In this document: in pieces, positions 1 through 53,673 of the stretch
How positions within the stretch are numbered: position 1 is the first letter of the stretch
Layout of the letters: every line of letters starts with the position of its first letter
From: Escherichia phage mEp515
Strand: one strand, 5' to 3'
DNA: 53,673 bases
Sequence record: PP180003
Notes under the pieces: model-generated
Told to the model about the DNA's origin: nothing
Database searches by the model: none
Seen by the model: only the letters and a program-made list of their open reading frames with translations
Program-made: the position numbers and the translations under genes

Positions 1-149
1 TCCAGACAGTAACGATTCGTAGTGTTTAGTTGCGTTCAGACTGGTTAATGGATGATAGAAAATATCATTTAAATTCACTAAGTTACACATCAATCTTCCG
101 CAGATGTGTTTTAATCCGTTCGATGATGTTAATATCCGTTCAGATAAAA

Positions 150-172
150 TTGTGTACCAAATCGTGACCAAA
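150..172. repeat. Left copy of flanking direct repeat (candidate attL core) TTGTGTACCAAATCGTGACCAAA
   Basis: 13/13 identical core TTGTGTACCAAAT plus GACCAAA shared with 53582-53604 (21/23 overall); lies 14 nt upstream of int start. Confidence 0.45.
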
Positions 173-185
173 AAGAGGTGTCATA

Positions 186-1400
186 ATGCTGACGGATACG
201 AAATTACGCGCAATAGCAAACAAGCCATATGACGGCCCGAACGAGATAGCAGATCGCGACGGCTTGTCTGCAAGGGTAAGCCCGAAAGGGAAAATAACTT
301 TCCAGTTCAGGTACAGGTTCAACGGTAAGCCTGTAAGGATGAAGATCGGCGATTACGGCAGCATGACGTTAAAAGATGCACGCTACGCGGTTGCAGAATA
401 CAAAGAGCTATTAGCGAAGGGGAAGAACCCAACTGTTTCAGTAAAGCAAGCGATAAGTTTTGAGCGTGGCAAATTAACGATAAGCGCCATTGTGAGCGAC
501 TATTTATCTCTGCCAAACGTTATTAAGCTGGTTGCATATAATGACGTCAGGAGCGCGCTTAAGCGTCATGTTGTCGATAAATTCGGTGAGTATATTGCCG
601 ATGATGTCAGCACGAAACAATGGATGGATATGTTTGGTGAGATCACTGCGGCGGGCCACGCGGTTACGGCTGGCCTAATACTTAAGCGAATGAAGATTGT
701 TGTGAACAGTGCTATCCGGCGCGGGCTAATGACCAGTACGGCGATAAACAACATCAGGGTTATTGACGTTGGCGAAAATTATGCGGTTGGCGAACGTTAT
801 TTATCATGCGATGAAATAGGCCATTTCTGGCGAACGGTGGATGATTCGCAGATCTACCGTCAGAACAAGATAGCATTAAAGCTATTGTTGCTCACCGGGT
901 GCAGGGTGGGAGAATTGCAGAAAATGCGGAGGGAACACCTCGACCTGGATAACGGTGTGTGGACCGTTCCGGCAGCGGTGGCGAAGACAAGGAGTGAAAT
1001 CAGGCGTGGATTATCTGATCTGTCAATAGAAATGCTCAGGGAGGTATTAGCCTCCCATGAGTATGATTATGTGTTCCCGCCAGTGATTAACGGCGGTAAC
1101 AGGCCAGTAAACGCATCAGTGATAAAAGTAGCTGCAATCTTCGTGCGTAAAAGAATGGGCGGTAAGTCGTGGTCCTGTCACGACCTCCGCCGGACGTGCA
1201 GGACGCACCTGTCAGCCATAGGTGTTCCGGTACATATCGCGGAAAAGATTTTAGGCCACTCACTAAGGGGAATTCTGGCGGTGTACGACAAATATGATTA
1301 TCTTGATGAACAAAAGGATGCGCTAAATAAGTTTGCGGATTATGTATTATCTTTGGCTGACGTCAAACCAATCTCATCAAAGAACCGCATTACATCCTGA
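186..1400 (+). CDS. int: Tyrosine recombinase / phage integrase (P4-type, N-terminal DUF4102-like arm-binding region)
   Basis: 404 aa; N-terminus LRAIANKPYDGPNEIADRDGLSARVSPKGKITFQFRYRFNGK typical of P4-family integrases; C-terminal HDLRRT box and catalytic Tyr region; SD AAGAGGTG upstream of ATG. Confidence 0.9.
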   Translation: MLTDTKLRAIANKPYDGPNEIADRDGLSARVSPKGKITFQFRYRFNGKPVRMKIGDYGSMTLKDARYAVAEYKELLAKGKNPTVSVKQAISFERGKLTISAIVSDYLSLPNVIKLVAYNDVRSALKRHVVDKFGEYIADDVSTKQWMDMFGEITAAGHAVTAGLILKRMKIVVNSAIRRGLMTSTAINNIRVIDVGENYAVGERYLSCDEIGHFWRTVDDSQIYRQNKIALKLLLLTGCRVGELQKMRREHLDLDNGVWTVPAAVAKTRSEIRRGLSDLSIEMLREVLASHEYDYVFPPVINGGNRPVNASVIKVAAIFVRKRMGGKSWSCHDLRRTCRTHLSAIGVPVHIAEKILGHSLRGILAVYDKYDYLDEQKDALNKFADYVLSLADVKPISSKNRITS

Positions 1401-1570
1401 TAGCGATACATGACGCCACGCCCGGTCCCCAACACATCAACCGGGTCCGGGAATGGAGTTCCGTTTTCCTCCCACTTTTTACGCCATGAATAAAACGTTC
1501 CCCTGCTAATTCCGCCCAGCATACGGCAGATGGCAGGGCGACTAAGAAGAATTGTTGCCGTCTTATCCAT
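1340..1570 (-). CDS. AlpA-like excisionase / small DNA-binding regulator
   Basis: 76 aa; HTH segment LSRPAICRMLGGISRGTFYSWRKK resembles AlpA/Xis family; last gene of leftward operon, convergent with and overlapping int 3' end. Confidence 0.6.
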   Translation of the reverse strand: MDKTATILLSRPAICRMLGGISRGTFYSWRKKWEENGTPFPDPVDVLGTGRGVMYRYQDVMRFFDEIGLTSAKDNT

Positions 1571-2229
1571 TATTTACCCCCCCCCGTGTATTCAACGTGT
1601 GCGATACAGCCATCAATAATTGCTTGTGCCATGTTGCGATAATCGCACGAAAAATCATTGTCATGGTTAAAGTCAATCTCTTTTGCCGCGTCTTCACCAA
1701 TCACCTTAGTAGCCAGCGCAAACGCAATTTGTGACAGTGCTTTTTCTTTTGGATCTATCCATCTGCGATATTTAAACCCATTCCATCTGGCTGTTTCTTC
1801 GTGTTTACCATCCTTTCTAACAAAGATCCCTAACTCATCGCCAGTAAAAATATATTTAGCTACGCAGTACATAGGGGCAAATTCCCCTGGGTAAAATTCT
1901 AGCCATACATTTAACGGCGGTCTTTCTCCTGGCTGCCATTCCTCGACTTTCTGCTTATCGCAATCATGGCGCTCATCTTCGATTAATTCATCAATGATTT
2001 CACTTTCTTTATTCATGCCGTCATCATCCTTATTCGATAAATCATCGTATTTTTCAAATTTCCAGCCTGAAGCCATAGCCGAATAAGTGCTGCCATTGTC
2101 AGCACGGATACCTAATAAATAGTATGTTCCGAAATTATATTCTGTGCGGCATGTTGCCACCTCAAACGATGGGTAACACTCAGGGTTAGCGCGATGACTA
2201 ATCACGCCAATTGCTTTAAGTTTATTCAT
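1570..2229 (-). CDS. Hypothetical protein (acidic, 219 aa)
   Basis: Long ORF with GAGGA SD; stop overlaps downstream start (TAATG coupling); no recognisable motif. Confidence 0.5.
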   Translation of the reverse strand: MNKLKAIGVISHRANPECYPSFEVATCRTEYNFGTYYLLGIRADNGSTYSAMASGWKFEKYDDLSNKDDDGMNKESEIIDELIEDERHDCDKQKVEEWQPGERPPLNVWLEFYPGEFAPMYCVAKYIFTGDELGIFVRKDGKHEETARWNGFKYRRWIDPKEKALSQIAFALATKVIGEDAAKEIDFNHDNDFSCDYRNMAQAIIDGCIAHVEYTGGGK

Positions 2230-2243
2230 TTGCTTATCCTCAA

Positions 2244-2419
2244 TTACGCCACAGCTACATTGTCAACTTTGATAAAATATTCAGGGTGATTTTCTATTTC
2301 GTGCTGAAAGTGAGCGTGACATAATCGCCAATCACGCGCCTGGTTGTGAAAGTAATAAACGTATTCGCCATCAACCTTATACAAAATGCCTGTAGGTTTA
2401 GCCATGTAATAACTAACCA
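2244..2419 (-). CDS. Hypothetical small protein (58 aa)
   Basis: Not in ORF track (under 60 aa); GGGGG SD 6 nt before ATG; start abuts ninB stop. Confidence 0.35.
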
Positions 2420-2851
2420 TTATTGCCCCCAGCGTTTTATAAATTCCTCGTTCAACTTAGTGTCACCAGACCATTGAACATTATGTTCAGCGCCGAACGA
2501 GTAGATCAGTTCGATTAGTTCGCTAAATTCTGCTTTACTCATCCGGCTGGTTGACGTACCCAGCACAACAAAACCTGATTTATCCAGGTTAGGGACAACG
2601 CCATATTTCTTAAGTCCGGCAGTAAATACCGCCTTCCAGTCTTCCGGCGACAGCTTTTTTCCGTACCAATTAACCTGATCGCTAATGTCGGTTAACAGCG
2701 CCCATAAAAGGCTATTTTGACTAAGCGAGCGGGTTTTCTCCTGGATGGTAATTATCAGCGGGCTTTTGCTATCAGACTGGATCTCTCTTATCTGCCTGAT
2801 AGCGTTTTCTTTTACGGCGTCGTTTACTATTTCAAATCTAATTTGCCTCAT
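2420..2851 (-). CDS. ninB: NinB (Orf-family recombination mediator)
   Basis: 143 aa; strong similarity to lambda NinB in my recollection (LIITIQEKTRSLSQNSLLWALLTDISDQVNWYGKKL, GVVPNLDKSGFVVLGTSTSRMSKAEFSELIELIYSFGAEHNVQWS). Confidence 0.85.
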   Translation of the reverse strand: MRQIRFEIVNDAVKENAIRQIREIQSDSKSPLIITIQEKTRSLSQNSLLWALLTDISDQVNWYGKKLSPEDWKAVFTAGLKKYGVVPNLDKSGFVVLGTSTSRMSKAEFSELIELIYSFGAEHNVQWSGDTKLNEEFIKRWGQ

Positions 2852-3569
2852 GGTTAGATAACGCCTCGTTTATTCTATTTGATGCAATTTCGAAATATTT
2901 TTCATCCTTTTCTATGCCGATAAAACGTCGGTTAGTATTCATGCAGGCAACGCCAGTAGTTCCGCTCCCCATACAGTTATCAAGAACTAAATCACATTCG
3001 TTTGTATATGTTTTAATTAAATATTCCATAAGCGCAACAGGCTTCTGTGTTGGGTGCAGCTTCGCACTATCTCGCGGAAACTCTAGTACCGTAACTGGAT
3101 AGCGTTTTGCGCCACTCACCGTAGTTACAATACCCGATGGATTGTAATTAGTAGATGTTTCCCTCCCTTTTTTGCGTTTATACGGCTTAAATCCCTCCCT
3201 CATTTGAGGGTTGTAAGTTGGCCGCTTGTCATAGAACACCAACACGTTTTCATGATTCTTAAGCGGAACGCGTTTCGCGTTAAGAAACCCCGTTCCTGCC
3301 TCTTTGCGCCAGATCCACTCATACCGAAGCATACCAATATTTGACGCGCCTAAAACTTTATCAAACGGAGTCTGTGCAGTCAGCACGATTGCCCCACAGT
3401 TTATGCGCTTGTATTCATTCCATAAAGACGTCAAATCAATAACGCTATCCCATTTGTTCCGCGTAGTCCCATACGGCAAATCACACAAAATCAAATTAAC
3501 GCTACGATCTGGAATAGACTTCATCAACTCCAGGCAATCGCCTGGCAATAATGTAACATCTTTATTCAT
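2838..3569 (-). CDS. DNA methyltransferase, beta-class (N6-adenine or N4-cytosine)
   Basis: 243 aa; motif IV DLPY (ILCDLPYGTT) near N-terminus and AdoMet motif LDNCMGSGTTGVA near C-terminus; no partner restriction enzyme seen. Confidence 0.8.
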   Translation of the reverse strand: MNKDVTLLPGDCLELMKSIPDRSVNLILCDLPYGTTRNKWDSVIDLTSLWNEYKRINCGAIVLTAQTPFDKVLGASNIGMLRYEWIWRKEAGTGFLNAKRVPLKNHENVLVFYDKRPTYNPQMREGFKPYKRKKGRETSTNYNPSGIVTTVSGAKRYPVTVLEFPRDSAKLHPTQKPVALMEYLIKTYTNECDLVLDNCMGSGTTGVACMNTNRRFIGIEKDEKYFEIASNRINEALSNHEAN

Positions 3570-3578
3570 GTTATAGCC

Positions 3579-3776
3579 TCATGACACACCGTTACTATTT
3601 TTCCATTGTGCCCGCGCATACATGATCGCCCGCAAAGAAATTAGACGAGAGCTTGTCATAAAAGCGCTTCTTAAGTACCTCATATCAACAACAACAGGCT
3701 TATCAGGATCGTCGCCGCGCATGTATTCAGCAATTGTGCTTAAGTCTTCCACGGTCAAATCTAATTCCCTATTCAT
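3579..3776 (-). CDS. Hypothetical protein (65 aa)
   Basis: ORF with AGGGGGG SD; within leftward operon. Confidence 0.4.
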   Translation of the reverse strand: MNRELDLTVEDLSTIAEYMRGDDPDKPVVVDMRYLRSAFMTSSRLISLRAIMYARAQWKNSNGVS

Positions 3777-3791
3777 GATCCAACCCCCCCC

Positions 3792-3998
3792 TTACACAAT
3801 CCGCATTGTGTTCCGTAATTCACCGCGCAACGCCTGCAAAGCGTAATGAATCGGCACAAAAGCCCGGTTAAATTTTACGTGCTTATACTTGCGCATTAGT
3901 GGCGGCGTATAAACCATCGTGCCGCAAGGATCGCATGTGAATTTAAAGTGAGATTCGTCAATAAACGTTTCTACTGAATAAAAAATTACCCGTCTCAT
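3792..3998 (-). CDS. Hypothetical protein (68 aa)
   Basis: ORF whose ATG overlaps upstream stop (ATGA). Confidence 0.4.
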   Translation of the reverse strand: MRRVIFYSVETFIDESHFKFTCDPCGTMVYTPPLMRKYKHVKFNRAFVPIHYALQALRGELRNTMRIV

Positions 3999-4552
3999 AA
4001 TTCCAACCCCGTTTCGCCGTTAAGTTTTTCAATCTCAAATATTGGTTTATCCGGTAGCAGGCCGTTATTTTTCCGGTATTCGTTCAGGAGGCTGTCAAAG
4101 TCAAACGCTAAATCATTAGCGTGACCGAATCGCCCTGGTTTAAACAGTGAGTAAAAATTAACCCCGTGCCTGTTTGGATCAACGCAAAGCGTTTCATCAA
4201 TCACCATTAAACGCAGAGTACGAGAAAGGTAATTCCACGGTATTCCCGTCTCAGCGCTAATGTCGCGCATACGCTTTTTAACGCTGTAGTCACTAAATAA
4301 CGACGCAACACGCTCACGACGTTCAGCATATAACTGTTTAATACGATAGCCCAGCAGACGGCGGCGGCGTCCAAAACATGTATATACGCGCTCGACGATA
4401 CCGTTTTTTATTAAGTGTTTAATTGTCTCAGGAAGTAACCCATCTTTATCATATCCAGCTAATAACCCCGTTTTATTGCGCAACTGGTGCATTGTTGCGA
4501 TGCCATCAAGTTCAAGGATATTGATAACTTTTGTTTCAAGTTCAGCGCTCAT
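3995..4552 (-). CDS. Hypothetical protein, possible winged-helix DNA-binding (185 aa)
   Basis: Start chosen at internal Met (MSAELETKV) preceded by GAGG SD; no catalytic motif. Confidence 0.45.
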   Translation of the reverse strand: MSAELETKVINILELDGIATMHQLRNKTGLLAGYDKDGLLPETIKHLIKNGIVERVYTCFGRRRRLLGYRIKQLYAERRERVASLFSDYSVKKRMRDISAETGIPWNYLSRTLRLMVIDETLCVDPNRHGVNFYSLFKPGRFGHANDLAFDFDSLLNEYRKNNGLLPDKPIFEIEKLNGETGLEL

Positions 4553-4631
4553 TGTTTTTAGCCTCGTTTTAAACGCGATAACAGCCACCAGAAAGCGGTA
4601 AACTTTCCGGTAAGCCGTTTGCTCATATTGA

Positions 4632-6047
4632 TTAAAAAGATGCGTTATTCTGGTTGTTTCGTTGGTTAAATCTGCCTGTGCGGTGATTCATAGACTGAAT
4701 ACACGCAGCAGCCGCGCGTGCCTGGTCGCATGGTAAAATGTTGCCGTTATCATCAAACCGCTGGTAAACAGTGCCAGATTTACCATGACGGTTTTTCGAT
4801 ACAATGATTTCCATATATTCGCGGGCTACAGACTGCTCATCGTAATATCCATCGCGGTAAACCATGATGATCCTGTCGGCATCTTGTTCAAGGTTCCCGG
4901 AATCGCGCAGATCTGAATTGTTAGGACGCTTGTTCGGTCGCTCCTCAACGCGGCGGGACAACTGCGCCAGCGCTAACACTGGAACGCGCAATTCTTTCGC
5001 CATCATCTTCAACGACCATGACAATTGCCCAACAGCGAGATCATGACGTTCGGCCTTAGCCAGTTTCATTAACCCGATGTAGTCAATCATTACCATACCC
5101 AGGTTTGGATGTTCCTGTTTCATCCGTTCCGTTGTGGCGCGTATTTCCTCAACCGTTAACTGCGACGCGTCAACGATCCACACATCAAGATTAGCAAGTG
5201 CGCTCATACCCTTGCCGACATGCGCCCACCCCTCATCATCAAGTTTTACCGGATTACGCAGGCAGTCTGTTGATAAATTACCAGCGCCAGCTATAGCGCG
5301 TTCAGTCATCTGATCGAGTGACATTTCAAGCGTGAAGAACAAAACGCCAACCCGCTGATCTTTACTGCCAGGGTAAGGGCGCTCAGCGGCAGCGCGGGCA
5401 ATTGTCAGCGCCAACGCAGATTTACCAGACCCAGGGCGTCCAGCTAAAAGCACCAAATCAGTAGCGTTAATGCCTCCCAACATCTCATCGAGTGGATCTA
5501 TCCCTGTTTTGATGTTGTCAGAATTAACACCGCATTCCATGCGCTTGCTTAAAACGTCCGTATATTCCTGTACCGCATCACGCAACAGAACAGGAATGAT
5601 CTTATCTTTCGTTACCTTTAATTTTGAATACCGGGAATCAAAATCTTTCATCGTCTCTTTGACGACCTCAAGCGTCCCCGTCTCCAGTTTGTAGCGCATA
5701 TCGTCGATGAGTTCCAACATCTGCCGCCGCTGGTGCTCTTCACGTAGTAGCTGTGCGTATCCCTTCAGGTTGGCAGCAGACGGGCACGATCTCGCCGTTT
5801 GCATTAGCGGTACAAAGTTTTCGTTGCCAATCTCATCGCCAACCAATAACGCGTCAATAAGATTCCTGTTTCTGGCTTGCGCCCTGATAATTTCAAACGC
5901 ACGTTTATACAGCGGAATCGTGAACACTTCAGGATCAAGAGTGGCGAGAACATCTTGCGCGTTAGGAGTAAGGCCGCCCAACAGCAGCCCACCGATAACT
6001 GACGCCTCACGTTCCTGCCGTAGTGAGTTTATTTGCTCAGTTACCAT
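4632..6047 (-). CDS. Replicative DNA helicase, DnaB family
   Basis: 471 aa; Walker A GRPGSGKSALALTIA, Walker B region VMIDYIGLM, DnaB-like N-terminal domain; strong GGAGGT SD. Confidence 0.85.
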   Translation of the reverse strand: MVTEQINSLRQEREASVIGGLLLGGLTPNAQDVLATLDPEVFTIPLYKRAFEIIRAQARNRNLIDALLVGDEIGNENFVPLMQTARSCPSAANLKGYAQLLREEHQRRQMLELIDDMRYKLETGTLEVVKETMKDFDSRYSKLKVTKDKIIPVLLRDAVQEYTDVLSKRMECGVNSDNIKTGIDPLDEMLGGINATDLVLLAGRPGSGKSALALTIARAAAERPYPGSKDQRVGVLFFTLEMSLDQMTERAIAGAGNLSTDCLRNPVKLDDEGWAHVGKGMSALANLDVWIVDASQLTVEEIRATTERMKQEHPNLGMVMIDYIGLMKLAKAERHDLAVGQLSWSLKMMAKELRVPVLALAQLSRRVEERPNKRPNNSDLRDSGNLEQDADRIIMVYRDGYYDEQSVAREYMEIIVSKNRHGKSGTVYQRFDDNGNILPCDQARAAAACIQSMNHRTGRFNQRNNQNNASF

Positions 6048-6081
6048 TATGTTATTACCTCCGGTTTACAAAATGGAAAAT

Positions 6082-6588
6082 TCAGGGTAAAGAAATACCG
6101 TGATTGCTATGAAAGTTATACATTCTTTCAGCTTCTTTTCTTGCTTTTACGGCATCATCAAATGAGTCACCGTAATAAACGTACATTGTTTTCTTTTTCC
6201 CATCAGACCCCCTTATACCTATTTGCGCCCGCCATTTATGGGTTTTCTTGTTCCACGTAACGCCAACGCATCCGCTAGTATTACTTGATGGCATTGTTTT
6301 GTTTCTGTTATTCTCCTTCCTTGTCACTATCCTTAAGTTTTCGATTCTATCGTCACCAGGTACATGATTTATGTGATCTATTTCCATTCCATCAGGAATA
6401 GGGCCGTTAAACATTTCCCAGATAATGCGGTGACGCCATGTGCAACAAATACCATTAACGCGTATAGTCCAATATCCGCGATAATGTTTACATCCAGCCA
6501 CGCTACCTGCTTTTATTTTGTTATTTGCACGGTTACAAGACCAATATAGAACGCCGTCGCTATATGTAAATAAATCATCCCACATCAT
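6082..6588 (-). CDS. HNH homing endonuclease with AP2-like DNA-binding domain (copy 1 of 4)
   Basis: RIIWEMFNGPIPDGMEIDHINH...NRIENLRIVTRKENN HNH motif then AP2-like C-terminus; start set at internal Met matching paralog N-termini (MMWDDLFTYSDG); ORF-track extension to 6690 overlaps upstream gene. Confidence 0.75.
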   Translation of the reverse strand: MMWDDLFTYSDGVLYWSCNRANNKIKAGSVAGCKHYRGYWTIRVNGICCTWRHRIIWEMFNGPIPDGMEIDHINHVPGDDRIENLRIVTRKENNRNKTMPSSNTSGCVGVTWNKKTHKWRAQIGIRGSDGKKKTMYVYYGDSFDDAVKARKEAERMYNFHSNHGISLP

Positions 6589-7705
6589 GACACCCAACCA
6601 TTTCAGGCCTATATACAAAGCGACCAATTTCGCCATAATCAGGGCTGTAAATGATAACCGCCGCGCAACGTTGCGATCTCCAGCCTCCATTAGTTGAATA
6701 AGCGTCTTTTCCCGCTAACGTGCCGTGGTGTTCAACTATGCCTATAGATGATTCTGTTACTGATTTATGGTGCAAATGTCCGACATGGACGTAAACATAT
6801 TTCGACTTGCCAAAATCCTCACGCCAGTCAGCTACGCAAGCAGACAATAAATTTTCAGGCTTTTTGATAGTGTGCCCGTGGTGGTAAGCAAGGAATGTTT
6901 TTCCGTACTGTGTGTGGTGGACGATGGCAGGGGACACATCAACCGTCACGCGCGGTTCATCTTCGTAAAAAGCCGCCAGCGCCGCACGTAGCCAGATCAT
7001 TCCTGACTGGTCGTGATTGCCGGATAACACCTGGATTTCAACATCCTTATGATTTAATAACATCTTCCCTACCGCCCGCCGGACAGACCGGATCGCTACA
7101 TAAACAAGTTTTGCGTAGCGACTATCTTGATCAAGAATGTGCCCGCTTGTTGGTGTCACCGGGACCATACCGTCAGAATGAAGTAGATCGCCACCGAGGA
7201 GCAGTACTGCTTTTTCAGACATAGGAGCAGCGCCAACCGCGTAGTCAAAGAAGTCATTCAACACGCGCTCAGCGATCCCAGTATCGTAGCTCTCACCGCA
7301 TTCAGCTTTATGAGCAAGTGCCCCGATATGCAGGTCAAACACCGGATAAAGAGCCAGGCTTTTTTGAAAATCAATTTCCGGCACTGGCACAGCCTCCGCG
7401 CGTGGTATTTCATCCGTGAAAGCGTCGCGGGCCGCTTCCATTAACTGTTCCATTTCGTCGCGGTCACGGGCTGTTTTAATCCAGCGCATGATCACATTGC
7501 CATCCTTATCGACTAGCAACGACTCGCCATTAACACCAAAACCAGGAGCGCGGCGCGTTGATAATAAACCGCGTTTTGCCAGTTTTGCTCCCAGGCGTTC
7601 GACATTGCGTTTAGACATGCCGTACTTTTCAGCGATCTGTTTGTACGTTAATCCGTTGTTATATTCAGCGATCAATTGCTCATCACTGATTTTTCTTTGC
7701 GACAT
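6575..7705 (-). CDS. HTH domain fused to calcineurin-like metallophosphoesterase
   Basis: N-terminal HTH (LTYKQIAEKYGMSKRNVERLGAKLAKRGLL); phosphoesterase motifs DLHIG, GDLLHSDG, GNHD, GHLHH; ATG at 7705 preceded by GGAGGG. Confidence 0.6.
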   Translation of the reverse strand: MSQRKISDEQLIAEYNNGLTYKQIAEKYGMSKRNVERLGAKLAKRGLLSTRRAPGFGVNGESLLVDKDGNVIMRWIKTARDRDEMEQLMEAARDAFTDEIPRAEAVPVPEIDFQKSLALYPVFDLHIGALAHKAECGESYDTGIAERVLNDFFDYAVGAAPMSEKAVLLLGGDLLHSDGMVPVTPTSGHILDQDSRYAKLVYVAIRSVRRAVGKMLLNHKDVEIQVLSGNHDQSGMIWLRAALAAFYEDEPRVTVDVSPAIVHHTQYGKTFLAYHHGHTIKKPENLLSACVADWREDFGKSKYVYVHVGHLHHKSVTESSIGIVEHHGTLAGKDAYSTNGGWRSQRCAAVIIYSPDYGEIGRFVYRPEMVGCHDVG

Positions 7706-7738
7706 AATGTTAATCCCTCCAGTCAACAAAATGTATAC

Positions 7739-8482
7739 CTACTTACACGCGAAAAGTTCAGACACCCAAAGTTGACCCTTAGCAGTAAATAGTGATTGGA
7801 CGTAACCTTCAGTCGAACATTTTACCACTCCATAGCCTTTGTCTACGAACCACTGTTTGAACATACGCCCGCCTCGCTTAATTCGCGTATCGTACACGTC
7901 AACCTGTTCAAGTTTTTTGTTGAGTTGCGTAGCAGTCATACCCAAAGGCTTGGCAACCTGTGTAGCGTTGCGATGCTGTTCGTTTTTTGCAATAGCATTA
8001 TAAACAGCCGCTTTCGGTGCTAATTCCTTATTTTCCAGCGCCAGACGATCAACTTCTTTCTGTGCTAATAGTTTTTGCTCTACCTCATCAGCCCATGCGC
8101 GAGCCGCCGCCACCGGATCAGTGAAATCCGGCAAAGCTGGTCTAAAACCGTAATGTCCATTTTCACGCAAAGCAGGGAGAACATCCTCGCACACCCAATC
8201 CTGGAAGCGCTCAGCTAATTCTACTTTTGATCGCATCACCAGACGGTAAACATCTGATTCATGAATTAGCGTTACGCCTTGCGGAATTGGTTCAAAACCC
8301 AAACGCCCCATTTCAGGGCATTTAATTTTAATCAATGACTTACAGTGTTCCCTTATAGCGTTTTGCGGCTTTGCGTACCCAAGCGCCCGCGCCACATCCA
8401 TTGCAACAAAAGCAGGTTTACCATCATAAATTACAGCAGTGATTTTATTGTCATCAAAATTAAAGCACATCAACTCAGACAT
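7739..8482 (-). CDS. Phage antirepressor (Bro-N domain plus KilA-C-like domain)
   Basis: N-terminus MSELMCFNFDDNKITAVIYDGKPAFVAMDVARALGY is Bro-N-like; start at internal ATG 8482 with GGAG SD. Confidence 0.7.
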   Translation of the reverse strand: MSELMCFNFDDNKITAVIYDGKPAFVAMDVARALGYAKPQNAIREHCKSLIKIKCPEMGRLGFEPIPQGVTLIHESDVYRLVMRSKVELAERFQDWVCEDVLPALRENGHYGFRPALPDFTDPVAAARAWADEVEQKLLAQKEVDRLALENKELAPKAAVYNAIAKNEQHRNATQVAKPLGMTATQLNKKLEQVDVYDTRIKRGGRMFKQWFVDKGYGVVKCSTEGYVQSLFTAKGQLWVSELFACK

Positions 8483-8613
8483 TGTAATTTCTCCGTAAAA
8501 CGCTCTACAACGCAAAAATCCCACCGCGTAACACGTTTGCACATGTTGCAGTGTCTTATTGCGCCAGAGGCGCTATCAGGTGGCTAATTTTTATTTACAG
8601 ACTGGTAGGTAGG

Positions 8614-8715
8614 TTATGGATTGACAAGAAGGAACAAACCGCCGAACAACGCTACGTTAACAGCGATTGCCGCAGCGATAGCAAATGCCAGGGCGAAAAC
8701 GTGTTTACCGTCCAT
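8614..8715 (-). CDS. Small hydrophobic peptide (33 aa, MDGKHVFALAFAIAAAIAVNVALFGGLFLLVNP)
   Basis: Single predicted TM helix; AGAGGA SD; preceded by the same 22-nt element found upstream of the antirepressor. Confidence 0.3.
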   Translation of the reverse strand: MDGKHVFALAFAIAAAIAVNVALFGGLFLLVNP

Positions 8716-8848
8716 TTTAAAATCCTCTCTAAAACGCTCTATAACGAGCTAAATAGCTAAAGGTATGCAAGTGTAGCACCCAATGCTTTTTAGCTCGCTG
8801 GTGAGCTTGTTTTGCGGGTAATTTTGTGTTTTTGCGGATCGTGGTTGG

Positions 8849-9904
8849 TCAAAGAGCGCCACATCGTGTATCACGTAGCGTTTTTGGTTTAAGCAGGAAA
8901 TCAAGTGTCGCTGTGAAGCCATTGCCGAAGTAAAAATCTGAAGCCGTGTTTTTGAACGCTTCAAAGTAGGCAACAAAGCCGTTGATGCTTTTGTCTTTCA
9001 GGTAGTCAGTGAACGCATAAATCTTGCGTTCAAGATCCCGATCAAGTTCGGCATGTGGCAACAGGCCATCAAACGCGCTGTTAAATGCCTCCACTACGTC
9101 GGCAGCGTTTGCAGTGGCTGACAGATTGCGCCATTTTTCAGCATCAGCCAGATACCCATCGAATTTAGTTACCCGGCAAATGTTAATAGGCTTAGGTGTT
9201 CCGCCACGGCTACGCCATTGCGTTAAAGCCCACTCAATCACTAATGTGATCTCATCCTCCGTATATGCTTTACGTGTTTTTGTTTCTGTCAGTAGTTCAA
9301 TGAATGGCTTGGTATCACGACATTTGCATCCAGCCTTGTCGTTGTAGAATGCCAGACAACGCAATGCAGCTTCGTTCACACCATCATGACTGACTGTTTT
9401 TTGTTCACTTTCGACAATACACGTAGTGTATATATCTTTTTCTCTTTCTTCTTCTTCTAATTCTAATTCTAATTCATGACCCTTTCTTGACCCGGTCATG
9501 ACCCTATCATGACCTTTTTGTGTTGGATTGATTAATTTTTCTAATTTTAATTGTTCCTTCGCTGTGTTTATGGCGGCCCTGTACGCGCTTTTAGAAGTCA
9601 TTGATTGGTCCAGCCTTTTCAATAACTTTAAACAAGTTATGTGGCCTTGAGAACATTCAAACAAACCAATTTCGATGAAGTATTTCATCATTTCTTCTAT
9701 GCGTTTTTCAGTAGATCCGACGTTTCTCGCAATGATTCTCGCGTCATGTCGTAGGTCGAATGTTAGATTGTGCTGATCCACGTCATAAGTTATCAGTTCT
9801 AGGCAATACCAATAAAGCCCGTAACCTTCCAGGCCATAATCTAACAAAACGTTTTGAAGTTTTTCATCGCGGTTAGCATCGCTATCGTGCTTGAACCACT
9901 TCAT
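8849..9904 (-). CDS. Replisome organizer / replication initiation protein (DUF4373-like N-terminus)
   Basis: 351 aa; N-terminus MKWFKHDSDANRDEKLQ typical of phage replisome organizers; central acidic linker; contains iteron-like repeats; GGAGG SD. Confidence 0.5.
   Translation of the reverse strand: MKWFKHDSDANRDEKLQNVLLDYGLEGYGLYWYCLELITYDVDQHNLTFDLRHDARIIARNVGSTEKRIEEMMKYFIEIGLFECSQGHITCLKLLKRLDQSMTSKSAYRAAINTAKEQLKLEKLINPTQKGHDRVMTGSRKGHELELELEEEEREKDIYTTCIVESEQKTVSHDGVNEAALRCLAFYNDKAGCKCRDTKPFIELLTETKTRKAYTEDEITLVIEWALTQWRSRGGTPKPINICRVTKFDGYLADAEKWRNLSATANAADVVEAFNSAFDGLLPHAELDRDLERKIYAFTDYLKDKSINGFVAYFEAFKNTASDFYFGNGFTATLDFLLKPKTLRDTRCGAL
9474..9514. repeat. Iteron-like direct repeats: four copies of TCATGACC(C) at 10-12 bp spacing, flanked by AT-rich tracts (candidate ori)
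   Basis: Copies at 9474, 9486 (one mismatch), 9496, 9507; adjacent (TTCTAA)3 and AT-rich 9515-9560; located inside the initiator gene as in lambda ori. Confidence 0.4.
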
Positions 9905-9907
9905 AGA

Positions 9908-10162
9908 TCATTCCTCCGGCAATGCAATATCATAAATTTCGCCGTATTCGTCAGCGCGTTTAATGAATCCTTTGCGGATTAATGAGTTTAATGCGTCAAC
10001 AGTAGTATGCAGTGGCAGTTCGCACACTTTTGCGATCTCTTCGCGTGAAGTGTGTGCGCGGCCTTTGTTGTCTGCCTTTTCTGCAATCGCCATTAAGACA
10101 AGTTTTTGAATCGGGCTGTTAAGTTTTACGCTCCATGCTTTGCTAATTATGTTCATGCTCAT
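9908..10162 (-). CDS. Small HTH DNA-binding protein (HTH_36-like), first gene of leftward early operon
   Basis: 84 aa from ATG 10162 (AGGAG SD); LVLMAIAEKADNKGRAHTSREEIAKVCELPLHTTVDALNSLIRKGFI; alternative start at 10276 lacks SD. Confidence 0.5.
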   Translation of the reverse strand: MSMNIISKAWSVKLNSPIQKLVLMAIAEKADNKGRAHTSREEIAKVCELPLHTTVDALNSLIRKGFIKRADEYGEIYDIALPEE

Positions 10163-10467
10163 CGTGTTTTCTCCTATGGTTAGAGTGAACGCGCGGGCGG
10201 GTATCCCATTAGCATTAGATAGCAGTGACTGACCGCTCAACAGATCCCGCCATTGCGTGATATTTGTTTTTCGCATCGCAGCGACACCGGGTTTTTAAAG
10301 AGCTTAAGGCGTCGGCCTTTTTGTGCTTTCCCTTATCTTTTTCCTTGCGTCATTGCAAGTATGGCTTTACCTTGTCAGCAAGTTTACAGAATGGCGCTAA
10401 CAGGTCAAGGCTTGAAAAACACGTTTTGTGACTTGCATCAAACTTTTTTAGGTTATAGGGTAGCGAC
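10163..10467. promoter_or_regulatory. Immunity-region intergenic switch: divergent promoters/operators between cI-like repressor and leftward early operon
   Basis: 305-bp non-coding interval between divergent genes; TTGCAAG-type half-sites; candidate -35 TGACTT at 10429-10434. Confidence 0.4.
10272..10303 (-). promoter_or_regulatory. nutR-like element (boxA-like GCTCTTTAAAAA plus short hairpin) on leftward transcript
   Basis: Minus-strand reading AGCTCTTTAAAAACCCGGTGTCGCTGCGATGCG; 26/33 identical to plus-strand copy at 19470-19502. Confidence 0.3.
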
Positions 10468-11115
10468 ATGAAAACAAAATGGTATGACTTAGCAAAGCAG
10501 CTCATGCGGGCGCAGGGCATGAGTCAGGATTCATTGGCTGATCTCATGGGGATAACCAAAGGTGGCCTTTCGCACTGGCTGAACGGTCGCCGTGAGCCAA
10601 ATCTTGAAGATATTGCGCGGATCATGCGGGCGCTTGGGCGTCGGCAGTTTACTGTCACACATGACGGGATGGTTATCGATGATTCTGTTTCTAACACGTT
10701 ACCGGGAGCGCCACCGCGTGATTTAGGCAGTTACCCGGTTGTTGACTGGAAGGATGTAGCAAACAATATGGAAGGCACATGCCGATCAACATTGCCACAC
10801 ATTACTACTAGCGTTATTTGTTCGGATGATAGTTATTGGCTGGTTGCTAAAGGTGAATCAATGAACGCACCGCAGGGGTTAAGCATCCCGGCGGGGACTA
10901 TGATACTCGTTGACCCGCACGCGCCAGCTATTGACGGAAAACTTGTTATAGCACAACTGGAGGAAGGGCAGATACCTACGTTTAAACAGTTGATTATTGA
11001 TGGAGGCCGAAAACTTTTGCGTTCACTGAATCCGTTGTATCCGCCGATCCCTATGAATCCAGAATCAAAAATCATAGGCGTGGTGGTTGATGCGAAGATC
11101 GTAAACCTGCCATAA
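10468..11115 (+). CDS. cI-like repressor (HTH_XRE N-terminus, S24 LexA-like autopeptidase C-terminus)
   Basis: 215 aa; HTH MSQDSLADLMGITKGGLSHWLNGRREP; C-terminal GESM serine motif and downstream Lys. Confidence 0.8.
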   Translation: MKTKWYDLAKQLMRAQGMSQDSLADLMGITKGGLSHWLNGRREPNLEDIARIMRALGRRQFTVTHDGMVIDDSVSNTLPGAPPRDLGSYPVVDWKDVANNMEGTCRSTLPHITTSVICSDDSYWLVAKGESMNAPQGLSIPAGTMILVDPHAPAIDGKLVIAQLEEGQIPTFKQLIIDGGRKLLRSLNPLYPPIPMNPESKIIGVVVDAKIVNLP

Positions 11116-11120
11116 ACACT

Positions 11121-11146
11121 AGCCGCCGGATGGCGGCTTTTCTTTG
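11121..11146 (+). terminator. Rho-independent terminator after repressor gene
   Basis: AGCCGCC-GGAT-GGCGGCT hairpin followed by TTTCTTTG. Confidence 0.7.
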
Positions 11147-11238
11147 TCTGAAAAAACACCAAAACGTAAACAGAAAACGCTATTTATTGTTTAAATATCA
11201 ATAGCATATAAAATATTTTAAAAAAGTATACAAAATGG

Positions 11239-11267
11239 ATTGACTCGGTGTTTTACGGGGCGTATAT
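11239..11267 (+). promoter_or_regulatory. Strong sigma70-type promoter (pL-like) for rightward early operon
   Basis: -35 TTGACT (11239-11244), 17-bp spacer, -10 TATATT (11262-11267); TACAAAATGG motif abuts the -35. Confidence 0.6.
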
Positions 11268-11522
11268 TGCGAATCAAAGGAAGGGCGTAGGTAACAAAAG
11301 CAGCTTCCTGGCACTTTAAAAATCAGGCTTAACACCTTGTCAACCGTGGAGTAACTCCCCGATGGGGGACCGAAAGCGGCACTGATAACAAGGCGCATGG
11401 GGTGTTTAAAGCGTTACATCCCCCACGAAACCGCACGCAGGGCGACGAGTCAGCTTGCTTGGAGTGAGCAAGGTCACGCCGGGAACGGCGATGATTGCGG
11501 GATTAGTTGAAAGATGTTAAGC

Positions 11523-11560
11523 CGCTCATTAAAAATCTGGTCAGCCGCTGGAAGTGCGGC
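11523..11560 (+). promoter_or_regulatory. nutL-like site: boxA-like CGCTCATTAAAAA plus boxB-like hairpin GCCGC-TGGAAGT-GCGGC
   Basis: boxA differs by one base from lambda boxA CGCTCTTAAAAA (from memory); hairpin 9 nt downstream; sits between promoter and N-like gene. Confidence 0.4.
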
Positions 11561-11617
11561 AATTAACGAAGATGATTTTTTTATTAAGTATCATCAAGGA
11601 TATACGGAGATCAGATC

Positions 11618-11908
11618 ATGACAGTTACAATCATGTATGGCAAATGTGACAGTAAACTGAATGCCAGGGAACGCAGAAGAATAAAAAGAGAAAACGAAAG
11701 AAAATCATCACCTGCAATTAATAAAACGGACAATGTGGATAAAGCCATTCGCTTTGCAAACGAGGAAAGATGCAAACCCAATGGCATTAAAGAACGTCGC
11801 AAAGGAGCGGTAAAATGGTATACGGAAAATGAAAGCGGCAACTACTACCACGCAACGCAACCACGCCAGTTAGGGGAAAAACCCCTTGATAAAGTCCGCT
11901 ACCATTAA
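11618..11908 (+). CDS. N-like transcription antiterminator candidate (arginine-rich motif protein)
   Basis: 96 aa; N-terminal ARM NARERRRIKRENERK resembles lambda/P22 N RNA-binding motifs; first gene after pL-like promoter and nut-like site. Confidence 0.45.
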   Translation: MTVTIMYGKCDSKLNARERRRIKRENERKSSPAINKTDNVDKAIRFANEERCKPNGIKERRKGAVKWYTENESGNYYHATQPRQLGEKPLDKVRYH

Positions 11909-11938
11909 TACAAAATGTAAATAATCGGAGGTGACATT

Positions 11939-12061
11939 ATGGTTATCGAGGCGCTCAAATTCAAACTTGCGGTAGCGGAAATGCTTCATGATGCCGAAAT
12001 GTGGAGCGCCGCGAATAAAGCCTTATACGTAGTGTTAACAGCGAAGGAGATCAAAGAGTGA
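11939..12061 (+). CDS. Hypothetical small protein (40 aa)
   Basis: GGAGGTG SD; stop overlaps GTG start of erf. Confidence 0.3.
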   Translation: MVIEALKFKLAVAEMLHDAEMWSAANKALYVVLTAKEIKE

Positions 12062-12699
12062 AAACAGAGTTACACAAAAAGCTGTGGACGATTCAACAAA
12101 CGTTGAATGCGCCGAAAAATCAGCGTAATAATTTCGGTGGGTACAATTACAGGTCGGCGGAGGATATTTTAGAGGCGGTTAAGCCACTGCTTCAAAATAT
12201 CACGCTGACTGTTAGCGATGAAATCGTCCTGATCGGCAATCGCTATTATGTGAAGGCCACAGCTACGCTAAGCGACGGTGAAGATGAAATTGCGGTAACT
12301 GCTTACGCCAGGGAAGAAGAAAGCAAGAAGGGAATGGACGCAAGCCAGTTAACTGGCGCGACATCAAGTTATGCGCGGAAATACGCGTTGAACGGATTGT
12401 TCTGTATTGATGATGCGCGAGATCCTGATACTGACGCATACGCGAAGCAGACTGGCCAGCAGCCTCGCCAGCAGAAAAACACACCAAAACAACAACCACA
12501 GCAGCAGAAAGCGCCGCCAAATCCTGACGAGGTGTTAGCGCGTTTCTGTGATGCAGCAGCGAAAGCGCCTGACGCTAACAAGTTGCGCGAGATATTCGGG
12601 AAGTGCTGGAAGCTACTTCCTAAAGATTCAGAACAGCAACAGAAAGCTAAAGACGTTTATGATATTCGCTTAAAAGAGCTTAACGGGGAGATCGGTTAA
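12058..12699 (+). CDS. Erf-family single-strand annealing protein
   Basis: 213 aa; NFGGYNYRSAEDILEAVKPLLQNITL and low-complexity Q/P-rich linker typical of ERF; GTG start with AAGGAG SD. Confidence 0.7.
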   Translation: MKTELHKKLWTIQQTLNAPKNQRNNFGGYNYRSAEDILEAVKPLLQNITLTVSDEIVLIGNRYYVKATATLSDGEDEIAVTAYAREEESKKGMDASQLTGATSSYARKYALNGLFCIDDARDPDTDAYAKQTGQQPRQQKNTPKQQPQQQKAPPNPDEVLARFCDAAAKAPDANKLREIFGKCWKLLPKDSEQQQKAKDVYDIRLKELNGEIG

Positions 12700-13109
12700 T
12701 GAGCTTAAATTCAATTACGCTGGGCGGTAACGTTGGGAATGATTGCGAAACGAGATTTACATCAAACGGGAAAGCAATCGGTAGTTTCTCACTTGCTGTA
12801 CAACAAGGTTACGGTGATAACAAACGTGCAATGTGGGTAACGTGTTTAATATTAGGTGATAGAGCAACAAAATTAGCCGAACATATTAGGAAGGGGGATC
12901 ACCTGGTTGTAAGTGGTCGGTTGGATGTTAGGGATTGGGAAGGGCAGGACGGAAGAAAAAACAAATCAGTTGAGGTTATCGTGTCAGATATTGAATTTAT
13001 GAGCGGAAATAAACGCAGCGACCAAAACCAAAACAGACAACGCGAACAGCAACAACAATATAACCAGGATAACGGCGGGCAGGACTGCGACCAAGATATC
13101 CCATTTTAG
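12699..13109 (+). CDS. ssb: Single-stranded DNA-binding protein
   Basis: 136 aa; OB-fold N-terminus, Gln-rich tail ending in acidic DIPF motif. Confidence 0.85.
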   Translation: MSLNSITLGGNVGNDCETRFTSNGKAIGSFSLAVQQGYGDNKRAMWVTCLILGDRATKLAEHIRKGDHLVVSGRLDVRDWEGQDGRKNKSVEVIVSDIEFMSGNKRSDQNQNRQREQQQQYNQDNGGQDCDQDIPF

Positions 13110-13138
13110 CGAATATAATCAATTAGTTAGGTGTTATT

Positions 13139-13663
13139 ATGAGTAATGCCGAACCATTGAAAATATGTTGTACTTGCGGGGCACTATTGCCCCTTTCTTG
13201 TTTTCATAACGATAAGGGCAAGAAAGACGGCAAATCATGTAGATGTAAAGAGTGCGCCAAAAAAGCCACTAGAGAATGGAGTGAAGCGAATAAAGAAAGA
13301 AAAAAGAAAAATGATAGCGAATACGCAAAAACAGATAAAGCCAAAAAGAAAAGGGAAGAATACAGAAAATCGCAAAGAGGTAAAGAGATCGCGGCTGAAT
13401 CAAGAAAAAAATGGAATGAGAAAAACCCTAAAAAATACCACGCCCAAGTGATGGCACATAACGCTATCCGCGACGGCAAATTAATTAAACAACCTTGCGA
13501 AGTATGCGGCAGAGATGACCGCGTACACGCGCACCATTGCGATTATGATAAGCCGCTCGATGTTATGTGGCTTTGCCCGATATGCCATCGAGAGTGGCAC
13601 AACGAACACGGTGAAGGAGCTAATGCACACGACGAGGTATTAAGTGGTGAGCGAATATCTTAA
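13139..13663 (+). CDS. HNH endonuclease-like zinc-finger protein with lysine-rich region
   Basis: C-terminal CEVCGRDDRVHAHHCDYDKPLDVMWLCPICHREWH is an HNH signature; N-terminal CxxC pair. Confidence 0.5.
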   Translation: MSNAEPLKICCTCGALLPLSCFHNDKGKKDGKSCRCKECAKKATREWSEANKERKKKNDSEYAKTDKAKKKREEYRKSQRGKEIAAESRKKWNEKNPKKYHAQVMAHNAIRDGKLIKQPCEVCGRDDRVHAHHCDYDKPLDVMWLCPICHREWHNEHGEGANAHDEVLSGERIS

Positions 13664-13928
13664 AGCACCGCCACCGCCACCGCGAACAAAAGAACAAGTA
13701 TTAAAAGAAGCCCGTGATCATATCGATCATGGGCTTTTTTTATGCGGAACGGCGGCGGATCGAATGGCGAAAAGATTTAGTGACCTGTACGCAAAACAAA
13801 TATGGTTCGACAACTGGCAGGCAAGTTTTTACCCACTGCAAAGAAAACCGGATATGCATTGGCCTGAATATGTCGATCCACGTATGCGCAAATATCGCGG
13901 GCGTATGGGCCAGGTTATTAACGATTAA
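13644..13928 (+). CDS. Hypothetical protein (94 aa)
   Basis: GTG-start ORF overlapping upstream gene end. Confidence 0.4.
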   Translation: MVSEYLKAPPPPPRTKEQVLKEARDHIDHGLFLCGTAADRMAKRFSDLYAKQIWFDNWQASFYPLQRKPDMHWPEYVDPRMRKYRGRMGQVIND

Positions 13929-13942
13929 TGAGGTATTAAATC

Positions 13943-14167
13943 ATGATCGAAGATAAAGAAGTTGACGTAGAAATTCCTGACAGCGCTGATGAGCTTATCA
14001 CTTTCGGCGGCGGCCTGTATGAGTTCGATACATCGGCTGGGTGGGTTGATAAGTGGCCTCAGCCTACTCGCCAGGAATTAATTAACCGCAAATCATTCGG
14101 CGAAGATGCAGAACGCCTTGCTAATAACAAGTGGCTTAACAAGTTCATTGCGGAGGGTGATAAATGA
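13943..14167 (+). CDS. Hypothetical protein (74 aa)
   Basis: ORF in early operon. Confidence 0.45.
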   Translation: MIEDKEVDVEIPDSADELITFGGGLYEFDTSAGWVDKWPQPTRQELINRKSFGEDAERLANNKWLNKFIAEGDK

Positions 14168-14277
14168 ACCTTGCAAAAATTGCCGCATTGCTTGCGGCTT
14201 TGTCTATCGCTGTGCTGTATCTCAGCGTATCGCTTTATATAACGGTAGCGATCATTAAACTCATTGCTAACATGTGA
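14164..14277 (+). CDS. Small membrane peptide (37 aa, MNLAKIAALLAALSIAVLYLSVSLYITVAIIKLIANM)
   Basis: ATGA overlap with upstream stop; single TM helix. Confidence 0.3.
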   Translation: MNLAKIAALLAALSIAVLYLSVSLYITVAIIKLIANM

Positions 14278-14285
14278 GGTTAATC

Positions 14286-14405
14286 ATGAAAGTCGGTAAG
14301 GATATTGTGACGGTCGCGTTTTGCATTATTTGCTTCCTATTTGTGGTTGTGTTTTGTGGCGGATTTGCAGCGCTGGTTAGCTTTATTTTCAGGGGATTGT
14401 TGTGA
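14286..14405 (+). CDS. Small membrane peptide (39 aa, MKVGKDIVTVAFCIICFLFVVVFCGGFAALVSFIFRGLL)
   Basis: GAGG SD; hydrophobic; stop overlaps next start. Confidence 0.3.
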   Translation: MKVGKDIVTVAFCIICFLFVVVFCGGFAALVSFIFRGLL

Positions 14406-14677
14406 TGAAAACATGGGATGCAAAGACTGGTGATCTTGTTGTATTGCCTGAATATCGTGATGACCCTGGCCTGGTTGTACTGAATAAGATGTATAACGAT
14501 CTAGATCGCCCGCTAGTGGTTAAATACCTGGACGGAACAATCATAGAACCGCGCTACTTTGATGATATTGAACTGAAGGCCCGCAACGTTCGCGTTAAGC
14601 CGTTCCGGGCTTATGTTGAGGACCACTGGCGGAAATTGTTCGCCGGACTGAATGGGATGTACGGCGTATGGCTATAA
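14405..14677 (+). CDS. Hypothetical protein (90 aa)
   Basis: ORF, translationally coupled. Confidence 0.45.
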   Translation: MKTWDAKTGDLVVLPEYRDDPGLVVLNKMYNDLDRPLVVKYLDGTIIEPRYFDDIELKARNVRVKPFRAYVEDHWRKLFAGLNGMYGVWL

Positions 14678-14859
14678 AGGAAGTAAAGGTCAAAGACCTG
14701 AAAGGCGGTGAGCGATTAAAGGCGTGGTGGGGTCGCGAGTTTACAGCCGCTGCCTTCATGATCATGCAGGGCGGGGAGGTCGTTATATACGATGAAGACC
14801 TGAAGGAAGTCGGCAGGTGGCATCTTGAGCAATATATCGAGGTGTTAGATGAAAATTAA
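14668..14859 (+). CDS. Hypothetical protein (63 aa)
   Basis: ORF. Confidence 0.4.
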   Translation: MAIKEVKVKDLKGGERLKAWWGREFTAAAFMIMQGGEVVIYDEDLKEVGRWHLEQYIEVLDEN

Positions 14860-15181
14860 ATTCCATAAAGGTTATGATTCGGTCACTAACAAGTTATCGC
14901 TATTTATTGAGTTCGAGCGCCGGATCGTGGTTGTTCCTTATTCTCGGCGCTTTAATGATGCGGCAGGGCGGCGGCAATTCGCGTTAGACATGTTGTTACG
15001 TGGCTGCGGCCTTATGCGCCCGCTATCTGATTTGAAACGGATGATGCCGGGATCGTTCGGTCAGGTTGATGAAATAGAAATAAGCCCGGAAGAACTGAAG
15101 CGGGAGCGTGATTTATTCCTTTCAAGCGAAGGAAACCCGTTTAATTCAGAAACAGAAATGAAATGGCATCACCCACTATAA
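14849..15181 (+). CDS. Hypothetical protein (110 aa)
   Basis: ORF. Confidence 0.45.
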   Translation: MKIKFHKGYDSVTNKLSLFIEFERRIVVVPYSRRFNDAAGRRQFALDMLLRGCGLMRPLSDLKRMMPGSFGQVDEIEISPEELKRERDLFLSSEGNPFNSETEMKWHHPL

Positions 15182-15194
15182 AAGGATAAATATC

Positions 15195-15815
15195 ATGAAC
15201 GACATTAAAACAGCTTATTCACTAGGCAGCGATGGCATGTTAATCACTCGCTACACTGAAGACGCAAGTTTTCATGAAGTGGAAACGAAGGATTATCACG
15301 AAGTATTAAAAGATATGGAAGCTGGCGCGTATGACGCAGATTTGAATCTGGCTTTACAGATTGTTGATATTATGATGGACGCGTCGATCCGCGATTATGT
15401 GTCTTTAAACGCTGAAGAAAAAACGGCTGTGGCTCGTTATGTCTTCTGCCTAACTTTCGTGAAACGAATGGAAGAGGAATATGGGCGCGTGCCAGTGCCG
15501 GAAGAAATTGACCCGCTGGCGTTCGGAAGCGCTGTTATTTTCCCGTTAGATGAAAATCATACTGGTAGCGTTGCGCTGCATTCTATGCGCGGCGTAATGA
15601 AATGCATCTTTGAGGCTAAAGCGCTACAGAAGTGCATTGATGAAGGGCATGACGAAGAAGACGTAAAAGCGATCATGCCGTTGTTTTATGGCGAAATGGT
15701 TGGGAACAACATGCGCGCAAATGATTTAGGTGTGCAGGCTGCCATAACTGTACTTAACGAAGCGCGGAAAATGTCGCAGCCAATGCCGGAACCTGAAAAA
15801 CGTGTACTGCATTAA
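15195..15815 (+). CDS. Hypothetical acidic protein (206 aa)
   Basis: ORF; acidic composition; no motif recognised. Confidence 0.5.
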   Translation: MNDIKTAYSLGSDGMLITRYTEDASFHEVETKDYHEVLKDMEAGAYDADLNLALQIVDIMMDASIRDYVSLNAEEKTAVARYVFCLTFVKRMEEEYGRVPVPEEIDPLAFGSAVIFPLDENHTGSVALHSMRGVMKCIFEAKALQKCIDEGHDEEDVKAIMPLFYGEMVGNNMRANDLGVQAAITVLNEARKMSQPMPEPEKRVLH

Positions 15816-15820
15816 CATCG

Positions 15821-15880
15821 TGATTGCGATCACATAAATATACATTTTGTGTTGTGATCGCATATCCGTTTTGTAAACTG
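15821..15880. promoter_or_regulatory. Intergenic inverted repeat TGCGATCACA / TGTGATCGCA flanking a TACATTTTGT motif (candidate operator or internal promoter)
   Basis: 10-bp arms separated by about 18 bp containing TATACATTTTGT; lies upstream of ORF 15915. Confidence 0.35.
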
Positions 15881-15914
15881 AAATCAAAAGGTTTACGGCA
15901 CGGAGGAAAACAAG

Positions 15915-16133
15915 ATGGCAAGCGAATTAATGCTTTATTGTGTTGAAGGTGGCGTGGGACATGATGCCTACGTCGCCGGGAAAAGCTATCCAGCAGATGA
16001 AGTGCTTTCTAATATGCACTTCCGGGAAAATGAAAACCAGGTGTCTGTGTGGAAGCGATGCGTTGATGGCATTGAGGTAGTTAGCCTCGAAAGATATTTG
16101 GGTAAATTTGACTACGCATTGATCGAGGCTTAA
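15915..16133 (+). CDS. Hypothetical protein (72 aa)
   Basis: ORF with GGAGG SD. Confidence 0.45.
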   Translation: MASELMLYCVEGGVGHDAYVAGKSYPADEVLSNMHFRENENQVSVWKRCVDGIEVVSLERYLGKFDYALIEA

Positions 16134-16231
16134 CTATGGACGAAACATTGCTATTCATGTGCATTTGCTGGGGTTTTATTGCCTTATGCCTGTTTATCAG
16201 GTGGTTTATTGAATACCATATGAGGTGATAT

Positions 16232-16426
16232 ATGGAACAGAAAACTGATTATAGAATACCTGACAACCTGAAGTTAGTTGGCATTGGTTTTGGTTGTCGT
16301 TTTGTATCTGACGCAAACGGGGCGATTTATTTAGTGCGCATCATTGATGGCGTTCAACATATAAGAAGGCTAGGACTTTACATCAAAGCATTTAGAAGAG
16401 GTTATTTGAAAACTCATGAAATTTAA
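16232..16426 (+). CDS. Hypothetical protein (64 aa)
   Basis: ORF. Confidence 0.4.
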   Translation: MEQKTDYRIPDNLKLVGIGFGCRFVSDANGAIYLVRIIDGVQHIRRLGLYIKAFRRGYLKTHEI

Positions 16427-16619
16427 ACAGTATAAAGAATGGAAGATTCCAGAAGAAGCGACAAAGGCAGCGCCCGGAATTTTTTCGGGCGTTTATTTTT
16501 ATATGGGCGGTAAATGGTATTTCGGCAGCAGGCCGGATCACTATTATCAAGAATTATGCAAATCTCACACATGGGACATTAATGAACGCGTGCAAGGCGG
16601 TGTAATAGACGAGGTTTAA
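16416..16619 (+). CDS. Hypothetical protein (67 aa)
   Basis: ORF. Confidence 0.4.
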   Translation: MKFKQYKEWKIPEEATKAAPGIFSGVYFYMGGKWYFGSRPDHYYQELCKSHTWDINERVQGGVIDEV

Positions 16620-16620
16620 A

Positions 16621-16857
16621 ATGATTAATGGTTTTTTAAGCTGGTTAAGAGTGTGGTTTTTTGCCACGCTTTTCGTTTTTTTGGCGTTCAGCGGTGTCAT
16701 TGTCATATTTACGCTGGCGATGATGTTCATTACATGGTCAGTACCTGAATTTAACAATCTTGGAAGTATTTTTGCTGTCGCCCGCGCCATGTTTGCTTGT
16801 AGCGCATTTGTTGGTTTTTGTTGGAGTGTTTCGCCTGATTGGGATGATGAATGGTGA
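16621..16857 (+). CDS. Small membrane protein (two predicted TM helices)
   Basis: 78 aa; hydrophobic segments WFFATLFVFLAFSGVIVIFTLAMMFI and AMFACSAFVGFCW. Confidence 0.45.
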   Translation: MINGFLSWLRVWFFATLFVFLAFSGVIVIFTLAMMFITWSVPEFNNLGSIFAVARAMFACSAFVGFCWSVSPDWDDEW

Positions 16858-16861
16858 TCCT

Positions 16862-17095
16862 ATGGCCTTGTTCAATATGTCAGAACTGCAATTCAACGCC
16901 GTAAAAGCTGCCGCCCGCGCTGCACTTTCTGCTTGCAAAGCGGAGGTAGAGAAAAACGGCTACAGCGATAAAGCCACGCGGCTGATATTAGAAAAGCATT
17001 ATCGCAAGGTCGCCCCACTAATCAGCATTGAGCGCTTTGTGTGGTTGGTGGGGTATTTAAACAACCGTTGGGGGACGGAACAAGATTATTTCTAA
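16862..17095 (+). CDS. Hypothetical protein
   Basis: Start set at internal Met (MALFNMSELQ) to avoid overlap with preceding gene. Confidence 0.4.
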   Translation: MALFNMSELQFNAVKAAARAALSACKAEVEKNGYSDKATRLILEKHYRKVAPLISIERFVWLVGYLNNRWGTEQDYF

Positions 17096-17104
17096 GGGGG
17101 CGTA

Positions 17105-17644
17105 ATGAAAAATGATTTTGGAGGCAGCCACACTCCTAAGGAAATTAAAGATCTATGGCAGACGCCTAAACCAGTTTTCAGAGGAATGGACCGCGAATTT
17201 GAATTTGTCGCTGACGTGGCGGCAAACAAGGAAAATGCGCTAGTTCCTCGGTATATAACCGAAGAAATGGACACGTTGCATTATCCGTGGGGAGCTGTGG
17301 CAATGCCTGGTGAGTATGTCTGGCTTAATCCGCCATATTCTAAACCGGGGCCATTCGTTGAGAAGGCGGCATTAGAACATCAACGAAATCACATTGGCTG
17401 TGTAATGCTGTTGCCCGCTGACATTTCTGTTAGCTGGTTTATGAACGGCGTGGATACGGCAAACGAATGCCGATTAATCACGCGCGGGCGGCTGGCGTTT
17501 ATCAATGCTGCGACTGGTAAGCCAGTAAGCGGAAACAATAAAGGGAGCTTGTTTTTGATCTGGCATCCACGGTGCAGACATGAATGTATTTTTACACACA
17601 TAACACGTAAAGAGCTATACGCAAGAGGTGCAGATAATGACTAG
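17105..17644 (+). CDS. Phage N6-adenine DNA methyltransferase (Dam-like)
   Basis: 179 aa; catalytic NPPY motif (VWLNPPYSKPG); size and layout typical of phage orphan Dam methylases. Confidence 0.8.
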   Translation: MKNDFGGSHTPKEIKDLWQTPKPVFRGMDREFEFVADVAANKENALVPRYITEEMDTLHYPWGAVAMPGEYVWLNPPYSKPGPFVEKAALEHQRNHIGCVMLLPADISVSWFMNGVDTANECRLITRGRLAFINAATGKPVSGNNKGSLFLIWHPRCRHECIFTHITRKELYARGADND

Positions 17645-18134
17645 TGCAGCAGATTTACTACGAATCGCAGCGGAAACAATTGAGCAAAGAGGTAAACAAA
17701 ACGGCTACGACAGAAAAGAGGAAAAATCAGCGCCAAAAATAGCCACTATATACAACGCTAAGAAGGGCGCAAATTTAACCCCACTTGATGTATGGGATCT
17801 GATGATTTGTCTTAAGGAGGCGCGTTTAGAGGCTATTTTGGTTAATGGCAGCGATCCCACTGACACTTTGGTTGACCTAATCAGCTACAGCGCACTAAAA
17901 GCTGAGCAAATATTGAATGATCTGGATGAAGAGTTAAAGAAAAATCAGTTCACTGCCGCCAATATTAATGATGGAATAATAAATGACGCAGCAATAACAA
18001 GCTGTAAGGGATTGCCGCCTTCAATGCTTAAACCTCAGTGTGGCTGTATTTCAAATCGGCTTGATTTGAGTTTTGACAGATCTGAAGCTATTCGCGACAA
18101 GAGGTATGACCCAAATGAAAAAGGTGACAATTGA
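17637..18134 (+). CDS. Hypothetical protein (possible nucleotide pyrophosphohydrolase-like domain)
   Basis: ORF with AGAGGTG SD; functional guess is weak. Confidence 0.4.
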   Translation: MTSAADLLRIAAETIEQRGKQNGYDRKEEKSAPKIATIYNAKKGANLTPLDVWDLMICLKEARLEAILVNGSDPTDTLVDLISYSALKAEQILNDLDEELKKNQFTAANINDGIINDAAITSCKGLPPSMLKPQCGCISNRLDLSFDRSEAIRDKRYDPNEKGDN

Positions 18135-18618
18135 CAGGTTATTGGCCTGCGTTTATGTCGCCGTTTTCGTGATCATCAACCTAATTGTTAACCATTGCGG
18201 CCCGTGGGTGATTCCTATCACTACGGTAGCCGCTGTGTGTGTCAATATGATGATCCGCGACTTCCTGTTATATGACGGCGGTATCAAGTGGTCGGCGACA
18301 ACATGCGCCGCCGCTGGCGCAATCACTGTGCTGATAAATTACGACGCCGGAATGGTAGCGATCGCGTCATTTGTTGCGGTTGTTTCCGGTGCACTTATTT
18401 CTGGCGGCGTTTACCGGGTTTTACCTGGTGACTTTGATTCAAAACGATGGCCTGCAAATATAGCGTCAGCAATAGGCGATGCGTTGATTTTCCCTACGCT
18501 ATCGTTTATGGCATTCATGCCGGAAATATCAGCAATGCAATTCATATCCAAAATGGCGGCGGTAACGGTGATCACTATCATCATGCGCCGCTATTTTACG
18601 TTTGAGGGTAGAAAATGA
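18115..18618 (+). CDS. Integral membrane protein (4-5 predicted TM helices)
   Basis: Strongly hydrophobic segments throughout; start uncertain (18106 or 18115). Confidence 0.5.
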   Translation: MKKVTIDRLLACVYVAVFVIINLIVNHCGPWVIPITTVAAVCVNMMIRDFLLYDGGIKWSATTCAAAGAITVLINYDAGMVAIASFVAVVSGALISGGVYRVLPGDFDSKRWPANIASAIGDALIFPTLSFMAFMPEISAMQFISKMAAVTVITIIMRRYFTFEGRK

Positions 18619-19373
18619 GCAGGGGTAAACATTGGTTTAATAATTGGCTTAGAAATTGGGTCGTTTGGTCGTTGTACGACGGCAGCGGGTACGCCGTCAA
18701 AGATTGGGCGGAAGCAGGATATAAGTGCTATTGCTTCAACTATGACGGCGCAAATCACGGCGATTATGAAGGCGTTAAAATCATTCATCCAAATATTGAA
18801 TACGTTAACGTATGGATTGACAGTCACTTCCTGGTGATGTTCTCGCCTGAACTGTCAGTTTACCCAGATCCTGATATTATCCTGGGCTTCCCGCCGTGCG
18901 ACGATCTCGCCGTGTCTGGCGCTCGCTGGTTCGCTGATAAACGGAAAAAAGATCCTGACTTCCAGGTGAAGGCGGCGAATAGCGCAAAACTGGTAGAAAA
19001 ACTGGCGGATATGCACAACGTGCCGTGGATGGTGGAAAATCCGGTGGGAGCACTGTCAACGCTATGGCGCAAACCTGATTTTATTTTCAACCCTTGCGCT
19101 TACGGTGGCTACCTGCCGGAAGACGACAAACATCCTGCTTTCCCTGATGTTTACCCTGCGCGCGACGCGTATACAAAGAAAACTTGCATATGGTGCGGCA
19201 ACGGATTCAAACAGCCGCTTTTTAGACCTGTAGATCTTAACTCTGGCGATAACCCTGGGTGGGCGAAAACCGGAGGCAGGACGAAACGAACAAAGATGAT
19301 CCGCTCACTAACTCCGCGTGGCTTTGCCCGTGCTGTATTCCTGGCTAACCATAACAGCGCTTTACCGGACTGA
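18615..19373 (+). CDS. DNA (cytosine-5) methyltransferase-like protein, short and atypical
   Basis: 252 aa; motif-IV-like GFPPCDD (Pro-Cys) and motif-VI-like WMVENPVG (ENV); no target-recognition domain at this length. Confidence 0.4.
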   Translation: MSRGKHWFNNWLRNWVVWSLYDGSGYAVKDWAEAGYKCYCFNYDGANHGDYEGVKIIHPNIEYVNVWIDSHFLVMFSPELSVYPDPDIILGFPPCDDLAVSGARWFADKRKKDPDFQVKAANSAKLVEKLADMHNVPWMVENPVGALSTLWRKPDFIFNPCAYGGYLPEDDKHPAFPDVYPARDAYTKKTCIWCGNGFKQPLFRPVDLNSGDNPGWAKTGGRTKRTKMIRSLTPRGFARAVFLANHNSALPD

Positions 19374-19470
19374 AATTTACAAAATGGCGTCATTGCGTGA
19401 TATGGATCACATAATGGCGCTTTTCACCTTGTTATGACGTATCCATTTTGTATACTTCAAACAAGCAAAA

Positions 19471-19503
19471 TGCTCTTTAAAAATCCGGCAGCGCTGAAAT
19501 GCG
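19471..19503 (+). promoter_or_regulatory. Second plus-strand nut-like element (boxA-like GCTCTTTAAAAA plus hairpin GCGC-TGAAAT-GCGT)
   Basis: 26/33 identical to the minus-strand element at 10272-10304; hairpin start resembles P22 boxB GCGCUGA (from memory). Confidence 0.3.
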
Positions 19504-19532
19504 TAGAAATCACCTGAAAAGGAGAGAGCATT

Positions 19533-19709
19533 ATGCCTTTTGATAATTACCAATGGCATGACGACTATGAACGAGAAAGCGTCATGCGTGCAATGTGCAA
19601 TGTATGCAGCACGAAGAAAGGAGACTGCAACGAGTGCAACGAATGTTTAGATCATTGGCTAAGGGCCGGACACGCCGAAAGGCTGAACGAAACAGAGAAT
19701 CAAAAATAA
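19533..19709 (+). CDS. Small Cys-rich protein (58 aa)
   Basis: Strong AAGGAG SD; CNVC...CNECNEC putative zinc ligands. Confidence 0.35.
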   Translation: MPFDNYQWHDDYERESVMRAMCNVCSTKKGDCNECNECLDHWLRAGHAERLNETENQK

Positions 19710-19723
19710 TCGGGGTGGTTTTT

Positions 19724-20329
19724 ATGCAAAACCCTAAAAAACCCATACGACGCCGTTGCAAATGCTGCGGCGTTTTTTTTGAGCCTAAATATCACAATCA
19801 AACGTGGTGCAGTGATGAATGTCTGGAAGAACTGAAGTTTGACCAGCTATGCCGCGACCGAGAAAAGGCTATGAAGGCTATGGAACGGAAGAAACGCCGC
19901 GACAGCCAGCGTGAGGAACGCAACCGGAAACGTAAACAGTTAAATCCGCGCAGCTACTGGATTAAACAGGCGCAAAACGTGTTTAACGCATATATTCGCG
20001 AACGTGACGCAGGACAGCCGTGTATATCTTGCGGGACTTATTATTACGAACAATGCGGCGCTGATGCTGGACACTGGCGCACAGTAGCGGCAGCCGGACA
20101 CCTTCGCTTTAACGAGGATAACGTAAACCTACAATGCCGACATTGCAATCAGGTATTAGACGGCAATGTAGAGTTATACAGAATAAATTTAATAAAAAAA
20201 ATAGGATTAGAAAGGGTGGAGGCATTAGAAAATAATAACGAGACTCACAAATGGACGATAGAAGAATGTAAGGAAATCATAAAAGTCTATCAGGCTAAAT
20301 TGGACGCCTTAAGGAGAAAGGCGGCATGA
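19724..20329 (+). CDS. ninG: NinG / Rap-like recombination endonuclease
   Basis: Start at internal ATG (MQNPKK); PRSYWIKQAQNVFNAYIRERD, PCISCG, GHWRTVAAAGHLRFNE, HKWTIEECKEI closely track lambda NinG as I recall it. Confidence 0.85.
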   Translation: MQNPKKPIRRRCKCCGVFFEPKYHNQTWCSDECLEELKFDQLCRDREKAMKAMERKKRRDSQREERNRKRKQLNPRSYWIKQAQNVFNAYIRERDAGQPCISCGTYYYEQCGADAGHWRTVAAAGHLRFNEDNVNLQCRHCNQVLDGNVELYRINLIKKIGLERVEALENNNETHKWTIEECKEIIKVYQAKLDALRRKAA

Positions 20330-20733
20330 ATGAATATTCTTTTAGCCTGCCTTACCCGCCATCGAACAATCGCTATTACCGACATTCTCGCGGTTTTCAC
20401 TATATTAGCAAAGTGGGGAAGGAATACAGGGAACAAGTAAGAGACATCATCGAGCTATTAAATTTAAACATCAACCTATCTTGCCGACTGGCAATAACTA
20501 TTCATGCCGCGCCGCCTGATAACCGGATCAGAGATCTGGATAATATCCCAAAATGCCTTTTTGATAGCCTTACTTACGCCGGATTCTGGACCGACGACGG
20601 ACAAATCGATTCTATAAAAATTGTTCGCTGCCGGAAGGTGAAAGGCGGGCGATTGTTTATTAAGGTGCGCGAGCGCGGCGACCTGTTACCGGATATTGGC
20701 GAATACGAAACTAATATATGGGGTGAGAAATGA
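20326..20733 (+). CDS. rusA: RusA-family Holliday junction resolvase
   Basis: 135 aa; LPYPPSNNRYYRH, RDLDNIPKCLFDSLTYAGFWTDDGQI, GGRLFIKV match the RusA signature. Confidence 0.9.
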   Translation: MNEYSFSLPYPPSNNRYYRHSRGFHYISKVGKEYREQVRDIIELLNLNINLSCRLAITIHAAPPDNRIRDLDNIPKCLFDSLTYAGFWTDDGQIDSIKIVRCRKVKGGRLFIKVRERGDLLPDIGEYETNIWGEK

Positions 20734-20912
20734 AAAACGAAATTAAAGATCTGCAAATAGATATTCAGCGCGACGAGCTTGATTTAGCTACAGTCAGGCA
20801 AATCCAGGCTTTCCACATGAGAGAATTGCTTGCGCTGAAAGAGCTTGAAAGAAAGTTGGTCCAGTCAATATCTGATCGCAAAAGACTGGTTGCGCGTTAC
20901 GGGGGTAAATAA
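20730..20912 (+). CDS. Hypothetical protein (60 aa)
   Basis: ORF, coupled. Confidence 0.4.
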   Translation: MKNEIKDLQIDIQRDELDLATVRQIQAFHMRELLALKELERKLVQSISDRKRLVARYGGK

Positions 20913-21634
20913 TGAATTTGGAATCTATTCTTAAATTCCATTTCCCAAAGTCACCGCGTTTGTCAGATGAAAGCCGTGGAACATCACCTGATGCACTTAA
21001 TACTACTGATGCACTAACCGCCGCAGGTATGGCGCAATCTCGCGTAGAGCTTGGATATAGCGCTTTTTTAGGGAAGATGGAACTATCACAAGCCGAAAAA
21101 CATAAGGCCGTAGTTTTGCTTATAGAGCGTTTAAAGGCTATGGCAAAAGATTATAAATACGTTATGGAACTGGACGAGGCACAACGCAATGATCTCATTA
21201 TTCTTGTTGCCGTTTTTGCGTTTCGGGATTATTGCCAGAGTGCCGCGACGGAAAAAACTTGCATGGAGTGCGGCGGATATAAATTTACGTTTGACGAATA
21301 CGGTGAAAAACACCTTTGTAAAAAATGCAAGGGGCATGGGACAGTTCGCAATCATTGTAAACAATGCAAGGGCCGTGGCGAAGTACCGGACAAAGCAGCC
21401 AGCGAAGCGACGGAAATGCCAGTATTCAAAACGTGCCAGCATTGCGGCGGGCGCGGTTACTCGCGTTTCCCAGTAGATCTTGTTCGGCAGGCGGTTAATC
21501 AGCTTGTTTTCCCTGTAAGCCGATCAACATGGTGGAAGAAATACAGGGTTTTCTATGAAGACGCCATAGTGGAGCTATTCAAAGAAGAATCTCGCGCGGA
21601 AAGCGAAATCAAACGAGTGACACGGGGTGAATAA
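20912..21634 (+). CDS. Q-like late antiterminator candidate with DnaJ-type zinc finger
   Basis: 240 aa; four CxxCxGxG repeats (CMECGGYK, CKKCKGHG, CKQCKGRG, CQHCGGRG); follows ninG/rusA as Q does in lambdoid phages, but 1.9 kb from the lysis cassette. Confidence 0.4.
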   Translation: MNLESILKFHFPKSPRLSDESRGTSPDALNTTDALTAAGMAQSRVELGYSAFLGKMELSQAEKHKAVVLLIERLKAMAKDYKYVMELDEAQRNDLIILVAVFAFRDYCQSAATEKTCMECGGYKFTFDEYGEKHLCKKCKGHGTVRNHCKQCKGRGEVPDKAASEATEMPVFKTCQHCGGRGYSRFPVDLVRQAVNQLVFPVSRSTWWKKYRVFYEDAIVELFKEESRAESEIKRVTRGE

Positions 21635-21864
21635 TGGAGCTAAAAATCTGGCAGGCTATCGACGTTGTTGATAATGAATTGTCTATGTTCGCCACTAACG
21701 GGAAACGCGTTGTGATCGCTACATGGACTCGTAACCATGATGATATTGCTTTTCGTCGCGCGGCGGCGGAATTGCTTTTCTCTGATGGCGGCTACACGAT
21801 GAACATCGACCAGCTTGCAAGAATGAAAGATGAAAAACTGGTTGATAGCTACACAACTGCTTAA
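21634..21864 (+). CDS. Hypothetical protein (76 aa)
   Basis: ORF. Confidence 0.4.
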   Translation: MELKIWQAIDVVDNELSMFATNGKRVVIATWTRNHDDIAFRRAAAELLFSDGGYTMNIDQLARMKDEKLVDSYTTA

Positions 21865-21874
21865 CGGGGTGAAT

Positions 21875-22108
21875 ATGCGTATCTATGAACACAAGCGGGA
21901 TAAAACCCGCTTTTTTGTTCGTGCTGGAGTGGCGTACCAGTATCACGAATGCGGTTACATTGAGGAGCTTGCTTACGATCTGGACTTCGAGCAAGAAAAG
22001 GAATGGTTCGATTTTAAAATTTACCGGAAGCGCAAACCAACGCGCGACGAGCGACACGCTATCCGTGACTTTTTAATCAGCATTGAACGTTGGGAGACAG
22101 AGGAATGA
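21875..22108 (+). CDS. Hypothetical protein
   Basis: Internal ATG with GGGGTGA SD. Confidence 0.4.
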   Translation: MRIYEHKRDKTRFFVRAGVAYQYHECGYIEELAYDLDFEQEKEWFDFKIYRKRKPTRDERHAIRDFLISIERWETEE

Positions 22109-22332
22109 AGGTAAAATTCTTGCACGATCACGGTTATCCGTCATTGAAACAGGTTGTTGGTAAGGTCGTTGATGTCGTTCATAGCGATGATGTCACTTGC
22201 ATGATTAACGGTGCTGATCTAATTGCCGCTGGTGCTGATGACCATTACATAAATCCAGCGTGGTCGTATACGTTTAGCCTGGGCGACTTCGTTGGCGACA
22301 AGGGGCGCGGGCTGGAAGTGGTCGAGGGTTAA
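22105..22332 (+). CDS. Hypothetical protein
   Basis: ATG 22105; GGGAG upstream. Confidence 0.4.
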   Translation: MKVKFLHDHGYPSLKQVVGKVVDVVHSDDVTCMINGADLIAAGADDHYINPAWSYTFSLGDFVGDKGRGLEVVEG

Positions 22333-22336
22333 CATC

Positions 22337-22585
22337 ATGGACGTTTACGAAGATCTATACCTCCAGACAAACACCAACACTTTTTATTTTCTTAAAAACG
22401 GCGTCGTGTATCGCAGTGACGACGGGGTGATAATGAAAGAGTGGTTATTTAAGCGTGAAGACCTACTCGACGATCTGGTTTTTGCCGGTGTATTTCGTAA
22501 ACGTCCGGCTAACCTGGAAGAAGAAATGTTGATTGAGGTTATTAAAAATGAAAATCAGGGTAAGTTATTTCCGGGCGAAAGATAA
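22337..22585 (+). CDS. Hypothetical protein
   Basis: ATG with GAGGG SD. Confidence 0.4.
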   Translation: MDVYEDLYLQTNTNTFYFLKNGVVYRSDDGVIMKEWLFKREDLLDDLVFAGVFRKRPANLEEEMLIEVIKNENQGKLFPGER

Positions 22586-22799
22586 GGCAACAGGAAAGCA
22601 GGTGGCGATCCTGGTTAACGAGGCGCAGTACATGTTTGTCCTTCAGCCGTGGTGTATGGCTGACTATAGCAGTGATTATCGCCGTCATGCTGCGCGGAGT
22701 GCGGTAGGGATGAAGGGATGGCAACCGCGCGACATGGAAAACTATTGTGAATGGAAATTAGTAGCAAAATACACGGTCGATTATAAAGGGGTTTTCTGA
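22548..22799 (+). CDS. Hypothetical protein
   Basis: ATG with GAGGT SD. Confidence 0.4.
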   Translation: MKIRVSYFRAKDKATGKQVAILVNEAQYMFVLQPWCMADYSSDYRRHAARSAVGMKGWQPRDMENYCEWKLVAKYTVDYKGVF

Positions 22800-22871
22800 T
22801 TAATGTCACTTTCCTGGACGATGCGCGAAACAGGGGCCAAATGGCCCCATTAAACCAGAAGGGGTGGGATC

Positions 22872-23171
22872 ATGAAAAGCGATAAATTCATTGCGTGCTG
22901 TTTTGTCGAAGTTCCTAATGATGATGTTTTCTACAATTATGAATTTAAAGACAGTTGGGGCGGATCTCATGTTGTAGTTGGCAAGCGCGGCGACTGGTTA
23001 TATATCACTGATGGTGACAGGATCTTCACTAAAAACCAGTTGTTAAGAATAAAGGCAGAAAATAATGAAATACCAGTTGGTAATATGGGGATTATGAACT
23101 ACCACGCCTGCCTATGTTTAAAGCAAGATGCGGTAAATAAAGCGCGTAGCTTACCTGGTGCGGAGTTTTAA
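22872..23171 (+). CDS. Hypothetical protein (99 aa)
   Basis: ORF. Confidence 0.4.
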   Translation: MKSDKFIACCFVEVPNDDVFYNYEFKDSWGGSHVVVGKRGDWLYITDGDRIFTKNQLLRIKAENNEIPVGNMGIMNYHACLCLKQDAVNKARSLPGAEF

Positions 23172-23173
23172 TT

Positions 23174-23347
23174 ATGGTTGTGTTCAGGCTATGGCGCGGT
23201 GTTAGTCGTACCGATGGCACGTACAGCCGCGTGATTGAAGATGTAAATCGTGGGCGTTTTTATGAACTGGCATACAATGAGGGAATGGGAAATACATATT
23301 TTGATGAATCTATCCATATGTGGCGGAAGATGGCTGGTGAAGGTTAG
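23174..23347 (+). CDS. Hypothetical small protein (57 aa)
   Basis: GGAG SD; not in ORF track. Confidence 0.3.
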   Translation: MVVFRLWRGVSRTDGTYSRVIEDVNRGRFYELAYNEGMGNTYFDESIHMWRKMAGEG

Positions 23348-23538
23348 CGACCTATGAACGAGATTGAAGACGGTATCTATTTACACAAGGTATTTAACAT
23401 CACCTATTTACTTAGAGGTGAATCGGTGATGATAAGACCTGATGATGATCCGCATTGGGAATCAAGCGACATGGATCGGTGGCATATGCAAACATTACTA
23501 AATAATGGCCTGATATATAGAAAGCCGTAAAGCCGTAT

Positions 23539-23567
23539 TTGTAGAGCGTAAACAAACAGATTAAAAT
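23539..23567 (+). promoter_or_regulatory. Candidate late promoter (pR'-like) just upstream of terminator and lysis genes
   Basis: -35 TTGTAG (23539-23544), 17-bp spacer, -10 TAAAAT (23562-23567). Confidence 0.3.
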
Positions 23568-23594
23568 ATTACCTAACAATGCGAAATTGTAATT

Positions 23595-23620
23595 ACCCGG
23601 CCCCGCGCCGGGTTTTTGCT
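23595..23620 (+). terminator. Rho-independent terminator (tR'-like) preceding holin
   Basis: ACCCGGC-CCCGC-GCCGGGT hairpin followed by TTTTTG. Confidence 0.7.
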
Positions 23621-23637
23621 TTGTTGGAGGTAAATCT

Positions 23638-23838
23638 ATGTTCGACAGAATACGGGAGGCGTGTGCGTATGTGACTGGGGCCGTAACTGCTTTTTTCGGC
23701 GCTATAACCATCAATGACGTCGCTGTTTTCGTTGGTATCTTATCAACCATAGGCACATTTGCCGTTAATTATTACTTCAAATCACAGGAGAACAAGCGGG
23801 CGCAAGAGGAACACGACGCGCGAATGGGGAATAAGTAA
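23638..23838 (+). CDS. Holin, probable pinholin (two TM helices)
   Basis: 66 aa; two hydrophobic helices and basic C-terminus; GGAGG SD; directly precedes SAR endolysin. Confidence 0.65.
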   Translation: MFDRIREACAYVTGAVTAFFGAITINDVAVFVGILSTIGTFAVNYYFKSQENKRAQEEHDARMGNK

Positions 23839-24330
23839 ATGATTAGCCAATCGCTGAAAAACAAGATTGTTGCGGCGGCGGCTGGTGGGGCGATCGCTAT
23901 TGCGGCGGTGATGATTAAGCCATTAGAGGGCGTGGAATACGATCCTTATCGTGATGTTGTTGGCGTATGGACTGTTTGCTACGGTCACACCGGAAAAGAC
24001 ATCATGCTTGGGAAGACTTACACGCAATCAGAATGCGATGCTTTGTTGAACAAAGATCTACATAAGACCGCAAAAGCGATTGACCCATATATCAAAGTCG
24101 AAATATCAGATTTTACCCGCGCTGCACTTTATTCATTCGCCTATAACGTAGGCGCAACCAACTTCAAAACATCAACCTTATTAAAGCTACTCAATGACGG
24201 CAAGAAATCAGAGGCGTGCGCACAGCTTAAGCGCTGGGTATACGCTGGCGGTAAGAAGTGGCAAGGCCTGGTTAACCGCCGCGAGGTTGAATATGCCGTT
24301 TGCGAATGGGGTGAGAAATGGACAAGGTGA
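23839..24330 (+). CDS. SAR endolysin (T4-lysozyme-like, GH24)
   Basis: N-terminal signal-anchor-release segment [17 protein letters not shown]; catalytic E-x8-D-x5-T pattern ([23 protein letters not shown]). Confidence 0.85.
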
Positions 24331-24788
24331 AGACGTTAATCATCGCCGTTGTTGTTTGCATTATTGCCGGACTGATCGCCGTAACGTGTTATTACCAGGG
24401 TGAAACGGCAAGGTTACAGGAAGAAGTCACGGTGACGAAAGGCGCACTGAAGACAGCAAGTAACACTATTCAGCAGATGAAGGAGCGAAACGCCGAACTG
24501 TCAAAACTTGATAAGAGGTATCACGATGAGATTAAAGCTATCAGATCTGACATTGCCGATCTGCGCACTGGCATTGATAACGGTACTATCAGGCTGCGCG
24601 TCAACGCCGTGCCAATGCGAACAGACAGTAATACCGGAACCTCCAGCCGCATTGATGGAGCCACCTGCGAACCTACTGCCGACGCTAAATCGGCTTATCT
24701 ATCCCTCAGAGAACAACTAAAAATAAAAGACGCACAGATCACTGGCCTACAGGACTACATCAAAACGCAGTGCTTACGCAAAGAATAA
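24318..24788 (+). CDS. Rz-like i-spanin
   Basis: 156 aa; N-terminal TM helix then coiled-coil periplasmic domain. Confidence 0.7.
24526..24720 (+). CDS. Rz1-like o-spanin lipoprotein embedded in +1 frame of Rz
   Basis: Signal peptide with lipobox VLSGC, Pro-rich mature part ([16 protein letters not shown]); GAGGT SD. Confidence 0.55.
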   Translation: MRLKLSDLTLPICALALITVLSGCASTPCQCEQTVIPEPPAALMEPPANLLPTLNRLIYPSENN

Positions 24789-25124
24789 CAGCGCGTGGAC
24801 GTGTCGCCGTTTCCGCCAGCCAGCCATAACCGGGCCAATCCTTCCCGCGAGCGACGGCAGAAATTCAAAAACACGTAATACCGGATCAACAGTCCCATTA
24901 ACAGGTCAGGCGCTACCTGGGTAGAAGAAAGCGTCATTACTCACCTGCCATGCGTAGGACGAGCGCCCGGATCTGTTTATCAGAGATGTTAAGCAGGTCC
25001 AGATTTATAAAATTCTGGAAACGGTACTCATGCAGCGCCGTTTTCAGTGTTTTATAGCTGTTTTCACTCCCTGCGGTGTCCAGTTTTGCGGGGGTTATAT
25101 TTTTCAGGATAGAGGAATATTCTG

Positions 25125-25709
25125 ATGGCTAAGGGTAAAGGCATTAAGTTGCCTCAATTCAAAGTTCCGCTCTTTGAGCATACAACAGTTTTCTTCTGCC
25201 CGACCCGCGACATGTTTTATGAATTTTGCGAAAGGGCCGGAATACCAATCGAACCTGATTTCGAACTGGCAGGAGGATTAACGCTTACTTGTACTGGTGA
25301 GAAAGGCGGTAATTTCTATGTGATCGCAGTATTCGACAATGAGTTAGGTACGCTGGTACACGAATGCGCTCACACTACATTCCACGTTCTAAGCGATGTA
25401 GGTGTCGTGGCAACCACTGATCCAACTCATCCGGCAAACGAGACATATGCTTACATGGTAGGCCGTATCTTTGACGCATTCTTCCCAATCCTGGCAGAGT
25501 CAAACGAAGCACAGATTGCAGCAATGCAGGCGGCTGAAGTTGTCGAGAAGGCATTAGATCAGGCAGAAAAGGCGACTGATGCAGCAGAGCAAGCAGTAAA
25601 ACAGGCAGAGGAACCGAAAGAAGAGAAAAAACCAGTTAAGAAAGGCAAACGTAAGCCTAAAGCAAAAGAGGCGCTTGTGCCGCGTGTTATGAGATTTAAA
25701 CGGGGGTGA
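25125..25709 (+). CDS. Hypothetical protein with HExxH motif and polybasic C-terminal tail
   Basis: 194 aa; HECAH zincin-like motif; C-terminus KKPVKKGKRKPKAKEALVPRVMRFKRG. Confidence 0.5.
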   Translation: MAKGKGIKLPQFKVPLFEHTTVFFCPTRDMFYEFCERAGIPIEPDFELAGGLTLTCTGEKGGNFYVIAVFDNELGTLVHECAHTTFHVLSDVGVVATTDPTHPANETYAYMVGRIFDAFFPILAESNEAQIAAMQAAEVVEKALDQAEKATDAAEQAVKQAEEPKEEKKPVKKGKRKPKAKEALVPRVMRFKRG

Positions 25710-25711
25710 TT

Positions 25712-25786
25712 ATGATTGACCCGCTCATTATCCTTTCTGCCTGTGTCGCTGTATGGCTGGCGATCATGATATTCATCGAAAGCTGA
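25712..25786 (+). CDS. Mini-ORF 1, hydrophobic peptide (24 aa, MIDPLIILSACVAVWLAIMIFIES)
   Basis: ATG 3 nt after upstream stop; GGGGG upstream. Confidence 0.3.
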   Translation: MIDPLIILSACVAVWLAIMIFIES

Positions 25787-25796
25787 AGGTGTTCAC

Positions 25797-25877
25797 ATGA
25801 ACGCATACGAAATGCTATTGCTGGTGGCTGTAGTTGTAGTCATTGCCGTTGATTTCTATCGAGGGTTTAAAAGATGA
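25797..25877 (+). CDS. Mini-ORF 2, hydrophobic peptide (26 aa, MNAYEMLLLVAVVVVIAVDFYRGFKR)
   Basis: GAAGGTG SD at 5-nt spacing. Confidence 0.3.
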   Translation: MNAYEMLLLVAVVVVIAVDFYRGFKR

Positions 25878-25945
25878 AAGAAGCAGACTTCTTTTGCATG
25901 ATTGTAGTGATCGTCATCATTGCGGTGATTTTAAACCTTAGTTGA
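25874..25945 (+). CDS. Mini-ORF 3, hydrophobic peptide (23 aa, MKEADFFCMIVVIVIIAVILNLS)
   Basis: ATGA overlap with mini-ORF 2; GAGGG SD. Confidence 0.3.
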   Translation: MKEADFFCMIVVIVIIAVILNLS

Positions 25946-25962
25946 ATCGCAGGGGGTTGAAA

Positions 25963-26031
25963 ATGAAATGGCTTGATTTCTTTTTCCTGATTGTTGCGAT
26001 TGTTCTAACCATGACCGCGCTTGCTCAATAG
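25963..26031 (+). CDS. Mini-ORF 4, hydrophobic peptide (22 aa, MKWLDFFFLIVAIVLTMTALAQ)
   Basis: AGGGGG SD at 6-nt spacing; paralogous to mini-ORF 3. Confidence 0.3.
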   Translation: MKWLDFFFLIVAIVLTMTALAQ

Positions 26032-26194
26032 GTTATGGCTTGGACGCGCATTTTATGCGCTTCCTAAACTTAGTAAGCCAAAGAAAGAGAATGGCAAACA
26101 ATGAAATATCTATCCAGTTGGTTTGGTGTATCAATATACTTCGCAACATTAATCGAGTGTTTATATATAGTGAATAAATTTTAAGAGGTGAATT

Positions 26195-26680
26195 ATGGCC
26201 CGCACTAAAAAGGCAAAGGCTGACGATAAAAAGACAGCCGCAAAAAGGGTGGGCCGTCCGCATGGTTATACCGAAGAAAAGGCATTAGAGATCTGTGAGC
26301 TGGTGGCGGACGGTCAAAGTATTAACAAGATTTCGAAGATGCCTGATATGCCTGCGCGTTCAACAATCCTTAAATGGTTCAGAGACGTGCCAGAGTTCTC
26401 GGACATGTACATACGCGCGAAGGAGATCGGTTTTGAGGTATTGGCTGATGAGATCATAGATATAGCAGATGCAGCGGAGAACATTGATAAAGACGAATGC
26501 CGCCGCCATCAACTGATGATTGAAACGCGTAAATGGCTATTGGCAAAACTGCAACCGCGTAAATATGGTGAACGCGTCACGCAGGAAATCGTTGGTAACA
26601 GGGAGGAAGCACCCGTCCAGGTAGAAGTCACGAAAGAAGAGATCGCCCGCATCGTCCAGGAAGTAGAAGACGAGGTGTGA
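26195..26680 (+). CDS. Terminase small subunit
   Basis: 161 aa; N-terminal HTH (GRPHGYTEEKALEICELVADGQSINKISKM), acidic C-terminus; immediately upstream of large terminase. Confidence 0.7.
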   Translation: MARTKKAKADDKKTAAKRVGRPHGYTEEKALEICELVADGQSINKISKMPDMPARSTILKWFRDVPEFSDMYIRAKEIGFEVLADEIIDIADAAENIDKDECRRHQLMIETRKWLLAKLQPRKYGERVTQEIVGNREEAPVQVEVTKEEIARIVQEVEDEV

Positions 26681-28161
26681 TTATGTTGACAATCAAAGAA
26701 CGAGTTATTCAGTCCAAATGTGAAAACGATGGCCTGTTTTTCAATCGCTATTTCTATAAACAAGCGAATGGAACGAAGATGTTAATCTCAGGCCATCATT
26801 TAGCTATCCGTGATGCACTACAACGCGTTATTAATGGTGAGATAACCCGCCTCATCATTAACATTCCCCCAGGGTACGGTAAAACTATGATCGCGACTAT
26901 CAACATGATGGCACGGTCCCTCGCAATAAATCCCCGCACAAGATTCCTTCACGTTTCCTATTCCAACAACCTGGCGCTACTCAATTCCTCTACTGTAAGA
27001 AACATGATCTGTACGCCTGAATATCAGGCAATGTGGCCCATGAAGATCCGCAACGATGCAAACTCAAAATCGATGTGGTGGACCGAATACGGTGGCGGCG
27101 TGTATGCAACGTCATCGCTTGGCCAGGTAACTGGGTTCCGTGCAGGATACATGGAATCAGGATTTAACGGCGCGTTAATCATCGACGACCCATTAAAACC
27201 CGCTGACGCTTACTCTGACGTGGTGAGAAAGCAGGTTAACACCAACTATAACGACACGCTTGCTTCACGTCTGGCTGTGCAAACAACGCCTGTCATAGTC
27301 ATCATGCAGCGCATCCACTACGATGATTTGTCCGGCTACCTGTTACGAGGTGGGAGCGGTGAAAAGTGGTATCACCTGAACCTGCCAGTGAAGATCGACA
27401 ACAGCATCGACTACTGGGATCTGTACCCTGAAAACGAGTTCGCAATCCCTATCGCTCACAACCTGCATGACGGCTGGCTATGGCCTAAAAAGCACAATGA
27501 CGCCCATGAAGCTGGACTGAAAGCACACAGGAGGTCATTCGAGGCCCAGTACATGCAGCGCCCGCGTAAATTCGACGAAGAGGGTGCATTGTGGACTGAA
27601 GCCATGATAACCGCTGCGCACCGGATGCAGATAACGCAGGACAAGATCCGCACGGTGATAGCCATCGACCCGGCGACAACATCATCTGATGAGTCGGACG
27701 AAACCGGGATTGTGGCATGTTCCGCTTATGGTGGCGGCAAGTACGCACAGTATTCTGTAGACGGTGACTATTCAGGCCGCATGTCGCCTAACGACTGGGC
27801 GCAAGCAGCAATGAGCGCATACGACATTCATGAGGCTGACGCGATGGTTATCGAAACCAACCAGGGCGGTGAAATGGCAGAGGCCACGCTACGCAATGCC
27901 GGATTTAAAGGCCGCATTGTTAAGGTGCACGCAAGCAAGGGTAAATTTGCCCGCGCCGAACCAATATCTGCATTGTATGCACAGGGTAGGGTAGTCCACA
28001 CTGGCAGCCTGTACACACTGGAAAATCAAATGATGGAATATGTGCCAGCTACCGCCAAAAAATCCCCTGACCGTATGGACGCTATGGTATGGGGTATCAC
28101 TGAATTAAGCCAGCCACAGGCAATGGGCCTCATGTTACCGAAGCGCCTGCGCGGATTTTAA
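26677..28161 (+). CDS. Terminase large subunit
   Basis: 494 aa; ATPase Walker A-like PPGYGKT and C-terminal nuclease domain; GTG start overlapping terS stop (or ATG 26683). Confidence 0.85.
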   Translation: MIMLTIKERVIQSKCENDGLFFNRYFYKQANGTKMLISGHHLAIRDALQRVINGEITRLIINIPPGYGKTMIATINMMARSLAINPRTRFLHVSYSNNLALLNSSTVRNMICTPEYQAMWPMKIRNDANSKSMWWTEYGGGVYATSSLGQVTGFRAGYMESGFNGALIIDDPLKPADAYSDVVRKQVNTNYNDTLASRLAVQTTPVIVIMQRIHYDDLSGYLLRGGSGEKWYHLNLPVKIDNSIDYWDLYPENEFAIPIAHNLHDGWLWPKKHNDAHEAGLKAHRRSFEAQYMQRPRKFDEEGALWTEAMITAAHRMQITQDKIRTVIAIDPATTSSDESDETGIVACSAYGGGKYAQYSVDGDYSGRMSPNDWAQAAMSAYDIHEADAMVIETNQGGEMAEATLRNAGFKGRIVKVHASKGKFARAEPISALYAQGRVVHTGSLYTLENQMMEYVPATAKKSPDRMDAMVWGITELSQPQAMGLMLPKRLRGF

Positions 28162-28239
28162 AATCTGACTCACAATCCCCCACAAGTTTTTCTATTTTTC
28201 GCGTAGCAACGCGTAAACATGTATTCAGGAGTAAACATT

Positions 28240-29610
28240 ATGCCATCCAATTTAGAATTGGCGGTTAATGCTGCCTTGTCTCAACGCCAGGCGGCATATG
28301 CCCGCTATGCCGCAGCCAACCCATTCACTATGGGGATAGATGCCAAACGAGATACTGCGTGGAGTGAATACGGATTCAAAGAAGAGATCACGTATGACGA
28401 TTTATACAAACTGTATCGTCGCGGCGGTATAGCTCACGGTGCTGTGGAAAAGATTGTTACAACTTGCTGGCGCACCATGCCGACGCTGATAGAAGGTACT
28501 AAAGACGAGAAAGCCGAAAAGGAAACACCCTGGGAAAGAGAAATAAAGAAACAATTCGACAACAGATTTTGGCGCGTCATTGCCGAATGCGATCGCCGAC
28601 GCCTCATTGGTCGTTATGCTGGCCTGTTGATTCACGTCAGAGATAACCAGCCGTGGGATCAGCCAGTAACAAAAGGCGTTGGCATTGCCAAATTTACCCC
28701 GGCATGGGCTGGTGCACTAACGCCGAAGGAGTTCGAAGAAGACCCGGATAATGAAAATTATGGCCTGCCGACGTGGTGGGAATACAAAGAACGCATTAAC
28801 AGTAAGACCATTGCCAGAAGAATCCACCCTGATCGCATATTCATATTTGGTGACTATTCTGATGATGCCATCGCCTTCCTTGAGCCGTCCTATAACGCCT
28901 TTGTGTCACTGGAAAAAGTGGAAGGTGGTAGTGGTGAATCATTCCTGAAAAACGCTGCCCGTCAGCTTGCTATCTCATTCGATAAAGAGATCGACTTCCG
29001 GTCACTGGCAGCCACATACGGATGCGACGTCACAGAGCTGCGCGAGAAATTCAACGAGGCAGCGGCTGAAATGAATAAGGGTAATGATGTGATGATGGCA
29101 TTACAAGGTGCAACAGTAAGCCCGCTGGTGACTGCCGTATCTGACCCGTCAGCAACCTATGATGTCAACCTGCAAACCGCAGCCGCTGGTATTGATATTC
29201 CAACCCGCATCCTGGTTGGGAACCAGCAGGGCGAACGCGCATCAACCGAAGACCTCCGCTACTTCAACAGCCGCTGTATGACCCGCAGGGAGGAAATCGG
29301 CGGCGAGCTTGAGGATTTATTCCGCAAGATGGCAGATCTCCGCCTTATCAGTATGCCAATTGACGTATCAGTAATATGGGACGACCTGAACGCCATGACC
29401 AAAGCCGAACTACTGGAAGCGGCACACAAAATGGCGCAAATCAATCAGGCTTGCCTGGCTACTGGTGAAGAAATATTTAGCGGTGACGAGATCCGAGAGG
29501 CTGCCGGATACGATGGCCCTGCCAGTGTAGTAGAAATGGAAGAGGAAAACGATGATGAAGGTGAAGAAGATAATCAGGCGAATACCTCCAGCCGCGATAA
29601 TGCCATCTAA
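28240..29610 (+). CDS. Portal protein
   Basis: About 456 aa; position after terminase; acidic C-terminal tail; start at second ATG with AGGAG SD (first ATG 28219 lacks SD). Confidence 0.8.
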   Translation: MPSNLELAVNAALSQRQAAYARYAAANPFTMGIDAKRDTAWSEYGFKEEITYDDLYKLYRRGGIAHGAVEKIVTTCWRTMPTLIEGTKDEKAEKETPWEREIKKQFDNRFWRVIAECDRRRLIGRYAGLLIHVRDNQPWDQPVTKGVGIAKFTPAWAGALTPKEFEEDPDNENYGLPTWWEYKERINSKTIARRIHPDRIFIFGDYSDDAIAFLEPSYNAFVSLEKVEGGSGESFLKNAARQLAISFDKEIDFRSLAATYGCDVTELREKFNEAAAEMNKGNDVMMALQGATVSPLVTAVSDPSATYDVNLQTAAAGIDIPTRILVGNQQGERASTEDLRYFNSRCMTRREEIGGELEDLFRKMADLRLISMPIDVSVIWDDLNAMTKAELLEAAHKMAQINQACLATGEEIFSGDEIREAAGYDGPASVVEMEEENDDEGEEDNQANTSSRDNAI

Positions 29611-30496
29611 CACCGAAGACCCGACCATGACAGGTAAGTTCCGGTCGGGCGCTATCAAGCGTTTTAAAGCCTGCCTGAAGAAAGTTGCGGATCCGTATAT
29701 TGCCATACTGGACAGAATACAATACAGCCTGGCTGTTAATAAGAAATACACTTTCCAGATCTACATTGACGAATTACATGATTTGCTGGAAGACGCCAGC
29801 GACATGATTGATGAAATATTCGAGTTAACAGACCCGGAAAACTTCTGGTTCTGGCAGGAATACGTGAAAGTGGCATATCAGCGCGGCACTTCTCAGGAAT
29901 ATGCCAACCTCGCTAACCAGTCAGTCACATATTCCAGGGCTTACCCTGAAGTGTCGTCGGTATTAACCAGTCAGACCTATCGCACACGCCTCGCCCTGGT
30001 TCGAACCCGTGTATTTGAAGAGATGCGCGGGCTGACCGCACAGATCAAGAAGGATATGGCCCGGCGATTAACTGAAGGGATGGCCCGTGGCTTAAACCCA
30101 CTGGAAATAGCACGCACATTGCAGCAGGAAACGCAATTACCGCTATACAGGTGCAAACGTATTGCTCGTACTGAAATATGCACAGCGTTGCGCACAGCGC
30201 GTATGGATGAGGCGGAAGCGGCGACGGAAGAGCTTAACTTGCGCACTATGCAAATGCACATTTCGGCATTGTCACCGACTACCAGGCTATCACACGCACA
30301 GCGACACGGGAAAACATACACCATAGAAGAGCAGCGCGAATGGTGGAGTAGATCCCCTAATTCAATTAACTGCAAATGCAGCACTATTACCGTGATGGTT
30401 GATGAGTCTGGTAATATATTAAACAAACGAATATTAGATCGGGCGCAAGAAAACTATAAGGTTGCGCACGCTAAATATGGCGAAGATTGGGAGTAA
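29552..30496 (+). CDS. Head morphogenesis protein (Mu F-like minor head protein)
   Basis: 314 aa; position after portal, overlapping its 3' end; start uncertain. Confidence 0.7.
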   Translation: MMKVKKIIRRIPPAAIMPSNTEDPTMTGKFRSGAIKRFKACLKKVADPYIAILDRIQYSLAVNKKYTFQIYIDELHDLLEDASDMIDEIFELTDPENFWFWQEYVKVAYQRGTSQEYANLANQSVTYSRAYPEVSSVLTSQTYRTRLALVRTRVFEEMRGLTAQIKKDMARRLTEGMARGLNPLEIARTLQQETQLPLYRCKRIARTEICTALRTARMDEAEAATEELNLRTMQMHISALSPTTRLSHAQRHGKTYTIEEQREWWSRSPNSINCKCSTITVMVDESGNILNKRILDRAQENYKVAHAKYGEDWE

Positions 30497-30501
30497 TAAC
30501 C

Positions 30502-30999
30502 GTGAATGAAATGATTAACTGGCATGATTATTTCACGTATAAATCCGGGCGTCTTTATTGGAAAGTAAAACCAAAACACGGAAGGGTTTGTGTTGGTGAT
30601 CTTGCTGGTTGTGTGTGCGGTACGACATCATACAGGGTAATACGCTACAAACAAAACCGGTATTTGGAACATCGTATCATATGGGAGATGCACAACGGCC
30701 CGATCCCTGAAGGTTACGAGATAGATCACATTGACCATAACACGCTAAATAACGATATAACGAATCTAAGAATGGTAACCCATCACGAAAACACACTAAA
30801 TGCGTCAATGCGGAAGGATAATAAAAGCGGTTGCGTCGGTGTTATTTGGCACAAGGCGCGCCGTAAATGGATGGCGTACATAGCTGTGAATAAGAAGCCA
30901 AAATATTTAGGTTTATTTGACAGCATAGATGAGGCCGTAGCTGCCCGCCGACAGGCTGAAAAAGAGAACAATTATCACCAAAATCACGGGAGTGTTTAA
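30502..30999 (+). CDS. HNH homing endonuclease with AP2-like domain (copy 2 of 4)
   Basis: HRIIWEMHNGPIPEGYEIDHIDHNTLNNDITNLRMVTHHENT plus AP2-like C-terminus; GTG start with GGGAG SD; inserted between head genes. Confidence 0.8.
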   Translation: MNEMINWHDYFTYKSGRLYWKVKPKHGRVCVGDLAGCVCGTTSYRVIRYKQNRYLEHRIIWEMHNGPIPEGYEIDHIDHNTLNNDITNLRMVTHHENTLNASMRKDNKSGCVGVIWHKARRKWMAYIAVNKKPKYLGLFDSIDEAVAARRQAEKENNYHQNHGSV

Positions 31000-31000
31000 G

Positions 31001-32266
31001 ATGTCAGATTTAATTCAAGTAAACACAAAAATTTCATGTAATAAAATCCGCAGGGAAACATACAACGGGCGGGAACATATTGTTGTCCCGTCCTACACAT
31101 TACCCTTTGGTATCGTTATGAATCGTGAATATTACCCTGAAGCTGAAATTATCGCTAATTATCAGTCACTGGAAGGCACACTTGCACCGCTGGGCCATCC
31201 TACGGTTGACGGCGAATTTGTTTCCGCATTTAGCCCGGAAGGTCTGAATATTGGCTTTTGTGGTGCGTGGAACAGAAATGTTGAATTACGCGGCAATCGT
31301 GTTTATGTGGAAAAATGGGTTGATGTTGAAACAGCAAGCCATTCAGAACAAGGGCGCGAATTATTAAGCCGACTCGAAGCGCTGGAAAAAGGCGAAAGCA
31401 AGGATCCTATCTGGTCATCCGTAGCCGTATATCGTCAGCGTATGCCAGCCACCGAAGAAATGAAAGCCCAGGGTGCTGACAGCGTTGTCAAAATTATGTC
31501 GATTGACCATGACGCTATCTTACTGCATGAACCGCCAGCCGCATCGCCTGAACAGGGCGTTGGCCTGATGGTTAACACTGACCAGGCCAAGCCGTTAATG
31601 GCGGTGGCAATGAAAGAAAACAGCTATCGCACGCTTGAAAAACAATTGGAAGAAGCGGCGCGTGAACTGTTCAAGGATGCGGATTATGTCTACGTCGTGG
31701 ACTTCACAGACAAAGAAGTGACCATTGCTACTAATGCCGAAAGTGCTCAAGTTTGCACGTATGAAAAACAGGCTGATAAAATAATTCTCAATAATGGCGA
31801 GCTTGCAACCAATGAGGAAAGTAAATCCTGGTTCGCTCAGTTCGCTGAACACCTATCCAATCTTTTCTCACTAAGTGAAAAAATTAAGGCCAATAAATCG
31901 GAGGACGATCCCATGCCTTTGACCAAAGAAGAACGCGCCGAACTGGTGAAAGAAATTAACGAAAGCATCACCGCAAATATGGCTAATGCAATCGCTGAAG
32001 CGCTTAAACCAGTACAGGCAAGCGTTGAAGAATTACAGACCAATCAGAAAGCGATTAAAGAAGAGATCGCAGCAAACGCAGATAAAGAAGTAGCAGAAAA
32101 ACGCGCCGCAGTAGCAAAAGTGCACGGCGAAATTGTTGCTAACGCATTAAGTGGTGAAGCGTTAGAAGCAATGTTTAAATCCCTGGGAAAAGCGTCGCCG
32201 ATGGCAACCAATGCAGCAAGCGAAGGTAAAAAAGGCGAAGTACCAGACTTTAACACTTATTTCTAA
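31001..32266 (+). CDS. Putative scaffolding / prohead core protein (DUF2213-like)
   Basis: About 421 aa; position between MuF-like and capsid genes; coiled-coil-rich C-terminal half. Confidence 0.45.
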   Translation: MSDLIQVNTKISCNKIRRETYNGREHIVVPSYTLPFGIVMNREYYPEAEIIANYQSLEGTLAPLGHPTVDGEFVSAFSPEGLNIGFCGAWNRNVELRGNRVYVEKWVDVETASHSEQGRELLSRLEALEKGESKDPIWSSVAVYRQRMPATEEMKAQGADSVVKIMSIDHDAILLHEPPAASPEQGVGLMVNTDQAKPLMAVAMKENSYRTLEKQLEEAARELFKDADYVYVVDFTDKEVTIATNAESAQVCTYEKQADKIILNNGELATNEESKSWFAQFAEHLSNLFSLSEKIKANKSEDDPMPLTKEERAELVKEINESITANMANAIAEALKPVQASVEELQTNQKAIKEEIAANADKEVAEKRAAVAKVHGEIVANALSGEALEAMFKSLGKASPMATNAASEGKKGEVPDFNTYF

Positions 32267-32282
32267 TTAAAAGGGGATCACA

Positions 32283-32711
32283 ATGTTTCGTTTTCGTCGT
32301 GTAAATATTGATGGTAAATCTATTACCGAAACCTACGCCGCCGCCGCAGCGGTGAAGCCCGGTGAACTGGTTAAACGGGCGAACGGCAAATTCGCTAAAG
32401 TAGCACTTGCTGACGTTGGTAAGGAACAACTTTTCATCGTTAACCCGGCGTTCCATGAAGGCAAAACCATTGCTGATGAAATTGCTGAAGGTGAAACCGT
32501 TGTTGCTGATTATGTGGAGCAGGGTCGTGAGTTTGCTCTTCGTGTTCCTGCCGCAACATACAAAAAGGGGGCGGCTATCGCTTTCACGGCTACTGGCGTC
32601 AAGCTGTTTACCGAGCCGCTTGAGTCAGCACCCGCAGATCCGATTGTCGCATACTGCCAGGAAGACGTAACCCTGGAAGCGGAAGACTTCATTCGCGTTC
32701 GCGTAGCTTAA
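32283..32711 (+). CDS. Putative head decoration / structural protein (DUF2190-like)
   Basis: 142 aa directly upstream of major capsid gene. Confidence 0.45.
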   Translation: MFRFRRVNIDGKSITETYAAAAAVKPGELVKRANGKFAKVALADVGKEQLFIVNPAFHEGKTIADEIAEGETVVADYVEQGREFALRVPAATYKKGAAIAFTATGVKLFTEPLESAPADPIVAYCQEDVTLEAEDFIRVRVA

Positions 32712-32728
32712 TTTAAAAGGGGAAAAAC

Positions 32729-33778
32729 ATGTACTTTACTAAAGAAAACCTCGCTACCAACGCCCGTATGCAGGGCCATTGGAAAGAACTGTGGGCGCAA
32801 CGCAACATCTTCAACGATCAGCATGACGCCATGATTGCAGCAAACAAGGCGAACATGACCGCTGAAATGATTGCCTGTAACGCCGTTGGCGGCTTTGCAA
32901 AAGAGTTCTGGAAAGAAATCGACAACCAGATTATCGAACTGAACACCGAAGAAATCGGTATTGAAATCGTCAACGACCTGATGGGTGTGCAAACCGTACT
33001 GCCTATCGGTAAAACGCTGAAAATGTACAGCGTATCCGGCGACATCAACGATGAAGTCGTAATGTCTATGGATGGTCAGGCGCCTCACGGCTATGATCAC
33101 ACCGAATACGGCAGCGATGGCGACCCGATCCCGATGTTCGCAGCGGGTTACGGTGTTAACTGGCGTTTAGCCCAGGGCTTAAATACTGTAGGCATCGACC
33201 TTGCCCTGGACAGCCAGCGCCTGAAACTGAAAAAATTCAACAAAGCACGCGTTAAATTCTACCTTGAAGGTAACGAAAACATCGTGGTTGATGGTCATAA
33301 AGCTATGGGTATTAAAAAACACACAAACACCCAGCAACTGACCTTGACCACTGACCTTGCCACTGCAAAATTTGACGCACTGATCGACTTCTTCACCGTT
33401 GGCGAATTTGGTGTTCTGGCCCGCAATAACTTCGTTGCAAAATATGATGTGATGTGGGTATCACCTGAAATCATGGCTAACCTGGCACGTCCGCACATCG
33501 TTAACGGTGCTGTCGTTGGCAGCGTACTCAACACGGTTATGCCGTTCGCCCCTGTTGGTGAAATCCGTCAGACCTTTGCACTGAAAGGCAACGAAATCAT
33601 TGCTTATCAGCGCCGCCGTGACGTTATCACCCCGCTGATCGGTATGACTACTGGTGTAGTACCTGTTCCGCGCTCTATGCCTACTGATAACTACAACTTC
33701 AAAATCATGTCTGCCGAAGGTTTACAGATCACCCGCGACATGCTGGGCCGTTCCGGTGTTGTTTACGGTCACAAATAA
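32729..33778 (+). CDS. Major capsid protein
   Basis: 349 aa; position and size; followed by a strong terminator. Confidence 0.65.
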   Translation: MYFTKENLATNARMQGHWKELWAQRNIFNDQHDAMIAANKANMTAEMIACNAVGGFAKEFWKEIDNQIIELNTEEIGIEIVNDLMGVQTVLPIGKTLKMYSVSGDINDEVVMSMDGQAPHGYDHTEYGSDGDPIPMFAAGYGVNWRLAQGLNTVGIDLALDSQRLKLKKFNKARVKFYLEGNENIVVDGHKAMGIKKHTNTQQLTLTTDLATAKFDALIDFFTVGEFGVLARNNFVAKYDVMWVSPEIMANLARPHIVNGAVVGSVLNTVMPFAPVGEIRQTFALKGNEIIAYQRRRDVITPLIGMTTGVVPVPRSMPTDNYNFKIMSAEGLQITRDMLGRSGVVYGHK

Positions 33779-33797
33779 TTTCCTTATTTCCTGTAAC

Positions 33798-33828
33798 TCC
33801 CCGGCGCGATGCCGGGGATTTTTTTTGT
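33798..33828 (+). terminator. Rho-independent terminator after capsid gene
   Basis: TCCCCGGC-GCGAT-GCCGGGGA hairpin plus TTTTTTTT. Confidence 0.75.
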
Positions 33829-33844
33829 ATGTGGAGCAAACAAA

Positions 33845-34231
33845 ATGGTCACTACAGAACAGGCGCGGGAATATCTTGAAAGCCAGGGTATTGACCTGCC
33901 AGACATTATCTTATCCTTGCTGGTGGAGCAGGCAAACAGCGTTAATGAATGCCTTGATGCCAACTATCCGGCCTCCACTGCAACATTGATTCAACTTTAT
34001 CTGATTGGCCTGTTAGGACTCACTCAGGCTAACAAGTACGTTTCCTCGCAAACTGGTCCGAACGGTGCAAGCCAGTCATACCGCTATGTCGATTTCAATA
34101 AAAAATGGAAGGCGGCCTGCTCGTTGCTTTACTCCCTTGATAAACATCACTGTACAGCCGAACTGATTCCACCAGATCCAGAAAACACCGCGCACGCTGG
34201 GCTTTGGATAGGTAAAAGCGGGAGGATGTAA
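33845..34231 (+). CDS. Putative head-tail connector / adaptor protein
   Basis: ATG with GGAG SD; position in head-tail joining block. Confidence 0.45.
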   Translation: MVTTEQAREYLESQGIDLPDIILSLLVEQANSVNECLDANYPASTATLIQLYLIGLLGLTQANKYVSSQTGPNGASQSYRYVDFNKKWKAACSLLYSLDKHHCTAELIPPDPENTAHAGLWIGKSGRM

Positions 34232-34233
34232 CA

Positions 34234-34419
34234 ATGTGGAACGACCTGACATTACCGGATCCGCTATTGCCGAAGCTGTTTACCCGCGTGTGGGTGAAGA
34301 CAGACACCGGGCGACAGGTGGCGGCCTATCTTAATGATGCTGGTGAATGGGTAATTCTGTGCCCGCGCGTGGCGAAAACCCATCCGAAAATTGTTAAATG
34401 GAGCTATGGCTATGAGTAA
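34234..34419 (+). CDS. Hypothetical head-tail joining protein (61 aa)
   Basis: ORF in structural block. Confidence 0.4.
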   Translation: MWNDLTLPDPLLPKLFTRVWVKTDTGRQVAAYLNDAGEWVILCPRVAKTHPKIVKWSYGYE

Positions 34420-34798
34420 GATCGCGAGATTCAGTTACAAGGCATTAGCCACCATTTACCCCGTAACGCGTGACGACTGGAATAATTCGAAGGTATACGG
34501 GCAACCTTACCTGATTGATTGCGCCTGGACGTCGACGGAAGGTAAAGACGAAGACGAGCGCGGGAGTGAAACCGATGTTAGTTACGTCATATTTACCGAA
34601 CTGCTTTACAACCTGCAACCAGTGGAGCGCCCCCGGAAAGGGTGGATGATTGCACCAGGTGACACCACGGCTTTTTCTGATCCGCTTGAAGCTGGCGCGA
34701 ATGAGATCTCCGGCGTGGTTGAATGGGATATGAGCATGTTTAACGACACACCGGATTATAAAATCATTACAGGTAACAGCGTGCGAAGTAAATATTAA
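34406..34798 (+). CDS. Putative head closure / connector protein
   Basis: ORF; start uncertain (34406-34415). Confidence 0.45.
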   Translation: MAMSKIARFSYKALATIYPVTRDDWNNSKVYGQPYLIDCAWTSTEGKDEDERGSETDVSYVIFTELLYNLQPVERPRKGWMIAPGDTTAFSDPLEAGANEISGVVEWDMSMFNDTPDYKIITGNSVRSKY

Positions 34799-34809
34799 AG
34801 GGGTTTTCT

Positions 34810-35250
34810 ATGCCTATTAAGGGTGTTAAACGCGTCAGGGAGCGATTGAAGCAGGAACTAAAGGAAATTACAGACAGAAAAACGCACGATGTATTATGGC
34901 GAGTGGGGCTTGTTGCTGGTGGATTCGCCGCAAATATGACGCCGATCGATACTGGTTTTTTAATTAACAGTCAATTCCAGTATATAGGTGACACTCCCGA
35001 GGGTATGCAATTACGTCTGGGTTACACCGCCCGCTACGCTGAATGGGTGCATGACATGCCAGGCACATTAAAAGGCCAGCCGCGCGAACATTTCGGTAAA
35101 ACAAGAGAAGGCGTCGAATTTGGCGGCGGTACTGGTAAGGGTGATTACTGGGATCCAAACGCGGAACCGGAATTTTTGCGCAAAGCATTCGAAGAACCAG
35201 ATAACGCCGACGATATTTATAAAACGATTATAGAAGGTTACAAAACATGA
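34810..35250 (+). CDS. Putative tail completion / head-tail joining protein
   Basis: 146 aa; position. Confidence 0.45.
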   Translation: MPIKGVKRVRERLKQELKEITDRKTHDVLWRVGLVAGGFAANMTPIDTGFLINSQFQYIGDTPEGMQLRLGYTARYAEWVHDMPGTLKGQPREHFGKTREGVEFGGGTGKGDYWDPNAEPEFLRKAFEEPDNADDIYKTIIEGYKT

Positions 35251-35633
35251 AACGCAGCGAGGTTTACGACGAAATAAGGGATTGGATTAAATCCCACGGG
35301 TACGACGAAGGTTATATTTTGCAGGCCCGTTTCTGGAATGAGCGATCCAATTCGAATAACAGCAGATATATTGTCATACAGCAAAACGGCGGAGCGGCGG
35401 GAGAAGAGGCGATAACCCGCGACTATTTCCGCATCCTGGTTATTTCGGCGCGTAATGACGCAAATATCAGTGAAGTGGAAGATCTCGCCGATGCAATACG
35501 GCAAAGTATGATAACAGAGTATAAAACTGATAAAATTACATACATGAAGCCAGTAGGCGCTATTCCTGCAATGCAGACAAGAGAAGGGCGCTTTATTTTT
35601 ACCGTAGCTTTTCAAACTACCATATCAAGATAA
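35247..35633 (+). CDS. Putative tail terminator / tail component
   Basis: 128 aa; position before major tail protein. Confidence 0.45.
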   Translation: MKRSEVYDEIRDWIKSHGYDEGYILQARFWNERSNSNNSRYIVIQQNGGAAGEEAITRDYFRILVISARNDANISEVEDLADAIRQSMITEYKTDKITYMKPVGAIPAMQTREGRFIFTVAFQTTISR

Positions 35634-35646
35634 GAGGTAATAAGAC

Positions 35647-36123
35647 ATGTCTGAGACTTGCAAAAATGGCTCATTTACAGGCCGTGACGTTGCTGTATTC
35701 TTTGCTATCGCTTGCCCTAACGCCAAACCGGAAACTGGAGCGTACAAGGCGTTAGGCATGATGCGCGGCAAAACACTTTCCGTAGAATGGGAAACCGCAG
35801 ACGCCACCGCTGATAAATCCGCCGACTATACCAAAGAATCCCTGGTCACTTACAAATCTGTTTCTTTCTCCGGCGACGGCGTATCACGTAGTGATGCTCT
35901 ACACAACCAGAAAGAACTAAAGCGGCATGTAATGTCACCGGGCACTGCTACCGGAAATCAGCCGTACGTGTGGCTAAAAATCGTCACCCCCACCGATGTG
36001 ACTGAGGGTCCATTCCTTTGCACATCTTTCGAAGAAGAAGCGCCGCACGATGATGTGACAACCTGGTCCATTGAGTGCGAAAGCGCGGGCCAGGTAACTG
36101 TAACCGATCCAGTTGTCGCATAA
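35647..36123 (+). CDS. Putative major tail tube protein
   Basis: 158 aa; AAGAGGT SD; followed by terminator then chaperone and tape measure. Confidence 0.5.
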   Translation: MSETCKNGSFTGRDVAVFFAIACPNAKPETGAYKALGMMRGKTLSVEWETADATADKSADYTKESLVTYKSVSFSGDGVSRSDALHNQKELKRHVMSPGTATGNQPYVWLKIVTPTDVTEGPFLCTSFEEEAPHDDVTTWSIECESAGQVTVTDPVVA

Positions 36124-36129
36124 ACAATA

Positions 36130-36156
36130 AAGGGGCTATTTAGCCCCTTCCTTTTA
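36130..36156 (+). terminator. Rho-independent terminator after major tail gene
   Basis: AAGGGGCT-ATTT-AGCCCCTT hairpin plus CCTTTT. Confidence 0.6.
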
Positions 36157-36167
36157 GGGTGAATACT

Positions 36168-36848
36168 ATGATCCATGTTCGTACAGGACAATTTGCGGCT
36201 GTGGTGAACGGTAAGCGCTATAAATTTAACCCGTGTTTCGCTGCGATGGCTAAAATCGGTAATGACAGGGAGCTTGTGGAATGTTTCGCAACCATCCACG
36301 GTAGCAAATACCCTTCACGATTACCTACAGATCCAGACCTCCGCAATCGCATTATGGCGCGGTGTTATGGTGAGATAGTACAAACGTCAATGCGCATCCT
36401 GAAATGTTGCTCAGACGACGAAACAGGCCCGTTATTAGGCGAATGCTGGTTCACTCCTTCGGGTAAATTGAGATTAAAACCGGGAATAATGCCAGTTGAT
36501 GATGTTATCACGCTGGCGCAACACTGCATGTACCACGGTTTAATTGGTGACGGCCCTGAAGAGGTCGCAAGCGATAGACGGGAAGGTGAATACAAACCAA
36601 CGTTCGACATACTGGAGTTTGTTTATTCTGCCGTTGCTCACCTGGGGTTATCAGAATCAGAAGCGTGGAATATGACAATGACCGGATATAGGGCCGCTGT
36701 GCGTGCTAAAACGCCGTCAGAAGCAAGAAACAAACAAAAACGACCAGATGTATTACTGGATAAAAAGGCTTATGACGATGGAATGAGGGAGGCTATGGAG
36801 ATATTAAAAAGAATGGAAAATAGCGAGCAAGAAAAAGCCCGGGATTAG
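36168..36848 (+). CDS. Putative tail assembly chaperone
   Basis: Position immediately upstream of tape measure; no frameshift site identified. Confidence 0.4.
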   Translation: MIHVRTGQFAAVVNGKRYKFNPCFAAMAKIGNDRELVECFATIHGSKYPSRLPTDPDLRNRIMARCYGEIVQTSMRILKCCSDDETGPLLGECWFTPSGKLRLKPGIMPVDDVITLAQHCMYHGLIGDGPEEVASDRREGEYKPTFDILEFVYSAVAHLGLSESEAWNMTMTGYRAAVRAKTPSEARNKQKRPDVLLDKKAYDDGMREAMEILKRMENSEQEKARD

Positions 36849-36869
36849 CCGGGCCTCTAAAATTCTGTG

Positions 36870-37229
36870 TTAGTTGAAATACGCATCAACTCTGTGGGCC
36901 ACGTTTACACCATAAGACTCGCCATCCTTAAACGCATTTAGTGACGCTTTATTATTTTTTGCCGCCTCTTTTAATCCATTGTACTTGCTATTAAGATCTT
37001 TCCATTCAGCGGTTTTTTCTAATACTGGCTTCATTGCGTAATGAATACAGCCAACGTTAAATGGCATTTCCAGATCACCATTACCGTCACCATGCTTTAT
37101 ATCGTACAACTGAGCATTATGCGCACATTCACGAAGTATGTATTTTGCAGACGGAGAGTGCTCAGCATTAGCATTAAGCGCAACCCCTGCAAGTACCGCC
37201 ACGATTAAGATTTTTGCCAGACTTTTCAT
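36870..37229 (-). CDS. Secreted/periplasmic protein of unknown function (opposite-strand moron in tail operon)
   Basis: 119 aa; signal peptide MKSLAKILIVAVLAGVALNANA with AxA cleavage site; two Cys in mature part; minus-strand terminator hairpin at 36837-36856. Confidence 0.6.
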   Translation of the reverse strand: MKSLAKILIVAVLAGVALNANAEHSPSAKYILRECAHNAQLYDIKHGDGNGDLEMPFNVGCIHYAMKPVLEKTAEWKDLNSKYNGLKEAAKNNKASLNAFKDGESYGVNVAHRVDAYFN

Positions 37230-37241
37230 ATTTCACCCCGC

Positions 37242-37331
37242 TTAGTTTTTGTTTTTCAGTGCTTTTAACATTTCTTCGATGAAGTCAGCATAGCGCTCAT
37301 GTTCGCTGGGGTGGTAGTTTACGTTTTTCAT
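37242..37331 (-). CDS. Small ORF (29 aa) upstream of secreted moron
   Basis: AAGAGGA SD; MKNVNYHPSEHERYADFIEEMLKALKNKN. Confidence 0.3.
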   Translation of the reverse strand: MKNVNYHPSEHERYADFIEEMLKALKNKN

Positions 37332-37488
37332 TTTCTTATCCTCTTTTGCTTCCTCCGGTCAATCCGGTCTTTTAAATCCCTTTGCTCTATCCCTTTCCTT
37401 TATCTTCTTTATACAAAATGTACTCGTTGAAGTGAAGCCATTTTGTATAAAATAGAGACATAGATCACATTTTGTATGAGGTTAAATC
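37332..37488. promoter_or_regulatory. Divergent regulatory region with three TACAAAATGTA-family motifs and TAGATCACA
   Basis: Motif copies at 37412-37422 (perfect palindrome), 37439-37449, 37468-37477. Confidence 0.4.
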
Positions 37489-40400
37489 ATGTCAACAAAT
37501 TTAGGCACAATTTATTACGAGGTTGATGCAAAAACGGGTCAGCTTCTGACTGTTCAACGCGAGGTAGATCGCGCAACTGGCAAAATGGAAAAGGATTTGG
37601 AGCGCGTGGATAGTGCCGCTACCCAGGCAAGCAAGTCACTGTCAAAGCTATCCTCGATTGCCAGCGCCCTGGGTGCTGCAATGGCAGCGAAAAAAATCAT
37701 TGAGTATGCAAACGCCTGGCAGGAGGTGAATAACAGGCTAATCAATAGCGTTCGTGCTGGTGAATCACTGGCAGACGTTAATCAGCGTGTATTTCAGATC
37801 GCGCAAAATTCACGAAGCGACCTTGATGCTACAGCAGATCTTTACGGTAAATTAGAGCGCTCGACGCGCGACGCTGGTTTATCGACGAAAGCACTTGGTG
37901 ATATGGTTGAAACCATTAACAAAACATTCCGCATTTCTGGCGCTTCTGCCGCTGAAGCAGAAGGCGGGATCCGTCAGTTGGGTCAATCCCTCGCCAAAGG
38001 TGTTTTGAATGGCGATGAATTTAACTCCGTTACAGAAAACGCCACCAGGCTGTCAGAGGGTTTGGCTAAATCACTGGGCGTATCGTCAGCAGAAATGCGC
38101 AAGATGGCAGCAGAAGGGAAAATCACCCGTGAAGCTATCATTAAAGCCCTTAAGGAAATGAAGGCGGAGGTTGATGCTGAGTTTTCTAAACTCACCCCAA
38201 CTATGCAGGAGGCTTTCACTGTTGCAGGCAACAACGCAGCTAAATTTTTCGGCAGCAATTCGTCAATTATGGGCGGGATTGGTGCTTTTAATTCGGCAGT
38301 TGTAACCCTGTCAGAAAACCTTAACGAAATAGCTACTGCATTTATTGGCCTTGCCACTGTGATGGGTGGCAGAGTGGTAAATAAATTCGTAGCTGCAACA
38401 GCAGAGGCATTAACTAACGCTCAGGCAACCAGGGCACAAACGGCAGCGGCACGGCAGGCCGCTCAGAGTGAATTGGCGCTAGCTAACGCTCAGGTGGTAT
38501 CAGCACGGCAATCAGCAGCGGCGGCGGCGGCAAGGCTGAGAGAGGCGCAGGCTTATGCTGCGGCAAATGCCGGAACAAAATTCGAAGTTCAGACGCTGAA
38601 AGAACTGGCTGTAGCCAAAGCACAGAACACAGCGGCATCAAACTCCCTTACTGCGGCAGAGCAGCGCCTTGCTGCGGCCCACACTGCGGCGGCAGCTAAT
38701 GCAGGACTACTAAAAACAGCATTTAGCGCTACTTTAGGCGCAATAGGCGGTATACCCGGCGCGTTAATGCTTGCTGTTTACGGATTGACATCATATGTAG
38801 ATCACGTAGATCAAACGGCAGAGGCAAATCGCAACCTTGCCGATTCAGTGGACGTTAGCACCGAATCACTGGAGCGAATGAGTAAGGCGGCTAAACTGGC
38901 TGGCGCAGATAAGCTACAAATATCAATGGGTCAGTTAGAGGAAGACATTGCCAGTCTTAACAAACAGATTGACCAGGACACACAGGCGCTAGAACTGAAT
39001 AAACAGGCACTGGAGAAAGCAGAGGAGGGGTCACGCGCTTACGCTAATCTATCGAAAGCTAATCAGGAAATAACGGCCCGTCTAACCAGGGAAGAAGCGC
39101 AGCGTGAAGATATTCTCGACCGCCTTAATCAAATGCAGCGCAAATATATTTTGCTTATGCAGGATACAGATCCTCTAATGAAGACCCTTGCCACTTCGTT
39201 GGGGTTGGTAGCAGACGCATACGGAAGAATCACCACAGAAGCAGAACGCGCAGCAGCAGCAACGCAACACGCTTCAGCAGCGCTTAACGCAGATCAACAA
39301 GAACTAATGAATCTGGCAAACCGCCGCCTGGAGCTGGCAAAACTCGACTCCAAAACAGCCAGCAGGGAAAAGGCGATTGATGGGTTTAAGCGTGAGGCTG
39401 AGAAAGCAAACCTGACCGGGGAAGCGTATGAAAAATACATGGCTACAATGACCAAAGCGTACGACACCGAGCAGAAACGCGCCGAAGCTGAAAGAAAGGC
39501 CAGTCATGGGAAAAAAACTGGCGAAAGCGAGGAGAAAAAACATCTAAAAGAGGCTGAACGCCTGCGCAAAGAGCTTGAGAAGCGGGGCCAGAATGTTGCA
39601 GACAAATACAACGTAGAAGCCGCAGCACAACGGAAATTAAAAGAGGATCAGGATGCGCTAAACGCCGCACTTAAAAGCGGGAAAATAAGCGCGGAACAAT
39701 ACAATAAGGCATGGAAAGAATTAATTGGAACCGAGGAACAACGCAAACGTCAGGCTGGTTGGGATAATCTGGTAAACAATGAGCTACAACTACGCGGGCA
39801 ACTAGACCCAATTCAGCAGGCGATGAATGAATGGGCGGTTCGCAAGCAGATGCTCACAGATTTAGGCGCTACAGAGCAATATATGAGGGAGCAAGAAAAA
39901 GCGCATGAGAGGGAAATGCTATCACTTCAGTGGGAGAGGTATAAGGCGCAGTCATTGACCAACCAACTGTTAGGCGATGCTGTTGATGCAATGAGCGGAT
40001 CTGCAACTAACGCGCTTGTCGGCCTGATTAACGGTACTCAAAATTGGCAACAGGCGATCGCTAACATTGGCAATACAATCCTTTCCTCCGTGATTGGTAC
40101 GATTGTTCAAATGGGTACTGAGTGGGTCAAGCAGCAATTGATTGGTGATACAGCAAGAACTATGGCAACAACCAAAGCACTGGCAGAGGCGGCAGCGTTA
40201 TCATCAGCGTGGGCTACCCCTGCATACCTGGCAAACGTTGCCACGATGGGCGGCGCTGGGGCCACTGGACTTACTGGGCTTACTACTGGCGTCGCTGCCG
40301 CCAAAACGCTTGGACTGGCTGGCGCTCGTTATAACGGCGGTGCGGTTAACGGTGGTAGCCTGTATCGCGTAGGGGAACACGGTAAGCCAGAGATCTTCCA

Positions 40401-40644
40401 ATCTCGAAACGGTGAACAGTATATGATTCCTGGTGACAACGGCAGGGTAATACCAAATCGCGACATTGGTGGTGCGGGTGGTGGTAACGTTAGTATAAAC
40501 GCACCGATTAGTGTTTACCCACAAAATGGATGGAGTGATGAGGACGCCAAAAAACTACAGCAGGATATGGAAAAGATCTGCATGGGCCTGATACACCGCG
40601 AATCATCCAGACCGGGCGGAATGCTGCAACCGCGCCGCAAATAA
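37489..40644 (+). CDS. Tail tape measure protein
   Basis: 1051 aa; long coiled-coil/Ala-rich protein with Gly-rich C-terminus. Confidence 0.85.
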   Translation: MSTNLGTIYYEVDAKTGQLLTVQREVDRATGKMEKDLERVDSAATQASKSLSKLSSIASALGAAMAAKKIIEYANAWQEVNNRLINSVRAGESLADVNQRVFQIAQNSRSDLDATADLYGKLERSTRDAGLSTKALGDMVETINKTFRISGASAAEAEGGIRQLGQSLAKGVLNGDEFNSVTENATRLSEGLAKSLGVSSAEMRKMAAEGKITREAIIKALKEMKAEVDAEFSKLTPTMQEAFTVAGNNAAKFFGSNSSIMGGIGAFNSAVVTLSENLNEIATAFIGLATVMGGRVVNKFVAATAEALTNAQATRAQTAAARQAAQSELALANAQVVSARQSAAAAAARLREAQAYAAANAGTKFEVQTLKELAVAKAQNTAASNSLTAAEQRLAAAHTAAAANAGLLKTAFSATLGAIGGIPGALMLAVYGLTSYVDHVDQTAEANRNLADSVDVSTESLERMSKAAKLAGADKLQISMGQLEEDIASLNKQIDQDTQALELNKQALEKAEEGSRAYANLSKANQEITARLTREEAQREDILDRLNQMQRKYILLMQDTDPLMKTLATSLGLVADAYGRITTEAERAAAATQHASAALNADQQELMNLANRRLELAKLDSKTASREKAIDGFKREAEKANLTGEAYEKYMATMTKAYDTEQKRAEAERKASHGKKTGESEEKKHLKEAERLRKELEKRGQNVADKYNVEAAAQRKLKEDQDALNAALKSGKISAEQYNKAWKELIGTEEQRKRQAGWDNLVNNELQLRGQLDPIQQAMNEWAVRKQMLTDLGATEQYMREQEKAHEREMLSLQWERYKAQSLTNQLLGDAVDAMSGSATNALVGLINGTQNWQQAIANIGNTILSSVIGTIVQMGTEWVKQQLIGDTARTMATTKALAEAAALSSAWATPAYLANVATMGGAGATGLTGLTTGVAAAKTLGLAGARYNGGAVNGGSLYRVGEHGKPEIFQSRNGEQYMIPGDNGRVIPNRDIGGAGGGNVSINAPISVYPQNGWSDEDAKKLQQDMEKICMGLIHRESSRPGGMLQPRRK

Positions 40645-40648
40645 TCAA

Positions 40649-40680
40649 AACCCCGGCGCAATGCCGGGGTTATTTTTATT
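40649..40680 (+). terminator. Rho-independent terminator after tape measure gene
   Basis: AACCCCGGC-GCAAT-GCCGGGGTT hairpin plus ATTTTTATT; near-identical stem to terminator at 33798. Confidence 0.75.
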
Positions 40681-40855
40681 CAATTTCATCATTTTTAAAT
40701 TCGCCGTTTGCATAAAGCTGTAATGCTCTTATCAGTTCGTCAGCTTGCTTTTTGTCTATTACAATCATCTCGCAGTCGCTAACGATCCATAATCTTCCGT
40801 CATCTTCAATACTAAGATCAATCCTTCTACATTCTTCAGTATCATGAATAATCAT
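40676..40855 (-). CDS. Small ORF (59 aa, acidic)
   Basis: Not in ORF track; weak SD. Confidence 0.25.
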   Translation of the reverse strand: MIIHDTEECRRIDLSIEDDGRLWIVSDCEMIVIDKKQADELIRALQLYANGEFKNDEIE

Positions 40856-40893
40856 TATAAACCTTCATCATGTTATTGATTTCGTGAATAAAT

Positions 40894-41064
40894 TTACTCA
40901 AATCTTGTATATCCTCTCTCAATTTTCCCTCCGTGTACACTTCTGGCAAATACCGCGTCAGTATACCTAAAAAATGGGCATGTATATGTATCCCCTTTAC
41001 TATCCATATATTTTAGCACCCATGCTATGCGTTTTACGTTGCTTTTATTTGCCGGATTTTTCAT
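40894..41064 (-). CDS. Hypothetical small protein (56 aa)
   Basis: Internal ATG with GGAGG SD. Confidence 0.35.
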   Translation of the reverse strand: MKNPANKSNVKRIAWVLKYMDSKGDTYTCPFFRYTDAVFARSVHGGKIERGYTRFE

Positions 41065-41327
41065 TTTATTTTTCCTCCGCAAATCACAACCTGCCGTTTC
41101 TTGCTATGTAGCTGCGAGCAAACATCACCTGCCAGATGTTCCAAATCTCACGCCACGTAAATTTATCATCTTCCATATCTCACCCCGTCGCGCTTGTATG
41201 GTTCGCCATCAGCAAACGGGATTAACTCATCGTTTGCCACCATTCGATTAAACCAGTCTTTAAGAATAACCAGGGAGAACCGGATCCCGTAACTGTGCAA
41301 TTCGCGCCACCTCATTTATGTGCCACC

Positions 41328-41834
41328 CTATTTACCGTGATTTGGATGAAAACCGTATTTAATTTCGGCTTCTTGCCTTGCCTTGATTGCATCATCTTTG
41401 CTTTTGAATACCCCTAAATGTTTTAATTTTCCGTTGATTCTGATAACTGCGCACCATTTACGCAATCTTTCAAGCCAATAAACACCAGCACAGCCGGATT
41501 TATTATTATGGTTGCGACTTCTGTTGTGGTTATTGTCTTTGCAGGTAACTAGCCGCAAATTTTCTATATGGTTGTTTACCTTATTGTGATCGATATGATC
41601 TATTTCCATTCCTTCCGGGATTGGTCCGTTGTGCATTTCCCATATAATTCTATGCTCTTGGTATATCCTCCTGTTAAACCCTACATGTATATACCCACTT
41701 CGTTTATGAAGGCACCCGGCTCGCTTTCCCGCATATCTTGAATTCCAGGTTTTGGAAACGCCATTTCTTGGCTTCCATAATATAGCGCCGTCACTGTATA
41801 TAAAATAATCATTCCAGTTAATTACTTGTGACAT
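41328..41834 (-). CDS. HNH homing endonuclease with AP2-like domain (copy 3 of 4)
   Basis: HRIIWEMHNGPIPEGMEIDHIDHNKVNNHIENLRLVTCKDNN plus AP2-like C-terminus. Confidence 0.8.
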   Translation of the reverse strand: MSQVINWNDYFIYSDGAILWKPRNGVSKTWNSRYAGKRAGCLHKRSGYIHVGFNRRIYQEHRIIWEMHNGPIPEGMEIDHIDHNKVNNHIENLRLVTCKDNNHNRSRNHNNKSGCAGVYWLERLRKWCAVIRINGKLKHLGVFKSKDDAIKARQEAEIKYGFHPNHGK

Positions 41835-42076
41835 CCGCGCACCCCTGACAATTCATTAAATTTGTGATGCTCGACGATTACCCATGCTTTCAAGTCCTGG
41901 CTATAAACACGCCAATCTAAATTGGCGCGGAAGGCGTAGCCGTAGCCGTCCTTTAATTTTTTGGGTGCAACATCCTTGTTTAAAAACGCGTTCAGAAGTG
42001 CTTTTGCTTTTTTGATTACGTGTCCAGGTGCGTTTTTCTGTGCTTTCAGGTTTTTACCAATCGCCACCAATTTCAT
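41822..42076 (-). CDS. Hypothetical basic protein (84 aa)
   Basis: Lys-rich; start MKLVAIGKNLK. Confidence 0.45.
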   Translation of the reverse strand: MKLVAIGKNLKAQKNAPGHVIKKAKALLNAFLNKDVAPKKLKDGYGYAFRANLDWRVYSQDLKAWVIVEHHKFNELSGVRGCHK

Positions 42077-42093
42077 AACACACCCCACAATCC

Positions 42094-42249
42094 ATTAGCT
42101 GACCACTTTCAGGAAGAAATCACGGTACTCATTTTCCTTCGCATTCATCATGAATTGACCGTATTTGAATGCGTCATCAAAGCCTTTAACTATCGCCACT
42201 TCCACCTGTTCGAATGCGTTGTTCAGCATTACCACTACATAACGCTTCA
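42094..42249 (-). CDS. Hypothetical small protein (51 aa)
   Basis: Not in ORF track; AAGGGGG SD. Confidence 0.35.
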
Positions 42250-42419
42250 TGTTGGCCCCCTTTGTCGGTACTGCTTTTTCTTCTTGCTTACTATATACAT
42301 CTTGTCACGCCTTATGTGAAGCCATTTTGTAAACTGGTTATAATTCTTGTGATGAATTTCTCATTTTTCGCGTAGAAGCGCGTAAAGATGTATGCAATAT
42401 GTAACTTATAGGGGGAATC

Positions 42420-42773
42420 ATGCCAGAAGTTTTCAGATGGACGCCGCAAAGAAGCTACAGCGTGACCAGGGAACCAAATGTGTCTGTCATTAAACTTGGT
42501 GATGGGTATGAACAGCGCCAGGCGAAAGGGATTAACACATTGCTTGACAGCTACACCCTGGTCTTTAAAGGCAGTAGCGCAGGATGCGGTGATGGTGGGA
42601 ACGTGGCGATCCAGGCAGAAGCATTCTTGAGGGCGCGCGGCGCTGTCGATGCTTTCTACTGGACGCCTTCGATGGATGGGGTGCAAAGGCTTTTCGTTTG
42701 CCGTAGCTGGAGCATGACCAAAGACGGGCCTGTGTACACGCTAAACGCAACGTTTGAACAAGTTGTTGGCTAA
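42420..42773 (+). CDS. Minor tail protein M (lambda gpM-like)
   Basis: 117 aa; FRWTP...GDGYEQRQ...FYWTP...ATFEQVVG matches lambda gpM landmarks as I recall them. Confidence 0.85.
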   Translation: MPEVFRWTPQRSYSVTREPNVSVIKLGDGYEQRQAKGINTLLDSYTLVFKGSSAGCGDGGNVAIQAEAFLRARGAVDAFYWTPSMDGVQRLFVCRSWSMTKDGPVYTLNATFEQVVG

Positions 42774-42784
42774 TGGGGGTTGTT

Positions 42785-42970
42785 ATGTACGGGACTTGTG
42801 TAGTTGACAAAACTTACGCTTTTACATTGTTTGACGACTATGAGATCAACGACCTTACTGTAAAGGCTGACAATGGCGATACATGGTATCTTCATGATGT
42901 TGGTGATGGTTATGTGGGATGCAGATCCAGAGAAGGCAAGGAGGTTTTATTTTTGGTTGATGGCGTATAA
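42785..42970 (+). CDS. Hypothetical small protein (61 aa)
   Basis: ATG with GGGGG SD. Confidence 0.35.
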   Translation: MYGTCVVDKTYAFTLFDDYEINDLTVKADNGDTWYLHDVGDGYVGCRSREGKEVLFLVDGV

Positions 42971-42974
42971 TAAC

Positions 42975-43000
42975 AACCCCGCTTCGCGCGGGGTTTTCTT
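42975..43000 (+). terminator. Rho-independent terminator
   Basis: AACCCCGC-TTCGC-GCGGGGTT hairpin plus TTTCTT. Confidence 0.7.
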
Positions 43001-43001
43001 G

Positions 43002-43139
43002 TCAGTAGTTAATGTGCATCAAACTCATTGGGTGAGCGTGCGCCATGTTGTTTGCTATTGCCGCCCAGTCCCAACCAGCAGCGTGAACACCAAATACGAT
43101 CAAGCCCATTATTATTAGCGCCAAAACTTCTATTTTCAT
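43002..43139 (-). CDS. Small membrane peptide (45 aa)
   Basis: AGGTGA SD; MKIEVLALIIMGLIVFGVHAAG TM segment. Confidence 0.3.
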   Translation of the reverse strand: MKIEVLALIIMGLIVFGVHAAGWDWAAIANNMAHAHPMSLMHINY

Positions 43140-43149
43140 AATCTGTCAC

Positions 43150-43398
43150 CTATAAGTTATCACGCAGATAATTAACGCCCTTATCAGTAACGAATGAATG
43201 GTTGACCTGGTTTTCATCCGTCATGATGATGAATAACTTTTCCTGTAGGTATTTCGCTTTCGGGTACAGTGTTAAACAGACCTGGTACAGTATCCCGCGC
43301 TCAATCAGCAAATGAATAAATTCGTGTTCATGATAACCGATAAGGCGGGCGGCCTGTTTCAACGTGTACACATAATCCCCGTGATTACGCCGCGCCAT
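43150..43398 (-). CDS. Small HTH DNA-binding protein (82 aa)
   Basis: HTH-like YTLKQAARLIGYHEHEFIHLLIERGIL. Confidence 0.5.
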   Translation of the reverse strand: MARRNHGDYVYTLKQAARLIGYHEHEFIHLLIERGILYQVCLTLYPKAKYLQEKLFIIMTDENQVNHSFVTDKGVNYLRDNL

Positions 43399-43407
43399 AC
43401 TCCCACC

Positions 43408-43758
43408 CTATTTATTGAACGCAGACAAATTGTCGATACAGAAATCTTTAGCCGCTTTTTCGTATTCACGTTTTGCTTCAGGATCGTCAGCCGGGAAACC
43501 TTTTGCGTGTATTTCGCCAGGGCAAGACTGATCCATAGAATCAGCAAATTCAACATTGACGTTAAAGTTAATATCTTTCGGGTTCATCTCTTCCACCTTA
43601 TCCGGTACTTGGACCGGAGTAATATCAAAATCACGATAGTTAAACCCACAGCGAAGTAATTCACGACCTTCATCACGCGCCGCAGCATATGTGTCAAATA
43701 GGCCCATGCGTTCCCATCCGCATTTATTGGTAAACACGTCTAAACTGTATTTTTGCAT
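43408..43758 (-). CDS. Hypothetical protein (116 aa)
   Basis: ORF; no motif recognised. Confidence 0.5.
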   Translation of the reverse strand: MQKYSLDVFTNKCGWERMGLFDTYAAARDEGRELLRCGFNYRDFDITPVQVPDKVEEMNPKDINFNVNVEFADSMDQSCPGEIHAKGFPADDPEAKREYEKAAKDFCIDNLSAFNK

Positions 43759-43770
43759 TTTGTTAACCTC

Positions 43771-43926
43771 TCATTTGACGGGTTCGATCTCGTACCCCAA
43801 AACGCGTTCGTCTTCAGCAAGTAAAAGCGCGTCAACCAGCGCATCGCCTTCATCTTTATACAGGGCCACAAGCATTTCCCTGCCATCAGCCAGGAACACC
43901 GTCAACCTCCACACCTTATCATCCAT
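43771..43926 (-). CDS. Small acidic protein (51 aa)
   Basis: Internal ATG with strong GGAGGTG SD; first gene of minus-strand island. Confidence 0.4.
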   Translation of the reverse strand: MDDKVWRLTVFLADGREMLVALYKDEGDALVDALLLAEDERVLGYEIEPVK

Positions 43927-44053
43927 CGCACACCTCCGCGCCATTTTGTTAACCCTGCTTCCTTTTGAGTACAATATACATATTGTAAAAAGCGCTATCA
44001 ACCGTTTTGGTATGATTTAGCGTGACGTAGATCACAAATTGCAAGGTGATAAA

Positions 44054-44758
44054 ATGCGCAGCATACCTACAGAAATGATTATTGATTCCGTGGATGCCGG
44101 AGTCGGCGCGGTAATTGACTTGTTTGAATTAGACCTCACGCCCCTGGGTGGCGAGGTTATCCGCTTCCATTCCGGCGCGAATGGCTATTACGGCCCGGTT
44201 ATCTGGAAGGGGGTGGCCTACAACAGCTACCCAATCGAGGCGACTGGCTTCGAAATGAAAAACGAAGGCGTTTACTCACGCCCACAAATGGTAGTAGCCA
44301 ACATCGGCGGGCTAATCACCGGGATGAATAACGATTTTAACGACCTGCGAGGAATGAAGGTTACGCGCCGCCAGGTGGAGGTAAAATACCTGGACGCCGT
44401 TAATTTCCCCAACGGCAACCCGGATGCAGATCCATCTATTGAGGCTGTGTCTTTTTACGTCGTTGAAGCGATGAGTGAAGAAACAGCCGACCAGGTGCAA
44501 TATGAACTGTCAACGCCAATTGATGCTGATAAGGCGGTTATCCCTGGGCGCACAATTCTCGCTGACGTTTGCCAGTGGCAATATCGCGGCGACGGTTGCG
44601 GATACAGTGGCGGCCCTGTAGCTACAGATAAAGACGAATCGACCAGCGATCCAAAACTGGATAGATGCAGCCACCGCCTGAGCGGTTGCCGTTTGCGTTT
44701 TCCGCGCCCCAACCCGTTACCAATTTCCTGTTTCCCGGGATCAAGCAAGGTGGGTTGA
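44054..44758 (+). CDS. Minor tail protein L (lambda gpL-like)
   Basis: YLDAVNFPNGNPDADP, ADVCQWQYRGDGCGYSG and Cys cluster CSHRLSGCRLRF parallel lambda gpL. Confidence 0.9.
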   Translation: MRSIPTEMIIDSVDAGVGAVIDLFELDLTPLGGEVIRFHSGANGYYGPVIWKGVAYNSYPIEATGFEMKNEGVYSRPQMVVANIGGLITGMNNDFNDLRGMKVTRRQVEVKYLDAVNFPNGNPDADPSIEAVSFYVVEAMSEETADQVQYELSTPIDADKAVIPGRTILADVCQWQYRGDGCGYSGGPVATDKDESTSDPKLDRCSHRLSGCRLRFPRPNPLPISCFPGSSKVG

Positions 44759-44760
44759 TT

Positions 44761-45492
44761 ATGGCGCTTGAAGATAAAATGATTCGCTATGCCGCAGCAC
44801 ACCCGGAAGAGGAGGTGTGCGGGCTGGTGATAGATAACGATTATTTTTACCCGTGCTTAAACGTGTCTGAAACGCCGCACAACAGCTTTAAAATATCGCC
44901 TGACGATTATATCAAAGCTGACGAATTAGGCGTTATAACCGCCGTTTTTCACTCCCATACTGACAATTCGTTGATATTGTCAGCACGGGATCGACAACAG
45001 CAGGTTATTTCCGGCCTGCCGTGGTATTTGTGTTCCGGCGGCAGGGTTAGAAAGTTCCGCCCGGTGGCGCACCTGTTGGGCCGTAAATTTGAACACGGTA
45101 AAACAGATTGTTACTCGCTTTTCCGTGACGCATATCACCTATGCGGCGTGGATCTGCCCGACTTTGAGCGCCACGATGGGTGGTGGCTGCGTGGGGAAAA
45201 CCTGTACATAAAAAACCTGCCATTGAACGGGTTTTTCATGGTTGACGCGCAAAGCATTCAGCCAGGTGATGTGATTATTCGCCAGCCTTTTAAAGGCGCT
45301 GACCCATGTCACGCGATGATTTACCTGGGCGATAACACCGTTTTGCATCATGACAATGCCGGACTGTTAAGCCGCCGCGAGCAAATGCGGCCAGCTTATG
45401 TTAGGCAAACGCATTCAATATGGAGATCTGACAAATGCTCAAATTTAGATTTACGGGCAATCTTCGAAGATATTACGGCAAGGTGTGTTTAA
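44761..45492 (+). CDS. Tail assembly protein K (lambda gpK-like; MPN/JAMM plus NlpC/P60-like)
   Basis: VFHSHTDNS (HxH) and later Cys/His pair; position after L. Confidence 0.8.
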   Translation: MALEDKMIRYAAAHPEEEVCGLVIDNDYFYPCLNVSETPHNSFKISPDDYIKADELGVITAVFHSHTDNSLILSARDRQQQVISGLPWYLCSGGRVRKFRPVAHLLGRKFEHGKTDCYSLFRDAYHLCGVDLPDFERHDGWWLRGENLYIKNLPLNGFFMVDAQSIQPGDVIIRQPFKGADPCHAMIYLGDNTVLHHDNAGLLSRREQMRPAYVRQTHSIWRSDKCSNLDLRAIFEDITARCV

Positions 45493-45965
45493 ACGTTGAT
45501 ACGCCAGCGCAGGGACTTCGCTTATTGACCGCACAGAATCAGGAGTTCAAGAAGGCTTTTTTAAACACCCCATTGCGCTTGCGAATTGCCGGAAAAGATT
45601 ACGACGAAAAGACCGCACCCGCAGCGGTTAACAGTAAATACCAGGATGGTACTACCGTCATTGTTGCGCCAGTGGTGGAAGGCGGTATTGCAGGGATTGG
45701 CGTTGTAGGCTGGATTTTGATCGGTGTTTCGGTTGTTAGCGTTGCGTTCTCGATCTTCATGTCACGCAACATGAAGATAAAAACATCAGCAGAAAGCGCA
45801 CAAGATAACACCATATCTAACAACACATACACCAGCGTTGAAAACAAGGTTGGCCAGGGTAGACCAGTGCCGATCCTGTTGGGTGAAATGAAAATAGGTT
45901 CAAACGTCGGATCGTTAGGCATAGACACAAGTAATAACAAAGACGCCTTAGACGTTGTAAGTTAA
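45435..45965 (+). CDS. Tail assembly protein I (lambda gpI-like)
   Basis: 176 aa; internal hydrophobic segment; position between K and J. Confidence 0.75.
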   Translation: MLKFRFTGNLRRYYGKVCLNVDTPAQGLRLLTAQNQEFKKAFLNTPLRLRIAGKDYDEKTAPAAVNSKYQDGTTVIVAPVVEGGIAGIGVVGWILIGVSVVSVAFSIFMSRNMKIKTSAESAQDNTISNNTYTSVENKVGQGRPVPILLGEMKIGSNVGSLGIDTSNNKDALDVVS

Positions 45966-45977
45966 TAGGGGGTTACA

Positions 45978-46544
45978 GTGAACTGGTCTGAATTGTTTGT
46001 TTATGATGAAGATTCTCCTTCATGTTTAAGGTGGAAAGTCACCGCTAACAGCAGAACGGCGAGGACTGGCGATGCGGCAGGAAAAATAGTAGCGGCAAAA
46101 AGCGGCAATAAGTACTGGAAAATCACATGGAAGGGCCGTCGCTATTATGCTCACCGGATTGTTTACGAATTATGCAGTGGCAGAAAATTAAAACGCAGTG
46201 AGATCATCGATCACATTGATGGTAATGGGCTTAATAATAAATTCAATAACATACGCGTAACAGATAAAAAAGGTAACGCCAGAAATATGACCATAGGTCG
46301 CGCGACAAGGGAGAGCGGATTGCCATTTGGGATATGTTGGCACGCAGAAGGGAGATCTATTAGAGCACGTATCACCGCTGATAACGACAAAAGAGTTAGT
46401 AAATCATTTAGCGTTATAGCGTGCGGTGGACTTGAAATGGCTATTAATGCCGCCGTCGCGTGGCGGTCATTCATGATTGAAGAGCTAAATAAAGCTGGCG
46501 CAGGATACACGAAATTACACGAAACAGGGGGTTTATATGTCTAG
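45978..46544 (+). CDS. HNH homing endonuclease with AP2-like domain (copy 4 of 4)
   Basis: AHRIVYELCSGRKLKRSEIIDHIDGNGLNNKFNNIRV; GTG start with GGGGG SD; inserted between tail genes I and J. Confidence 0.75.
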   Translation: MNWSELFVYDEDSPSCLRWKVTANSRTARTGDAAGKIVAAKSGNKYWKITWKGRRYYAHRIVYELCSGRKLKRSEIIDHIDGNGLNNKFNNIRVTDKKGNARNMTIGRATRESGLPFGICWHAEGRSIRARITADNDKRVSKSFSVIACGGLEMAINAAVAWRSFMIEELNKAGAGYTKLHETGGLYV

Positions 46545-49500
46545 TGGCGGCGGTAAAGCAAAAACGCCAACTTTGCTTAATGATAATTTGTTTCATAAAC
46601 AATTTTATCGGGTTTTAGATATTCTAAGTGAAGGACCAATTTTTGGAGTAGTTAACCAAACAGCGCCATTAAACAGCGTAATGCTTAATGACACGCCTAT
46701 CACTGACGCAAGCGGAAACACATCAGTCCCTGGCGTTAGCTTAGCGTGGCGTAATGGTACGGCTGACCAGTCACCAATCAACGGCTTCAACGCTATTGAG
46801 TCAACCGTTATTGTCAACGCAAAAGTAACTCACGACACACCAATAATCAGGACCATTTCAGATCCCAACGTTAACCGCGTAAGGCTGAATCTTGGCGTTG
46901 ACTCTTTGGTAAGGTCAGATGACAAGGGCAATCAATACAATACATCCGTTATGTTGATGGTTGATGTCAAACCTTCATCGTCATCAACGTGGTCACTGGT
47001 TAAAGATATTACTATTGGCCCAGGCAAACAAAGCGGTGAGTATCTAGAAGCCCACATTATCAACGCGCCGGATGAAAAACCGTTTGATATTCGCGTTCGT
47101 CGCGTAACGCCAGACAGCACGGGAGATCTTCTTCACAATGATACCAGGTGGAGCAGTTACAGCGAGATAATCGATGATAATTTGTCTTATCCCCATACCG
47201 CTGTTGCTGGCGCGGTAATTGACCACGATCAGTATACTGATACGCCTACCCGCACCTATCATCTGCGTGGGCTGATTGTTGATGTTCCTGATAACTACGA
47301 CCCGGAAACGCGCACGTATTCAGGATTATGGCTTGGTGGCTTTAAAAAGGCGTATACCAATAACCCTGCATGGCTTTTCCGGTATCTGGTTAAAAATGAA
47401 CGTTTCGGGCTTGCCCGTCATGCTGGTTACATTGATGTTGACGACGGCGCATTATATACGCTTTCTCAATACTGCGACCAGTTGGTTAGCGACGGATACG
47501 GCGGCTTTGAACCTCGCATGACGCTTAATGCTTACATCACGGAGCAAATGAGCGCACGCGACTTACTTGATAACATTGCAGGCATGTTCCGTGGTATCGC
47601 GTTATGGGACGGGCAACGCCTTACCGTGATGATTGATGCACCACAAGATCCGATCGCCACCATTACAAATGCAAACGTCGTTGATGGCGCGTTTACTCGT
47701 TCAAGTATTGCCCGCGCAGAATCTTACAACGCCGTGATTGTGTCATGGACTGACCCAGAAAACGGCTGGGAGCAATCAAAAGAATACGTGGCAGATGATG
47801 AATTGATCGCCCGCGACGGTTATAACGAAACAACGCTAGAGGCGTTCGGTTGCACGTCACGCGGGCAAGCGTACCGCGCTGGCAAATGGCTGATAGAAAC
47901 GGCAAAACGCGAGCCATCAAAATTCACGTTTAAAATGGCCCGTGACGCAATTCACTTCACCCCCGGGGATATTATCGAGATACTCGACAATAACCGCGCT
48001 GGCGCTCGTTTAGGCGGCCGCATCGTGGCGAACAGTGGGAAGGTGATAACGGTAGACAAGGTTGATTCTGAATATATCGCGGCTGGTGACACTATCAGTT
48101 TACTTGATAGTGATGGCAAGTTTAAAAAACACCAGATCACCGGAGTTAACGGAAACAACATCACCCTTGCAACCGCCCCCGCATGGATTCGTAACGGGAC
48201 CGTATTCGCTGTGTCAACTGAAGCGGCAAAACCTGTTCTGTGTCGAATTATCAGCGTAGCAGAAACAGAAAATAACAGCGTGTACACCATCGAGGCAGCA
48301 CAACATGACCCACACAAACAGGCTGTAGTTGATGAAGGCGCAATCTTCGAGGTAAACAACGACACGCTTAATCACTTCCGCGTGCCGAACATTGAAAATC
48401 TGAAGGTGTTAAACGTTGGTTCTGAAACTGTTCAATGTCGCGCTACATGGGAAACACAGACGACAACGCATCGCCTGACCTTTGAAATACGCGTATATAA
48501 CGCCGAAGGCCGCGTGGTGGCAGCTTATGAAACAACGAATTACCGCTATGATTTTTATGGCCTCGATGCTGGCAGCTACACACTTGGTATTCGCGGTCGT
48601 AATGACACTGGCATGAAGGGGGCGGAAAGTATTGTTGACCTGGTTATTGGCGCGCCAGCGGCCCCAATTGGAGTTAATTGGGTTCCCGGCGTTTTCCAGG
48701 CAACAGTATACCCGATCAGCAAAACAACACTGACAACTGATACAGCATACGAGTTCTATTTCTCAGGTGAAAATCAGATCACTGACCCATCAAAAGTAAC
48801 AACTTTGGCGCAGTTTACCGGGCGCGGCTATCAGTGGACTTTTGGCGGAATGAACACGGGCCATACCTATTACGTTTATGTCCGCACACGTAACGCTTTT
48901 GGTGTGTCAGATTTCGTTGAGTCATCAGGAAAACCAACTGAAAACTTCGATGAAATTAGCGACTACGTCACCAAAGACGTGATTAACTCAGAACAGTTTA
49001 AAGGGATGATTAGCGACATTAAAGATCTTGGCGACCGCGCCGACCTTATCGAAAGCGCTACAAATGACCTTAAAACTGCTACCGACAACCTCAAAACTGC
49101 AACTGATAACCTGACAAACATCACTGACGATTTAATGGTTGACACTGACAACCTGACAAACATCACTGACGAATTGAGGACTGATACGGACGGCTTAATC
49201 ACAGAAACAGGGGCCATAAAAGCTGATACGGACACACTGAAAAAACAAACGGAAGATCTTTATAAAAAGGTTGGGGAAAACGCCGATGATATTGGACAGC
49301 ATGAGGCAAGAATAGATTCACTGGAGGTATCTAGCGAAAAAGTTGGCAGTGAACTTGCGCAAGCAAAAGCAAGCCTGCAAAACGCGTCATTGGCGCTTAT
49401 CAATAACTCACTTGCACAGACTAACACTCGCGTAACTCTTACCGCTCAGTATAAGAAAGGCAGGACAGAGACGAAGGCTGAAATTGACCGTATTGACAAC

Positions 49501-50718
49501 GTTATTGCTGAAGAGAAAAAGGCAACGGCTGAATCACTGGAAACCATCACGGCAGAAATGAACACGATGGATTCTAACCTTAAAGGTCAGATCTCAAGCG
49601 TGGAACGCGCAGTGGCTGACGAGGCCAGCGCACGCGCAGAAGCCATTAACGGTGTGAACGCATCAATAAGCAATCTAGACAAGAAAACAGACGCCAGCAT
49701 CAATAGACTTGATCAAGCTATTGCAGACGAAACGAACGCCCGCACACAGGCAGTCAGTGACGTTAACGCGAGTATCTCATCGCTAGACAAGAAAACTGAC
49801 GCCAGCGTTAAACGCTTGGATCAAGCAATTGCAGACGAAACCAGTGCAAGAACTGAAGCTATCAGCGGCGTGAACGCATCAATTTCCACTCTTGATAGCA
49901 AGGTAACAAGCAATGTAACGCGCATAGATAAGGCTATTGCAGACGAAACGAAGGCACGCACTGACGCGATAAGTAGCCTTAATTCATCGCTTACCAGTAC
50001 GATTAATTCGAAAGTGTCTGAAGTATCAACGGCACTTTCTACGCATGAAGCATCAAGCGCTGAAAAATTTAGCCAGATCTCTGCGTCTTTCGAATCTGTA
50101 AACTCAAGTATTACAGAATGGTCACAATCTATGGCAACGGCTGACGAGGCATTGTCAACCAAAATTGATCAGTTAACAGTAACCGTTAACGGTAACAAAA
50201 CGGCGATCGAGACGACATCGAATGCGCTAACCGATTTCAAGGGTAACGTTGATGCGTCATATTCAATCAAGCTCGCCACCGATAACAACGGCATGAAGTA
50301 CGCGACAGGTATGTCGCTTGGCCTGACTGGTAACGGCACAAACTTTCAATCGCAGTGTATTTTCCTCGTTGACCGCTTCGTGTTAATGACCTCAGCAAAC
50401 GGCACATATACAACACCTTTCTATGTCACCAATGGTGCGATGTATGTGAAAGAAGCGTTTATTAAAGACGGATCGATCGATACTGCAAAAATAGCGCAGC
50501 AAATCCAGTCAACTGTATTTGTTCAAGACTCAAAAGGTTGGATGATTAACAAAGATGGATGGGCGCAATTCAACGAAGTTACTGTAAGGGGTAACGTCAT
50601 TGTTAAAGGCAATCAAAATTTCGATGTACGCAATAGTGACGGACGGGTAATTATTAACAATAATGGCATTACAGTAAATCTTCCTAGTGGTGGTAAAATT
50701 ATTATCGGTGTTTGGTAA
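46537..50718 (+). CDS. Host specificity / central tail fibre protein J (lambda gpJ-like)
   Basis: 1393 aa; conserved gpJ N-terminal two-thirds; C-terminal region with tandem coiled-coil repeats and a distinct distal domain. Confidence 0.9.
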   Translation: MSSGGGKAKTPTLLNDNLFHKQFYRVLDILSEGPIFGVVNQTAPLNSVMLNDTPITDASGNTSVPGVSLAWRNGTADQSPINGFNAIESTVIVNAKVTHDTPIIRTISDPNVNRVRLNLGVDSLVRSDDKGNQYNTSVMLMVDVKPSSSSTWSLVKDITIGPGKQSGEYLEAHIINAPDEKPFDIRVRRVTPDSTGDLLHNDTRWSSYSEIIDDNLSYPHTAVAGAVIDHDQYTDTPTRTYHLRGLIVDVPDNYDPETRTYSGLWLGGFKKAYTNNPAWLFRYLVKNERFGLARHAGYIDVDDGALYTLSQYCDQLVSDGYGGFEPRMTLNAYITEQMSARDLLDNIAGMFRGIALWDGQRLTVMIDAPQDPIATITNANVVDGAFTRSSIARAESYNAVIVSWTDPENGWEQSKEYVADDELIARDGYNETTLEAFGCTSRGQAYRAGKWLIETAKREPSKFTFKMARDAIHFTPGDIIEILDNNRAGARLGGRIVANSGKVITVDKVDSEYIAAGDTISLLDSDGKFKKHQITGVNGNNITLATAPAWIRNGTVFAVSTEAAKPVLCRIISVAETENNSVYTIEAAQHDPHKQAVVDEGAIFEVNNDTLNHFRVPNIENLKVLNVGSETVQCRATWETQTTTHRLTFEIRVYNAEGRVVAAYETTNYRYDFYGLDAGSYTLGIRGRNDTGMKGAESIVDLVIGAPAAPIGVNWVPGVFQATVYPISKTTLTTDTAYEFYFSGENQITDPSKVTTLAQFTGRGYQWTFGGMNTGHTYYVYVRTRNAFGVSDFVESSGKPTENFDEISDYVTKDVINSEQFKGMISDIKDLGDRADLIESATNDLKTATDNLKTATDNLTNITDDLMVDTDNLTNITDELRTDTDGLITETGAIKADTDTLKKQTEDLYKKVGENADDIGQHEARIDSLEVSSEKVGSELAQAKASLQNASLALINNSLAQTNTRVTLTAQYKKGRTETKAEIDRIDNVIAEEKKATAESLETITAEMNTMDSNLKGQISSVERAVADEASARAEAINGVNASISNLDKKTDASINRLDQAIADETNARTQAVSDVNASISSLDKKTDASVKRLDQAIADETSARTEAISGVNASISTLDSKVTSNVTRIDKAIADETKARTDAISSLNSSLTSTINSKVSEVSTALSTHEASSAEKFSQISASFESVNSSITEWSQSMATADEALSTKIDQLTVTVNGNKTAIETTSNALTDFKGNVDASYSIKLATDNNGMKYATGMSLGLTGNGTNFQSQCIFLVDRFVLMTSANGTYTTPFYVTNGAMYVKEAFIKDGSIDTAKIAQQIQSTVFVQDSKGWMINKDGWAQFNEVTVRGNVIVKGNQNFDVRNSDGRVIINNNGITVNLPSGGKIIIGVW
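49654..49977 (+). repeat. Three in-frame 108-bp tandem repeats within J (36-aa units VNASIS.LDKKTDAS..RLDQAIADET.ART.A)
   Basis: Repeat units begin at 49654, 49762 and 49870; shorter DNLTNITD repeats upstream around 49100-49170. Confidence 0.55.
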
Positions 50719-50758
50719 CCACTGTTGCCCCGCCAAATGGTTGGGGCAACTAATTTTA

Positions 50759-51703
50759 TTAATAAATTACTGGCAAATAAGGAAGATTCATACCTATACA
50801 GAAATCCGGCCTGTTACCTATTTCATACCTGACAATCCTTGATCCTGTTCCGCTTTTCACCTGCCCGTTGTACATCATAATGCCTTTGTATCTTAGTTCC
50901 TTGTATGCTGATATAGCTCTAGTATTAAAGCCGCATCTCAATATTGGGAAGAACGCGTCACCTATTGTCTGGTAACTATTCGATAACGCTATAAATCCCT
51001 TAACAACCAATGGCCTTTGTTTTGTTGAAAACACGCATTGATTATTTTTATTAATGATGGTTATTCCGTCGCCAGGTGATGGCGGTGATTTGCTAAAAAT
51101 AGCCAAATTCATCGTTACCGATCCATATGTGTCACCAGTTGCAGAAGTGTTTGTGTTTGTACAGATCAATTTATTGTTTCCGTCAAACTCAACTGAAACA
51201 CCGCTATTGCTCCAGTTACCGAAAGGAACACCGGCAACTGGCATAGTGTAAGAACCATTAAAGCTAACACTCCCAACCCATAAACATGACATCAATGTAT
51301 CGTTAGTCGTTATCGATGCAAAATCTGTGCTATCTGCAACTAATATACCCTCACCAGTAGACGCCTTTGCTATCTCAAACACGCTACCGCTAAAATTAGT
51401 GATCCTATCAGAATATGCGTTCTCACCACTAATTGAAATCCTTGCCGTGCCACCAGAAGCACTAAAGCCTGATATAAAATATGTTTCAACACCCCTGTCA
51501 AGCTCAAACGCGTAAGCGCCTACCTTTGGGATTAGAAACTTATCGCCGCCAGTTAAATCCTTTATGGAAAAACTTTGCGAAAACCCAGCATTTTGAATAT
51601 TGAAATCTCCAGCGTGTGAGAACGCACGCAACCCGCTTGTTATTTCCATTGCAGGGCGTCCGTCATTCAGCCCAATATATATACCCGCCCCCATTAGTAC
51701 CAC
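50759..51703 (-). CDS. Hypothetical beta-rich protein (314 aa), opposite strand between J and side tail fibre
   Basis: Ser/Thr/Gly/Asn-rich; no signal peptide recognised; start overlaps upstream lipoprotein gene. Confidence 0.5.
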   Translation of the reverse strand: MVLMGAGIYIGLNDGRPAMEITSGLRAFSHAGDFNIQNAGFSQSFSIKDLTGGDKFLIPKVGAYAFELDRGVETYFISGFSASGGTARISISGENAYSDRITNFSGSVFEIAKASTGEGILVADSTDFASITTNDTLMSCLWVGSVSFNGSYTMPVAGVPFGNWSNSGVSVEFDGNNKLICTNTNTSATGDTYGSVTMNLAIFSKSPPSPGDGITIINKNNQCVFSTKQRPLVVKGFIALSNSYQTIGDAFFPILRCGFNTRAISAYKELRYKGIMMYNGQVKSGTGSRIVRYEIGNRPDFCIGMNLPYLPVIY

Positions 51704-51912
51704 TCCTTACTTCCGCAATCTCTAGTCTTGCCACTATGACCATCAGTGCCATCATAAACGCGACAGATCTCACCGGACGGAACCTTAGCCCCGTCAACCC
51801 ATCTTTCATAGCAGACACCGTATGCGCTAGTTGCACAATGGCCGTTGTGTCGATTAGTGTCAGCGCAACCAACCAGAATAGCCGCAACAGCGATAATTGT
51901 TACCATTTTCAT
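51694..51912 (-). CDS. Small Cys-rich lipoprotein (candidate Llp/Cor-like superinfection-exclusion lipoprotein)
   Basis: 72 aa from MKMVTIIAVAAILVGC (lipobox LVGC); six further Cys; GGGGTG SD; adjacent to receptor-binding genes. Confidence 0.5.
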   Translation of the reverse strand: MKMVTIIAVAAILVGCADTNRHNGHCATSAYGVCYERWVDGAKVPSGEICRVYDGTDGHSGKTRDCGSKEWY

Positions 51913-52046
51913 TAGTACACCCCACTCAGATTGTGTGTATTTGTTGCTTTGTTTATTATAATATACATTTTGTATAAGCATAAAATGCAACATAGATCAC
52001 AAAATGGTAGAATTATTCCGTTAATTAACATAATGGAGTCATTGCG

Positions 52047-53396
52047 ATGATTTACACAACTGGAACAATTGCCATCAATGGCAACACAGTTACAGGCACG
52101 GGTACAAACTTTTCCGCGCCGCTTTCTCTCATTCGTGTAGGTTGCACGCTCATTACCATCGGCAATCCGGTGCAGATCTTTACCATCACAGAAATTAAAA
52201 GCGGTACTGAACTGTCAGTAACGCCAGCGGCTAACCCTGCGATCCCCGCCGGAACAAAATTTAGCATTCTGCTTTCTGACTCGATCTCAGTAGATGGTCT
52301 TGCTCAGGACGTAGCTGAAACGCTGCGTTACTACCAGGGTAAGGAAACTGAAATTGCAGAAGCAATTGAATTTTTCCATGAATTTGATTTCAATGCACTT
52401 ACAACGCTGGCTAACCAGGTTCACACTGATTCAGCGCAAGTAAGCGCAGATAAAGCGATAGTTCAGCAATATAAAACAGATTCCGAATCAGCCAAATCAG
52501 CAGCAGAAGCTGCAAAAGGTCAGGCGGTGTTAGCTCAAACCGCCGCAGAGACAGCTAATACCAACGCGCAAGCCGCCAGCACTGCAGCGCAGGGATTTTG
52601 CGATCGGGCCGAAGAATGGGCGCAAAGCGTAAACCCCGACAACCTGCTAACTAAAGCCGGCAACCTGGCAGGGTTGACAGATAAATCGGCGGCGAGGTCC
52701 AATCTTGGGGTTGGAGATAATAGTTTAGTTAAGTTAGGTGCGCTGCACCTGAATGGTGGTGAGTCATTAGTGTTAAGGGGCGCAGAGTCTAACGAGTTAA
52801 GGTTGTCAAACTCTTTATACGGGGCTGATAGCTGGGTTGGGATGACGATGCATAAGTGGTACGAGGATTGGACGCGGGCTGGCTTGGTAAGGGGAGGTGG
52901 TACCAAATTATCAGACTACCGCATCCATGTGTGGAAAGATGGTATATCTGATGCTTTATTCCGATTTTTGCCCGACCAAAGGCTTATTAGCGGCAACAGT
53001 GACAACCCGGCGGTTAACGAGTTCCAGAAAGCGCCGCTATCGGACCGCGACCATAAAAAAGAAATCCAATACACGGACGGCGAGGAAAGCTACAACCGCG
53101 TTCGCCAATGGCTTCCGGTAATGTTTAAGTATAAAGAGTCGGATGTACAGCGATACGGCCTTATCGCGCAGGACCTGGTAAGGATTGACCCGGAATACGT
53201 GCATTTGCTGCCGGGCTACGCCATCTATGAGGACGTCAAGGGGGTGGACGAGGAAGGGAACGAGGTAGTAGTAGACCGGAAGGAGATCGGGTATACAGAC
53301 GATGTGCTGTCTCTAGACAGTAATGTGCTGTTGATGGATCTGTGTGCCGCCTTCGTTCATCTGTTGCATAAAGTGGAGAAGCTGGAAGGTAAGTAA
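52047..53396 (+). CDS. Side tail fibre protein with probable C-terminal intramolecular chaperone domain
   Basis: 449 aa; N-terminus MIYTTGTIAINGNTVTGTGTNF typical of stf-family fibres; C-terminal segment consistent with self-cleaving chaperone domain. Confidence 0.75.
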   Translation: MIYTTGTIAINGNTVTGTGTNFSAPLSLIRVGCTLITIGNPVQIFTITEIKSGTELSVTPAANPAIPAGTKFSILLSDSISVDGLAQDVAETLRYYQGKETEIAEAIEFFHEFDFNALTTLANQVHTDSAQVSADKAIVQQYKTDSESAKSAAEAAKGQAVLAQTAAETANTNAQAASTAAQGFCDRAEEWAQSVNPDNLLTKAGNLAGLTDKSAARSNLGVGDNSLVKLGALHLNGGESLVLRGAESNELRLSNSLYGADSWVGMTMHKWYEDWTRAGLVRGGGTKLSDYRIHVWKDGISDALFRFLPDQRLISGNSDNPAVNEFQKAPLSDRDHKKEIQYTDGEESYNRVRQWLPVMFKYKESDVQRYGLIAQDLVRIDPEYVHLLPGYAIYEDVKGVDEEGNEVVVDRKEIGYTDDVLSLDSNVLLMDLCAAFVHLLHKVEKLEGK

Positions 53397-53400
53397 GGAA

Positions 53401-53430
53401 AAGGGGCCATACGGCCCCTTCTTTAGTTTG
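53401..53430 (+). terminator. Hairpin after tail fibre gene (possible bidirectional terminator)
   Basis: AAGGGGCC-ATAC-GGCCCCTT followed by CTTTAGTTT. Confidence 0.4.
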
Positions 53431-53554
53431 AGTTTTCCCAGCCCATTTTACGCCGCACCAACGAGATTTCGTAGTATTCCTTGCCTTCTACCTCCACCAA
53501 CGGCCAATCGTTAATAATCACGTATATCTCCGCTATACCTCAATCACGCCGCGC

Positions 53555-53587
53555 GAAACGAGGCTAACGCCTCGTTTCTTTTTGTGT
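53555..53587 (+). terminator. Rho-independent terminator abutting right-end repeat
   Basis: GAAACGAGGC-TAAC-GCCTCGTTTC hairpin plus TTTTTGTG. Confidence 0.6.
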
Positions 53588-53604
53588 ACCAAATAGAGAC
53601 CAAA
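53582..53604. repeat. Right copy of flanking direct repeat (candidate attR core) TTGTGTACCAAATAGAGACCAAA
   Basis: 21/23 identical to 150-172. Confidence 0.45.
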
Positions 53605-53673
53605 TATCCAAAACAAAAAGCAAAAGCACTGTAACATACTGTTTTATAAATGATTATTCACAACACTAATCAT

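Follow-up and report, generated by a model that had tools for sequence, protein, structure and literature searches.

A conserved element predicted to form a stem-loop precedes the portal and minor tail protein M genes of Escherichia phage mEp515 and its relatives

In the late region of Escherichia phage mEp515 (record PP180003; the whole stretch of 53,673 nucleotides that was analysed is called the window here), two nearly identical 30-bp stretches are found, one in front of the portal gene and the other in front of the gene of the minor tail protein M, and this raises the question whether such a repeat is a regulatory signal or a trace of recombination. The window shares about 93% identity with coliphage mEp021 of the mEpimmI group, the phages of which have been reported to be as frequent as lambdoid phages in human faecal isolates. 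A paper on mEpimmI phages (PMC11893012) defines nut sites, a repressor and a Q-like gene, and no promoters, operators or leader elements. In the mEp021 family, reverse-oriented accessory genes and bidirectional terminators break up the late region, and the hairpin in the portal and M leaders, together with a promoter-associated motif of 12 sites, gives concrete handles on the production of structural proteins from a region interrupted in this way. Most likely, the element is a regulatory signal in messenger RNA that is new to description, and not a recombination scar. It is by itself a small and fairly ordinary kind of signal, the worth of which lies in the entry point that it offers into late gene control of mEpimmI phages, not in its being a surprise.

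The two 30-mers (28195-28224 and 42364-42393) are identical in 27 of 30 positions, exactly as a first-pass annotation of this DNA had described them, and a dinucleotide-shuffle control gave no match to the 30-mer in 100 shuffles. The full repeat comprises about 38-40 nt (Table 1) with the unit sequence TTTCT(C)ATTTTTCGCGTAG[MAR]CGCGTAAA[S]ATGTAT and the conserved core ATTTTT-CGCG-TAGNNN-CGCG-TAAA; beyond this unit, the similarity between the copies is not significant, and a covariance-model scan found no third copy in the window. The 78 nt that separate the terL stop (28161) from the portal ATG contain copy a, and copy b occupies the 5' leader of gene M (ATG at 42420). Portal and M had been named correctly, as the Pfam families Phage_portal_3 and Phage_min_tail are found in the respective proteins. 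Both copies have the sense orientation, with the start codons 15-26 nt downstream. Their placement upstream of the genes had thus been seen properly, whereas the distances of 25-45 nt given for it were slightly off: from the end of the 30-mer, it is 15 nt to the portal start, which is supported by a Shine-Dalgarno sequence, and 26 nt to the M start. An additional in-frame ATG is present within copy a at 28219.

Table 1. Positions in the window of the two element copies and of associated sequence features
Feature	Position	Strand	Basis
Element copy a, 38-nt unit	28188..28225	+	covariance model R1, 59.4 bits, E 7e-9
Core hairpin of copy a, CGCGT-AGCA-ACGCG	28200..28213	+	RNA fold, -6.2 kcal/mol
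Portal Shine-Dalgarno AGGAG (28227-28231) and start ATG (28240-28242)	28227..28242	+	sequence, ORF, Pfam Phage_portal_3
Terminator-like hairpin, first strong one downstream of copy a, past the major capsid gene	33798..33818	+	terminator scan
Element copy b, 38-nt unit	42357..42394	+	covariance model R1, 64 bits, E 9e-10
Core hairpin of copy b, CGCG-UAGAAG-CGCG	42369..42382	+	RNA fold, -11.8 kcal/mol
TATAAT, inferred -10 of the M promoter	42339..42344	+	invariant in 49 unique M-context sequences
Bidirectional intrinsic-terminator-like hairpin closing the M-gp70 unit	42975..42995		terminator scan; TERM_11/12 in the mEp021 annotation
CCATTTTGTAAA, M-promoter copy of CCATTTTGTAWA, contains the second block	42322..42333	+	26.3 bits
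CCGTTTTGTAAA, copy of CCATTTTGTAWA 37 nt upstream of the ORF starting at 15915	15866..15877	+	22.9 bits

Within the element, the sequence CGCGTA had been regarded as a direct repeat, but it is better read as belonging to the two arms of an inverted repeat; these enclose AGCA in copy a (CGCGT-AGCA-ACGCG) and TAGAAG in copy b (CGCG-TAGAAG-CGCG). The hairpin nature of the element had been missed. In the predicted fold of copy a, the stem is extended by pairing of the T-run (28195-28199) with TAAA (28214-28217), and this stem is invariant across the 47 relatives with portal context. Copy b can alternatively pair as CGCGU-AGAA-GCGCG with a U-G pair, and its lower stem is formed by AUUUUU (42363-42368) with AAAGAU (42384-42389). 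A bulged U in the lower stem makes the arms of the hairpin unequal. The extended hairpin is recovered as RNAalifold consensus, and the folding z-scores are only -1.6 for copy a and -2.4 for copy b. Five of its ten pairs vary, one-sidedly each time and with G-U or U-A as the plus-strand outcome; by pair counts, 99.6% of the cells are paired on the plus strand versus 88% on the minus strand. It is likely that the element acts as plus-strand RNA. Compensatory double changes were not found among the aligned relatives, a family that is shallow for covariation, with no members between 70% and 85% M identity, which is why the predicted structure falls short of proof, and shuffle controls of the pairing are uninformative since the stems hardly vary. 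An intrinsic terminator was considered and rejected, as the T-run of the plus strand comes before the hairpin instead of after it, and what comes after the hairpin on the minus strand is an A-run, and a terminator scan reported neither copy. Rfam 15 gave no match in the whole window at the gathering threshold and a single chance match of 12.6 bits when both regions were searched at E up to 5, and there was no sigma-70 promoter-like match, with -35 and -10 hexamers at a spacing of 16-18 bp, within the element at either copy. The distance from the hairpin to the Shine-Dalgarno sequence differs between the copies (13 nt versus 27 nt), and a predicted pairing of copy b that would sequester the Shine-Dalgarno sequence is not conserved among the relatives, so that a direct translational occlusion is unlikely.

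About 100 related contigs have both copies at the same two sites, among them the most distant relative that was found (86% nucleotide identity), and all relatives examined have retained them (47 portal-context and about 45 M-context IMG/VR loci, 20 metagenome contigs, mEp021 and MagusPhagus); M homologs of other phages with 66-70% identity come without the element. The nucleotide diversity of copy a is about 0.01-0.02 versus 0.08-0.24 in the flanks, and that of the copy b core is 0.034; for the element as such, values are 0.01-0.03, for adjacent non-coding spacers 0.15-0.24, and for coding DNA 0.08-0.2. In each of the two intergenic regions, the element is the stretch of lowest variation, and the adjoining spacers vary or have indels, such as a 67-nt indel upstream of copy a that in about 25% of the genomes parts this copy from terL, never from portal. 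As gene conversion alone cannot hold copies constant between genomes, a diversity that is 5-10 times below that of the adjacent spacers across about 100 genomes indicates purifying selection at both sites, and the idea of a reused late regulatory module has thereby gained support. The T-run, CGCGTAG and TAAA are all invariant, which means that conservation is at the sequence level and exceeds what a passive structure would need, and this points to recognition by some factor.

As copy b is located 12 nt downstream of an invariant TATAAT that itself is outside the element, it lies within the M leader. No match to a -35 was found for this TATAAT. Judged from the sequence, transcription may start near 42351, and the hairpin would then occupy about +19 to +32. 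An nAAnnT hexamer stands between the TATAAT and the U-run (about +4 to +9) in most variants, though not in all, and this applies to both contexts. At copy a, no promoter is evident. The hairpin that closes the M-gp70 unit follows about 600 nt downstream of copy b.

A family-specific cis-acting leader stem-loop in front of the portal and tail-tip protein M cistrons is our tentative explanation for the element. Its 4-5 bp CGCG stem would be lengthened by the invariant 5' U-run that pairs with the 3' UAAA. In case of copy b, the transcript probably begins about 6 nt upstream of the unit, from the invariant TATAAT, and copy a is located in the intercistronic gap between terL and portal. The stem-loop may set and protect the 5' end of the downstream message, which would be the primary 5' end at copy b and the product of an RNase E-type cleavage in the U-rich tract at copy a, and it may additionally tune the initiation of translation. 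As an outcome, portal-to-capsid and M expression would be uncoupled from the upstream terminase genes or the reverse-strand accessory genes. A specific role of the stem-loop in stability, processing or translation is thus possible, albeit still short of probable. Like the hairpin in the ompA 5' UTR, papBA processing and the T7 intercistronic sites, the element has a predicted stable hairpin at or near the 5' end of a cistron, adjoins an A/U-rich single-stranded tract, and is found where genes of differing expression meet, here terminase and head genes. Unlike in these systems, the stem is far too short for an RNase III site, and the strictness of the sequence conservation goes beyond the needs of a purely structural element.

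The M promoter region contains also a second block, TTTTGTAAACTG, that had been noted at two sites; it indeed occurs at both, albeit at 15869 and 42325 instead of 15866 and 42323. The block alone is barely above chance (three matches at up to one mismatch versus 0.5 expected), but it forms part of the strongly over-represented motif CCATTTTGTAWA, for which there are 13 sites at up to one mismatch versus 1.0 expected; a PWM scan gave 12 sites with more than 18 bits. This membership in a genome-wide family had been overlooked. The sites are nearly all intergenic and co-oriented with the downstream gene, and they are conserved in relatives, with flanks that vary. The tape measure gene, L and the gene at 52047 are late units that have the promoter-like motif and no hairpin. 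Since CCATTTTGTAWA is present at early promoters as well, including one before nutL, it cannot be a Q-specific site. With its many asymmetric, intergenic copies that are co-oriented with transcription, the motif has the format of stoperators: like those of L5-type mycobacteriophages, it is an asymmetric site of 12-13 bp in a dozen or more copies, mostly intergenic, following local transcription, and conserved across the immunity group. Unlike in the L5-type phages, the repressor is of the CI-type (HTH_3 plus S24), and CI-type repressors normally bind palindromes. Several of the sites could just as well be elements of core promoters. The paper PMC11893012 defines no operator for the repressor Rep021.

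It is rather unlikely that a trans-acting RNA-binding protein binds the hairpin in the manner of a boxB, which would make it a boxA-less "late nut" for the N-like antiterminator Gp17, the obvious candidate, or else the translational operator of an unknown phage protein. With a boxB-like function, polymerase that comes from the M promoter or passes the terL-portal junction would read through the terminators at 42975 and 33798, and it fits that terminator-like hairpins are found downstream of both copies. The nut boxBs of the phage, GCGC-UGAAAU-GCGU and UCGC-UGCGAU-GCGA, share the format of a 4-bp G/C stem with a hexaloop beginning with U, and the element variants CGCG-UAGAAU-CGCG and CGCG-UGGAAG-CGCG resemble nutR2 and nutR1. 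The invariant loop positions UAG would fit a protein recognition, a copy of CCATTTTGTAWA precedes nutR2 at a similar distance (37 nt versus 36 nt), and it is also in favour of such a site that Gp17 reportedly works through three nut sites instead of two (PMC11893012). Like the nut boxBs of lambda, P22 and mEp021 (PMC11893012), the element is predicted to have a short G/C stem of 4-5 bp and a purine-rich loop in the sense RNA, with a promoter before it and intrinsic terminators after it; unlike these, it is located in the late structural region directly before start codons. Against a boxB-like function stands that a boxA of the GCUCUUUA kind was not found a few nucleotides 5' of the hairpin, nor anywhere within 100 nt of either copy: GCTCTTTAAAAA at up to two mismatches matches at nutL (10292), 11311, nutR1 (11524) and nutR2 (19472), and not near 28195 or 42364. 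The loops AGCA, AGAA or AGAG, and GGAA in one variant, are mostly not of the GNRA type, unlike those of the nut boxBs, the three variable loop positions take several states, and in one relative the loop is shortened. Moreover, going by lambda, a dependence of late genes on an early N-type factor would not be expected, and a protein of the Q-lambda type is encoded here. Judged from the sequence, it is decidedly unlikely that the hairpins serve as boxA-less boxB-type loading sites for Gp17 or another small phage RNA-binding protein, with the late genes run as several short promoter-plus-leader units; in that case, each late unit would be marked by CCATTTTGTAWA and controlled by the hairpin or a TAGATCACA-type leader, and there would be no single Q-driven late operon as in lambda.

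The element may also act as double-stranded DNA, namely as an imperfect palindromic operator TTTnCGCG-N6-CGCGnAAA for a dimeric regulator of phage or host that, sitting before portal and over about +13 to +40 of the M promoter, would be a roadblock or switch, for example for silencing in the lysogen. The invariant arms of the inverted repeat and the conservation of sequence and not of structure alone are in line with such an operator, copy b and the initially transcribed part of the M promoter overlap, a promoter that has a consensus -10 and would have to be kept silent in a prophage, and the phage encodes several helix-turn-helix proteins. An operator is nevertheless unlikely, as all stem substitutions keep the pairing of the plus-strand RNA only, whereas a strand-blind model expects about half of them to do otherwise (about 6 events, p about 0.02-0.05). 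The unequal arms, due to the bulged T, are untypical of an operator, and no promoter is evident at copy a. In addition, one relative tolerates a 1-nt deletion in the loop that alters the half-site spacing, a change that a dimeric DNA binder would tolerate poorly, and this argues for RNA as the active form.

An improbable variant of the stem-loop in RNA is a co-transcriptional signal, either a pause hairpin or a part of a Q-loading, qut-like promoter-proximal module, at which polymerase would stop at or just past the U-run and hairpin and be modified by the Q-lambda-type protein or another factor. A protein of the Q-lambda family (PF03589) is encoded, upstream of copy b there is a consensus -10 that lacks a -35 but has a conserved motif in its spacer, which is where the Q-binding element is located in lambda (between -35 and -10), and the nAAnnT hexamer is mostly kept in the initially transcribed region, where a qut-type module would have a sigma-dependent pause element. 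However, at least one relative (L286) does not preserve this -10-like hexamer, no requirement of Q-lambda for a hairpin is known, copy a has no convincing promoter, and the occurrence of CCATTTTGTAWA at early promoters speaks against Q-specificity.

That the element has no regulatory role and is a duplicated remnant homogenised by gene conversion, a recombination linker or the recognition site of a homing endonuclease is very improbable, because in spite of swapped loop variants (AGAAG in the portal copy of L003 and L023, AGCAA in the M copy of L058 and L217) and of HNH endonuclease genes adjoining the M leader (41328-41831 on the reverse strand, and an insertion in L081), the low diversity requires purifying selection, the flanks are syntenic at both copies, and no endonuclease gene adjoins copy a. 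The earlier proposal of linkers between mosaic gene blocks found no support, as the copies are bordered by terL, portal and M in every relative and neither copy is thus a mosaic junction; of the expected occurrence of the 30-mer at module boundaries in related genomes, the conservation was borne out and the boundary location was not. Like the linkers at lambdoid mosaic junctions, the element is a short conserved repeat between gene blocks with signs of short-patch exchange, but unlike these it does not coincide with changes in ancestry. Breakpoints are found elsewhere, at the 67-nt indel upstream of copy a, in the variable reverse-strand genes that precede the M promoter, and at the HNH gene of L081, which is inserted between the M leader and M, downstream of the whole leader. 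The sole recombination signal comes from two genomes, in which the copies have exchanged loop variants in short patches.

The two 30-nt stretches that the first-pass annotation had pointed out upstream of the portal gene and of the minor tail gene M lie at the coordinates it gave, with mismatches at 3 of 30 positions, and their shared pattern had no match across 100 dinucleotide-preserving shuffles of the window. A repeat finder groups the two copies as a 34-nt family, and local alignment lengthens the repeat to about 40 nt, TTTCT(C)ATTTTTCGCGTAG[MAR]CGCGTAAA[S]ATGTATKCA, outside of which the similarity of the flanks is no better than in shuffled controls. A homology of the promoter-leader regions over more than 40 nt is rejected for this reason, and the co-linear spacing of a motif-like sequence, a hexamer and the element in both contexts counts only as a hint. 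What had been taken for a direct repeat of CGCGTA turns out to be an inverted repeat, whose arms and loop read CGCGT-AGCA-ACGCG in copy a before the portal gene (28200-28213) and CGCG-TAGAAG-CGCG in copy b before M (42369-42382). A covariance model of the element, built on 28 unique instances and run with filters off, returned from the whole window only these two copies, at 64 and 59 bits, and as the next match reached 12.5 bits, a third, degenerate copy is rejected.

A gap of 78 nt separates the terL stop (28161) from the portal start and contains copy a; an AGGAG at 28227-28231 backs ATG 28240 as the portal start. There is also an in-frame ATG at 28219, inside copy a, but a role of this internal ATG as a start codon or uORF is rejected, as it is ATA in most relatives in the M context. 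In the mEp021 record (L001 2720-2760 versus window 28219-28265) the portal start region differs at several bases, ATTATATTGCGTTTATTAGAT versus ATTATGCCATCCAATTTAGAA; there the canonical portal ATG is lost, and the start is annotated at the ATG within the element. Copy b is situated 26 nt before the M start, in a divergent intergenic region of 330 nt. A TATAAT 12 nt ahead of copy b does not vary among 49 unique relatives, and the promoter scan gave no -35 match for it. If this TATAAT is a -10 element, transcription would start near 42351, and the hairpin would occupy about +19 to +32 of the M leader.

Features of the mEp515 window, including the element and the dispersed motif
Feature	Position	Strand	Remark
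Element, copy a	28188-28225		before portal
Element, copy b	42357-42394		before M
Portal	28240-29607	+	Pfam Phage_portal_3
M	42420-42770	+	Pfam Phage_min_tail
Q-lambda-type protein	20912-21631		Pfam PF03589
CI-type repressor			Pfam HTH_3 and Peptidase_S24
HNH_3 endonuclease	41328-41831	-	Pfam; accessory, just upstream of M
ParE-like protein	41822-42085	-	Pfam; accessory, just upstream of M
HNH endonuclease (HNH_3)	6082-6690	-	
HNH endonuclease	30487-30999	+	
HNH endonuclease	45978-46544	+	
Accessory gene block	36870-37331	-	late region
Accessory gene block	40894-42088	-	late region
Accessory gene block	43150-43758	-	late region
Accessory gene block	50759-51993	-	late region
Terminator-like hairpin	40649-40671		bidirectional, late region
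Terminator-like hairpin	42975-42995		bidirectional, late region
Conserved island 1	42294-42305	-	leftward motif copy
Conserved island 2			GTGAAGCCATTTTGTAAACT..TATAAT
Conserved island 3			ATTTTT-hairpin-TAAA, diversity 0.034
CCATTTTGTAWA site	2378	-	
CCATTTTGTAWA site	6065	-	
CCATTTTGTAWA site	10383	-	in front of nutL
CCATTTTGTAWA site	11227	-	back to back with TTGACT-17-TATATT promoter
CCATTTTGTAWA site	15866	+	
CCATTTTGTAWA site	19376	-	
CCATTTTGTAWA site	19443	+	in front of nutR2
CCATTTTGTAWA site	37410	-	beside tape-measure start
CCATTTTGTAWA site	37438	+	other side of tape-measure start
CCATTTTGTAWA site	42322	+	M
CCATTTTGTAWA site	43941	+	L
CCATTTTGTAWA site	51965	+	
Weaker copy, CCATTTTGTAWA(M)	7723	-	
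Weaker copy, CCATTTTGTAWA(M)	17693	-	
Weaker copy, CCATTTTGTAWA(M)	37467	+	
Weaker copy, CCATTTTGTAWA(M)	43755	+	
Weaker copy, CCATTTTGTAWA(M)	43978	+	

In the portal context the mean per-column diversity is 0.08-0.12 in the 3' coding region of terL, 0.15-0.24 in the spacer of about 25 nt after the terL stop, and only 0.007-0.04 from the T-run through the hairpin and the Shine-Dalgarno sequence to the start codon. The M intergenic region contains three conserved islands, and the 18 nt from the TATAAT to the T-run are variable there (diversity 0.20). The selected core is about 25 nt long, ATTTTT CGCG TAGNNN CGCG TAAA, because diversity drops there while the adjoining spacer varies. About 25% of the genomes have a palindrome-rich insertion of 67 nt directly after the terL stop (equivalent to window 28162), which separates the element from terL, never from the portal gene. 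This insertion, GTTATTGATTATTATCAACTTCGAAAAATTTTCGAAGATGAACAAGAATAATTCTCAATTGGCTACAT, has two small palindromes, is carried by the relatives' stretches L004, L009, L017, L022 and others, and may represent an additional hairpin or a miniature mobile element.

The window shares about 93% identity with coliphage mEp021 and the related phages mEp010, mEp013, mEp044 and mEp554, and 86% with phage MagusPhagus, and belongs to the mEpimmI group; both copies are present in mEp021 and in MagusPhagus. A core-pattern scan of IMG/VR yielded 90 stretches: 47 had the terL-portal context and about 40 that of M, and 3 were unrelated. The latter contigs (L035, L080, L090) are alike in the searched pattern only, and an occurrence of the element outside the family is rejected, the three being chance matches to the exact core. 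Searching with the flanks only gave mostly AT-rich chance matches and one true relative, and searches with anchors independent of the hairpin, either the portal Shine-Dalgarno region or the M protein, recovered the same genomes with only a handful of variants extra. Twenty contigs from a metagenome scan revealed no further stem variants, and a portal search of species-representative genomes, in which more distant relatives were sought for covariation, found none. As the relatives keep both copies and M homologs of other siphoviruses at 66-70% identity, which directly follow the tape-measure gene or a terminator, lack the element, it is specific to the mEp021 phage family and fixed there at both positions. 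Among complete E. coli genomes, the portal-context region is present in 34 of 5,426. The portal of about 30 E. coli genomes is labelled 'anti-CBASS protein Acb1 family protein' by RefSeq/PGAP, against a Pfam assignment of Phage_portal_3 (a DUF1073-type portal); the label on these prophage copies of 28240-29607 is likely to be an artefact of naming.

As plus-strand RNA, copy b is predicted to fold at -11.8 kcal/mol (z -2.4) and copy a at -6.2 kcal/mol (z -1.6), and the minus strand of copy b folds more poorly because the U-G closing pair becomes a C-A mismatch. For 24 distinct M leaders, RNAalifold gives AUUUUU-CGCG-loop-CGCG-U-AAAGAU with 10 pairs and one bulged U. Five of the 10 pairs are invariant, and the other five vary on one side only, always to standard pairs on the plus strand (A-U to G-U, U-A to U-G, U-G to U-A, C-G to U-G, G-C to G-U), with no compensatory double changes among these leaders. 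Of the 239 cells in paired columns, 238 are paired on the plus strand versus 211 on the minus strand, but the stems barely vary, which leaves a shuffle control of the pairing without discriminating power. These roughly six events, all in one direction, are modest evidence that pairing matters on the sense RNA and not proof of a structure. In the loop, the first three positions almost always read UAG (UGG in a single variant), the three variable positions read CAA, AAG, AAT, AGG, AAA, CTA or CGA among the variants, and one relative has a loop that is 1 nt shorter. A sequestration of the Shine-Dalgarno sequence by the UUUCUC tract is predicted in copy b only and absent from the alignment consensus, and is rejected.

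The element is real, strongly conserved and had not been annotated before, and as a cis element it is of a familiar kind. It is not a terminator, since the T-run is on the 5' side and the terminator scan lists neither copy, nor a promoter, since the promoter scan has no match at either copy, and a known RNA family is rejected by the lack of an Rfam match. The element probably acts as RNA and not as DNA, as a cis-acting stem-loop in the late mRNA leader, because it lies just 5' of two start codons and is tied to the downstream and not to the upstream gene, and because the substitutions are biased to the plus strand, the arms are unequal, and a change of loop length is tolerated. More tentatively, the favoured role is that the stem-loop may define and protect the 5' end of the downstream message, or tune its translation. 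Single-stranded U-rich tracts are of the kind that RNase E cuts. In copy b the hairpin would be near the primary 5' end of the M message; in copy a it follows a U-rich single-stranded tract, a candidate region for RNase E cleavage, and divides the terminase genes from the head genes, which are required in larger amounts.

The main rival to such a leader stem-loop is a boxB-like protein site, which is unlikely. The phage's own boxBs share the stem and loop format (GCGC-UGAAAU-GCGU and UCGC-UGCGAU-GCGA), terminator-like hairpins are found downstream of both copies (33798 and 42975), and the strict sequence conservation suggests recognition by a factor, but the loop of the element is not GNRA-like, and there is no boxA at either copy, as the search of the window gave only the three nut sites and a boxA-like sequence at 11311. 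A DNA operator, against which the position and the strand-biased substitutions argue, is rather improbable. A pause or Q-loading signal is quite improbable, and a functionless remnant or an endonuclease target very improbable.

The proposal of a reused late regulatory module is in line with the strong conservation at both sites, but the alternative of a recombination linker is not supported and the element is not a mosaic junction, as all relatives have the same syntenic flanks and the indels are outside the element. The sole support for recombination is an exchange of loop variants. In most genomes the loop is AGCAA at the portal and AGAAG at M. The portal copy has AGAAG in two genomes (L003 and L023; L070, the M copy of L023's contig, also has AGAAG), and the M copy has AGCAA in one genome (L058, recovered again as L217; its portal copy on the same contig is L013). 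The context-specific flanking bases, TAAAC versus TAAAG, are unaltered in the loop-swapped copies, and the swaps suggest either gene conversion over short patches or two loop states that are equally acceptable.

The interest of the hairpin element is moderate to low, and the neighbouring dispersed, promoter-associated motif is at least as worthwhile. Its first sign was a second shared block, TTTTGTAAACTG, which does occur twice, although at 15869 and 42325 and not exactly where it had been reported. This block is part of a larger motif, CCATTTTGTAWA, with 13 occurrences in the window at up to 1 mismatch versus 1.0 expected, and a PWM scan scored 12 sites above 18 bits. Except for a match in a coding region (18545) that is not conserved, the sites lie between genes and have the orientation of the gene downstream, and where relatives exist for comparison the core is invariant and the flanks are variable. 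A plain -10 element is rejected, as conservation does not extend to the last position of the hexamer and two copies directly adjoin a Shine-Dalgarno sequence; the distance to plausible -10/-35 hexamers differs from site to site. The motif may serve as a shared determinant of promoters or as a dispersed operator of the stoperator type. The mEpimmI phages are Nus-dependent non-lambdoid temperate phages whose N-like antiterminator, Gp17, works through three nut sites, and they also have a Q-like protein and a CI-like repressor (PMC11893012). That they make up one immunity group (PMC11893012) would be consistent with an operator; operators or promoters are not described in that study, and no description of the motif was found in the literature on mEpimmI phages.

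A second leader motif, (A)TAGATCACA, with an internal Dam site (GATC), occurs at 37459-37468, 51990-51999 and about 44008-44017, downstream of CCATTTTGTAWA in the late units without the hairpin (those of the tape measure, L and 52047), and also at 15833-15840/15856-15863 and 19397-19412. Palindromic GTGATC...GATCAC arrangements are found near the 15866 and 19400 sites. In the region 11225-11275, a good sigma-70 promoter, TTGACT-17-TATATT (11240-11268), which is probably pR, adjoins, back to back, a CCATTTTGTATACT site (11227-11238) that points leftward. This site faces a bidirectional terminator at the end of the repressor gene (11120-11145) and could give rise to an antisense RNA of about 100 nt, which would resemble lambda oop. 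The extra boxA-like GCACTTTAAAAA (11311-11322) follows the putative pR by about 40 nt and precedes the nutR1 boxA (11524) by 210 nt, and no convincing boxB hairpin comes after it.

Unlike lambda with its single late operon, mEp515 has its late structural region split into at least five forward units by reverse accessory blocks and bidirectional terminator-like hairpins. Of the four HNH endonuclease genes, the two HNH_3 paralogs have 72-81% nt identity over stretches, and the two forward ones sit within the modules for head and tail. One relative, L081 (reverse complement, about 8724-9197), has an insertion of an HNH gene of 157 aa, with the M leader on one side and the M Shine-Dalgarno sequence on the other. 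The 1393-aa tail fibre or J-like ORF (46537-50718) contains three 108-nt tandem repeats of 61-76% identity (49598-49985) and 21-nt periodic repeats (49061-49158), which suggests a repetitive coiled or fibrous domain.

Follow-up and report, generated by a model that had tools for sequence, protein, structure and literature searches.

The tail operon of Escherichia phage mEp515 raises the question of whether a short stretch of genes read against the direction of the operon is an independently transcribed accessory cassette, and of what its apparently exported product may do for the phage or its carrier cell. mEp515 is a temperate E. coli phage of the mEpimmI group (mEp021-like), and phages of this group have been reported to match lambdoid phages in frequency in human faeces (PMC11893012). 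In the window, i.e., the whole 53,673-nt stretch of DNA analysed here, the plus-strand DUF6246 and tape measure genes bracket a minus-strand 29-aa ORF, a 119-aa ORF and a terminator. Temperate phages alter the surface or defence of gut E. coli mainly through morons, few of which have a known function.

Anatomy and predicted transcription signals of the cassette

The features of the region are as follows (coordinates in the window):

36159..36848, plus strand: DUF6246 gene, left flank, at the tail assembly chaperone position (Pfam DUF6246 E=2e-53, phrog_791)
36829-36857, minus strand: intrinsic terminator, hairpin GAGGCCCGG/CCGGGCUUU then UUUUUCUU (RNA fold, U-tract)
36870-37229, minus strand: 119-aa cargo gene (ORF, dN/dS, AF2 model, invariant Cys)
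36873-37163, minus strand: part of the cargo gene coding for the 97-aa mature domain (four-helix bundle model, two invariant Cys)
37164-37229, minus strand: part of the cargo gene coding for the signal peptide (heuristic call)
37242-37331, minus strand: 29-aa leader ORF MKNVNYHPSEHERYADFIEEMLKALKNKN (pN/pS, codon-position pattern)
37332..37401, minus strand: predicted 5' leader of the cassette transcript, placed by the predicted promoter
37403..37456, no strand: 18-nt inverted repeat, arms 37403-37420 and 37439-37456, 89% complementary, holding motif copies 1 and 2
37408..37449, minus strand: predicted leftward promoter P2 (sequence, conservation in 15 loci)
37408-37413, minus strand: P2 -10 element TATAAA (sequence)
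37431-37436, minus strand: P2 -35 element TTCACT, 17-nt spacer to the -10 element (sequence)
37438-37449, minus strand: P2 upstream element TATACAAAATGG (sequence)
37454..37469, no strand: AGAGACATAGATCACA, degenerate copy of a CRP-consensus-like palindrome (GTGAY-N4-RTCAC), with AGAGA-N6-TCACA kept in relatives
37466..37476, minus strand: third motif copy, overlapping a GATCACA half-site just upstream of the tape measure RBS
37489..40644, plus strand: tape measure gene, right flank, 1051 aa, long type (Pfam TMP_3 E=1.7e-55)

The left neighbour had been named a tail chaperone in a preliminary description of this DNA. Its position fits, since the DUF6246 gene is preceded by the tail tube gene (35647-36123), and the chaperone label of the DUF6246 protein is based on that position only. 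On the right, TMP_3 alone matched in the 1051-aa tape measure and no enzymatic domain was detected; a lytic domain of the tape measure as the target of an inhibitor was rejected, TMP_3 being the sole domain. GC content is 0.36-0.42 in the cassette vs 0.47-0.50 in the flanks.

Both minus-strand ORFs described earlier within the plus-strand operon were located. The 29-aa ORF has GAGGA 8 nt upstream of its ATG, encodes a hydrophilic peptide with no signal peptide and shows a pooled pN/pS of 0.06, with 3, 2 and 14 variable sites at the three codon positions, respectively. After a spacing of 12 nt follows the 119-aa ORF, which has GGGGTGA 5-6 nt upstream of its ATG and a dN/dS of 0.13-0.24 at a dS of 0.6-1.3 (vs three diverged alleles). 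As judged from these substitution patterns, the two are confirmed as real genes under purifying selection. The leader ORF was found in 38 of 61 loci, alongside six different cargo types, and a protein search with a 46-aa extended query restricted it to the mEpimmI phage group. Separately, the 34-aa ORFs called in some loci proved to be artefacts that start at an ATG within the motif described below. Wherever the 29-aa ORF occurs, the predicted 5' leader is also kept. It is rich in purines, with several GGA motifs and a tandem ATCCCTTT(G/C)CT repeat, and no significant RNA structure was detected in it (fold z = -0.7); an Rfam scan gave sub-threshold chance matches only.

At the other end of the cassette, a terminator of its own had been placed at 36837-36856, and the folded RNA bears this out with a GC-rich hairpin of -15.7 kcal/mol and a U-tract on the minus strand, which together span 36829-36857 and overlap the final codons of the DUF6246 gene. 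There is no U-tract after the hairpin on the plus strand, implying termination in one direction only. A terminator is annotated at the same place in mEp021 and mEp013. A generic terminator scanner chose another, poorer hairpin.

In 15 loci, the elements and spacing of P2 vary little or not at all, irrespective of the cargo, and sequence conservation in the 15-locus alignment stops just beyond the -10 element, from which we infer promoter activity. A strict consensus promoter scan gave no call in the P2 region because the -10 element does not have the conserved final T. The composite promoter ACAAAATGG-N-TTSAC-N17-TATA occurs in three copies in mEp515 DNA, one of them a strong promoter directly downstream of the repressor terminator and ahead of the early N-like antiterminator operon, and another in front of an opposite-strand ParE-like/HNH insert. 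Since the P2 design is common to the early N-like operon, expression in the lysogen rather than in early lytic growth is not implied by the sequence.

It is therefore conceivable that the cassette is an early lytic envelope modifier, which infection or induction would turn on together with the early operon, instead of a gene of lysogenic conversion; a periplasmic product would then protect the infected cell from secondary infection, or the progeny. T4 Sp and Imm and T5 Llp are models for such early lytic protection of an infected cell. The N-like operon behind the composite promoter must be silent in a lysogen, and motif copy 1 overlaps the P2 -10 element and spacer, where a bound repressor would block, both of which are in keeping with early lytic expression. 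However, with an A-tract at about -41 to -44 the motif is similar to a proximal UP-element, and it may instead be a constitutive enhancer; a ParE-like toxin insert is driven by another promoter of this design, and such toxin genes are as a rule expressed from prophages; and head-on orientation in a heavily transcribed late operon disfavours late lytic expression. We regard early lytic action as unlikely, if credible.

The motif in question was one of three said to lie in the promoter region. Copies of the TACAAAATGTA pattern with at most one mismatch were found at 37412-37422 and 37466-37476, and the middle copy, TACAAAATGGC on the minus strand, has two mismatches and a core 8-mer ACAAAATG at 37439-37446. 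The first two copies sit in invariant blocks of the inverted repeat that encloses P2 (15 loci), but the third varies among the same loci and is not conserved. The whole mEp515 DNA holds 11 matches to the pattern vs 1.6 expected. The three motifs are thus present, two of them conserved, and their reading as a mark of the cassette is to be dropped: by its distribution in the sequence, the motif accompanies promoters throughout the genome and is no moron signature. In the divergent repressor promoter region there are CTTG..CAAG dyads, which differ from the TACAAAATGTA motif and are not significantly enriched; these dyads bear on the candidate reading of the motif as a CI-like repressor operator.

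Upstream of P2, the centre of AGAGACATAGATCACA lies at about -60.5/-61.5 relative to the predicted start of P2 transcription. The GTGAY-N4-RTCAC palindrome has five occurrences in mEp515 DNA vs 0.08 expected, and CRP-like sites with at most one mismatch number six vs 1.6 expected. The geometry fits a CRP site, making this assignment of the GATCACA palindrome plausible.

A permanently occupied slot with exchangeable cargo

In 13 of 17 distant relatives the DUF6246 and tape measure genes are adjacent, 38-121 nt apart. In all 57 loci of the E. coli group the gap between them is 510-1323 nt and is filled by minus-strand cargo. The cargo families in this slot number at least eight, are unrelated to one another and nearly all consist of secreted, lipoprotein or membrane proteins; by heuristic call, no locus lacks a protein of the signal-peptide, lipoprotein or membrane type. 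Cargo varies among otherwise collinear phages, with fixed boundaries at 36842-36856 and 37209-37245, so that exchange takes place between a terminator and a promoter/leader that are both conserved. In phages that differ in cargo, homology stops at 36842-36856, in the terminator, which on these comparisons marks the left limit of the exchange. That the cargo families are homologous to one another across phages was also considered and rejected, as the signal peptide alone aligns (hhalign). The same signal peptide is joined to two unrelated mature domains, hhalign aligning residues 1-22 only, and by this pattern it is a modular part of the slot cargos.

With flanks that are adjacent in most distant relatives, low GC, a terminator of its own and a conserved promoter-like element, the moron configuration proposed at the outset holds, and the region is very probably an independently transcribed accessory cassette with a predicted promoter. 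Taken as such, it has the full form of a phage moron and is otherwise fairly unremarkable.

A different view is that the 119-aa protein is a part of tail assembly or lysis, for instance a periplasmic helper of the long tape measure. In the sampled loci, the long type (about 1050 aa) was found only beside family-A cargo, the type carried by mEp515; this applied to all 10 loci and all 5 complete genomes that have it. In addition, mEp021 gp80, another minus-strand gene, is annotated as a virion structural protein, so that opposite-strand orientation alone is compatible with a virion role. However, an identical cargo allele also adjoins a 735-aa tape measure (L089 vs L090), for which reason obligatory coupling of cargo and tape measure was rejected, and other family-A subtypes are paired with a 780-aa tape measure. 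Some two independent lineages underlie the association, and physical linkage accounts for it. Phages with wholly different slot cargo are viable, and tails assemble in the cytoplasm, whereas the 119-aa protein has an export signal. A structural or lytic role is accordingly highly improbable. In mEp021, the slot gene gp63 is not annotated as virion structural from mass spectrometry, whereas its neighbours are.

The probably exported protein and its possible function

The Sec signal peptide attributed to the 119-aa protein stands on heuristic examination (charged n-region, h-region of 10-15 residues, small residues at -3/-1, absence of a lipobox), all features of a Sec/signal peptidase I substrate being present. 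The n-region of the peptide, MKSLAKILIVAVLAGVALNANA, contains two Lys and is followed by a hydrophobic core of 12 residues; Ala occupies positions -3 and -1 (an AxA site) of the cut predicted behind Ala22, the mature chain being expected to start with EHSPS. The peptide is conserved throughout the family. No lipobox Cys is present, nor any Cys upstream of residue 35. In the AF2 model, pLDDT below 50 is confined to residues 1-23, and structure prediction for the mature domain gave a confident four-helix bundle (pLDDT 94.7). Cys35 and Cys61 are invariant across the family and probably form a predicted disulfide that clamps the bundle. In all likelihood, the product is an exported periplasmic protein. 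It has no catalytic signature, which makes action by binding to a partner most likely.

That the product could not be assigned, as had been stated before, agrees with profile searches of Pfam, PHROGs, NCBIfam and PADLOC, which returned no relative of either ORF, with a PDB profile search of the 119-aa protein, which gave no match, and with a BFVD search, which gave nothing at E <= 0.001. PADLOC likewise matched no catalogued defence protein to either ORF or to six other slot cargos, and no known exclusion, immunity or inhibitor protein was similar to the 119-aa protein in sequence or fold. The sole PHROG match for the two ORFs (E=0.05) spanned the signal peptide. By word-indexed search among 5.8 billion proteins the family comprises 21 clusters, and phmmer, run exhaustively against 1.84 billion proteins, found four representatives; both searches turned up slot relatives only. 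The 119-aa family is one of previously undescribed four-helix proteins, presumably exported to the envelope, with no informative relative in sequence or fold. Every genomic context read for it is the slot between the DUF6246 and tape measure genes, the cargo gene did not turn up on any plasmid, and the family is present in 5 of 5,426 complete E. coli genomes. A prophage with 97% identity is carried by, among others, E. coli MIN12, strain 190 and 2-331. Confinement to the slot favours a phage-specific function over an imported host function, and rarity implies that the direct ecological weight of the family is small.

These distributions bear on two further readings. The protein may be a periplasmic immunity or neutralising protein against a type VI effector, colicin or lysozyme, which would help the lysogen to compete with other bacteria or to live in the host gut. 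A small, helical periplasmic protein with a Cys pair and without a catalytic motif is a common profile among such immunity proteins, and the 119-aa protein, predicted to be periplasmic, shares it down to the conserved Cys pair. Its hosts are gut E. coli, and the slot in other phages holds a VasI/TagO-like lipoprotein (Pfam VasI E=2e-16; PGAP: type VI secretion system-associated protein). Nevertheless, no family member was found outside the slot (in type VI loci, colicin plasmids or chromosomes), a cognate toxin gene is absent nearby, and a comparison with type VI immunity proteins found no effector-adjacent homologue and no profile or fold match. We consider an immunity role quite improbable.

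Alternatively, the protein may be a conversion factor for host fitness or virulence (envelope stress tolerance, adhesion or serum resistance), comparable to lambda Bor and Lom. Moron architecture, a predicted envelope destination and a gut-associated distribution agree with this, a BamE-like lipoprotein is among the other slot cargos, and the CRP-like site at about -61 would suit nutritional control. On the other hand, the family is extremely rare in E. coli and limited to a single phage group, bacterial homologues are absent and the CRP assignment is only a candidate one, so that such a role appears rather improbable.

The explanation that we favour is a moron with an exported protein that gives protection at the envelope. 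A leftward sigma-70-type promoter (TATACAAAATGG, TTCACT, 17 nt, TATAAA) would initiate a short transcript that opposes the tail operon, crosses the unstructured purine-rich leader, codes for the 29-aa hydrophilic peptide first and for the 119-aa cargo 12 nt further on, and would end at the one-directional terminator within the last codons of the DUF6246 gene, which would leave late rightward transcription free to continue into the tape measure gene. The cargo would undergo Sec export and cleavage after Ala22, and would fold in the periplasm into a 97-residue four-helix bundle. There it may shield the carrier cell, most plausibly by superinfection exclusion, with a periplasmic step in DNA delivery by related phages as the putative target. 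Against this stand the exclusion lipoprotein Lpp021 that mEp515 already encodes elsewhere, the lack of resemblance to known exclusion proteins and the P2 design shared with the early operon; the precedent of HK97 gene 15 speaks for it. We put forward this explanation as a whole tentatively, with slightly less than even confidence, and regard an exclusion-type function of the 119-aa protein as possible but doubtful.

A bolder and distinctly unlikely version would have the slot as a dedicated "expression dock" with a fixed promoter, a selected 29-aa leader encoding a regulatory peptide, a shared signal peptide and exchangeable periplasmic or lipoprotein domains, and the 119-aa family as a new class of soluble periplasmic superinfection-exclusion proteins that intercept the incoming tape measure or DNA conduit. 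If true, it would explain the exclusive pairing with the long tape measure type. The present analysis supplies cargo recombination boundaries, a predicted promoter and start, a selected micro-ORF and at least eight families of envelope proteins to screen, among which the value of the 119-aa family lies in offering a soluble, presumably periplasmic moron product that is convenient to study.

Comparison with known systems

The T4 protein Spackle (Sp), which inhibits the incoming tail lysozyme in the periplasm, is small, Sec-exported, largely helical and disulfide-containing, and works by binding to a part of the entering phage. The 119-aa protein resembles it in size, predicted Sec export, helical content, the predicted disulfide and a proposed action by partner binding.

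The exclusion lipoproteins Lpp021, Cor and Llp, from the same phage group, are, like the predicted product of the mEp515 cassette, prophage-encoded envelope proteins whose genes lie on the minus strand among tail genes. They carry a lipobox, whereas the 119-aa protein has neither a lipobox nor a match to Pfam Phage_lipoprotein. Lpp021 was shown experimentally to exclude superinfecting phages (PMC11893012), and mEp515 has its own copy at 51697-51912, 100% identical to mEp021 gp81 (Pfam Phage_lipoprotein E=5.6e-31), suggesting that the cassette provides a separate, additional function.

The nearest counterparts are the cargos of sister phages. mEp021 gp63, mEp013 gp85/86 and MagusPhagus CDS0039 share slot, strand, terminator and promoter with the mEp515 cargo, and most sister-phage cargos are also preceded by the 29-aa leader ORF and begin with almost the same signal peptide (MKxLxK...AFNANA), but the mature domains of these proteins have no detectable relation to the 119-aa family. 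All of them are annotated as hypothetical.

HK97 gene 15, a superinfection-exclusion gene between the chaperone and tape measure genes, is the original moron, the definition of morons stemming from the comparison of HK97 and HK022 (PMC3594210). Its product is expressed from the prophage, and its block of DNA entry depends on the tail tube or tape measure (PMC3594210). Gene 15 and the mEp515 cassette occupy the same slot in the tail operon (PMC3594210) and have in common, as predicted here for mEp515, a small envelope-targeted product and their own transcription signals; both are missing from close relatives. They differ in that the mEp515 cassette is on the opposite strand and has an additional conserved 29-aa ORF. 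HK97 gp15 is a YebO-like inner-membrane protein with an uncleaved N-terminal helix, whereas the 119-aa protein has a predicted cleavable Sec signal and a soluble four-helix domain, shows no similarity to YebO (no Pfam or NCBIfam match) and has no sequence relation to gp15. Finally, the slot in the mEp515 group is always occupied and its cargo swapped, which defines a permanently occupied, cargo-swapping slot at the historical position of the HK97 moron.

The cassette and its coding evidence

The window comes from a phage of the mEpimmI group, which comprises temperate, Nus-dependent, non-lambdoid E. coli siphophages (PMC11893012). Over the surrounding tail-gene region it shares 82-96% identity with mEp021, mEp013, mEp044, mEp010, mEp554 and MagusPhagus, and this identity is broken exactly across a minus-strand cassette whose GC content is 0.36-0.42, versus 0.47-0.50 on either side. 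All features listed in the preliminary description of this cassette were found in the window sequence, and the local order is as follows.

35647-36123: tail tube gene, first in the local order
36159-36848: DUF6246 gene, between the tail tube gene and the cassette
36829-36857, minus: terminator, a GC-rich hairpin followed by UUUUUCUU (fold -15.7 kcal/mol)
36870-37229, minus: 119-aa ORF with a good ribosome-binding site
37242-37331, minus: 29-aa ORF, with 12 nt between its stop and the start of the 119-aa ORF
37489-40644: tape measure gene (1051 aa), after the cassette

Both ORFs of the proposed two-gene arrangement are real genes, selected at the protein level. Comparison of the 119-aa gene with three diverged alleles gave dN/dS values of 0.13-0.24 at dS 0.6-1.3; for the 29-aa ORF, pooled pN/pS is 0.06 and 14 of 19 variable sites are third codon positions, a pattern that rules out the plus-strand ORF annotated over this region in MagusPhagus. 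Since its amino-acid sequence is under selection, the 29-aa ORF is not just a passive upstream frame. The Sec signal peptide ascribed to the 119-aa protein is also predicted by heuristic criteria: its N-terminus, MKSLAKILIVAVLAGVALNANA followed by EH, has an n-region with two lysines and a hydrophobic core of 12 residues, carries Ala at -3 and -1 and lacks a lipobox cysteine, and an AlphaFold model of the full-length protein is confident except at residues 1-23. The window allele (36873-37229) and P0002 (L093:4001-4357), the closest diverged allele (88% amino-acid identity), differ at 14 non-synonymous and 3 synonymous sites (dN/dS ~1.2-1.5, versus 0.13-0.24 for deeper pairs); selection may have been relaxed or diversifying in the recent past, but such small counts are not decisive.

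The cassette has its own terminator, as had been proposed, placed inside the final codons of the DUF6246 gene. Read on the plus strand, the hairpin has no U-tract, and thus it should stop leftward but not rightward transcription. A convincing rightward promoter for the tape measure gene was not found, and late-operon read-through across this one-directional terminator is the simpler model for its expression.

A dedicated slot with exchanged cargo

We collected loci with DUF6246 relatives (71 from IMG/VR, together with loci from complete E. coli genomes and contigs encoding members of the 119-aa protein's family). Among 17 distant relatives with a DUF6246 identity of 28-41%, 13 have the DUF6246 and tape measure genes 38-121 nt apart, whereas in 57/57 E. 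coli-group loci the gap spans 516-1323 nt and is filled by minus-strand ORFs. Morons were first defined operationally as inserts between genes that are otherwise adjacent, and together with the terminator and the lower GC content this arrangement supports the suggestion that the cassette is a moron, here in a dedicated slot.

When the proteins carried in the slot (cargos) were sorted after removal of their first 22 residues, at least eight unrelated families were found.

Cargo types and the number of loci carrying them
VasI/TagO-like lipoprotein: 18
137-139-aa secreted protein, including mEp021 gp63: 17
124-aa BamE-like lipoprotein: 14
family of the 119-aa protein: 14
100-107-aa membrane protein: 7
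106-aa soluble protein: 7
165-aa secreted protein: 2
singletons: 1 each

By our own hydropathy and lipobox heuristic, each locus encodes one or more proteins that have a signal peptide, are lipoproteins or are membrane proteins. In phages with different cargo, nucleotide homology ends on the left at 36842-36856, which is the terminator, and returns at 37209-37245, a stretch that covers the first cargo codons and the stop of the 29-aa ORF. Profile comparison of the 119-aa family with the 138-aa and 165-aa cargos aligned the 22-residue signal peptide alone (probability 96% and 86%, respectively), suggesting that unrelated mature domains have been joined to essentially one export signal. An identical cargo allele, P0003, lies beside tape measures of different length in two contigs (1049 aa and 735 aa), which implies that crossovers happen in the conserved promoter region. 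A conserved, mostly unannotated 32-35-aa single-pass hydrophobic peptide, M(D/E)xIKxxIDVYxxAWxAFNxMAVxVLA..., was also observed in several slots (L006, L007, L015, L016, L045-L048 and L058), where it accompanies the 100-aa membrane cargo or a 116-aa subfamily in sister phages.

The 29-aa ORF, which is confined to the mEpimmI group, is present in 38 of 61 loci, ahead of six different cargo types. Its product is a hydrophilic peptide without an export signal, whose core, Y(R/H)P(N/S)E(H/Y)ERYADFIEEMLKALK, is strongly conserved. Some loci lack the ORF, two of them carrying the same 119-aa subfamily; in some loci with the same cargo it is missing via a ~133-nt deletion. A 16-nt direct repeat (88% identical; 37243-37258 and 37315-37330) lies at its two ends, reading in the coding sense ATGAAAAACGTAAACTA at the start and TGAAAAACAAAAACTAA at the stop.

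Predicted promoter and related elements in the window

Alignment of the promoter region from 15 loci with seven different cargo sets revealed three invariant blocks, CTTTATACAAAATG, AAGCCATTTTGTATAAAATAGAG and GATCACA. All three motif copies previously described here are present; copies 1 and 2, which form an 18-nt inverted repeat, lie in conserved blocks, but the block containing copy 3 is variable. On the minus strand the conserved blocks read TATACAAAATGG, one base, TTCACT (variants TTTACT and TTCATT), exactly 17 nt and TATAAA, and conservation stops just beyond this -10 element, even in loci without the 29-aa ORF. We take this arrangement as a predicted leftward promoter starting near 37400-37401, which a strict promoter scan did not flag because the -10 lacks its final T. 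The composite pattern ACAAAATGG-N-TTSAC-N17-TATA has three copies in the window, although it was defined after the sites had been seen, so that chance expectation is not a fair test.

37408-37446, minus: cassette
42292-42330, minus: ParE-like/HNH opposite-strand insert
11230-11268, plus: strong promoter directly after the repressor terminator, into the N-like early operon

Considering that an early operon has the same promoter design, the sequence is silent on cassette expression in lysogens. A looser fourth copy (43973-44010, minus) fronts an opposite-strand insert in the tail region.

The core motif occurs 11 times in the window as an 11-mer with at most one mismatch (1.6 expected), and the 8-mer ACAAAATG 20 times (4.5 expected). 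Such window-wide enrichment argues for a general promoter-associated element of mEp515, perhaps a proximal UP-like element or a regulator-binding site, and we rejected the motif as a mark of morons. Copies of ACAAAATG are mostly intergenic, some directly preceding ribosome-binding sites (6068, 7726, 11910 and 37468).

The palindrome GTGAY-N4-RTCAC is present five times (0.08 expected), at 15820-15833, 18208-18221, 19397-19410, 44022-44035 and 45125-45138, and in degenerate form at 37454-37469 and 51986-52001. It resembles the CRP consensus TGTGA-N6-TCACA, for which six sites have at most one mismatch (1.6 expected). The palindrome could be a CRP site or the operator of a phage regulator. The degenerate but conserved copy at 37454-37469 lies ~60.5-61.5 bp upstream of the predicted cassette start, a position that fits the geometry of class I CRP promoters, although this is no more than suggestive. 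Several copies adjoin the ACAAAATG motif and lie ~60-70 bp upstream of predicted leftward promoters. The predicted mRNA leader (37332-37401, minus) is purine-rich and unstructured, with 6-7 GGA motifs and a tandem AGGGAU repeat that resemble CsrA-type binding sites. Elsewhere, the divergent promoter region 10340-10445, adjoining a CI-like repressor gene (10468-11115), contains CTTGC-N-GCAAG-type dyads (10344-10359, 10371-10382 and a weaker one near 10431) that may be repressor operators; operators were not defined in the paper on the mEpimmI group (PMC11893012).

Further genes of the tail region are on the opposite strand.

41328-42088, minus: insert between the tape measure gene and a minor tail gene (42420-42773), with an 88-aa ParE-like toxin-domain protein overlapping a 168-aa HNH_3 endonuclease
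43150-43758, minus: third opposite-strand insert, with an 82-aa KilAC/ANT antirepressor-domain protein and a 116-aa protein without a family match
50759-51703, minus: DUF6453 gene, after the Lpp021 gene on the same strand

ParE-like genes occur at the equivalent place in related contigs. The DUF6453 homologue mEp021 gp80 carries the annotation of a virion structural protein, implying that opposite-strand genes of the tail region are not all accessory.

The 119-aa family and its possible role

The product had been called unassigned, and no search result gave it a function. A word-indexed protein search returned only four close homologues (76-97% identity), and when 1.84 billion representatives were searched exhaustively with the mature domain (phmmer), four proteins reached E <= 0.001. 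Profile search extended this to 21 clusters, none of them named and each from E. coli or Caudoviricetes; every genomic context read for family members was the same slot. Among 5,426 complete E. coli genomes there are five occurrences of the gene, and it was not found on plasmids. The cassette product is thus a member of a very small, uncharacterised family, within which identity ranges from 28% to 99% and C35, C61 (precursor numbering), A, Y, G, A, P and, close to the C-terminus, a G-E-x-x-G motif are invariant. The mature domain was modelled as four helices (pLDDT 94.7, pTM 0.87), with C35 and C61 on helices 1 and 2 and about equally far from the loop that joins them, which makes a periplasmic disulfide between them plausible in the model. 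Neither a sequence relative in the PDB nor a structural relative in a viral structure search was found. These features suggest a small, stable module for binding in the periplasm.

A long (~1050-aa) tape measure was found with cargo of this family only (10/10 loci, 5/5 complete genomes), including two subfamilies ~30% identical to each other. This pairing represents about two independent lineages and is broken by a recombinant, L090; the long form differs by a longer central region only and has no enzymatic domain. We regard the association as a lead, not as evidence.

An envelope-level protective role appears to be most plausible for the 119-aa protein, in particular superinfection exclusion in the periplasm, considering that slot cargos are consistently envelope-targeted and turn over as in an arms race. 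Confinement of the family to the mEpimmI group argues against a function imported from the host, such as type VI immunity. However, the protein has no similarity to known exclusion proteins, and mEp515 already carries Lpp021, a lipoprotein with experimentally demonstrated exclusion of mEp021 and mEp515 (PMC11893012), which counts against an exclusion role; the window copy is a 72-aa lipoprotein, MKMVTIIAVAAILVGC... (51697-51912, minus), 100% identical to mEp021 gp81. Exclusion by the 119-aa protein is further favoured by the precedent of HK97 gp15, which sits in the same slot (PMC3594210), and to that slot our analysis adds its boundaries, a predicted promoter, a leader micro-ORF, a shared signal peptide and the range of cargo families.

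Follow-up and report, generated by a model that had tools for sequence, protein, structure and literature searches.

An opposite-strand island in the tail module of Escherichia phage mEp515 carries a conserved gene pair that may form a toxin-antitoxin-like module

We analyzed a 53,673-nt stretch of DNA from Escherichia phage mEp515 (sequence record PP180003), referred to below as the window; all coordinates are positions in it. According to the ORF list and our reading of the sequence, seven minus-strand genes form an island between the tape measure gene and gpM. The features of the locus are as follows.

37489-40644, plus strand: tape measure gene, so named in relatives
40649..40671, both strands: bidirectional intrinsic terminator, with a 9-10 bp stem, 7 GC pairs and T-runs on both strands
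40676..40855, minus strand: 59-aa gene, acidic product, variably present (phrog_13627, phrog E=7.8e-8)
40894..41064, minus strand: 56-aa gene, basic product, variably present, with an ATG start within a 62-aa TTG ORF
41084..41176, minus strand: 30-aa gene, variably present, annotated as a 93-nt CDS in relatives
41166..41315, minus strand: 49-aa gene, variably present (7 of 30 IMG/VR loci)
41328..41834, minus strand: HNH gene, 168 aa, HNH_3, a free-standing homing endonuclease
41822..42076, minus strand: 84-aa gene, Pfam ParE_like (PF24732), predicted RelE/ParE-superfamily fold
42095..42250, minus strand: 51-aa gene, orphan family phrog_29810, candidate partner or antitoxin
42251..42419: divergent intergenic region between gpM (plus) and the 51-aa gene (minus), highly conserved
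42292..42320, minus strand: putative sigma-70 promoter of the island operon (TTCACA, 17 nt, TATATA)
42420-42773, plus strand: gpM (Pfam Phage_min_tail, E=2.4e-29)

The initial annotation had placed an opposite-strand island between the tape measure gene and gpM at 40676-42249, which agrees with our coordinates except that the upper end is 42250, one base further. It had also judged the region, by eye, to be AT-rich relative to its flanks. Our measurements bear this out: GC content is 40.3% in the island compared to 50.1% in the tape measure gene and 48.6% in gpM, and none of the 1575-nt windows sampled over the whole sequence has a lower GC content than the island.

The intergenic region upstream of the 51-aa gene shows 89% mean column identity over 8 genomes, with dS in the neighbouring genes at about 1. 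It contains an invariant TACGCG-N4-TACGCG direct repeat at approximately 42369-42386, about 50 nt upstream of the putative -35 element; an inverted, operator-like repeat was sought in 42251-42419 and none was found. The putative island promoter matches the consensus at 9 of 12 positions and is kept in relatives. A promoter scan missed it because its -10 hexamer has an A at position 6. The 13-nt spacer/-10 motif ACAAnATGTATAT is common to this element and to the promoter match of island 2 (10/12, 44001-43973). We infer from the sequence that the island promoter is active. At the other end, the bidirectional terminator closes both the tape measure transcript on the plus strand and the island operon on the minus strand, and it is also annotated in mEp010, mEp554 and mEp021. 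Both islands were also scanned with Rfam in case they encode an sRNA or an RNA antitoxin; the single match, below threshold and attributable to chance, overlaps the terminator.

The 51-aa and 84-aa genes are in tandem with an 18-nt gap, as already noted in the initial annotation. Related loci were searched in IMG/VR with a close-relative alignment as the query. The 51-aa gene was present in 44 IMG/VR loci, and in each of these it is followed after 16-21 nt by the 84-aa gene, whose ORF is intact in 43 cases and has a 1-nt deletion in L084. The pair is also present in the six related phages (mEp010, mEp013, mEp021, mEp044, mEp554, and MagusPhagus), and about a dozen viral contigs or prophages, as well as E. 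coli O157:H7 LSU61, have an island made up of the pair and nothing else. In none of approximately 78 loci does the 51-aa gene lack the 84-aa gene, whereas the remaining genes of the island are freely reshuffled. The conserved core to which the island can be reduced is the 51/84 pair. Across related loci, with dS at about 1, dN/dS is 0.05 for the 51-aa gene and 0.07 for the 84-aa gene; the 51-aa protein is the more conserved of the two, and they barely co-vary (Spearman 0.14). A search of 5426 complete E. coli genomes detected the 51-aa gene in 34. One copy, in MFDS1019527, has a single-base frameshift; neither this nor the frameshift in the 84-aa gene of L084 was given weight, because both may be sequencing errors.

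The genes distal to the pair are variable in presence and show dN/dS values across related loci of 0.09 (49-aa), 0.06 (30-aa), 0.11 (56-aa), and 0.16 (59-aa). With dN/dS at 0.05-0.16 over the whole set, the comparison of related loci indicates that the island ORFs are not chance ORFs. A copy of the 30-aa gene is carried by 24 loci, and the 56-aa protein gave no family match in searches that included Pfam, PHROG, and NCBIfam. The four distal genes are best explained as independently shuffled accessory mini-genes.

The initial annotation saw no diagnostic motif in the pair. This does not hold for the 84-aa protein, which matches Pfam ParE_like PF24732 with 31.4 bits compared to a gathering score of 24.4 (E=2e-7); its relatives score 29.9-68.2 bits, so that all homologues are above the gathering threshold. 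Prophage copies bear the PGAP/RefSeq name 'ParE family toxin-like protein'. PF24732 is a computational grouping and its name implies ParE; our literature search found no paper mentioning PF24732 and no experimental paper on the family. PADLOC and NCBIfam gave no match for the pair. The mEpimmI genome paper, text and supplements included, contains no discussion of island genes, toxins or HNH genes (PMC11893012).

The AF2 model of the 84-aa protein reached a pLDDT of 55 with a shallow alignment of close relatives and of 85.5 when distant homologues, recovered by representative-library and profile searches, were added. It agrees with the compact alpha/beta arrangement of the RelE/ParE superfamily, in which one or more N-terminal helices pack on a 3-4-stranded antiparallel sheet. 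According to this model, the 84-aa protein has the RelE/ParE toxin fold. Structural matches to solved toxins are modest (Z <=5.5; Foldseek E ~0.09), and the fold search ranked the solved RNase-type proteins HigB, YoeB, RelE, and YafQ above ParE proteins. Searches of PDB chains with the 84-aa sequence and with the family profile returned chance matches only. Comparison of the family with E. coli YoeB (E=0.08) and YafQ (E=0.2) by hhalign, using query sequences 100% identical to 2a6q_E and 4ml2_A, was not significant, and for this reason we claim no catalytic-residue assignment. K23, K40, R56, and H70 are among the invariant or near-invariant residues of the family, which are mostly basic or His, down to 22-28% identity. 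These conserved basic and His residues would fit an RNA-directed active site.

The initial annotation had described both proteins of the pair as basic, which is true of the 84-aa protein (pI 10.1, strongly basic) and not of the 51-aa protein, which is near-neutral (pI 6.1). The 51-aa protein gave no match in Pfam, NCBIfam, PADLOC, or the PDB, whether searched as a single sequence or as a profile; the same searches, together with a hand-made RHH alignment, matched it to no antitoxin or DNA-binding family. By eye the protein could be read as strand-helix-turn-helix, as in an RHH domain; comparison with the hand-made RHH alignment did not support this, and we make no such assignment. Paralogy with the 51-aa first gene of island 2 was likewise rejected (hhalign E=0.23). 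The 51-aa protein showed no homology to the products of genes upstream of distant ParE_like homologues.

The island gene between the 84-aa and 49-aa genes had been called an AP2-HNH endonuclease. The HNH part of this assignment stands: the protein matches HNH_3 at E=8.4e-20 (70.6 bits compared to a cutoff of 24.8), phrog_99 at E=4e-62 over residues 5-168, and PADLOC HEase at E=2.7e-10. The AP2 part does not, as the isolated C-terminal 55 aa match Pfam AP2 below the cutoff (E=0.084; 13.6 bits compared to 33.3). The C-terminus nonetheless shares homology with the corresponding part of other phage HNH endonucleases, through phrog_99. The HNH gene overlaps the 84-aa gene by 13 nt, so that its ATG falls within the final codons of the latter. 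Occupied and empty sites differ only by the HNH ORF of approximately 505 nt, placed where the 84-aa gene meets the 49-aa gene. On either side of the insertion stands one copy of an imperfect 15-nt direct repeat of the 84-aa gene end.

41822..41836, minus strand: left repeat copy GGATGTCACAAGTAA, the functional 84-aa 3' end (G-C-H-K-stop), from the comparison of occupied and empty junctions
41312..41327, minus strand: right repeat copy GGTGGCACATAAATGA, remnant of an mEp554-type 84-aa 3' end (G-A-H-K-stop)

The right copy lies just past the HNH stop codon and overlaps the 49-aa start; the remnant is also found in the occupied L014. Occupied sites are those of the window, L016, and L014, and E. 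coli E21845 carries an HNH gene at the same site that is only 52% identical with near-identical termini, pointing to cassette swapping. Sites of mEp554, L023, and L034-L037 are empty; there, the 84-aa stop overlaps the 49-aa start (ATGA), and the junction in mEp554 or L023 reads …GGGGCACATAAATGAGGTGGCG…. The window holds four diverged HNH_3 paralogues. HNH genes are also seen at other sites near the island in two relatives, L027 and L022.

The initial annotation proposed that the island had arrived by homing-endonuclease insertion. The HNH gene does sit within the island, the four HNH_3 paralogues in the window suggest that homing elements are active in this phage lineage, and the HNH genes of L027 and L022 elsewhere near the island add to this picture. 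However, the island occupies this position in all six related phages and in about 70 related viral or prophage loci, mostly with no HNH gene: the gene is absent from mEp010, mEp013, mEp021, mEp044, mEp554, and MagusPhagus, from 28 of the 30 IMG/VR loci carrying the 84-aa gene, and from most E. coli prophages. These HNH-free islands always have the 84-aa gene and, except for two deletion variants, the 51-aa gene as well, which refutes delivery by the HNH gene; the limitation of the occupied/empty difference to the HNH ORF and its 15-nt imperfect repeat also speaks against it. That an HNH homing endonuclease brought the whole island into the tail operon is therefore unsupported and highly improbable. 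Comparison of these sites indicates instead that the HNH gene is a separate selfish element, inserted later into a pre-existing island.

The 84-aa gene also occurs without its neighbour. Viral contigs L039 and L041 and E. coli UMNK88, whose genome is complete, each have an intact 84-aa gene and lack the 51-aa gene. In all three, the 51-aa gene is cleanly deleted and the 84-aa gene stands directly behind the ribosome-binding site of the 51-aa gene; in UMNK88, no 51-aa gene was found elsewhere in the genome at blastn sensitivity. The 84-aa genes of L039 and L041 differ by 7 synonymous and 2 non-synonymous codon changes, which argues that the partner-less gene is still under constraint. A type II toxin is expected not to be kept intact without its antitoxin, whereas the 84-aa gene is so kept in L039, L041, and UMNK88. 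More widely, homologues were found in 70 phage records, mostly jumbo phages of approximately 350 kb (121Q, PBECO4, K64-1, and RaK2-like), and an antitoxin annotation stood beside the homologue in none of them. The jumbo-phage homologues are 22-28% identical to the 84-aa protein of the window and rank first among viral models in structural comparison with it (TM 0.7-0.8, E 1e-5). Some homologues lie in terminal-repeat or early regions, and those of lytic jumbo phages stand in arrays of early-type small genes that include no recognisable antitoxin. A tblastn search of 72,556 plasmids with the window 84-aa protein and the distant homologue P0091 gave no match; the family was seen only in phages and prophages, the plasmid search covering these two members.

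The region appears to be a slot for accessory genes within the tail module of a temperate coliphage that is mEp021-like and belongs to the mEpimmI group. Its genes would form one minus-strand operon, starting at the sigma-70-like promoter beside gpM and ending at the bidirectional terminator that follows the tape measure gene. Expression of the pair by host RNA polymerase would not depend on the late tail transcript. As the effector, the 84-aa protein would more probably be a ribosome-dependent mRNA endonuclease of the RelE/YoeB/YafQ/HigB type than a gyrase poison of the ParE type, and such an activity would use K23, K40, R56, and H70. The 51-aa protein would bind and restrain it. Toxicity and RNase activity of the 84-aa protein, as well as its neutralisation by the 51-aa protein, are predictions. 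A free-standing homing endonuclease gene inserted separately, exactly at the 84/49 junction, so that its translation starts within the end of the 84-aa gene. Under this reading, the pair is a type II toxin-antitoxin-like module in a moron-type accessory slot, which we hold tentatively, at somewhat less than an even chance. The toxin-antitoxin guess made in the initial annotation gains from the ParE_like family and fold, the 18-nt tandem pair, and its status as the island core, and loses from the intact 84-aa gene without the 51-aa gene in UMNK88 and two contigs. An antitoxin role for the 51-aa protein is unproven and partly contradicted.

The same partner-less genes, constrained and intact in a viable lysogen (UMNK88) and two contigs, favour a possible but doubtful alternative in which the 84-aa protein is a stand-alone, phage-specific effector of RelE/YafQ fold, not an addiction toxin, and the 51-aa protein is a dependent, co-transcribed accessory. 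Such an effector might be an early RNase or ribosome-binding factor that serves host takeover, anti-defence, or the exclusion of superinfecting phages and that the host tolerates at its natural level of expression, and the 51-aa protein would be a modulator, adaptor, or regulator dispensable for cell survival. When toxin-antitoxin systems decay, orphan antitoxins are common and orphan toxins rare; here, the 51-aa gene is never alone, the reverse of this usual pattern. The lack of an annotated antitoxin in any of the 70 phage records, the plasmid result for the window protein and P0091, and the weak co-variation of the two proteins point the same way. However, almost all RelE/ParE-fold proteins characterised to date are toxins encoded next to their antidote, and the tight, length-invariant pairing and the pair-only islands of many phages fit a two-component unit. 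Uncharacterised genes upstream of the jumbo-phage homologues could also be unrecognised antitoxins. A broader form of this idea, which we regard as unlikely, is that PF24732 is a phage-restricted branch of the RelE/ParE fold whose members are effectors against host translation or defences, standing alone in lytic jumbo phages and modulated by the 51-aa protein, a dedicated partner from a hitherto unrecognised family, in the temperate phages of the mEpimmI group.

Survival of the 84-aa gene without the 51-aa gene would also be seen if the two were unrelated neighbours, with the 84-aa protein a degenerate, non-toxic descendant of the toxin fold (for example, a nucleic-acid-binding protein) and both genes co-inherited through their promoter-proximal position. 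Tight gene spacing is the norm in phage genomes; purifying selection is similar on all island genes, variable ones included, and the structural likeness to solved toxins is modest. This explanation is at odds with the near-invariant K23, K40, R56, and H70, which fit a conserved RNA-directed active site, and with the pattern in about 78 loci, where the 51-aa gene is always accompanied by the 84-aa gene and the other island genes shuffle; we consider it quite improbable.

Set against known type II systems of the RelE/ParE superfamily (YefM-YoeB, DinJ-YafQ, HigBA, RelBE, ParDE), the proposed toxin-antitoxin-like module resembles them in having a small, non-basic gene 18 nt upstream of the toxin-fold gene. 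It differs in that the partner lacks an RHH, Phd/YefM, HTH, or other recognisable antitoxin or DNA-binding domain, is shorter than usual at 51 aa, and is more conserved than the toxin; moreover, the toxin-fold gene persists without its partner in some genomes, and the family is known only from phages and prophages, with no plasmid match for the two members searched. The structure matches of the 84-aa protein include 5czf and 5cw7, which we take to be PaaR2-PaaA2-ParE2 of the E. coli O157:H7 prophage CP-933P. PaaR2-PaaA2-ParE2 combines a prophage-borne RelE/ParE-superfamily toxin with a very small antitoxin that has no DNA-binding domain. The 'YafQ-like ribonuclease toxin' or ParE-like proteins of jumbo phages (Klebsiella phage K64-1 gp471, RaK2, Escherichia phages 121Q and PBECO4, Yersinia phage fHe-Yen9-04) belong to the same Pfam family, but those are lytic phages of approximately 350 kb, with long co-directional arrays of small genes and no homologue of the 51-aa gene.

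Like other free-standing phage HNH endonucleases, the island gene has an HNH_3 domain, presence/absence polymorphism at a precise site, and diverged paralogues in one genome, and it differs from them in its sub-threshold AP2 match, nested start codon, and 15-nt repeat of the upstream gene end. Lambdoid morons are exemplified by HK97 gp15 and by lom and bor of lambda. The island shares with them a position between tail genes, deviant composition, a promoter-like element, a terminator, and variable content. Unlike these, it lies on the strand opposite to the late operon, holds up to seven genes, and has a two-gene core that is conserved group-wide and not sporadic.

These results do not overturn current understanding; they provide an annotation upgrade and a modest lead. 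The HNH gene offers a clean, small example in which a homing-endonuclease gene begins inside the final part of its neighbour and cassettes are swapped at one site. Variants of the UMNK88 type, lacking the partner, supply a natural genetic contrast, and since mEp021 and its relatives grow on E. coli K-12, the function of the pair is directly testable. If the effector reading is true, the pair would be a two-component phage module of a new type, based on a toxin fold, in which loss of the modulator is not lethal to the lysogen. Should the pair function as a toxin-antitoxin or effector-modulator system, it would bring a new minimal 51-aa partner family to the RelE/ParE world, and would give the first functional handle on Pfam ParE_like, a phage-only family that includes proteins of many jumbo phages.

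ORF listing and a reading of the minus strand bore out the opposite-strand island proposed in the initial annotation: seven closely packed minus-strand genes lie between the tape measure gene and gpM. The 51-aa gene ends at 42095 and the 84-aa gene starts at 42076, which matches the tandem arrangement and 18-nt gap described for them.

37489-40644, plus strand: tape measure gene
40649-40671: bidirectional intrinsic terminator, closing off the island as well as the tape measure transcript
40855-40676, minus strand: 59-aa gene
41064-40894, minus strand: 56-aa gene
41176-41084, minus strand: 30-aa gene
41315-41166, minus strand: 49-aa gene
41834-41328, minus strand: HNH gene, 168 aa, overlapping the 84-aa gene by 13 nt
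42076-41822, minus strand: 84-aa gene, 18 nt behind the 51-aa gene
42250-42095, minus strand: 51-aa gene, first of the operon
42420-42773, plus strand: gpM (Pfam Phage_min_tail, E=2.4e-29)

The island had also rightly been called AT-rich: its GC content is 40.3%, compared to 50.1% in the tape measure gene and 48.6% in gpM, and is the lowest among the sampled 1.6-kb stretches of the window. This region is 85-92% identical at the nucleotide level to the E. coli phages mEp010, mEp044, mEp554, mEp013, mEp021, and MagusPhagus, which belong to the Nus-dependent, non-lambdoid “mEpimmI” group (PMC11893012). Genomes of this group measure 53-55 kb, so that the window, at 53.7 kb, is probably a complete genome of the group. 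Across related loci, the island ORFs show dN/dS of 0.05-0.16 with dS of 0.5-1.3; all seven are real genes. The behaviour of the island is moron-like.

In 6/6 related phages, the 51/84 pair occupies the promoter-proximal end, and all downstream content differs among them. The 84-aa gene follows 16-21 nt downstream in all 44 IMG/VR loci having the 51-aa gene and is intact in 43, the exception being locus L084; in 41 of these loci the 51-aa ORF has exactly that length, and the other three carry a 55-aa version with a variant N-terminus. The 84-aa gene was located in 30 IMG/VR loci, 28 of which carry the 51-aa gene. E. coli O157:H7 strain LSU61 and roughly a dozen viral contigs have nothing but the pair between gpM and the tape measure gene. 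Of 5426 complete E. coli genomes, 34 contain the 51-aa gene, each time as a single chromosomal copy. A search with the pair region also matched 34, of which 33 were in common, with the two genes adjoining in every one, and the other was UMNK88. Two single-base deletions were observed: at ~701-856 of L091 (E. coli MFDS1019527), codon 5 of the 51-aa gene is affected and the 84-aa gene is intact, while at ~2674-2924 of L084 the loss of 1 nt in an A-run shifts the 84-aa frame and the 51-aa gene is intact. Either could be a sequencing error or a true inactivation.

Between gpM and the 51-aa gene, the mean column identity is 89%, despite dS of ~1 in the adjacent genes. This intergenic region contains a TTCACA-17-TATATA element (42320-42292); the promoter match of a neighbouring opposite-strand island, which is the better of the two, has the same spacer/-10 motif, ACAAnATGTATAT. 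In the intergenic region, a direct repeat, TACGCG-N4-TACGCG (10-nt period, ~42369-42386), is invariant in 8/8 aligned genomes and could be a protein-binding site or form a small hairpin in the gpM leader. Overall, the architecture looks like a type II toxin-antitoxin cassette, since a gene for a small non-basic protein precedes one for a basic toxin-fold protein, and the operon they share has a promoter-like element and a terminator of its own. Both proteins had been described as basic, which holds for the 84-aa protein (pI 10.1) but not for the 51-aa protein (pI 6.1).

The pair was also said to lack any diagnostic motif. Our searches showed otherwise: the 84-aa protein matches Pfam PF24732, the “ParE-like toxin domain”, with 31.4 bits against a gathering score of 24.4, as well as phrog_1525. 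PF24732 is already catalogued but experimentally untouched. Close homologues, named “ParE family toxin-like protein” by the RefSeq pipeline, are all 84 aa long and all come from E. coli phages or prophages. The family is narrow, since its profile retrieved only ten of 1.8 billion representative proteins at E≤0.001; a second indexed search seeded with distant members gave further distant homologues, all of them PF24732 members. An AlphaFold model built from close relatives only was poor, whereas the diverse alignment including distant homologues gave a confident one (pLDDT 85.5, topology β-β-α-β-β-β-α). In fold comparison, RNase-type members rank above ParE-type members. Residues K40, L41, and R56 are invariant family-wide, and K23, G44, H70, and N74 nearly so. 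In hhalign, R56 falls opposite the catalytic YoeB residue R65, but the alignment is not significant (E=0.08), so we only infer that the protein may be a RelE-like mRNA endonuclease rather than a gyrase poison.

Neither single-sequence nor profile searches matched the 51-aa protein to anything in Pfam, NCBIfam, PADLOC, or the PDB, and its sole family is phrog_29810, which carries a function-less label. Its 60 homologous clusters all consist of proteins from E. coli phages or prophages. Versions of “68 aa” are a gene-calling artefact, as their N-terminal extension is unconserved. A ribbon-helix-helix domain was considered for this protein, and the test gave nothing.

The HNH gene had been annotated as an AP2-HNH endonuclease and taken to suggest that the island arrived by homing. 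The HNH_3 domain is solid (E=8e-20), while AP2 is below the Pfam threshold (E=0.084). Arrival by homing was not supported, as HNH-free relatives keep the pair: in mEp554, L023, and L034-L037 the site is empty and the 84-aa stop codon overlaps the 49-aa start (…CATAAATGAGGTGG…). Pairwise and multiple alignments with such relatives place ~505 nt at this junction in the window, with an imperfect 15-nt direct repeat, derived from the 84-aa gene end, on either side. The window contains at least four free-standing HNH_3 homing-endonuclease genes, including this one.

41836-41822, minus strand: left repeat copy, GGATGTCACAAGTAA, containing the HNH ATG
41327-41312, minus strand: right repeat copy, GGTGGCACATAAATGA
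6591-6097, minus strand: HNH_3 paralogue, 49% identical to the island copy
30502-30990, plus strand: HNH_3 paralogue, 49% identical
45978-46544, plus strand: HNH_3 paralogue, 34% identical

By sequence, the gene is an ordinary free-standing homing-endonuclease gene; it joined the island later and did not carry it in. Viral contig L016 (96% identical) and E. coli E21845 also have an HNH gene at this site. In the E21845 prophage (L014 2044-2526), the HNH protein is only 52% identical to that of the window (41328-41834), whereas the adjoining 84-aa gene shows 93-97% identity and the two HNH proteins are almost the same over their 7 N-terminal and ~20 C-terminal residues, which suggests cassette exchange at one fixed site. 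Relatives have other HNH genes nearby: one of 51% identity, in L027 (3185-3664; same contig as L059), lies between gpM and the 51-aa gene on the gpM strand, and one of 42% identity, in L022 (2294-2767), lies at a different site near the island.

A second opposite-strand island of the same build (42975-44001, minus strand) lies between gpL and the 65-aa gene that follows gpM.

42773-42970, plus strand: conserved 65-aa tail-strand gene directly after gpM, in all relatives (phrog_3249, E=1.6e-22)
42975-42995: bidirectional terminator
within 42975-44001, minus strand: small ORF, fourth gene
43398-43150, minus strand: 82-aa KilAC-like antirepressor-domain gene (PF03374, E=1.5e-6)
43758-43408, minus strand: 116-aa acidic gene (phrog_38567)
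43926-43771, minus strand: 51-aa gene
44001-43973, minus strand: strong promoter match, TTGATA-17-TATATT

Kinship between the 51-aa proteins of the two islands was not detectable by hhalign (E=0.23). Just upstream of the tape measure gene, a low-GC (0.36-0.42) opposite-strand gene (36870-37229, minus strand) encodes 119 aa with a signal-peptide-like N-terminus (MKSLAKILIVAVLAGVALNANA…) and may be a further moron, for a secreted or periplasmic protein.

The toxin domain and cassette architecture favour the toxin-antitoxin pair first suggested for the 51/84 genes. However, the 51-aa ORF is cleanly deleted in viral contigs L039 and L041, which are diverged, and in the complete UMNK88 genome, where the 51-aa gene was not found elsewhere at blastn sensitivity. 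In all three, an intact 84-aa gene adjoins the ribosome-binding site of the 51-aa gene, and its seven synonymous and two non-synonymous codon differences between L039 and L041 indicate continuing constraint. The 51-aa gene was never found without the 84-aa gene, the reverse of the usual decay pattern of classical toxin-antitoxin loci. The 51-aa protein is also the more conserved (mean protein distance 0.09, versus 0.20 for the 84-aa protein), the divergence of the two is barely correlated (Spearman 0.14), and no operator-like palindrome was found in the promoter region (42251-42419). A total of 70 phage records, mostly of lytic ~350-kb jumbo phages (121Q, PBECO4, K64-1, and others), have distant members of the family, which lie within long arrays of small co-directional genes; their neighbours are non-homologous and none is annotated as an antitoxin, and “YafQ-like ribonuclease toxin” is the gene name in two records. 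In 72,556 plasmids, a common home of classical toxin families, tblastn found nothing with either the window protein or a distant homologue, P0091.

All these observations raise the alternative that the 84-aa protein is a stand-alone phage-specific effector that has a toxin fold and can do without its modulator, which we consider credible but well short of even odds. The evidence against strict pairing keeps the toxin-antitoxin reading just below an even chance; it is still compatible with the data, because viable mutants are known for some chromosomal antitoxins and expression of the partner-less alleles could be low. In a metagenome contig with a ParA gene nearby (L009 2864-3255), P0091 has a very acidic, Cys-rich 38-aa ORF (pI 4.05) 20 nt upstream, possibly another small-partner arrangement; the host element may be a plasmid or phage-plasmid.

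We file the 51/84 pair as a two-gene module of the RelE/ParE type whose partner protein had gone unrecognised. Its conserved pairing with a 51-aa orphan and its natural partner-less variants are undescribed, including in the mEpimmI genome paper. The pair would not surprise specialists, but it is well worth following up by experiment, the phage being tractable.

Follow-up and report, generated by a model that had tools for sequence, protein, structure and literature searches.

Between the tail genes gpM and gpL of Escherichia phage mEp515, four small genes are encoded on the strand opposite to the tail operon. The locus, within the window of 53,673 nucleotides that was analysed, comprises the following features:

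42420-42773, plus strand: gpM (PF05939, 2.4e-29)
42785-42970, plus strand: orf61, 61 aa, phrog_3249, between gpM and the island
42975-42995, both strands: predicted bidirectional intrinsic terminator, a G+C-rich stem of 8 bp followed by a T-rich tail on either strand
43002-43139, minus strand: p45, 45 aa, hydrophobic N-terminus
43150-43398, minus strand: p82, 82 aa, pI 7.9, predicted ANT/KilAC domain alone
43408-43758, minus strand: p116, 116 aa, pI 4.6
43771-43926, minus strand: p51, 51 aa, pI 4.2, GGAGGTG 5 nt before the ATG
43940-43950, plus strand: copy of a recurrent motif, GCCATTTTGT(T), in the same direction as gpL
43970-43987: operator-like palindrome, TACAATAT-AC-ATATTGTA, perfect 8+8
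43973-44001, minus strand: predicted island promoter of sigma-70 type, TTGATA (44001-43996), 17-nt spacer, TATATT (43978-43973)
44054-44758, plus strand: gpL (PF05100, 5.8e-72)

The coordinates of the four genes agree exactly with those given in an earlier sequence-only reading of this DNA, which had also described the 51-aa product as acidic and its Shine-Dalgarno sequence as strong; orf61 and the hairpin terminator are not part of that reading. According to the ORF list and the sequence, the island ORFs lie 9-12 nt apart and each is preceded by a Shine-Dalgarno sequence. Purifying selection acts on all four, with pN/pS values against 9-12 relatives of 0.10-0.32 for p51, 0.06-0.44 for p116, 0.04-0.25 for p82 and 0.02-0.47 for p45, and they are genuine genes. 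The island has a G+C content of 43-46%, compared with 51-52% in the tail genes, and judged by its layout it is one self-contained leftward operon with a predicted promoter and terminator.

As the sequence-only reading had supposed, a candidate promoter driving the island lies in the divergent region 43927-44053: on the minus strand, TTGATA-17-TATATT is the top match to the sigma-70 consensus within 40500-44900 (10/12). In 13 loci, its -10 is invariant and its -35 is either TTGATA or TTGATC, and p-distances in the whole region (0.03-0.14, compared with a gpL pS of 0.2-0.55) put its divergence 2-4 times below that of adjoining synonymous sites. The putative terminator, which lies between orf61 and the island, would be common to the gpM-orf61 unit on the plus strand and the island on the minus strand; a terminator is annotated on both strands in mEp021, and one is annotated in mEp013 too. 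These promoter-like and terminator-like elements of the island are present and, as far as sequence comparison can tell, under constraint. Rfam returned nothing significant in the island region.

Each strand has a candidate -10 element overlapped by the palindrome: the leftward promoter's own and, in the rightward direction, TACAAT. Two kin of it, at 42289-42306 (3 mismatches) and 51957-51974 (2 mismatches), sit in the divergent regions at the head of two other leftward units, giving 3 matches where 0.47 would be expected, and a core, ACAAnATGTATATnnTA, is common to the promoters of three leftward units, 40-60 nt before each first ATG. The palindrome reads ACAA-N8-TTGT and not CTGT-N8-ACAG, and the idea of a LexA box was rejected; in the immunity region, no dyad resembling it was seen that would point to a CI operator. 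The recurrent motif, which had been regarded as part of the island's promoter region, proved real, with 11 copies of GCCATTTTGTA at no more than one mismatch where chance would give 1.76, a count that none of 100 shuffles reached, but its orientation follows gpL and not the island. The copies before gpH, gpM and gpL are all oriented with the downstream gene, and the one at 43940-43950 does not vary among 13 loci, even those with a different first island gene. The motif has no constant distance to the best -10 hexamers, and its reading as a canonical -35 or -10 at fixed spacing was rejected.

Such an arrangement could serve the tail genes themselves, with the island acting as an accessory unit of tail expression or assembly in which p82 would regulate transcription from the divergent gpL promoter and from the similar promoters of gpM and the fibre gene. 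The constrained intergenic region common to both directions, the palindrome over candidate -10s of both strands, the similar elements upstream of gpM and the fibre gene, and the core-gene status and fixed place beside gpL are all consistent with this. However, lambda-type tail modules function without such genes, and p51 and p116 evolve fast, unlike assembly factors. Moreover, the main text of PMC11893012, in which 16 mEp021 virion proteins are reported from mass spectrometry, carries no mention of gp69-gp74. We therefore consider a tail function very unlikely.

The phage is a mosaic relative of mEp021 (mEpimmI group, published 2025), and the island was compared in 57 loci, consisting of this locus and its relatives. 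In 56 of them, the order read from gpL is the same: the 51-aa slot, the 116-aa gene, an optional gene, the 82-aa gene, a second optional gene, the 45-aa gene where present, and then orf61 and gpM, which like gpL face the other way. The p116-p82 core is kept, and what varies is limited to two optional small inserts (75 aa and 67 aa, the latter in a slot after p82), the identity of the first gene, and whether p45 is there. All full-length relatives examined carry the island, always between gpL and orf61/gpM, and 34 out of 5426 complete E. coli genomes contain the block, in mEp021-like prophages. The sequence-only reading had tied its proposal to the ORFs being conserved as a block in other genomes, and in these 56 loci they are. 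Its description of the system as undescribed does not hold at the level of sequence, since the genes are already annotated in mEp021 and relatives, where they appear, by annotation only, as hypothetical proteins and a 'putative antirepressor', and a KilAC-like protein is listed among the core genes of 48 genomes in PMC11893012. The tests made in that paper concern the repressor, receptors, integrase sites and Lpp.

The same distribution bears on whether the island is defence or exclusion cargo expressed from the prophage, as had been proposed, either through a KilAC abortive-infection toxin released on superinfection or through exclusion by p45. Morons in late operons, such as HK97 gp15 and lambda lom and bor, are typically sporadic among relatives. 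The island resembles them as an autonomous unit of predicted promoter, genes and predicted terminator between structural genes, with a lower and, in silico, atypical G+C content, but it differs in having several genes in one operon that runs counter to the tail genes and in being present in 56 of the 57 loci and not sporadically. Its fixed content also means that it is not a hotspot of swapping cargo, and different cargo at the same site in related phages, which marks a defence hotspot, is not what these loci show. The company that the island keeps speaks for such a role: of the four leftward units set among the tail genes, two suggest a part in conflict, one encoding a ParE-like pair and the other Lpp, and the promoter core is common to the island, the Lpp unit and a third leftward unit. 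Lpp of these phages is an exclusion lipoprotein, as shown experimentally (PMC11893012). In contrast, no family in PADLOC-DB 2.0 at E <= 1 was matched by p51, p116, p82, p45 or orf61, and none of the island proteins had a significant NCBIfam match. A candidate of another kind, Ipe, the haemolysis-inducing protein of mEp021, is not in the island; its ORF lies at 16844-17095, with nested starts for 83, 82, 77 and 72 aa.

Within the island, p45 would be the candidate for exclusion, as a small membrane-type peptide whose N-terminal hydrophobic segment is predicted to be a membrane anchor or a signal peptide (VHA|A). However, it is present in only 41 of the 57 loci, absent from 16, and 7 copies have a non-ATG first codon. 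It occurs in two allelic forms, of 45 aa and 38 aa, with no correlation between p45 allele type and p116 variant. A 9-residue resemblance to p45 in the repressor gene (10744-10771) is a chance match inside the CI-like gene and not a paralogue.

p116 consists of two modules, a variable N-terminal beta-beta-alpha-beta domain (residues 1-50), with 20 distinct variants among the compared loci, and, from M58 onwards, a strongly conserved C-terminal module, made up of SMDQSCPGEIHAKGFPADDP and a helix. The stretch of highest conservation is disordered in the model, as would be expected if this segment folds on a partner. The C-terminal module is also found in small-gene clusters of other phages. A p45 homologue of 58% identity directly follows a stand-alone C-terminal module in L056; module and p45 lie next to each other in a contig resembling virulent rV5-like phages, which argues against a lysogen-specific function. 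Thus, although the conditional growth-arrest toxin CreP, which acts in an immune context, offers a precedent for a KilAC toxin, the missing PADLOC match, the fixed locus and the rV5-like contig all speak against the defence cargo originally envisaged, and we regard this explanation as distinctly improbable.

p51 occupies the first and exchangeable slot of the operon; in some loci the slot is filled by a diverged p51b type or by an unrelated 52-aa protein. It matches phrog_29559, of unknown function, and its homologues form 35 clusters, every one from E. coli or its phages. The PGAP name 'transporter' finds no support in a 51-aa soluble acidic protein. Neither p51 nor p116 could be matched, by fold or by family, to a protein of known function, and PDB sequence searches with p82, the p116 profile and the p51 profile were empty or gave E values above 0.3; by these comparisons p51 and p116 are acidic E. 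coli-phage ORFans. We also considered p51, the 51-aa protein of island 1 next door and the p116 N-domain as paralogues and rejected the idea as unproven, with no alignment in BLASTP. Nor did an apparent joint loss of p51 and the p116 N-domain stand, as the p116 truncation in L006 comes from a single nonsense codon and L054 has an alternative first gene with p116 intact.

A small acidic first gene tightly coupled to the genes behind it recalls a toxin-antitoxin or addiction pair that would stabilise the prophage, formed by p51 with p116 or by p116 with p82. The layout of island 1, in which a 51-aa gene is followed by a ParE-like toxin, is alike, and KilAC proteins can be toxic. Nevertheless, p116 is acidic and not basic like typical toxins, no toxin family for the island proteins was found in Pfam, NCBIfam or PADLOC, and p116 matches no toxin fold. 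L054 carries its intact p116 behind a protein unrelated to p51, hhalign gives a probability of only 5.9% for kinship between p51 and the p116 N-domain, and the island has no antitoxin-type DNA-binding domain. A recognised toxin with an indispensable antitoxin, the hallmark of a type II system, is therefore not found here, and we hold such a pair to be the least probable of the explanations weighed.

The anchor gene of the operon is p82, which the sequence-only reading had called an HTH regulator. Residues 10-82 match PF03374 (ANT/KilAC) with 28.9 bits (E 1.5e-6), only 3.6 bits above the gathering cut-off of 25.3, and on this match p82 is a minimal stand-alone ANT/KilAC domain protein. Its nearest relatives outside the group are the C-termini of Rha/Ant proteins, at 30-38% identity. 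TDKG (71-74) corresponds to the TxKG motif of CreP/KilA, with T71, D72 and G74 invariant, and AARLIG (16-21) is only similar to 'AKxLxL', in a comparison made by eye with published motifs. The HTH part of the earlier description has some backing in the model, which has an HTH-like core with weak likeness to MerR/Xis-type winged helices; the regulator part fits less well, as the precedents for a stand-alone ANT/KilAC domain are effector-like. The putative recognition helix, EHEFIHLLIERG, is acidic and hydrophobic and thus unlike a base-reading helix. Together with the near-neutral pI of 7.9, its acidity counts weakly against operator binding, as far as the sequence can show. p82 is also the most conserved gene of the island, with 89-99% identity across the compared loci, on par with tail proteins and beside a CI-like repressor that is 96% conserved in the group; conservation at this level agrees with a target that does not itself vary, for instance FtsZ, RecA or the repressor.

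Given its MerR/Xis-like model and the promoter palindrome, p82 may still have a role as a DNA-binding autoregulator. In the acr-aca operons of Pseudomonas Mu-like phages, small variable proteins are encoded ahead of a conserved HTH-like gene, behind a strong promoter with an inverted repeat, among morphogenesis genes. The island could be an autoregulated anti-defence operon of this type, with p51, p116 and the optional genes as inhibitors and p82 as an Aca-like repressor whose winged helix would bind the palindrome and damp a strong promoter. The likenesses are several: small acidic proteins with a conserved HTH-like gene behind them within a structural cluster, a strong promoter-like site with a perfect 8+8 palindrome over its -10, upstream slots that vary (p51, p51b or 52 aa; the p116 N-domain; inserts) while p82 hardly does, and the p116 C-module in the small-gene clusters of other phages, including the rV5-like contig. 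However, the conserved gene of the island belongs to ANT/KilAC, which to our knowledge is not an Aca family, and p82, with its pI of 7.9, has an acidic putative recognition helix. Furthermore, hardly any member lacks p116 or p82, so the island varies only modestly when set against true acr loci, and the PHROG matches of island proteins have unknown function. An acr-aca role is thus unlikely.

The explanation that we tentatively prefer, and hold with less than even confidence, is that the island is a host-modulation operon of the kil/ant type that benefits the phage. The rV5-like contig and the lack of any defence-model match in PADLOC are in keeping with this. Four translationally coupled genes would be transcribed leftward from a sigma-70-type promoter under an operator-like palindrome and end at a hairpin terminator. 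p82 would bind a protein target and not be a classical DNA-binding regulator; candidate targets are the host cell-division machinery, the RecA/SOS machinery and the CI-like repressor of the group. p51, p116 and p45 may be co-effectors or modulators, which is a guess, and their variable parts would track variable partners. Timing of expression, targets and phenotype are what we infer for the island. Made from a constitutive promoter in a lysogen, a KilAC protein may be toxic, so the operon would have to be repressed or the protein neutralised, and such toxicity might count against host modulation.

Precedents for a KilAC domain acting alone come from several phages and hosts. CreP of Acinetobacter baylyi ADP1, like p82, has a single ANT/KilAC domain of about 80-100 aa derived from antirepressor C-termini and, compared by description, carries the TxKG motif and an A(K/R)xL-type N-terminal helix. 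This stand-alone 103-aa protein has a bacteriostatic effect, makes cells of A. baylyi and E. coli grow into filaments, and shows weak co-precipitation with FtsZ (bioRxiv 10.1101/2024.01.05.574328). In contrast to p82, which lies in a tail region behind acidic ORFans, CreP is encoded at a CRISPR-Cas locus, where a crRNA-like guide keeps it repressed. The two-domain antirepressors AriS of Listeria phi10403S, Ant, KilA and Gp07 share the C-terminal domain family PF03374 with p82, which differs in its Gram-negative host and in having no N-terminal AntA, Bro-N, pRha or KilA-N domain. The isolated domain of AriS is enough to block the SOS response, with RecA the probable route (PMC9043618), and growth inhibition by phi11 Gp07 is described as retained by its KilA domain (PMC5944126); thus, in proteins of this type, the isolated domain is reported to suffice for SOS or growth inhibition.

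The antirepressor regions of two other phages provide a further parallel. These are immI of P22, with mnt-arc-ant, and immI of P1, with c4-icd-ant-kilA. As in these regions, small genes precede an antirepressor-family gene away from the primary immunity region and by late genes. The island differs in that p82 corresponds only to the C-terminal domain of Ant, and neither an Arc/Mnt-type ribbon-helix-helix repressor nor an antisense RNA was detected at the island.

It is also conceivable, though in our view rather doubtful, that the island represents a new kind of module for immune conflict with a minimal KilAC protein at its base, with p82 either an anti-defence autoregulator or a CreP-like toxin released on superinfection. 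In the first version, p82 would autoregulate the operon while p51 and p116 inhibit E. coli immunity. Under either version, the hypervariable p116 N-domain would set specificity, and the p116 C-module and p45 would form a portable pair, common to the island and the rV5-like contig.

At present, the island is a clearly bounded locus that lends itself to testing, and not a surprising one. mEp021-like phages are reported to be as common as lambdoid phages in a Mexican human-faecal collection (PMC11893012). A role for the island, which may lie in SOS damping, a division block, antirepression or immune interference, would, if shown, give a function to a stand-alone coliphage KilAC protein and to two ORFan families.

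Between the tail genes gpM (PF05939) and gpL (PF05100; both Pfam matches) lies a minus-strand block of four ORFs, p51-p116-p82-p45 (43002-43926, hereafter the island), spaced 9-12 nt apart. Two further features, orf61 and a hairpin terminator, separate it from gpM and were missing from the sequence-only reading.

43771-43926, minus strand: p51, ORF with Shine-Dalgarno GGAGGTG; pN/pS 0.10-0.32
43408-43758, minus strand: p116, ORF with Shine-Dalgarno; pN/pS 0.06-0.44
43150-43398, minus strand: p82, ORF with Shine-Dalgarno; pN/pS 0.04-0.25
43002-43139, minus strand: p45, ORF with Shine-Dalgarno; pN/pS 0.02-0.47
42975-42995, both strands: bidirectional hairpin terminator
42785-42970, plus strand: orf61, 61-aa ORF, phrog_3249

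Compared codon by codon with 9-12 related loci, all four island genes are under purifying selection (pN/pS for gpL, as a comparison, 0.03-0.07), and p45 of the window differs from that of mEp013 by 11 synonymous changes and one non-synonymous change. The four small opposite-strand genes first read from the sequence are therefore upheld, with exact coordinates. The island is already known from published genomes, by annotation only: GenBank lists gp71 of mEp021 as a "putative antirepressor" and gp73 and gp74 as hypothetical, and the island genes of mEp013 are gp96-99. A "phage antirepressor protein KilAC-like" is a manually defined core gene in PMC11893012, in whose main text we found no mention of gp69-74.

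Across 42400-44800, the window shares 97% identity with Enterobacteria phage mEp021 and 88-94% with mEp013, mEp554, mEp044, mEp010, and MagusPhagus, which together with mEp021 make up the mEpimmI group (PMC11893012). The window is a mosaic: gpL and p51 are DNA-identical to those of mEp021, p116 and gpM differ from their mEp021 counterparts at a quarter of synonymous sites (pS ~0.25), and gpM is identical to that of a prophage in NZ_CM136176. Within the span 42420-44758, a recombination mosaic inside the island is placed where p51 and p116 meet (43758-43771).

We compared 57 loci, comprising the window, 6 phage isolates, 6 E. coli prophages, and 44 IMG/VR contigs (~52-57 kb, with the exception of L056, a contig of 121 kb). 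Read along the island's strand, the order in 56 of them is gpL, then p51, its diverged type p51b or an unrelated 52-aa gene, p116, in some loci a 75-aa insert, p82, in some a 67-aa insert, p45 where present, orf61, and gpM, with gpL, orf61, and gpM pointing the opposite way. Both p116 and p82 occur in 56 of 57 loci, and p45 (allelic forms of 45 and 38 aa, first codon non-ATG in seven copies) in 41; the 75-aa extra gene is found in mEp021 and absent from the window. Among 5426 complete E. coli genomes, 34 carry the island, chromosomal in every case. A lack of conservation as a block would have told against the sequence-only reading; the block is in fact kept in 56 of 57 loci, and thus the locus is a fixed part of the lineage, not a cargo hotspot.

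Of the island's proteins only p82 could be assigned: it matches Pfam ANT/KilAC (PF03374) just over the gathering score. Its family comprises only 7 clusters at 72-95% identity, and its next relatives (30-38% identity) are the C-terminal parts of Rha/Ant antirepressors from Vibrio, Cronobacter, Hafnia, and Stx phages, which identifies p82, by homology, as a stand-alone KilAC domain and a new member of a known domain family. By analogy, experiments on this domain point to protein-directed effects. The KilAC domain of Listeria AriS, taken by itself, damps the SOS response, probably at the level of RecA (PMC9043618), and growth inhibition by phi11 Gp07 is retained by its KilA domain (PMC5944126). 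CreP, a 103-aa stand-alone KilAC protein, has a bacteriostatic effect, makes A. baylyi and E. coli cells grow as filaments, and shows weak co-precipitation with FtsZ (bioRxiv 10.1101/2024.01.05.574328); p82 carries, as TDKG, the TxKG motif noted in that study.

Both p51 (pI 4.2) and p116 (pI 4.6) are ORFans restricted to E. coli phages and prophages, with 35 and 57 clusters, respectively, among 5.8 billion sequences, and fold searches with them returned nothing specific. The p116 profile has 14 representatives among 1.84 billion sequences. The N-terminal domain of p116 (residues 1-50), modeled as beta-beta-alpha-beta with pLDDT of about 90, varies strongly, the 57 loci carrying 20 sequence versions of it, and from the nearly invariant M58 onward follows the almost invariant segment SMDQSCPGEIHAKGFPADDPEAKREYEKAAKDFCIDNL, of which residues 62-88 are disordered in the model despite their conservation, with one helix after them. 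The same profile (residues 76-102) also matches OmpA-like repeats (CEGHAKGQPADDNEAKRKLS...) in two large proteins, P0104 and P0107, sharing HAKGxPADDxEAKR, by chance or as a borrowed beta-loop-helix fragment. A toxin-antitoxin pair is very unlikely, since p51 and p116 are both acidic, no toxin family matches either of them, and an unrelated protein can replace p51 while p116 is left intact.

Other phages encode the C-module of p116 as a gene of its own, 56-60 aa long. In L056, which resembles rV5-like Vequintavirinae, a 60-aa stand-alone C-module is directly followed by a p45 homologue of 58% identity (2962-3292), with no KilAC gene near them. This arrangement links the C-module with p45, argues against a lysogen-specific role, and suggests a portable two-gene unit that a coliphage, probably virulent, has in common with temperate phages. 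The hydrophobic N-terminal stretch of p45, followed by VHA|A, may anchor the peptide in the membrane or be removed as a signal peptide.

The best sigma-70-like site in 40500-44900 is a predicted leftward promoter, TTGATA-17-TATATT (44001-43973), and a perfect 8+8 palindrome, TACAATAT-AC-ATATTGTA (43970-43987), overlaps its -10. The 127-bp intergenic region has p-distances of 0.00-0.14 in 12 relatives, compared with synonymous divergence of 0.0-0.55 for gpL and 0.11-0.31 for p82, and by this measure is under constraint. Variable small acidic proteins followed by a conserved HTH-like gene behind a palindromic promoter would fit the layout of an acr-aca-like anti-defence operon, but that reading depends on putative DNA binding by p82, and we consider it unlikely. 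Other leftward units and their elements follow.

42289-42306: palindrome-related copy upstream of island 1, the first opposite-strand gene group (40676-42250)
about 42295-42323: predicted promoter of island 1, TTCACA-17-TATATA
42095-42250, minus strand: 51-aa gene of island 1, phrog_29810
41822-42088, minus strand: ParE-like toxin-domain protein, next after the 51-aa gene (PF24732, 31.4 bits, cut-off 24.4; pI 10)
41328-41834, minus strand: HNH endonuclease after the ParE-like gene, small ORFs also there
51957-51974: palindrome-related copy upstream of the Lpp lipoprotein gene
about 51694-51912, minus strand: Lpp lipoprotein gene, third leftward unit with the shared core
36870-37229, minus strand: fourth leftward gene, 119-aa protein with signal peptide, between the tail chaperone-like and tape measure genes

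Both related palindrome copies sit in the two other divergent regions heading leftward units, and the core ACAAnATGTATATnnTA, 40-60 nt ahead of the first ATG, is common to the promoters of island 1, the island, and Lpp, which suggests common regulation of these three tail-region units. In island 1, the 51-aa and ParE-like pair recurs in relatives and the remainder varies; the 119-aa protein has no Pfam match. Genes or fragments related to the HNH endonuclease of island 1 are scattered through the genome, at 45978-46544 (plus strand), about 6096-6432, and about 30667-30780; one HNH gene, between tail genes I and J, is absent from mEp013.

Lpp of mEp021 is an exclusion protein by experiment (PMC11893012), and it and the ParE-like pair are neighbors sharing the island's promoter core. 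Together with the island's moron-like character and lower G+C, and with CreP as a KilAC growth-arrest toxin, this speaks for the view of the sequence-only reading that the island is defence or exclusion cargo. However, PADLOC and NCBIfam searches gave no match for the island proteins, there is no enzymatic effector, gene content is the same across relatives, and pieces of the island turn up in a contig that resembles virulent phages. The observation itself stands, and the interpretation put on it in the sequence-only reading has partial support; we regard the defence or exclusion function as unlikely. Regulation of tail gene expression or assembly is very unlikely.

The recurrent motif noted before the island is real: GCCATTTTGTA has 11 matches in the window against 1.76 expected (2380, 6067, 10385, 11229, 18547, 19378, 19442, 29425, 37437, 42321, and 43940). 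Eight of the 11 are intergenic, and orientation tracks the genes that lie downstream. Those at 37437, 42321, and 43940 run in the same direction as gpH, gpM, and gpL, so the last is more likely to serve gpL than to serve the island. The motif may be part of a promoter or a site for a regulator. Copies adjoin early promoters and nut sites and also precede gpH, gpM, and gpL; the motif often runs on into a TAnAnT hexamer, and an inverted pair occupies the divergent region of the 119-aa gene (37403-37456).

11240-11268: PR-like promoter, TTGACT-17-TATATT
10267-10303, minus strand: nut-like site, boxA (GCTCTTTAAAAA) then hairpin
about 11311, plus strand: nut-like site, boxA then hairpin
19472-19508, plus strand: nut-like site, boxA then hairpin

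These nut-like sites lie on either side of the CI-like repressor gene (10468-11115) and after a methyltransferase-like gene, which agrees with the report of three nut sites in mEp021. A 34-nt leader-like repeat (28194-28227 and 42363-42396; ATTTTTCGCGTAG.A.CGCGTAAA.ATGTAT.CA, 88% identity) precedes a large plus-strand ORF (28219-29610) and gpM, and the gpM copy is largely kept in relatives. ORF-4/Ipe, the published protein behind the haemolytic phenotype of mEp021 lysogens, was rejected as an island gene: the ORF that fits its published description (16844-17095, plus strand; nested starts giving 83, 82, 77, and 72 aa) is in the early region.

Anatomy, conservation, and domain assignment are all that is observed directly for the island; its timing, targets, and phenotype we infer. 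We tentatively favor a kil/ant-type operon that modulates the host to the phage's benefit. In such an operon, p82 would act on a conserved protein target, which may belong to the division machinery or to RecA/SOS, or may be the CI-like repressor that is uniform in the group (96% conserved), and p51, p116, and p45 would serve as co-effectors or modulators.
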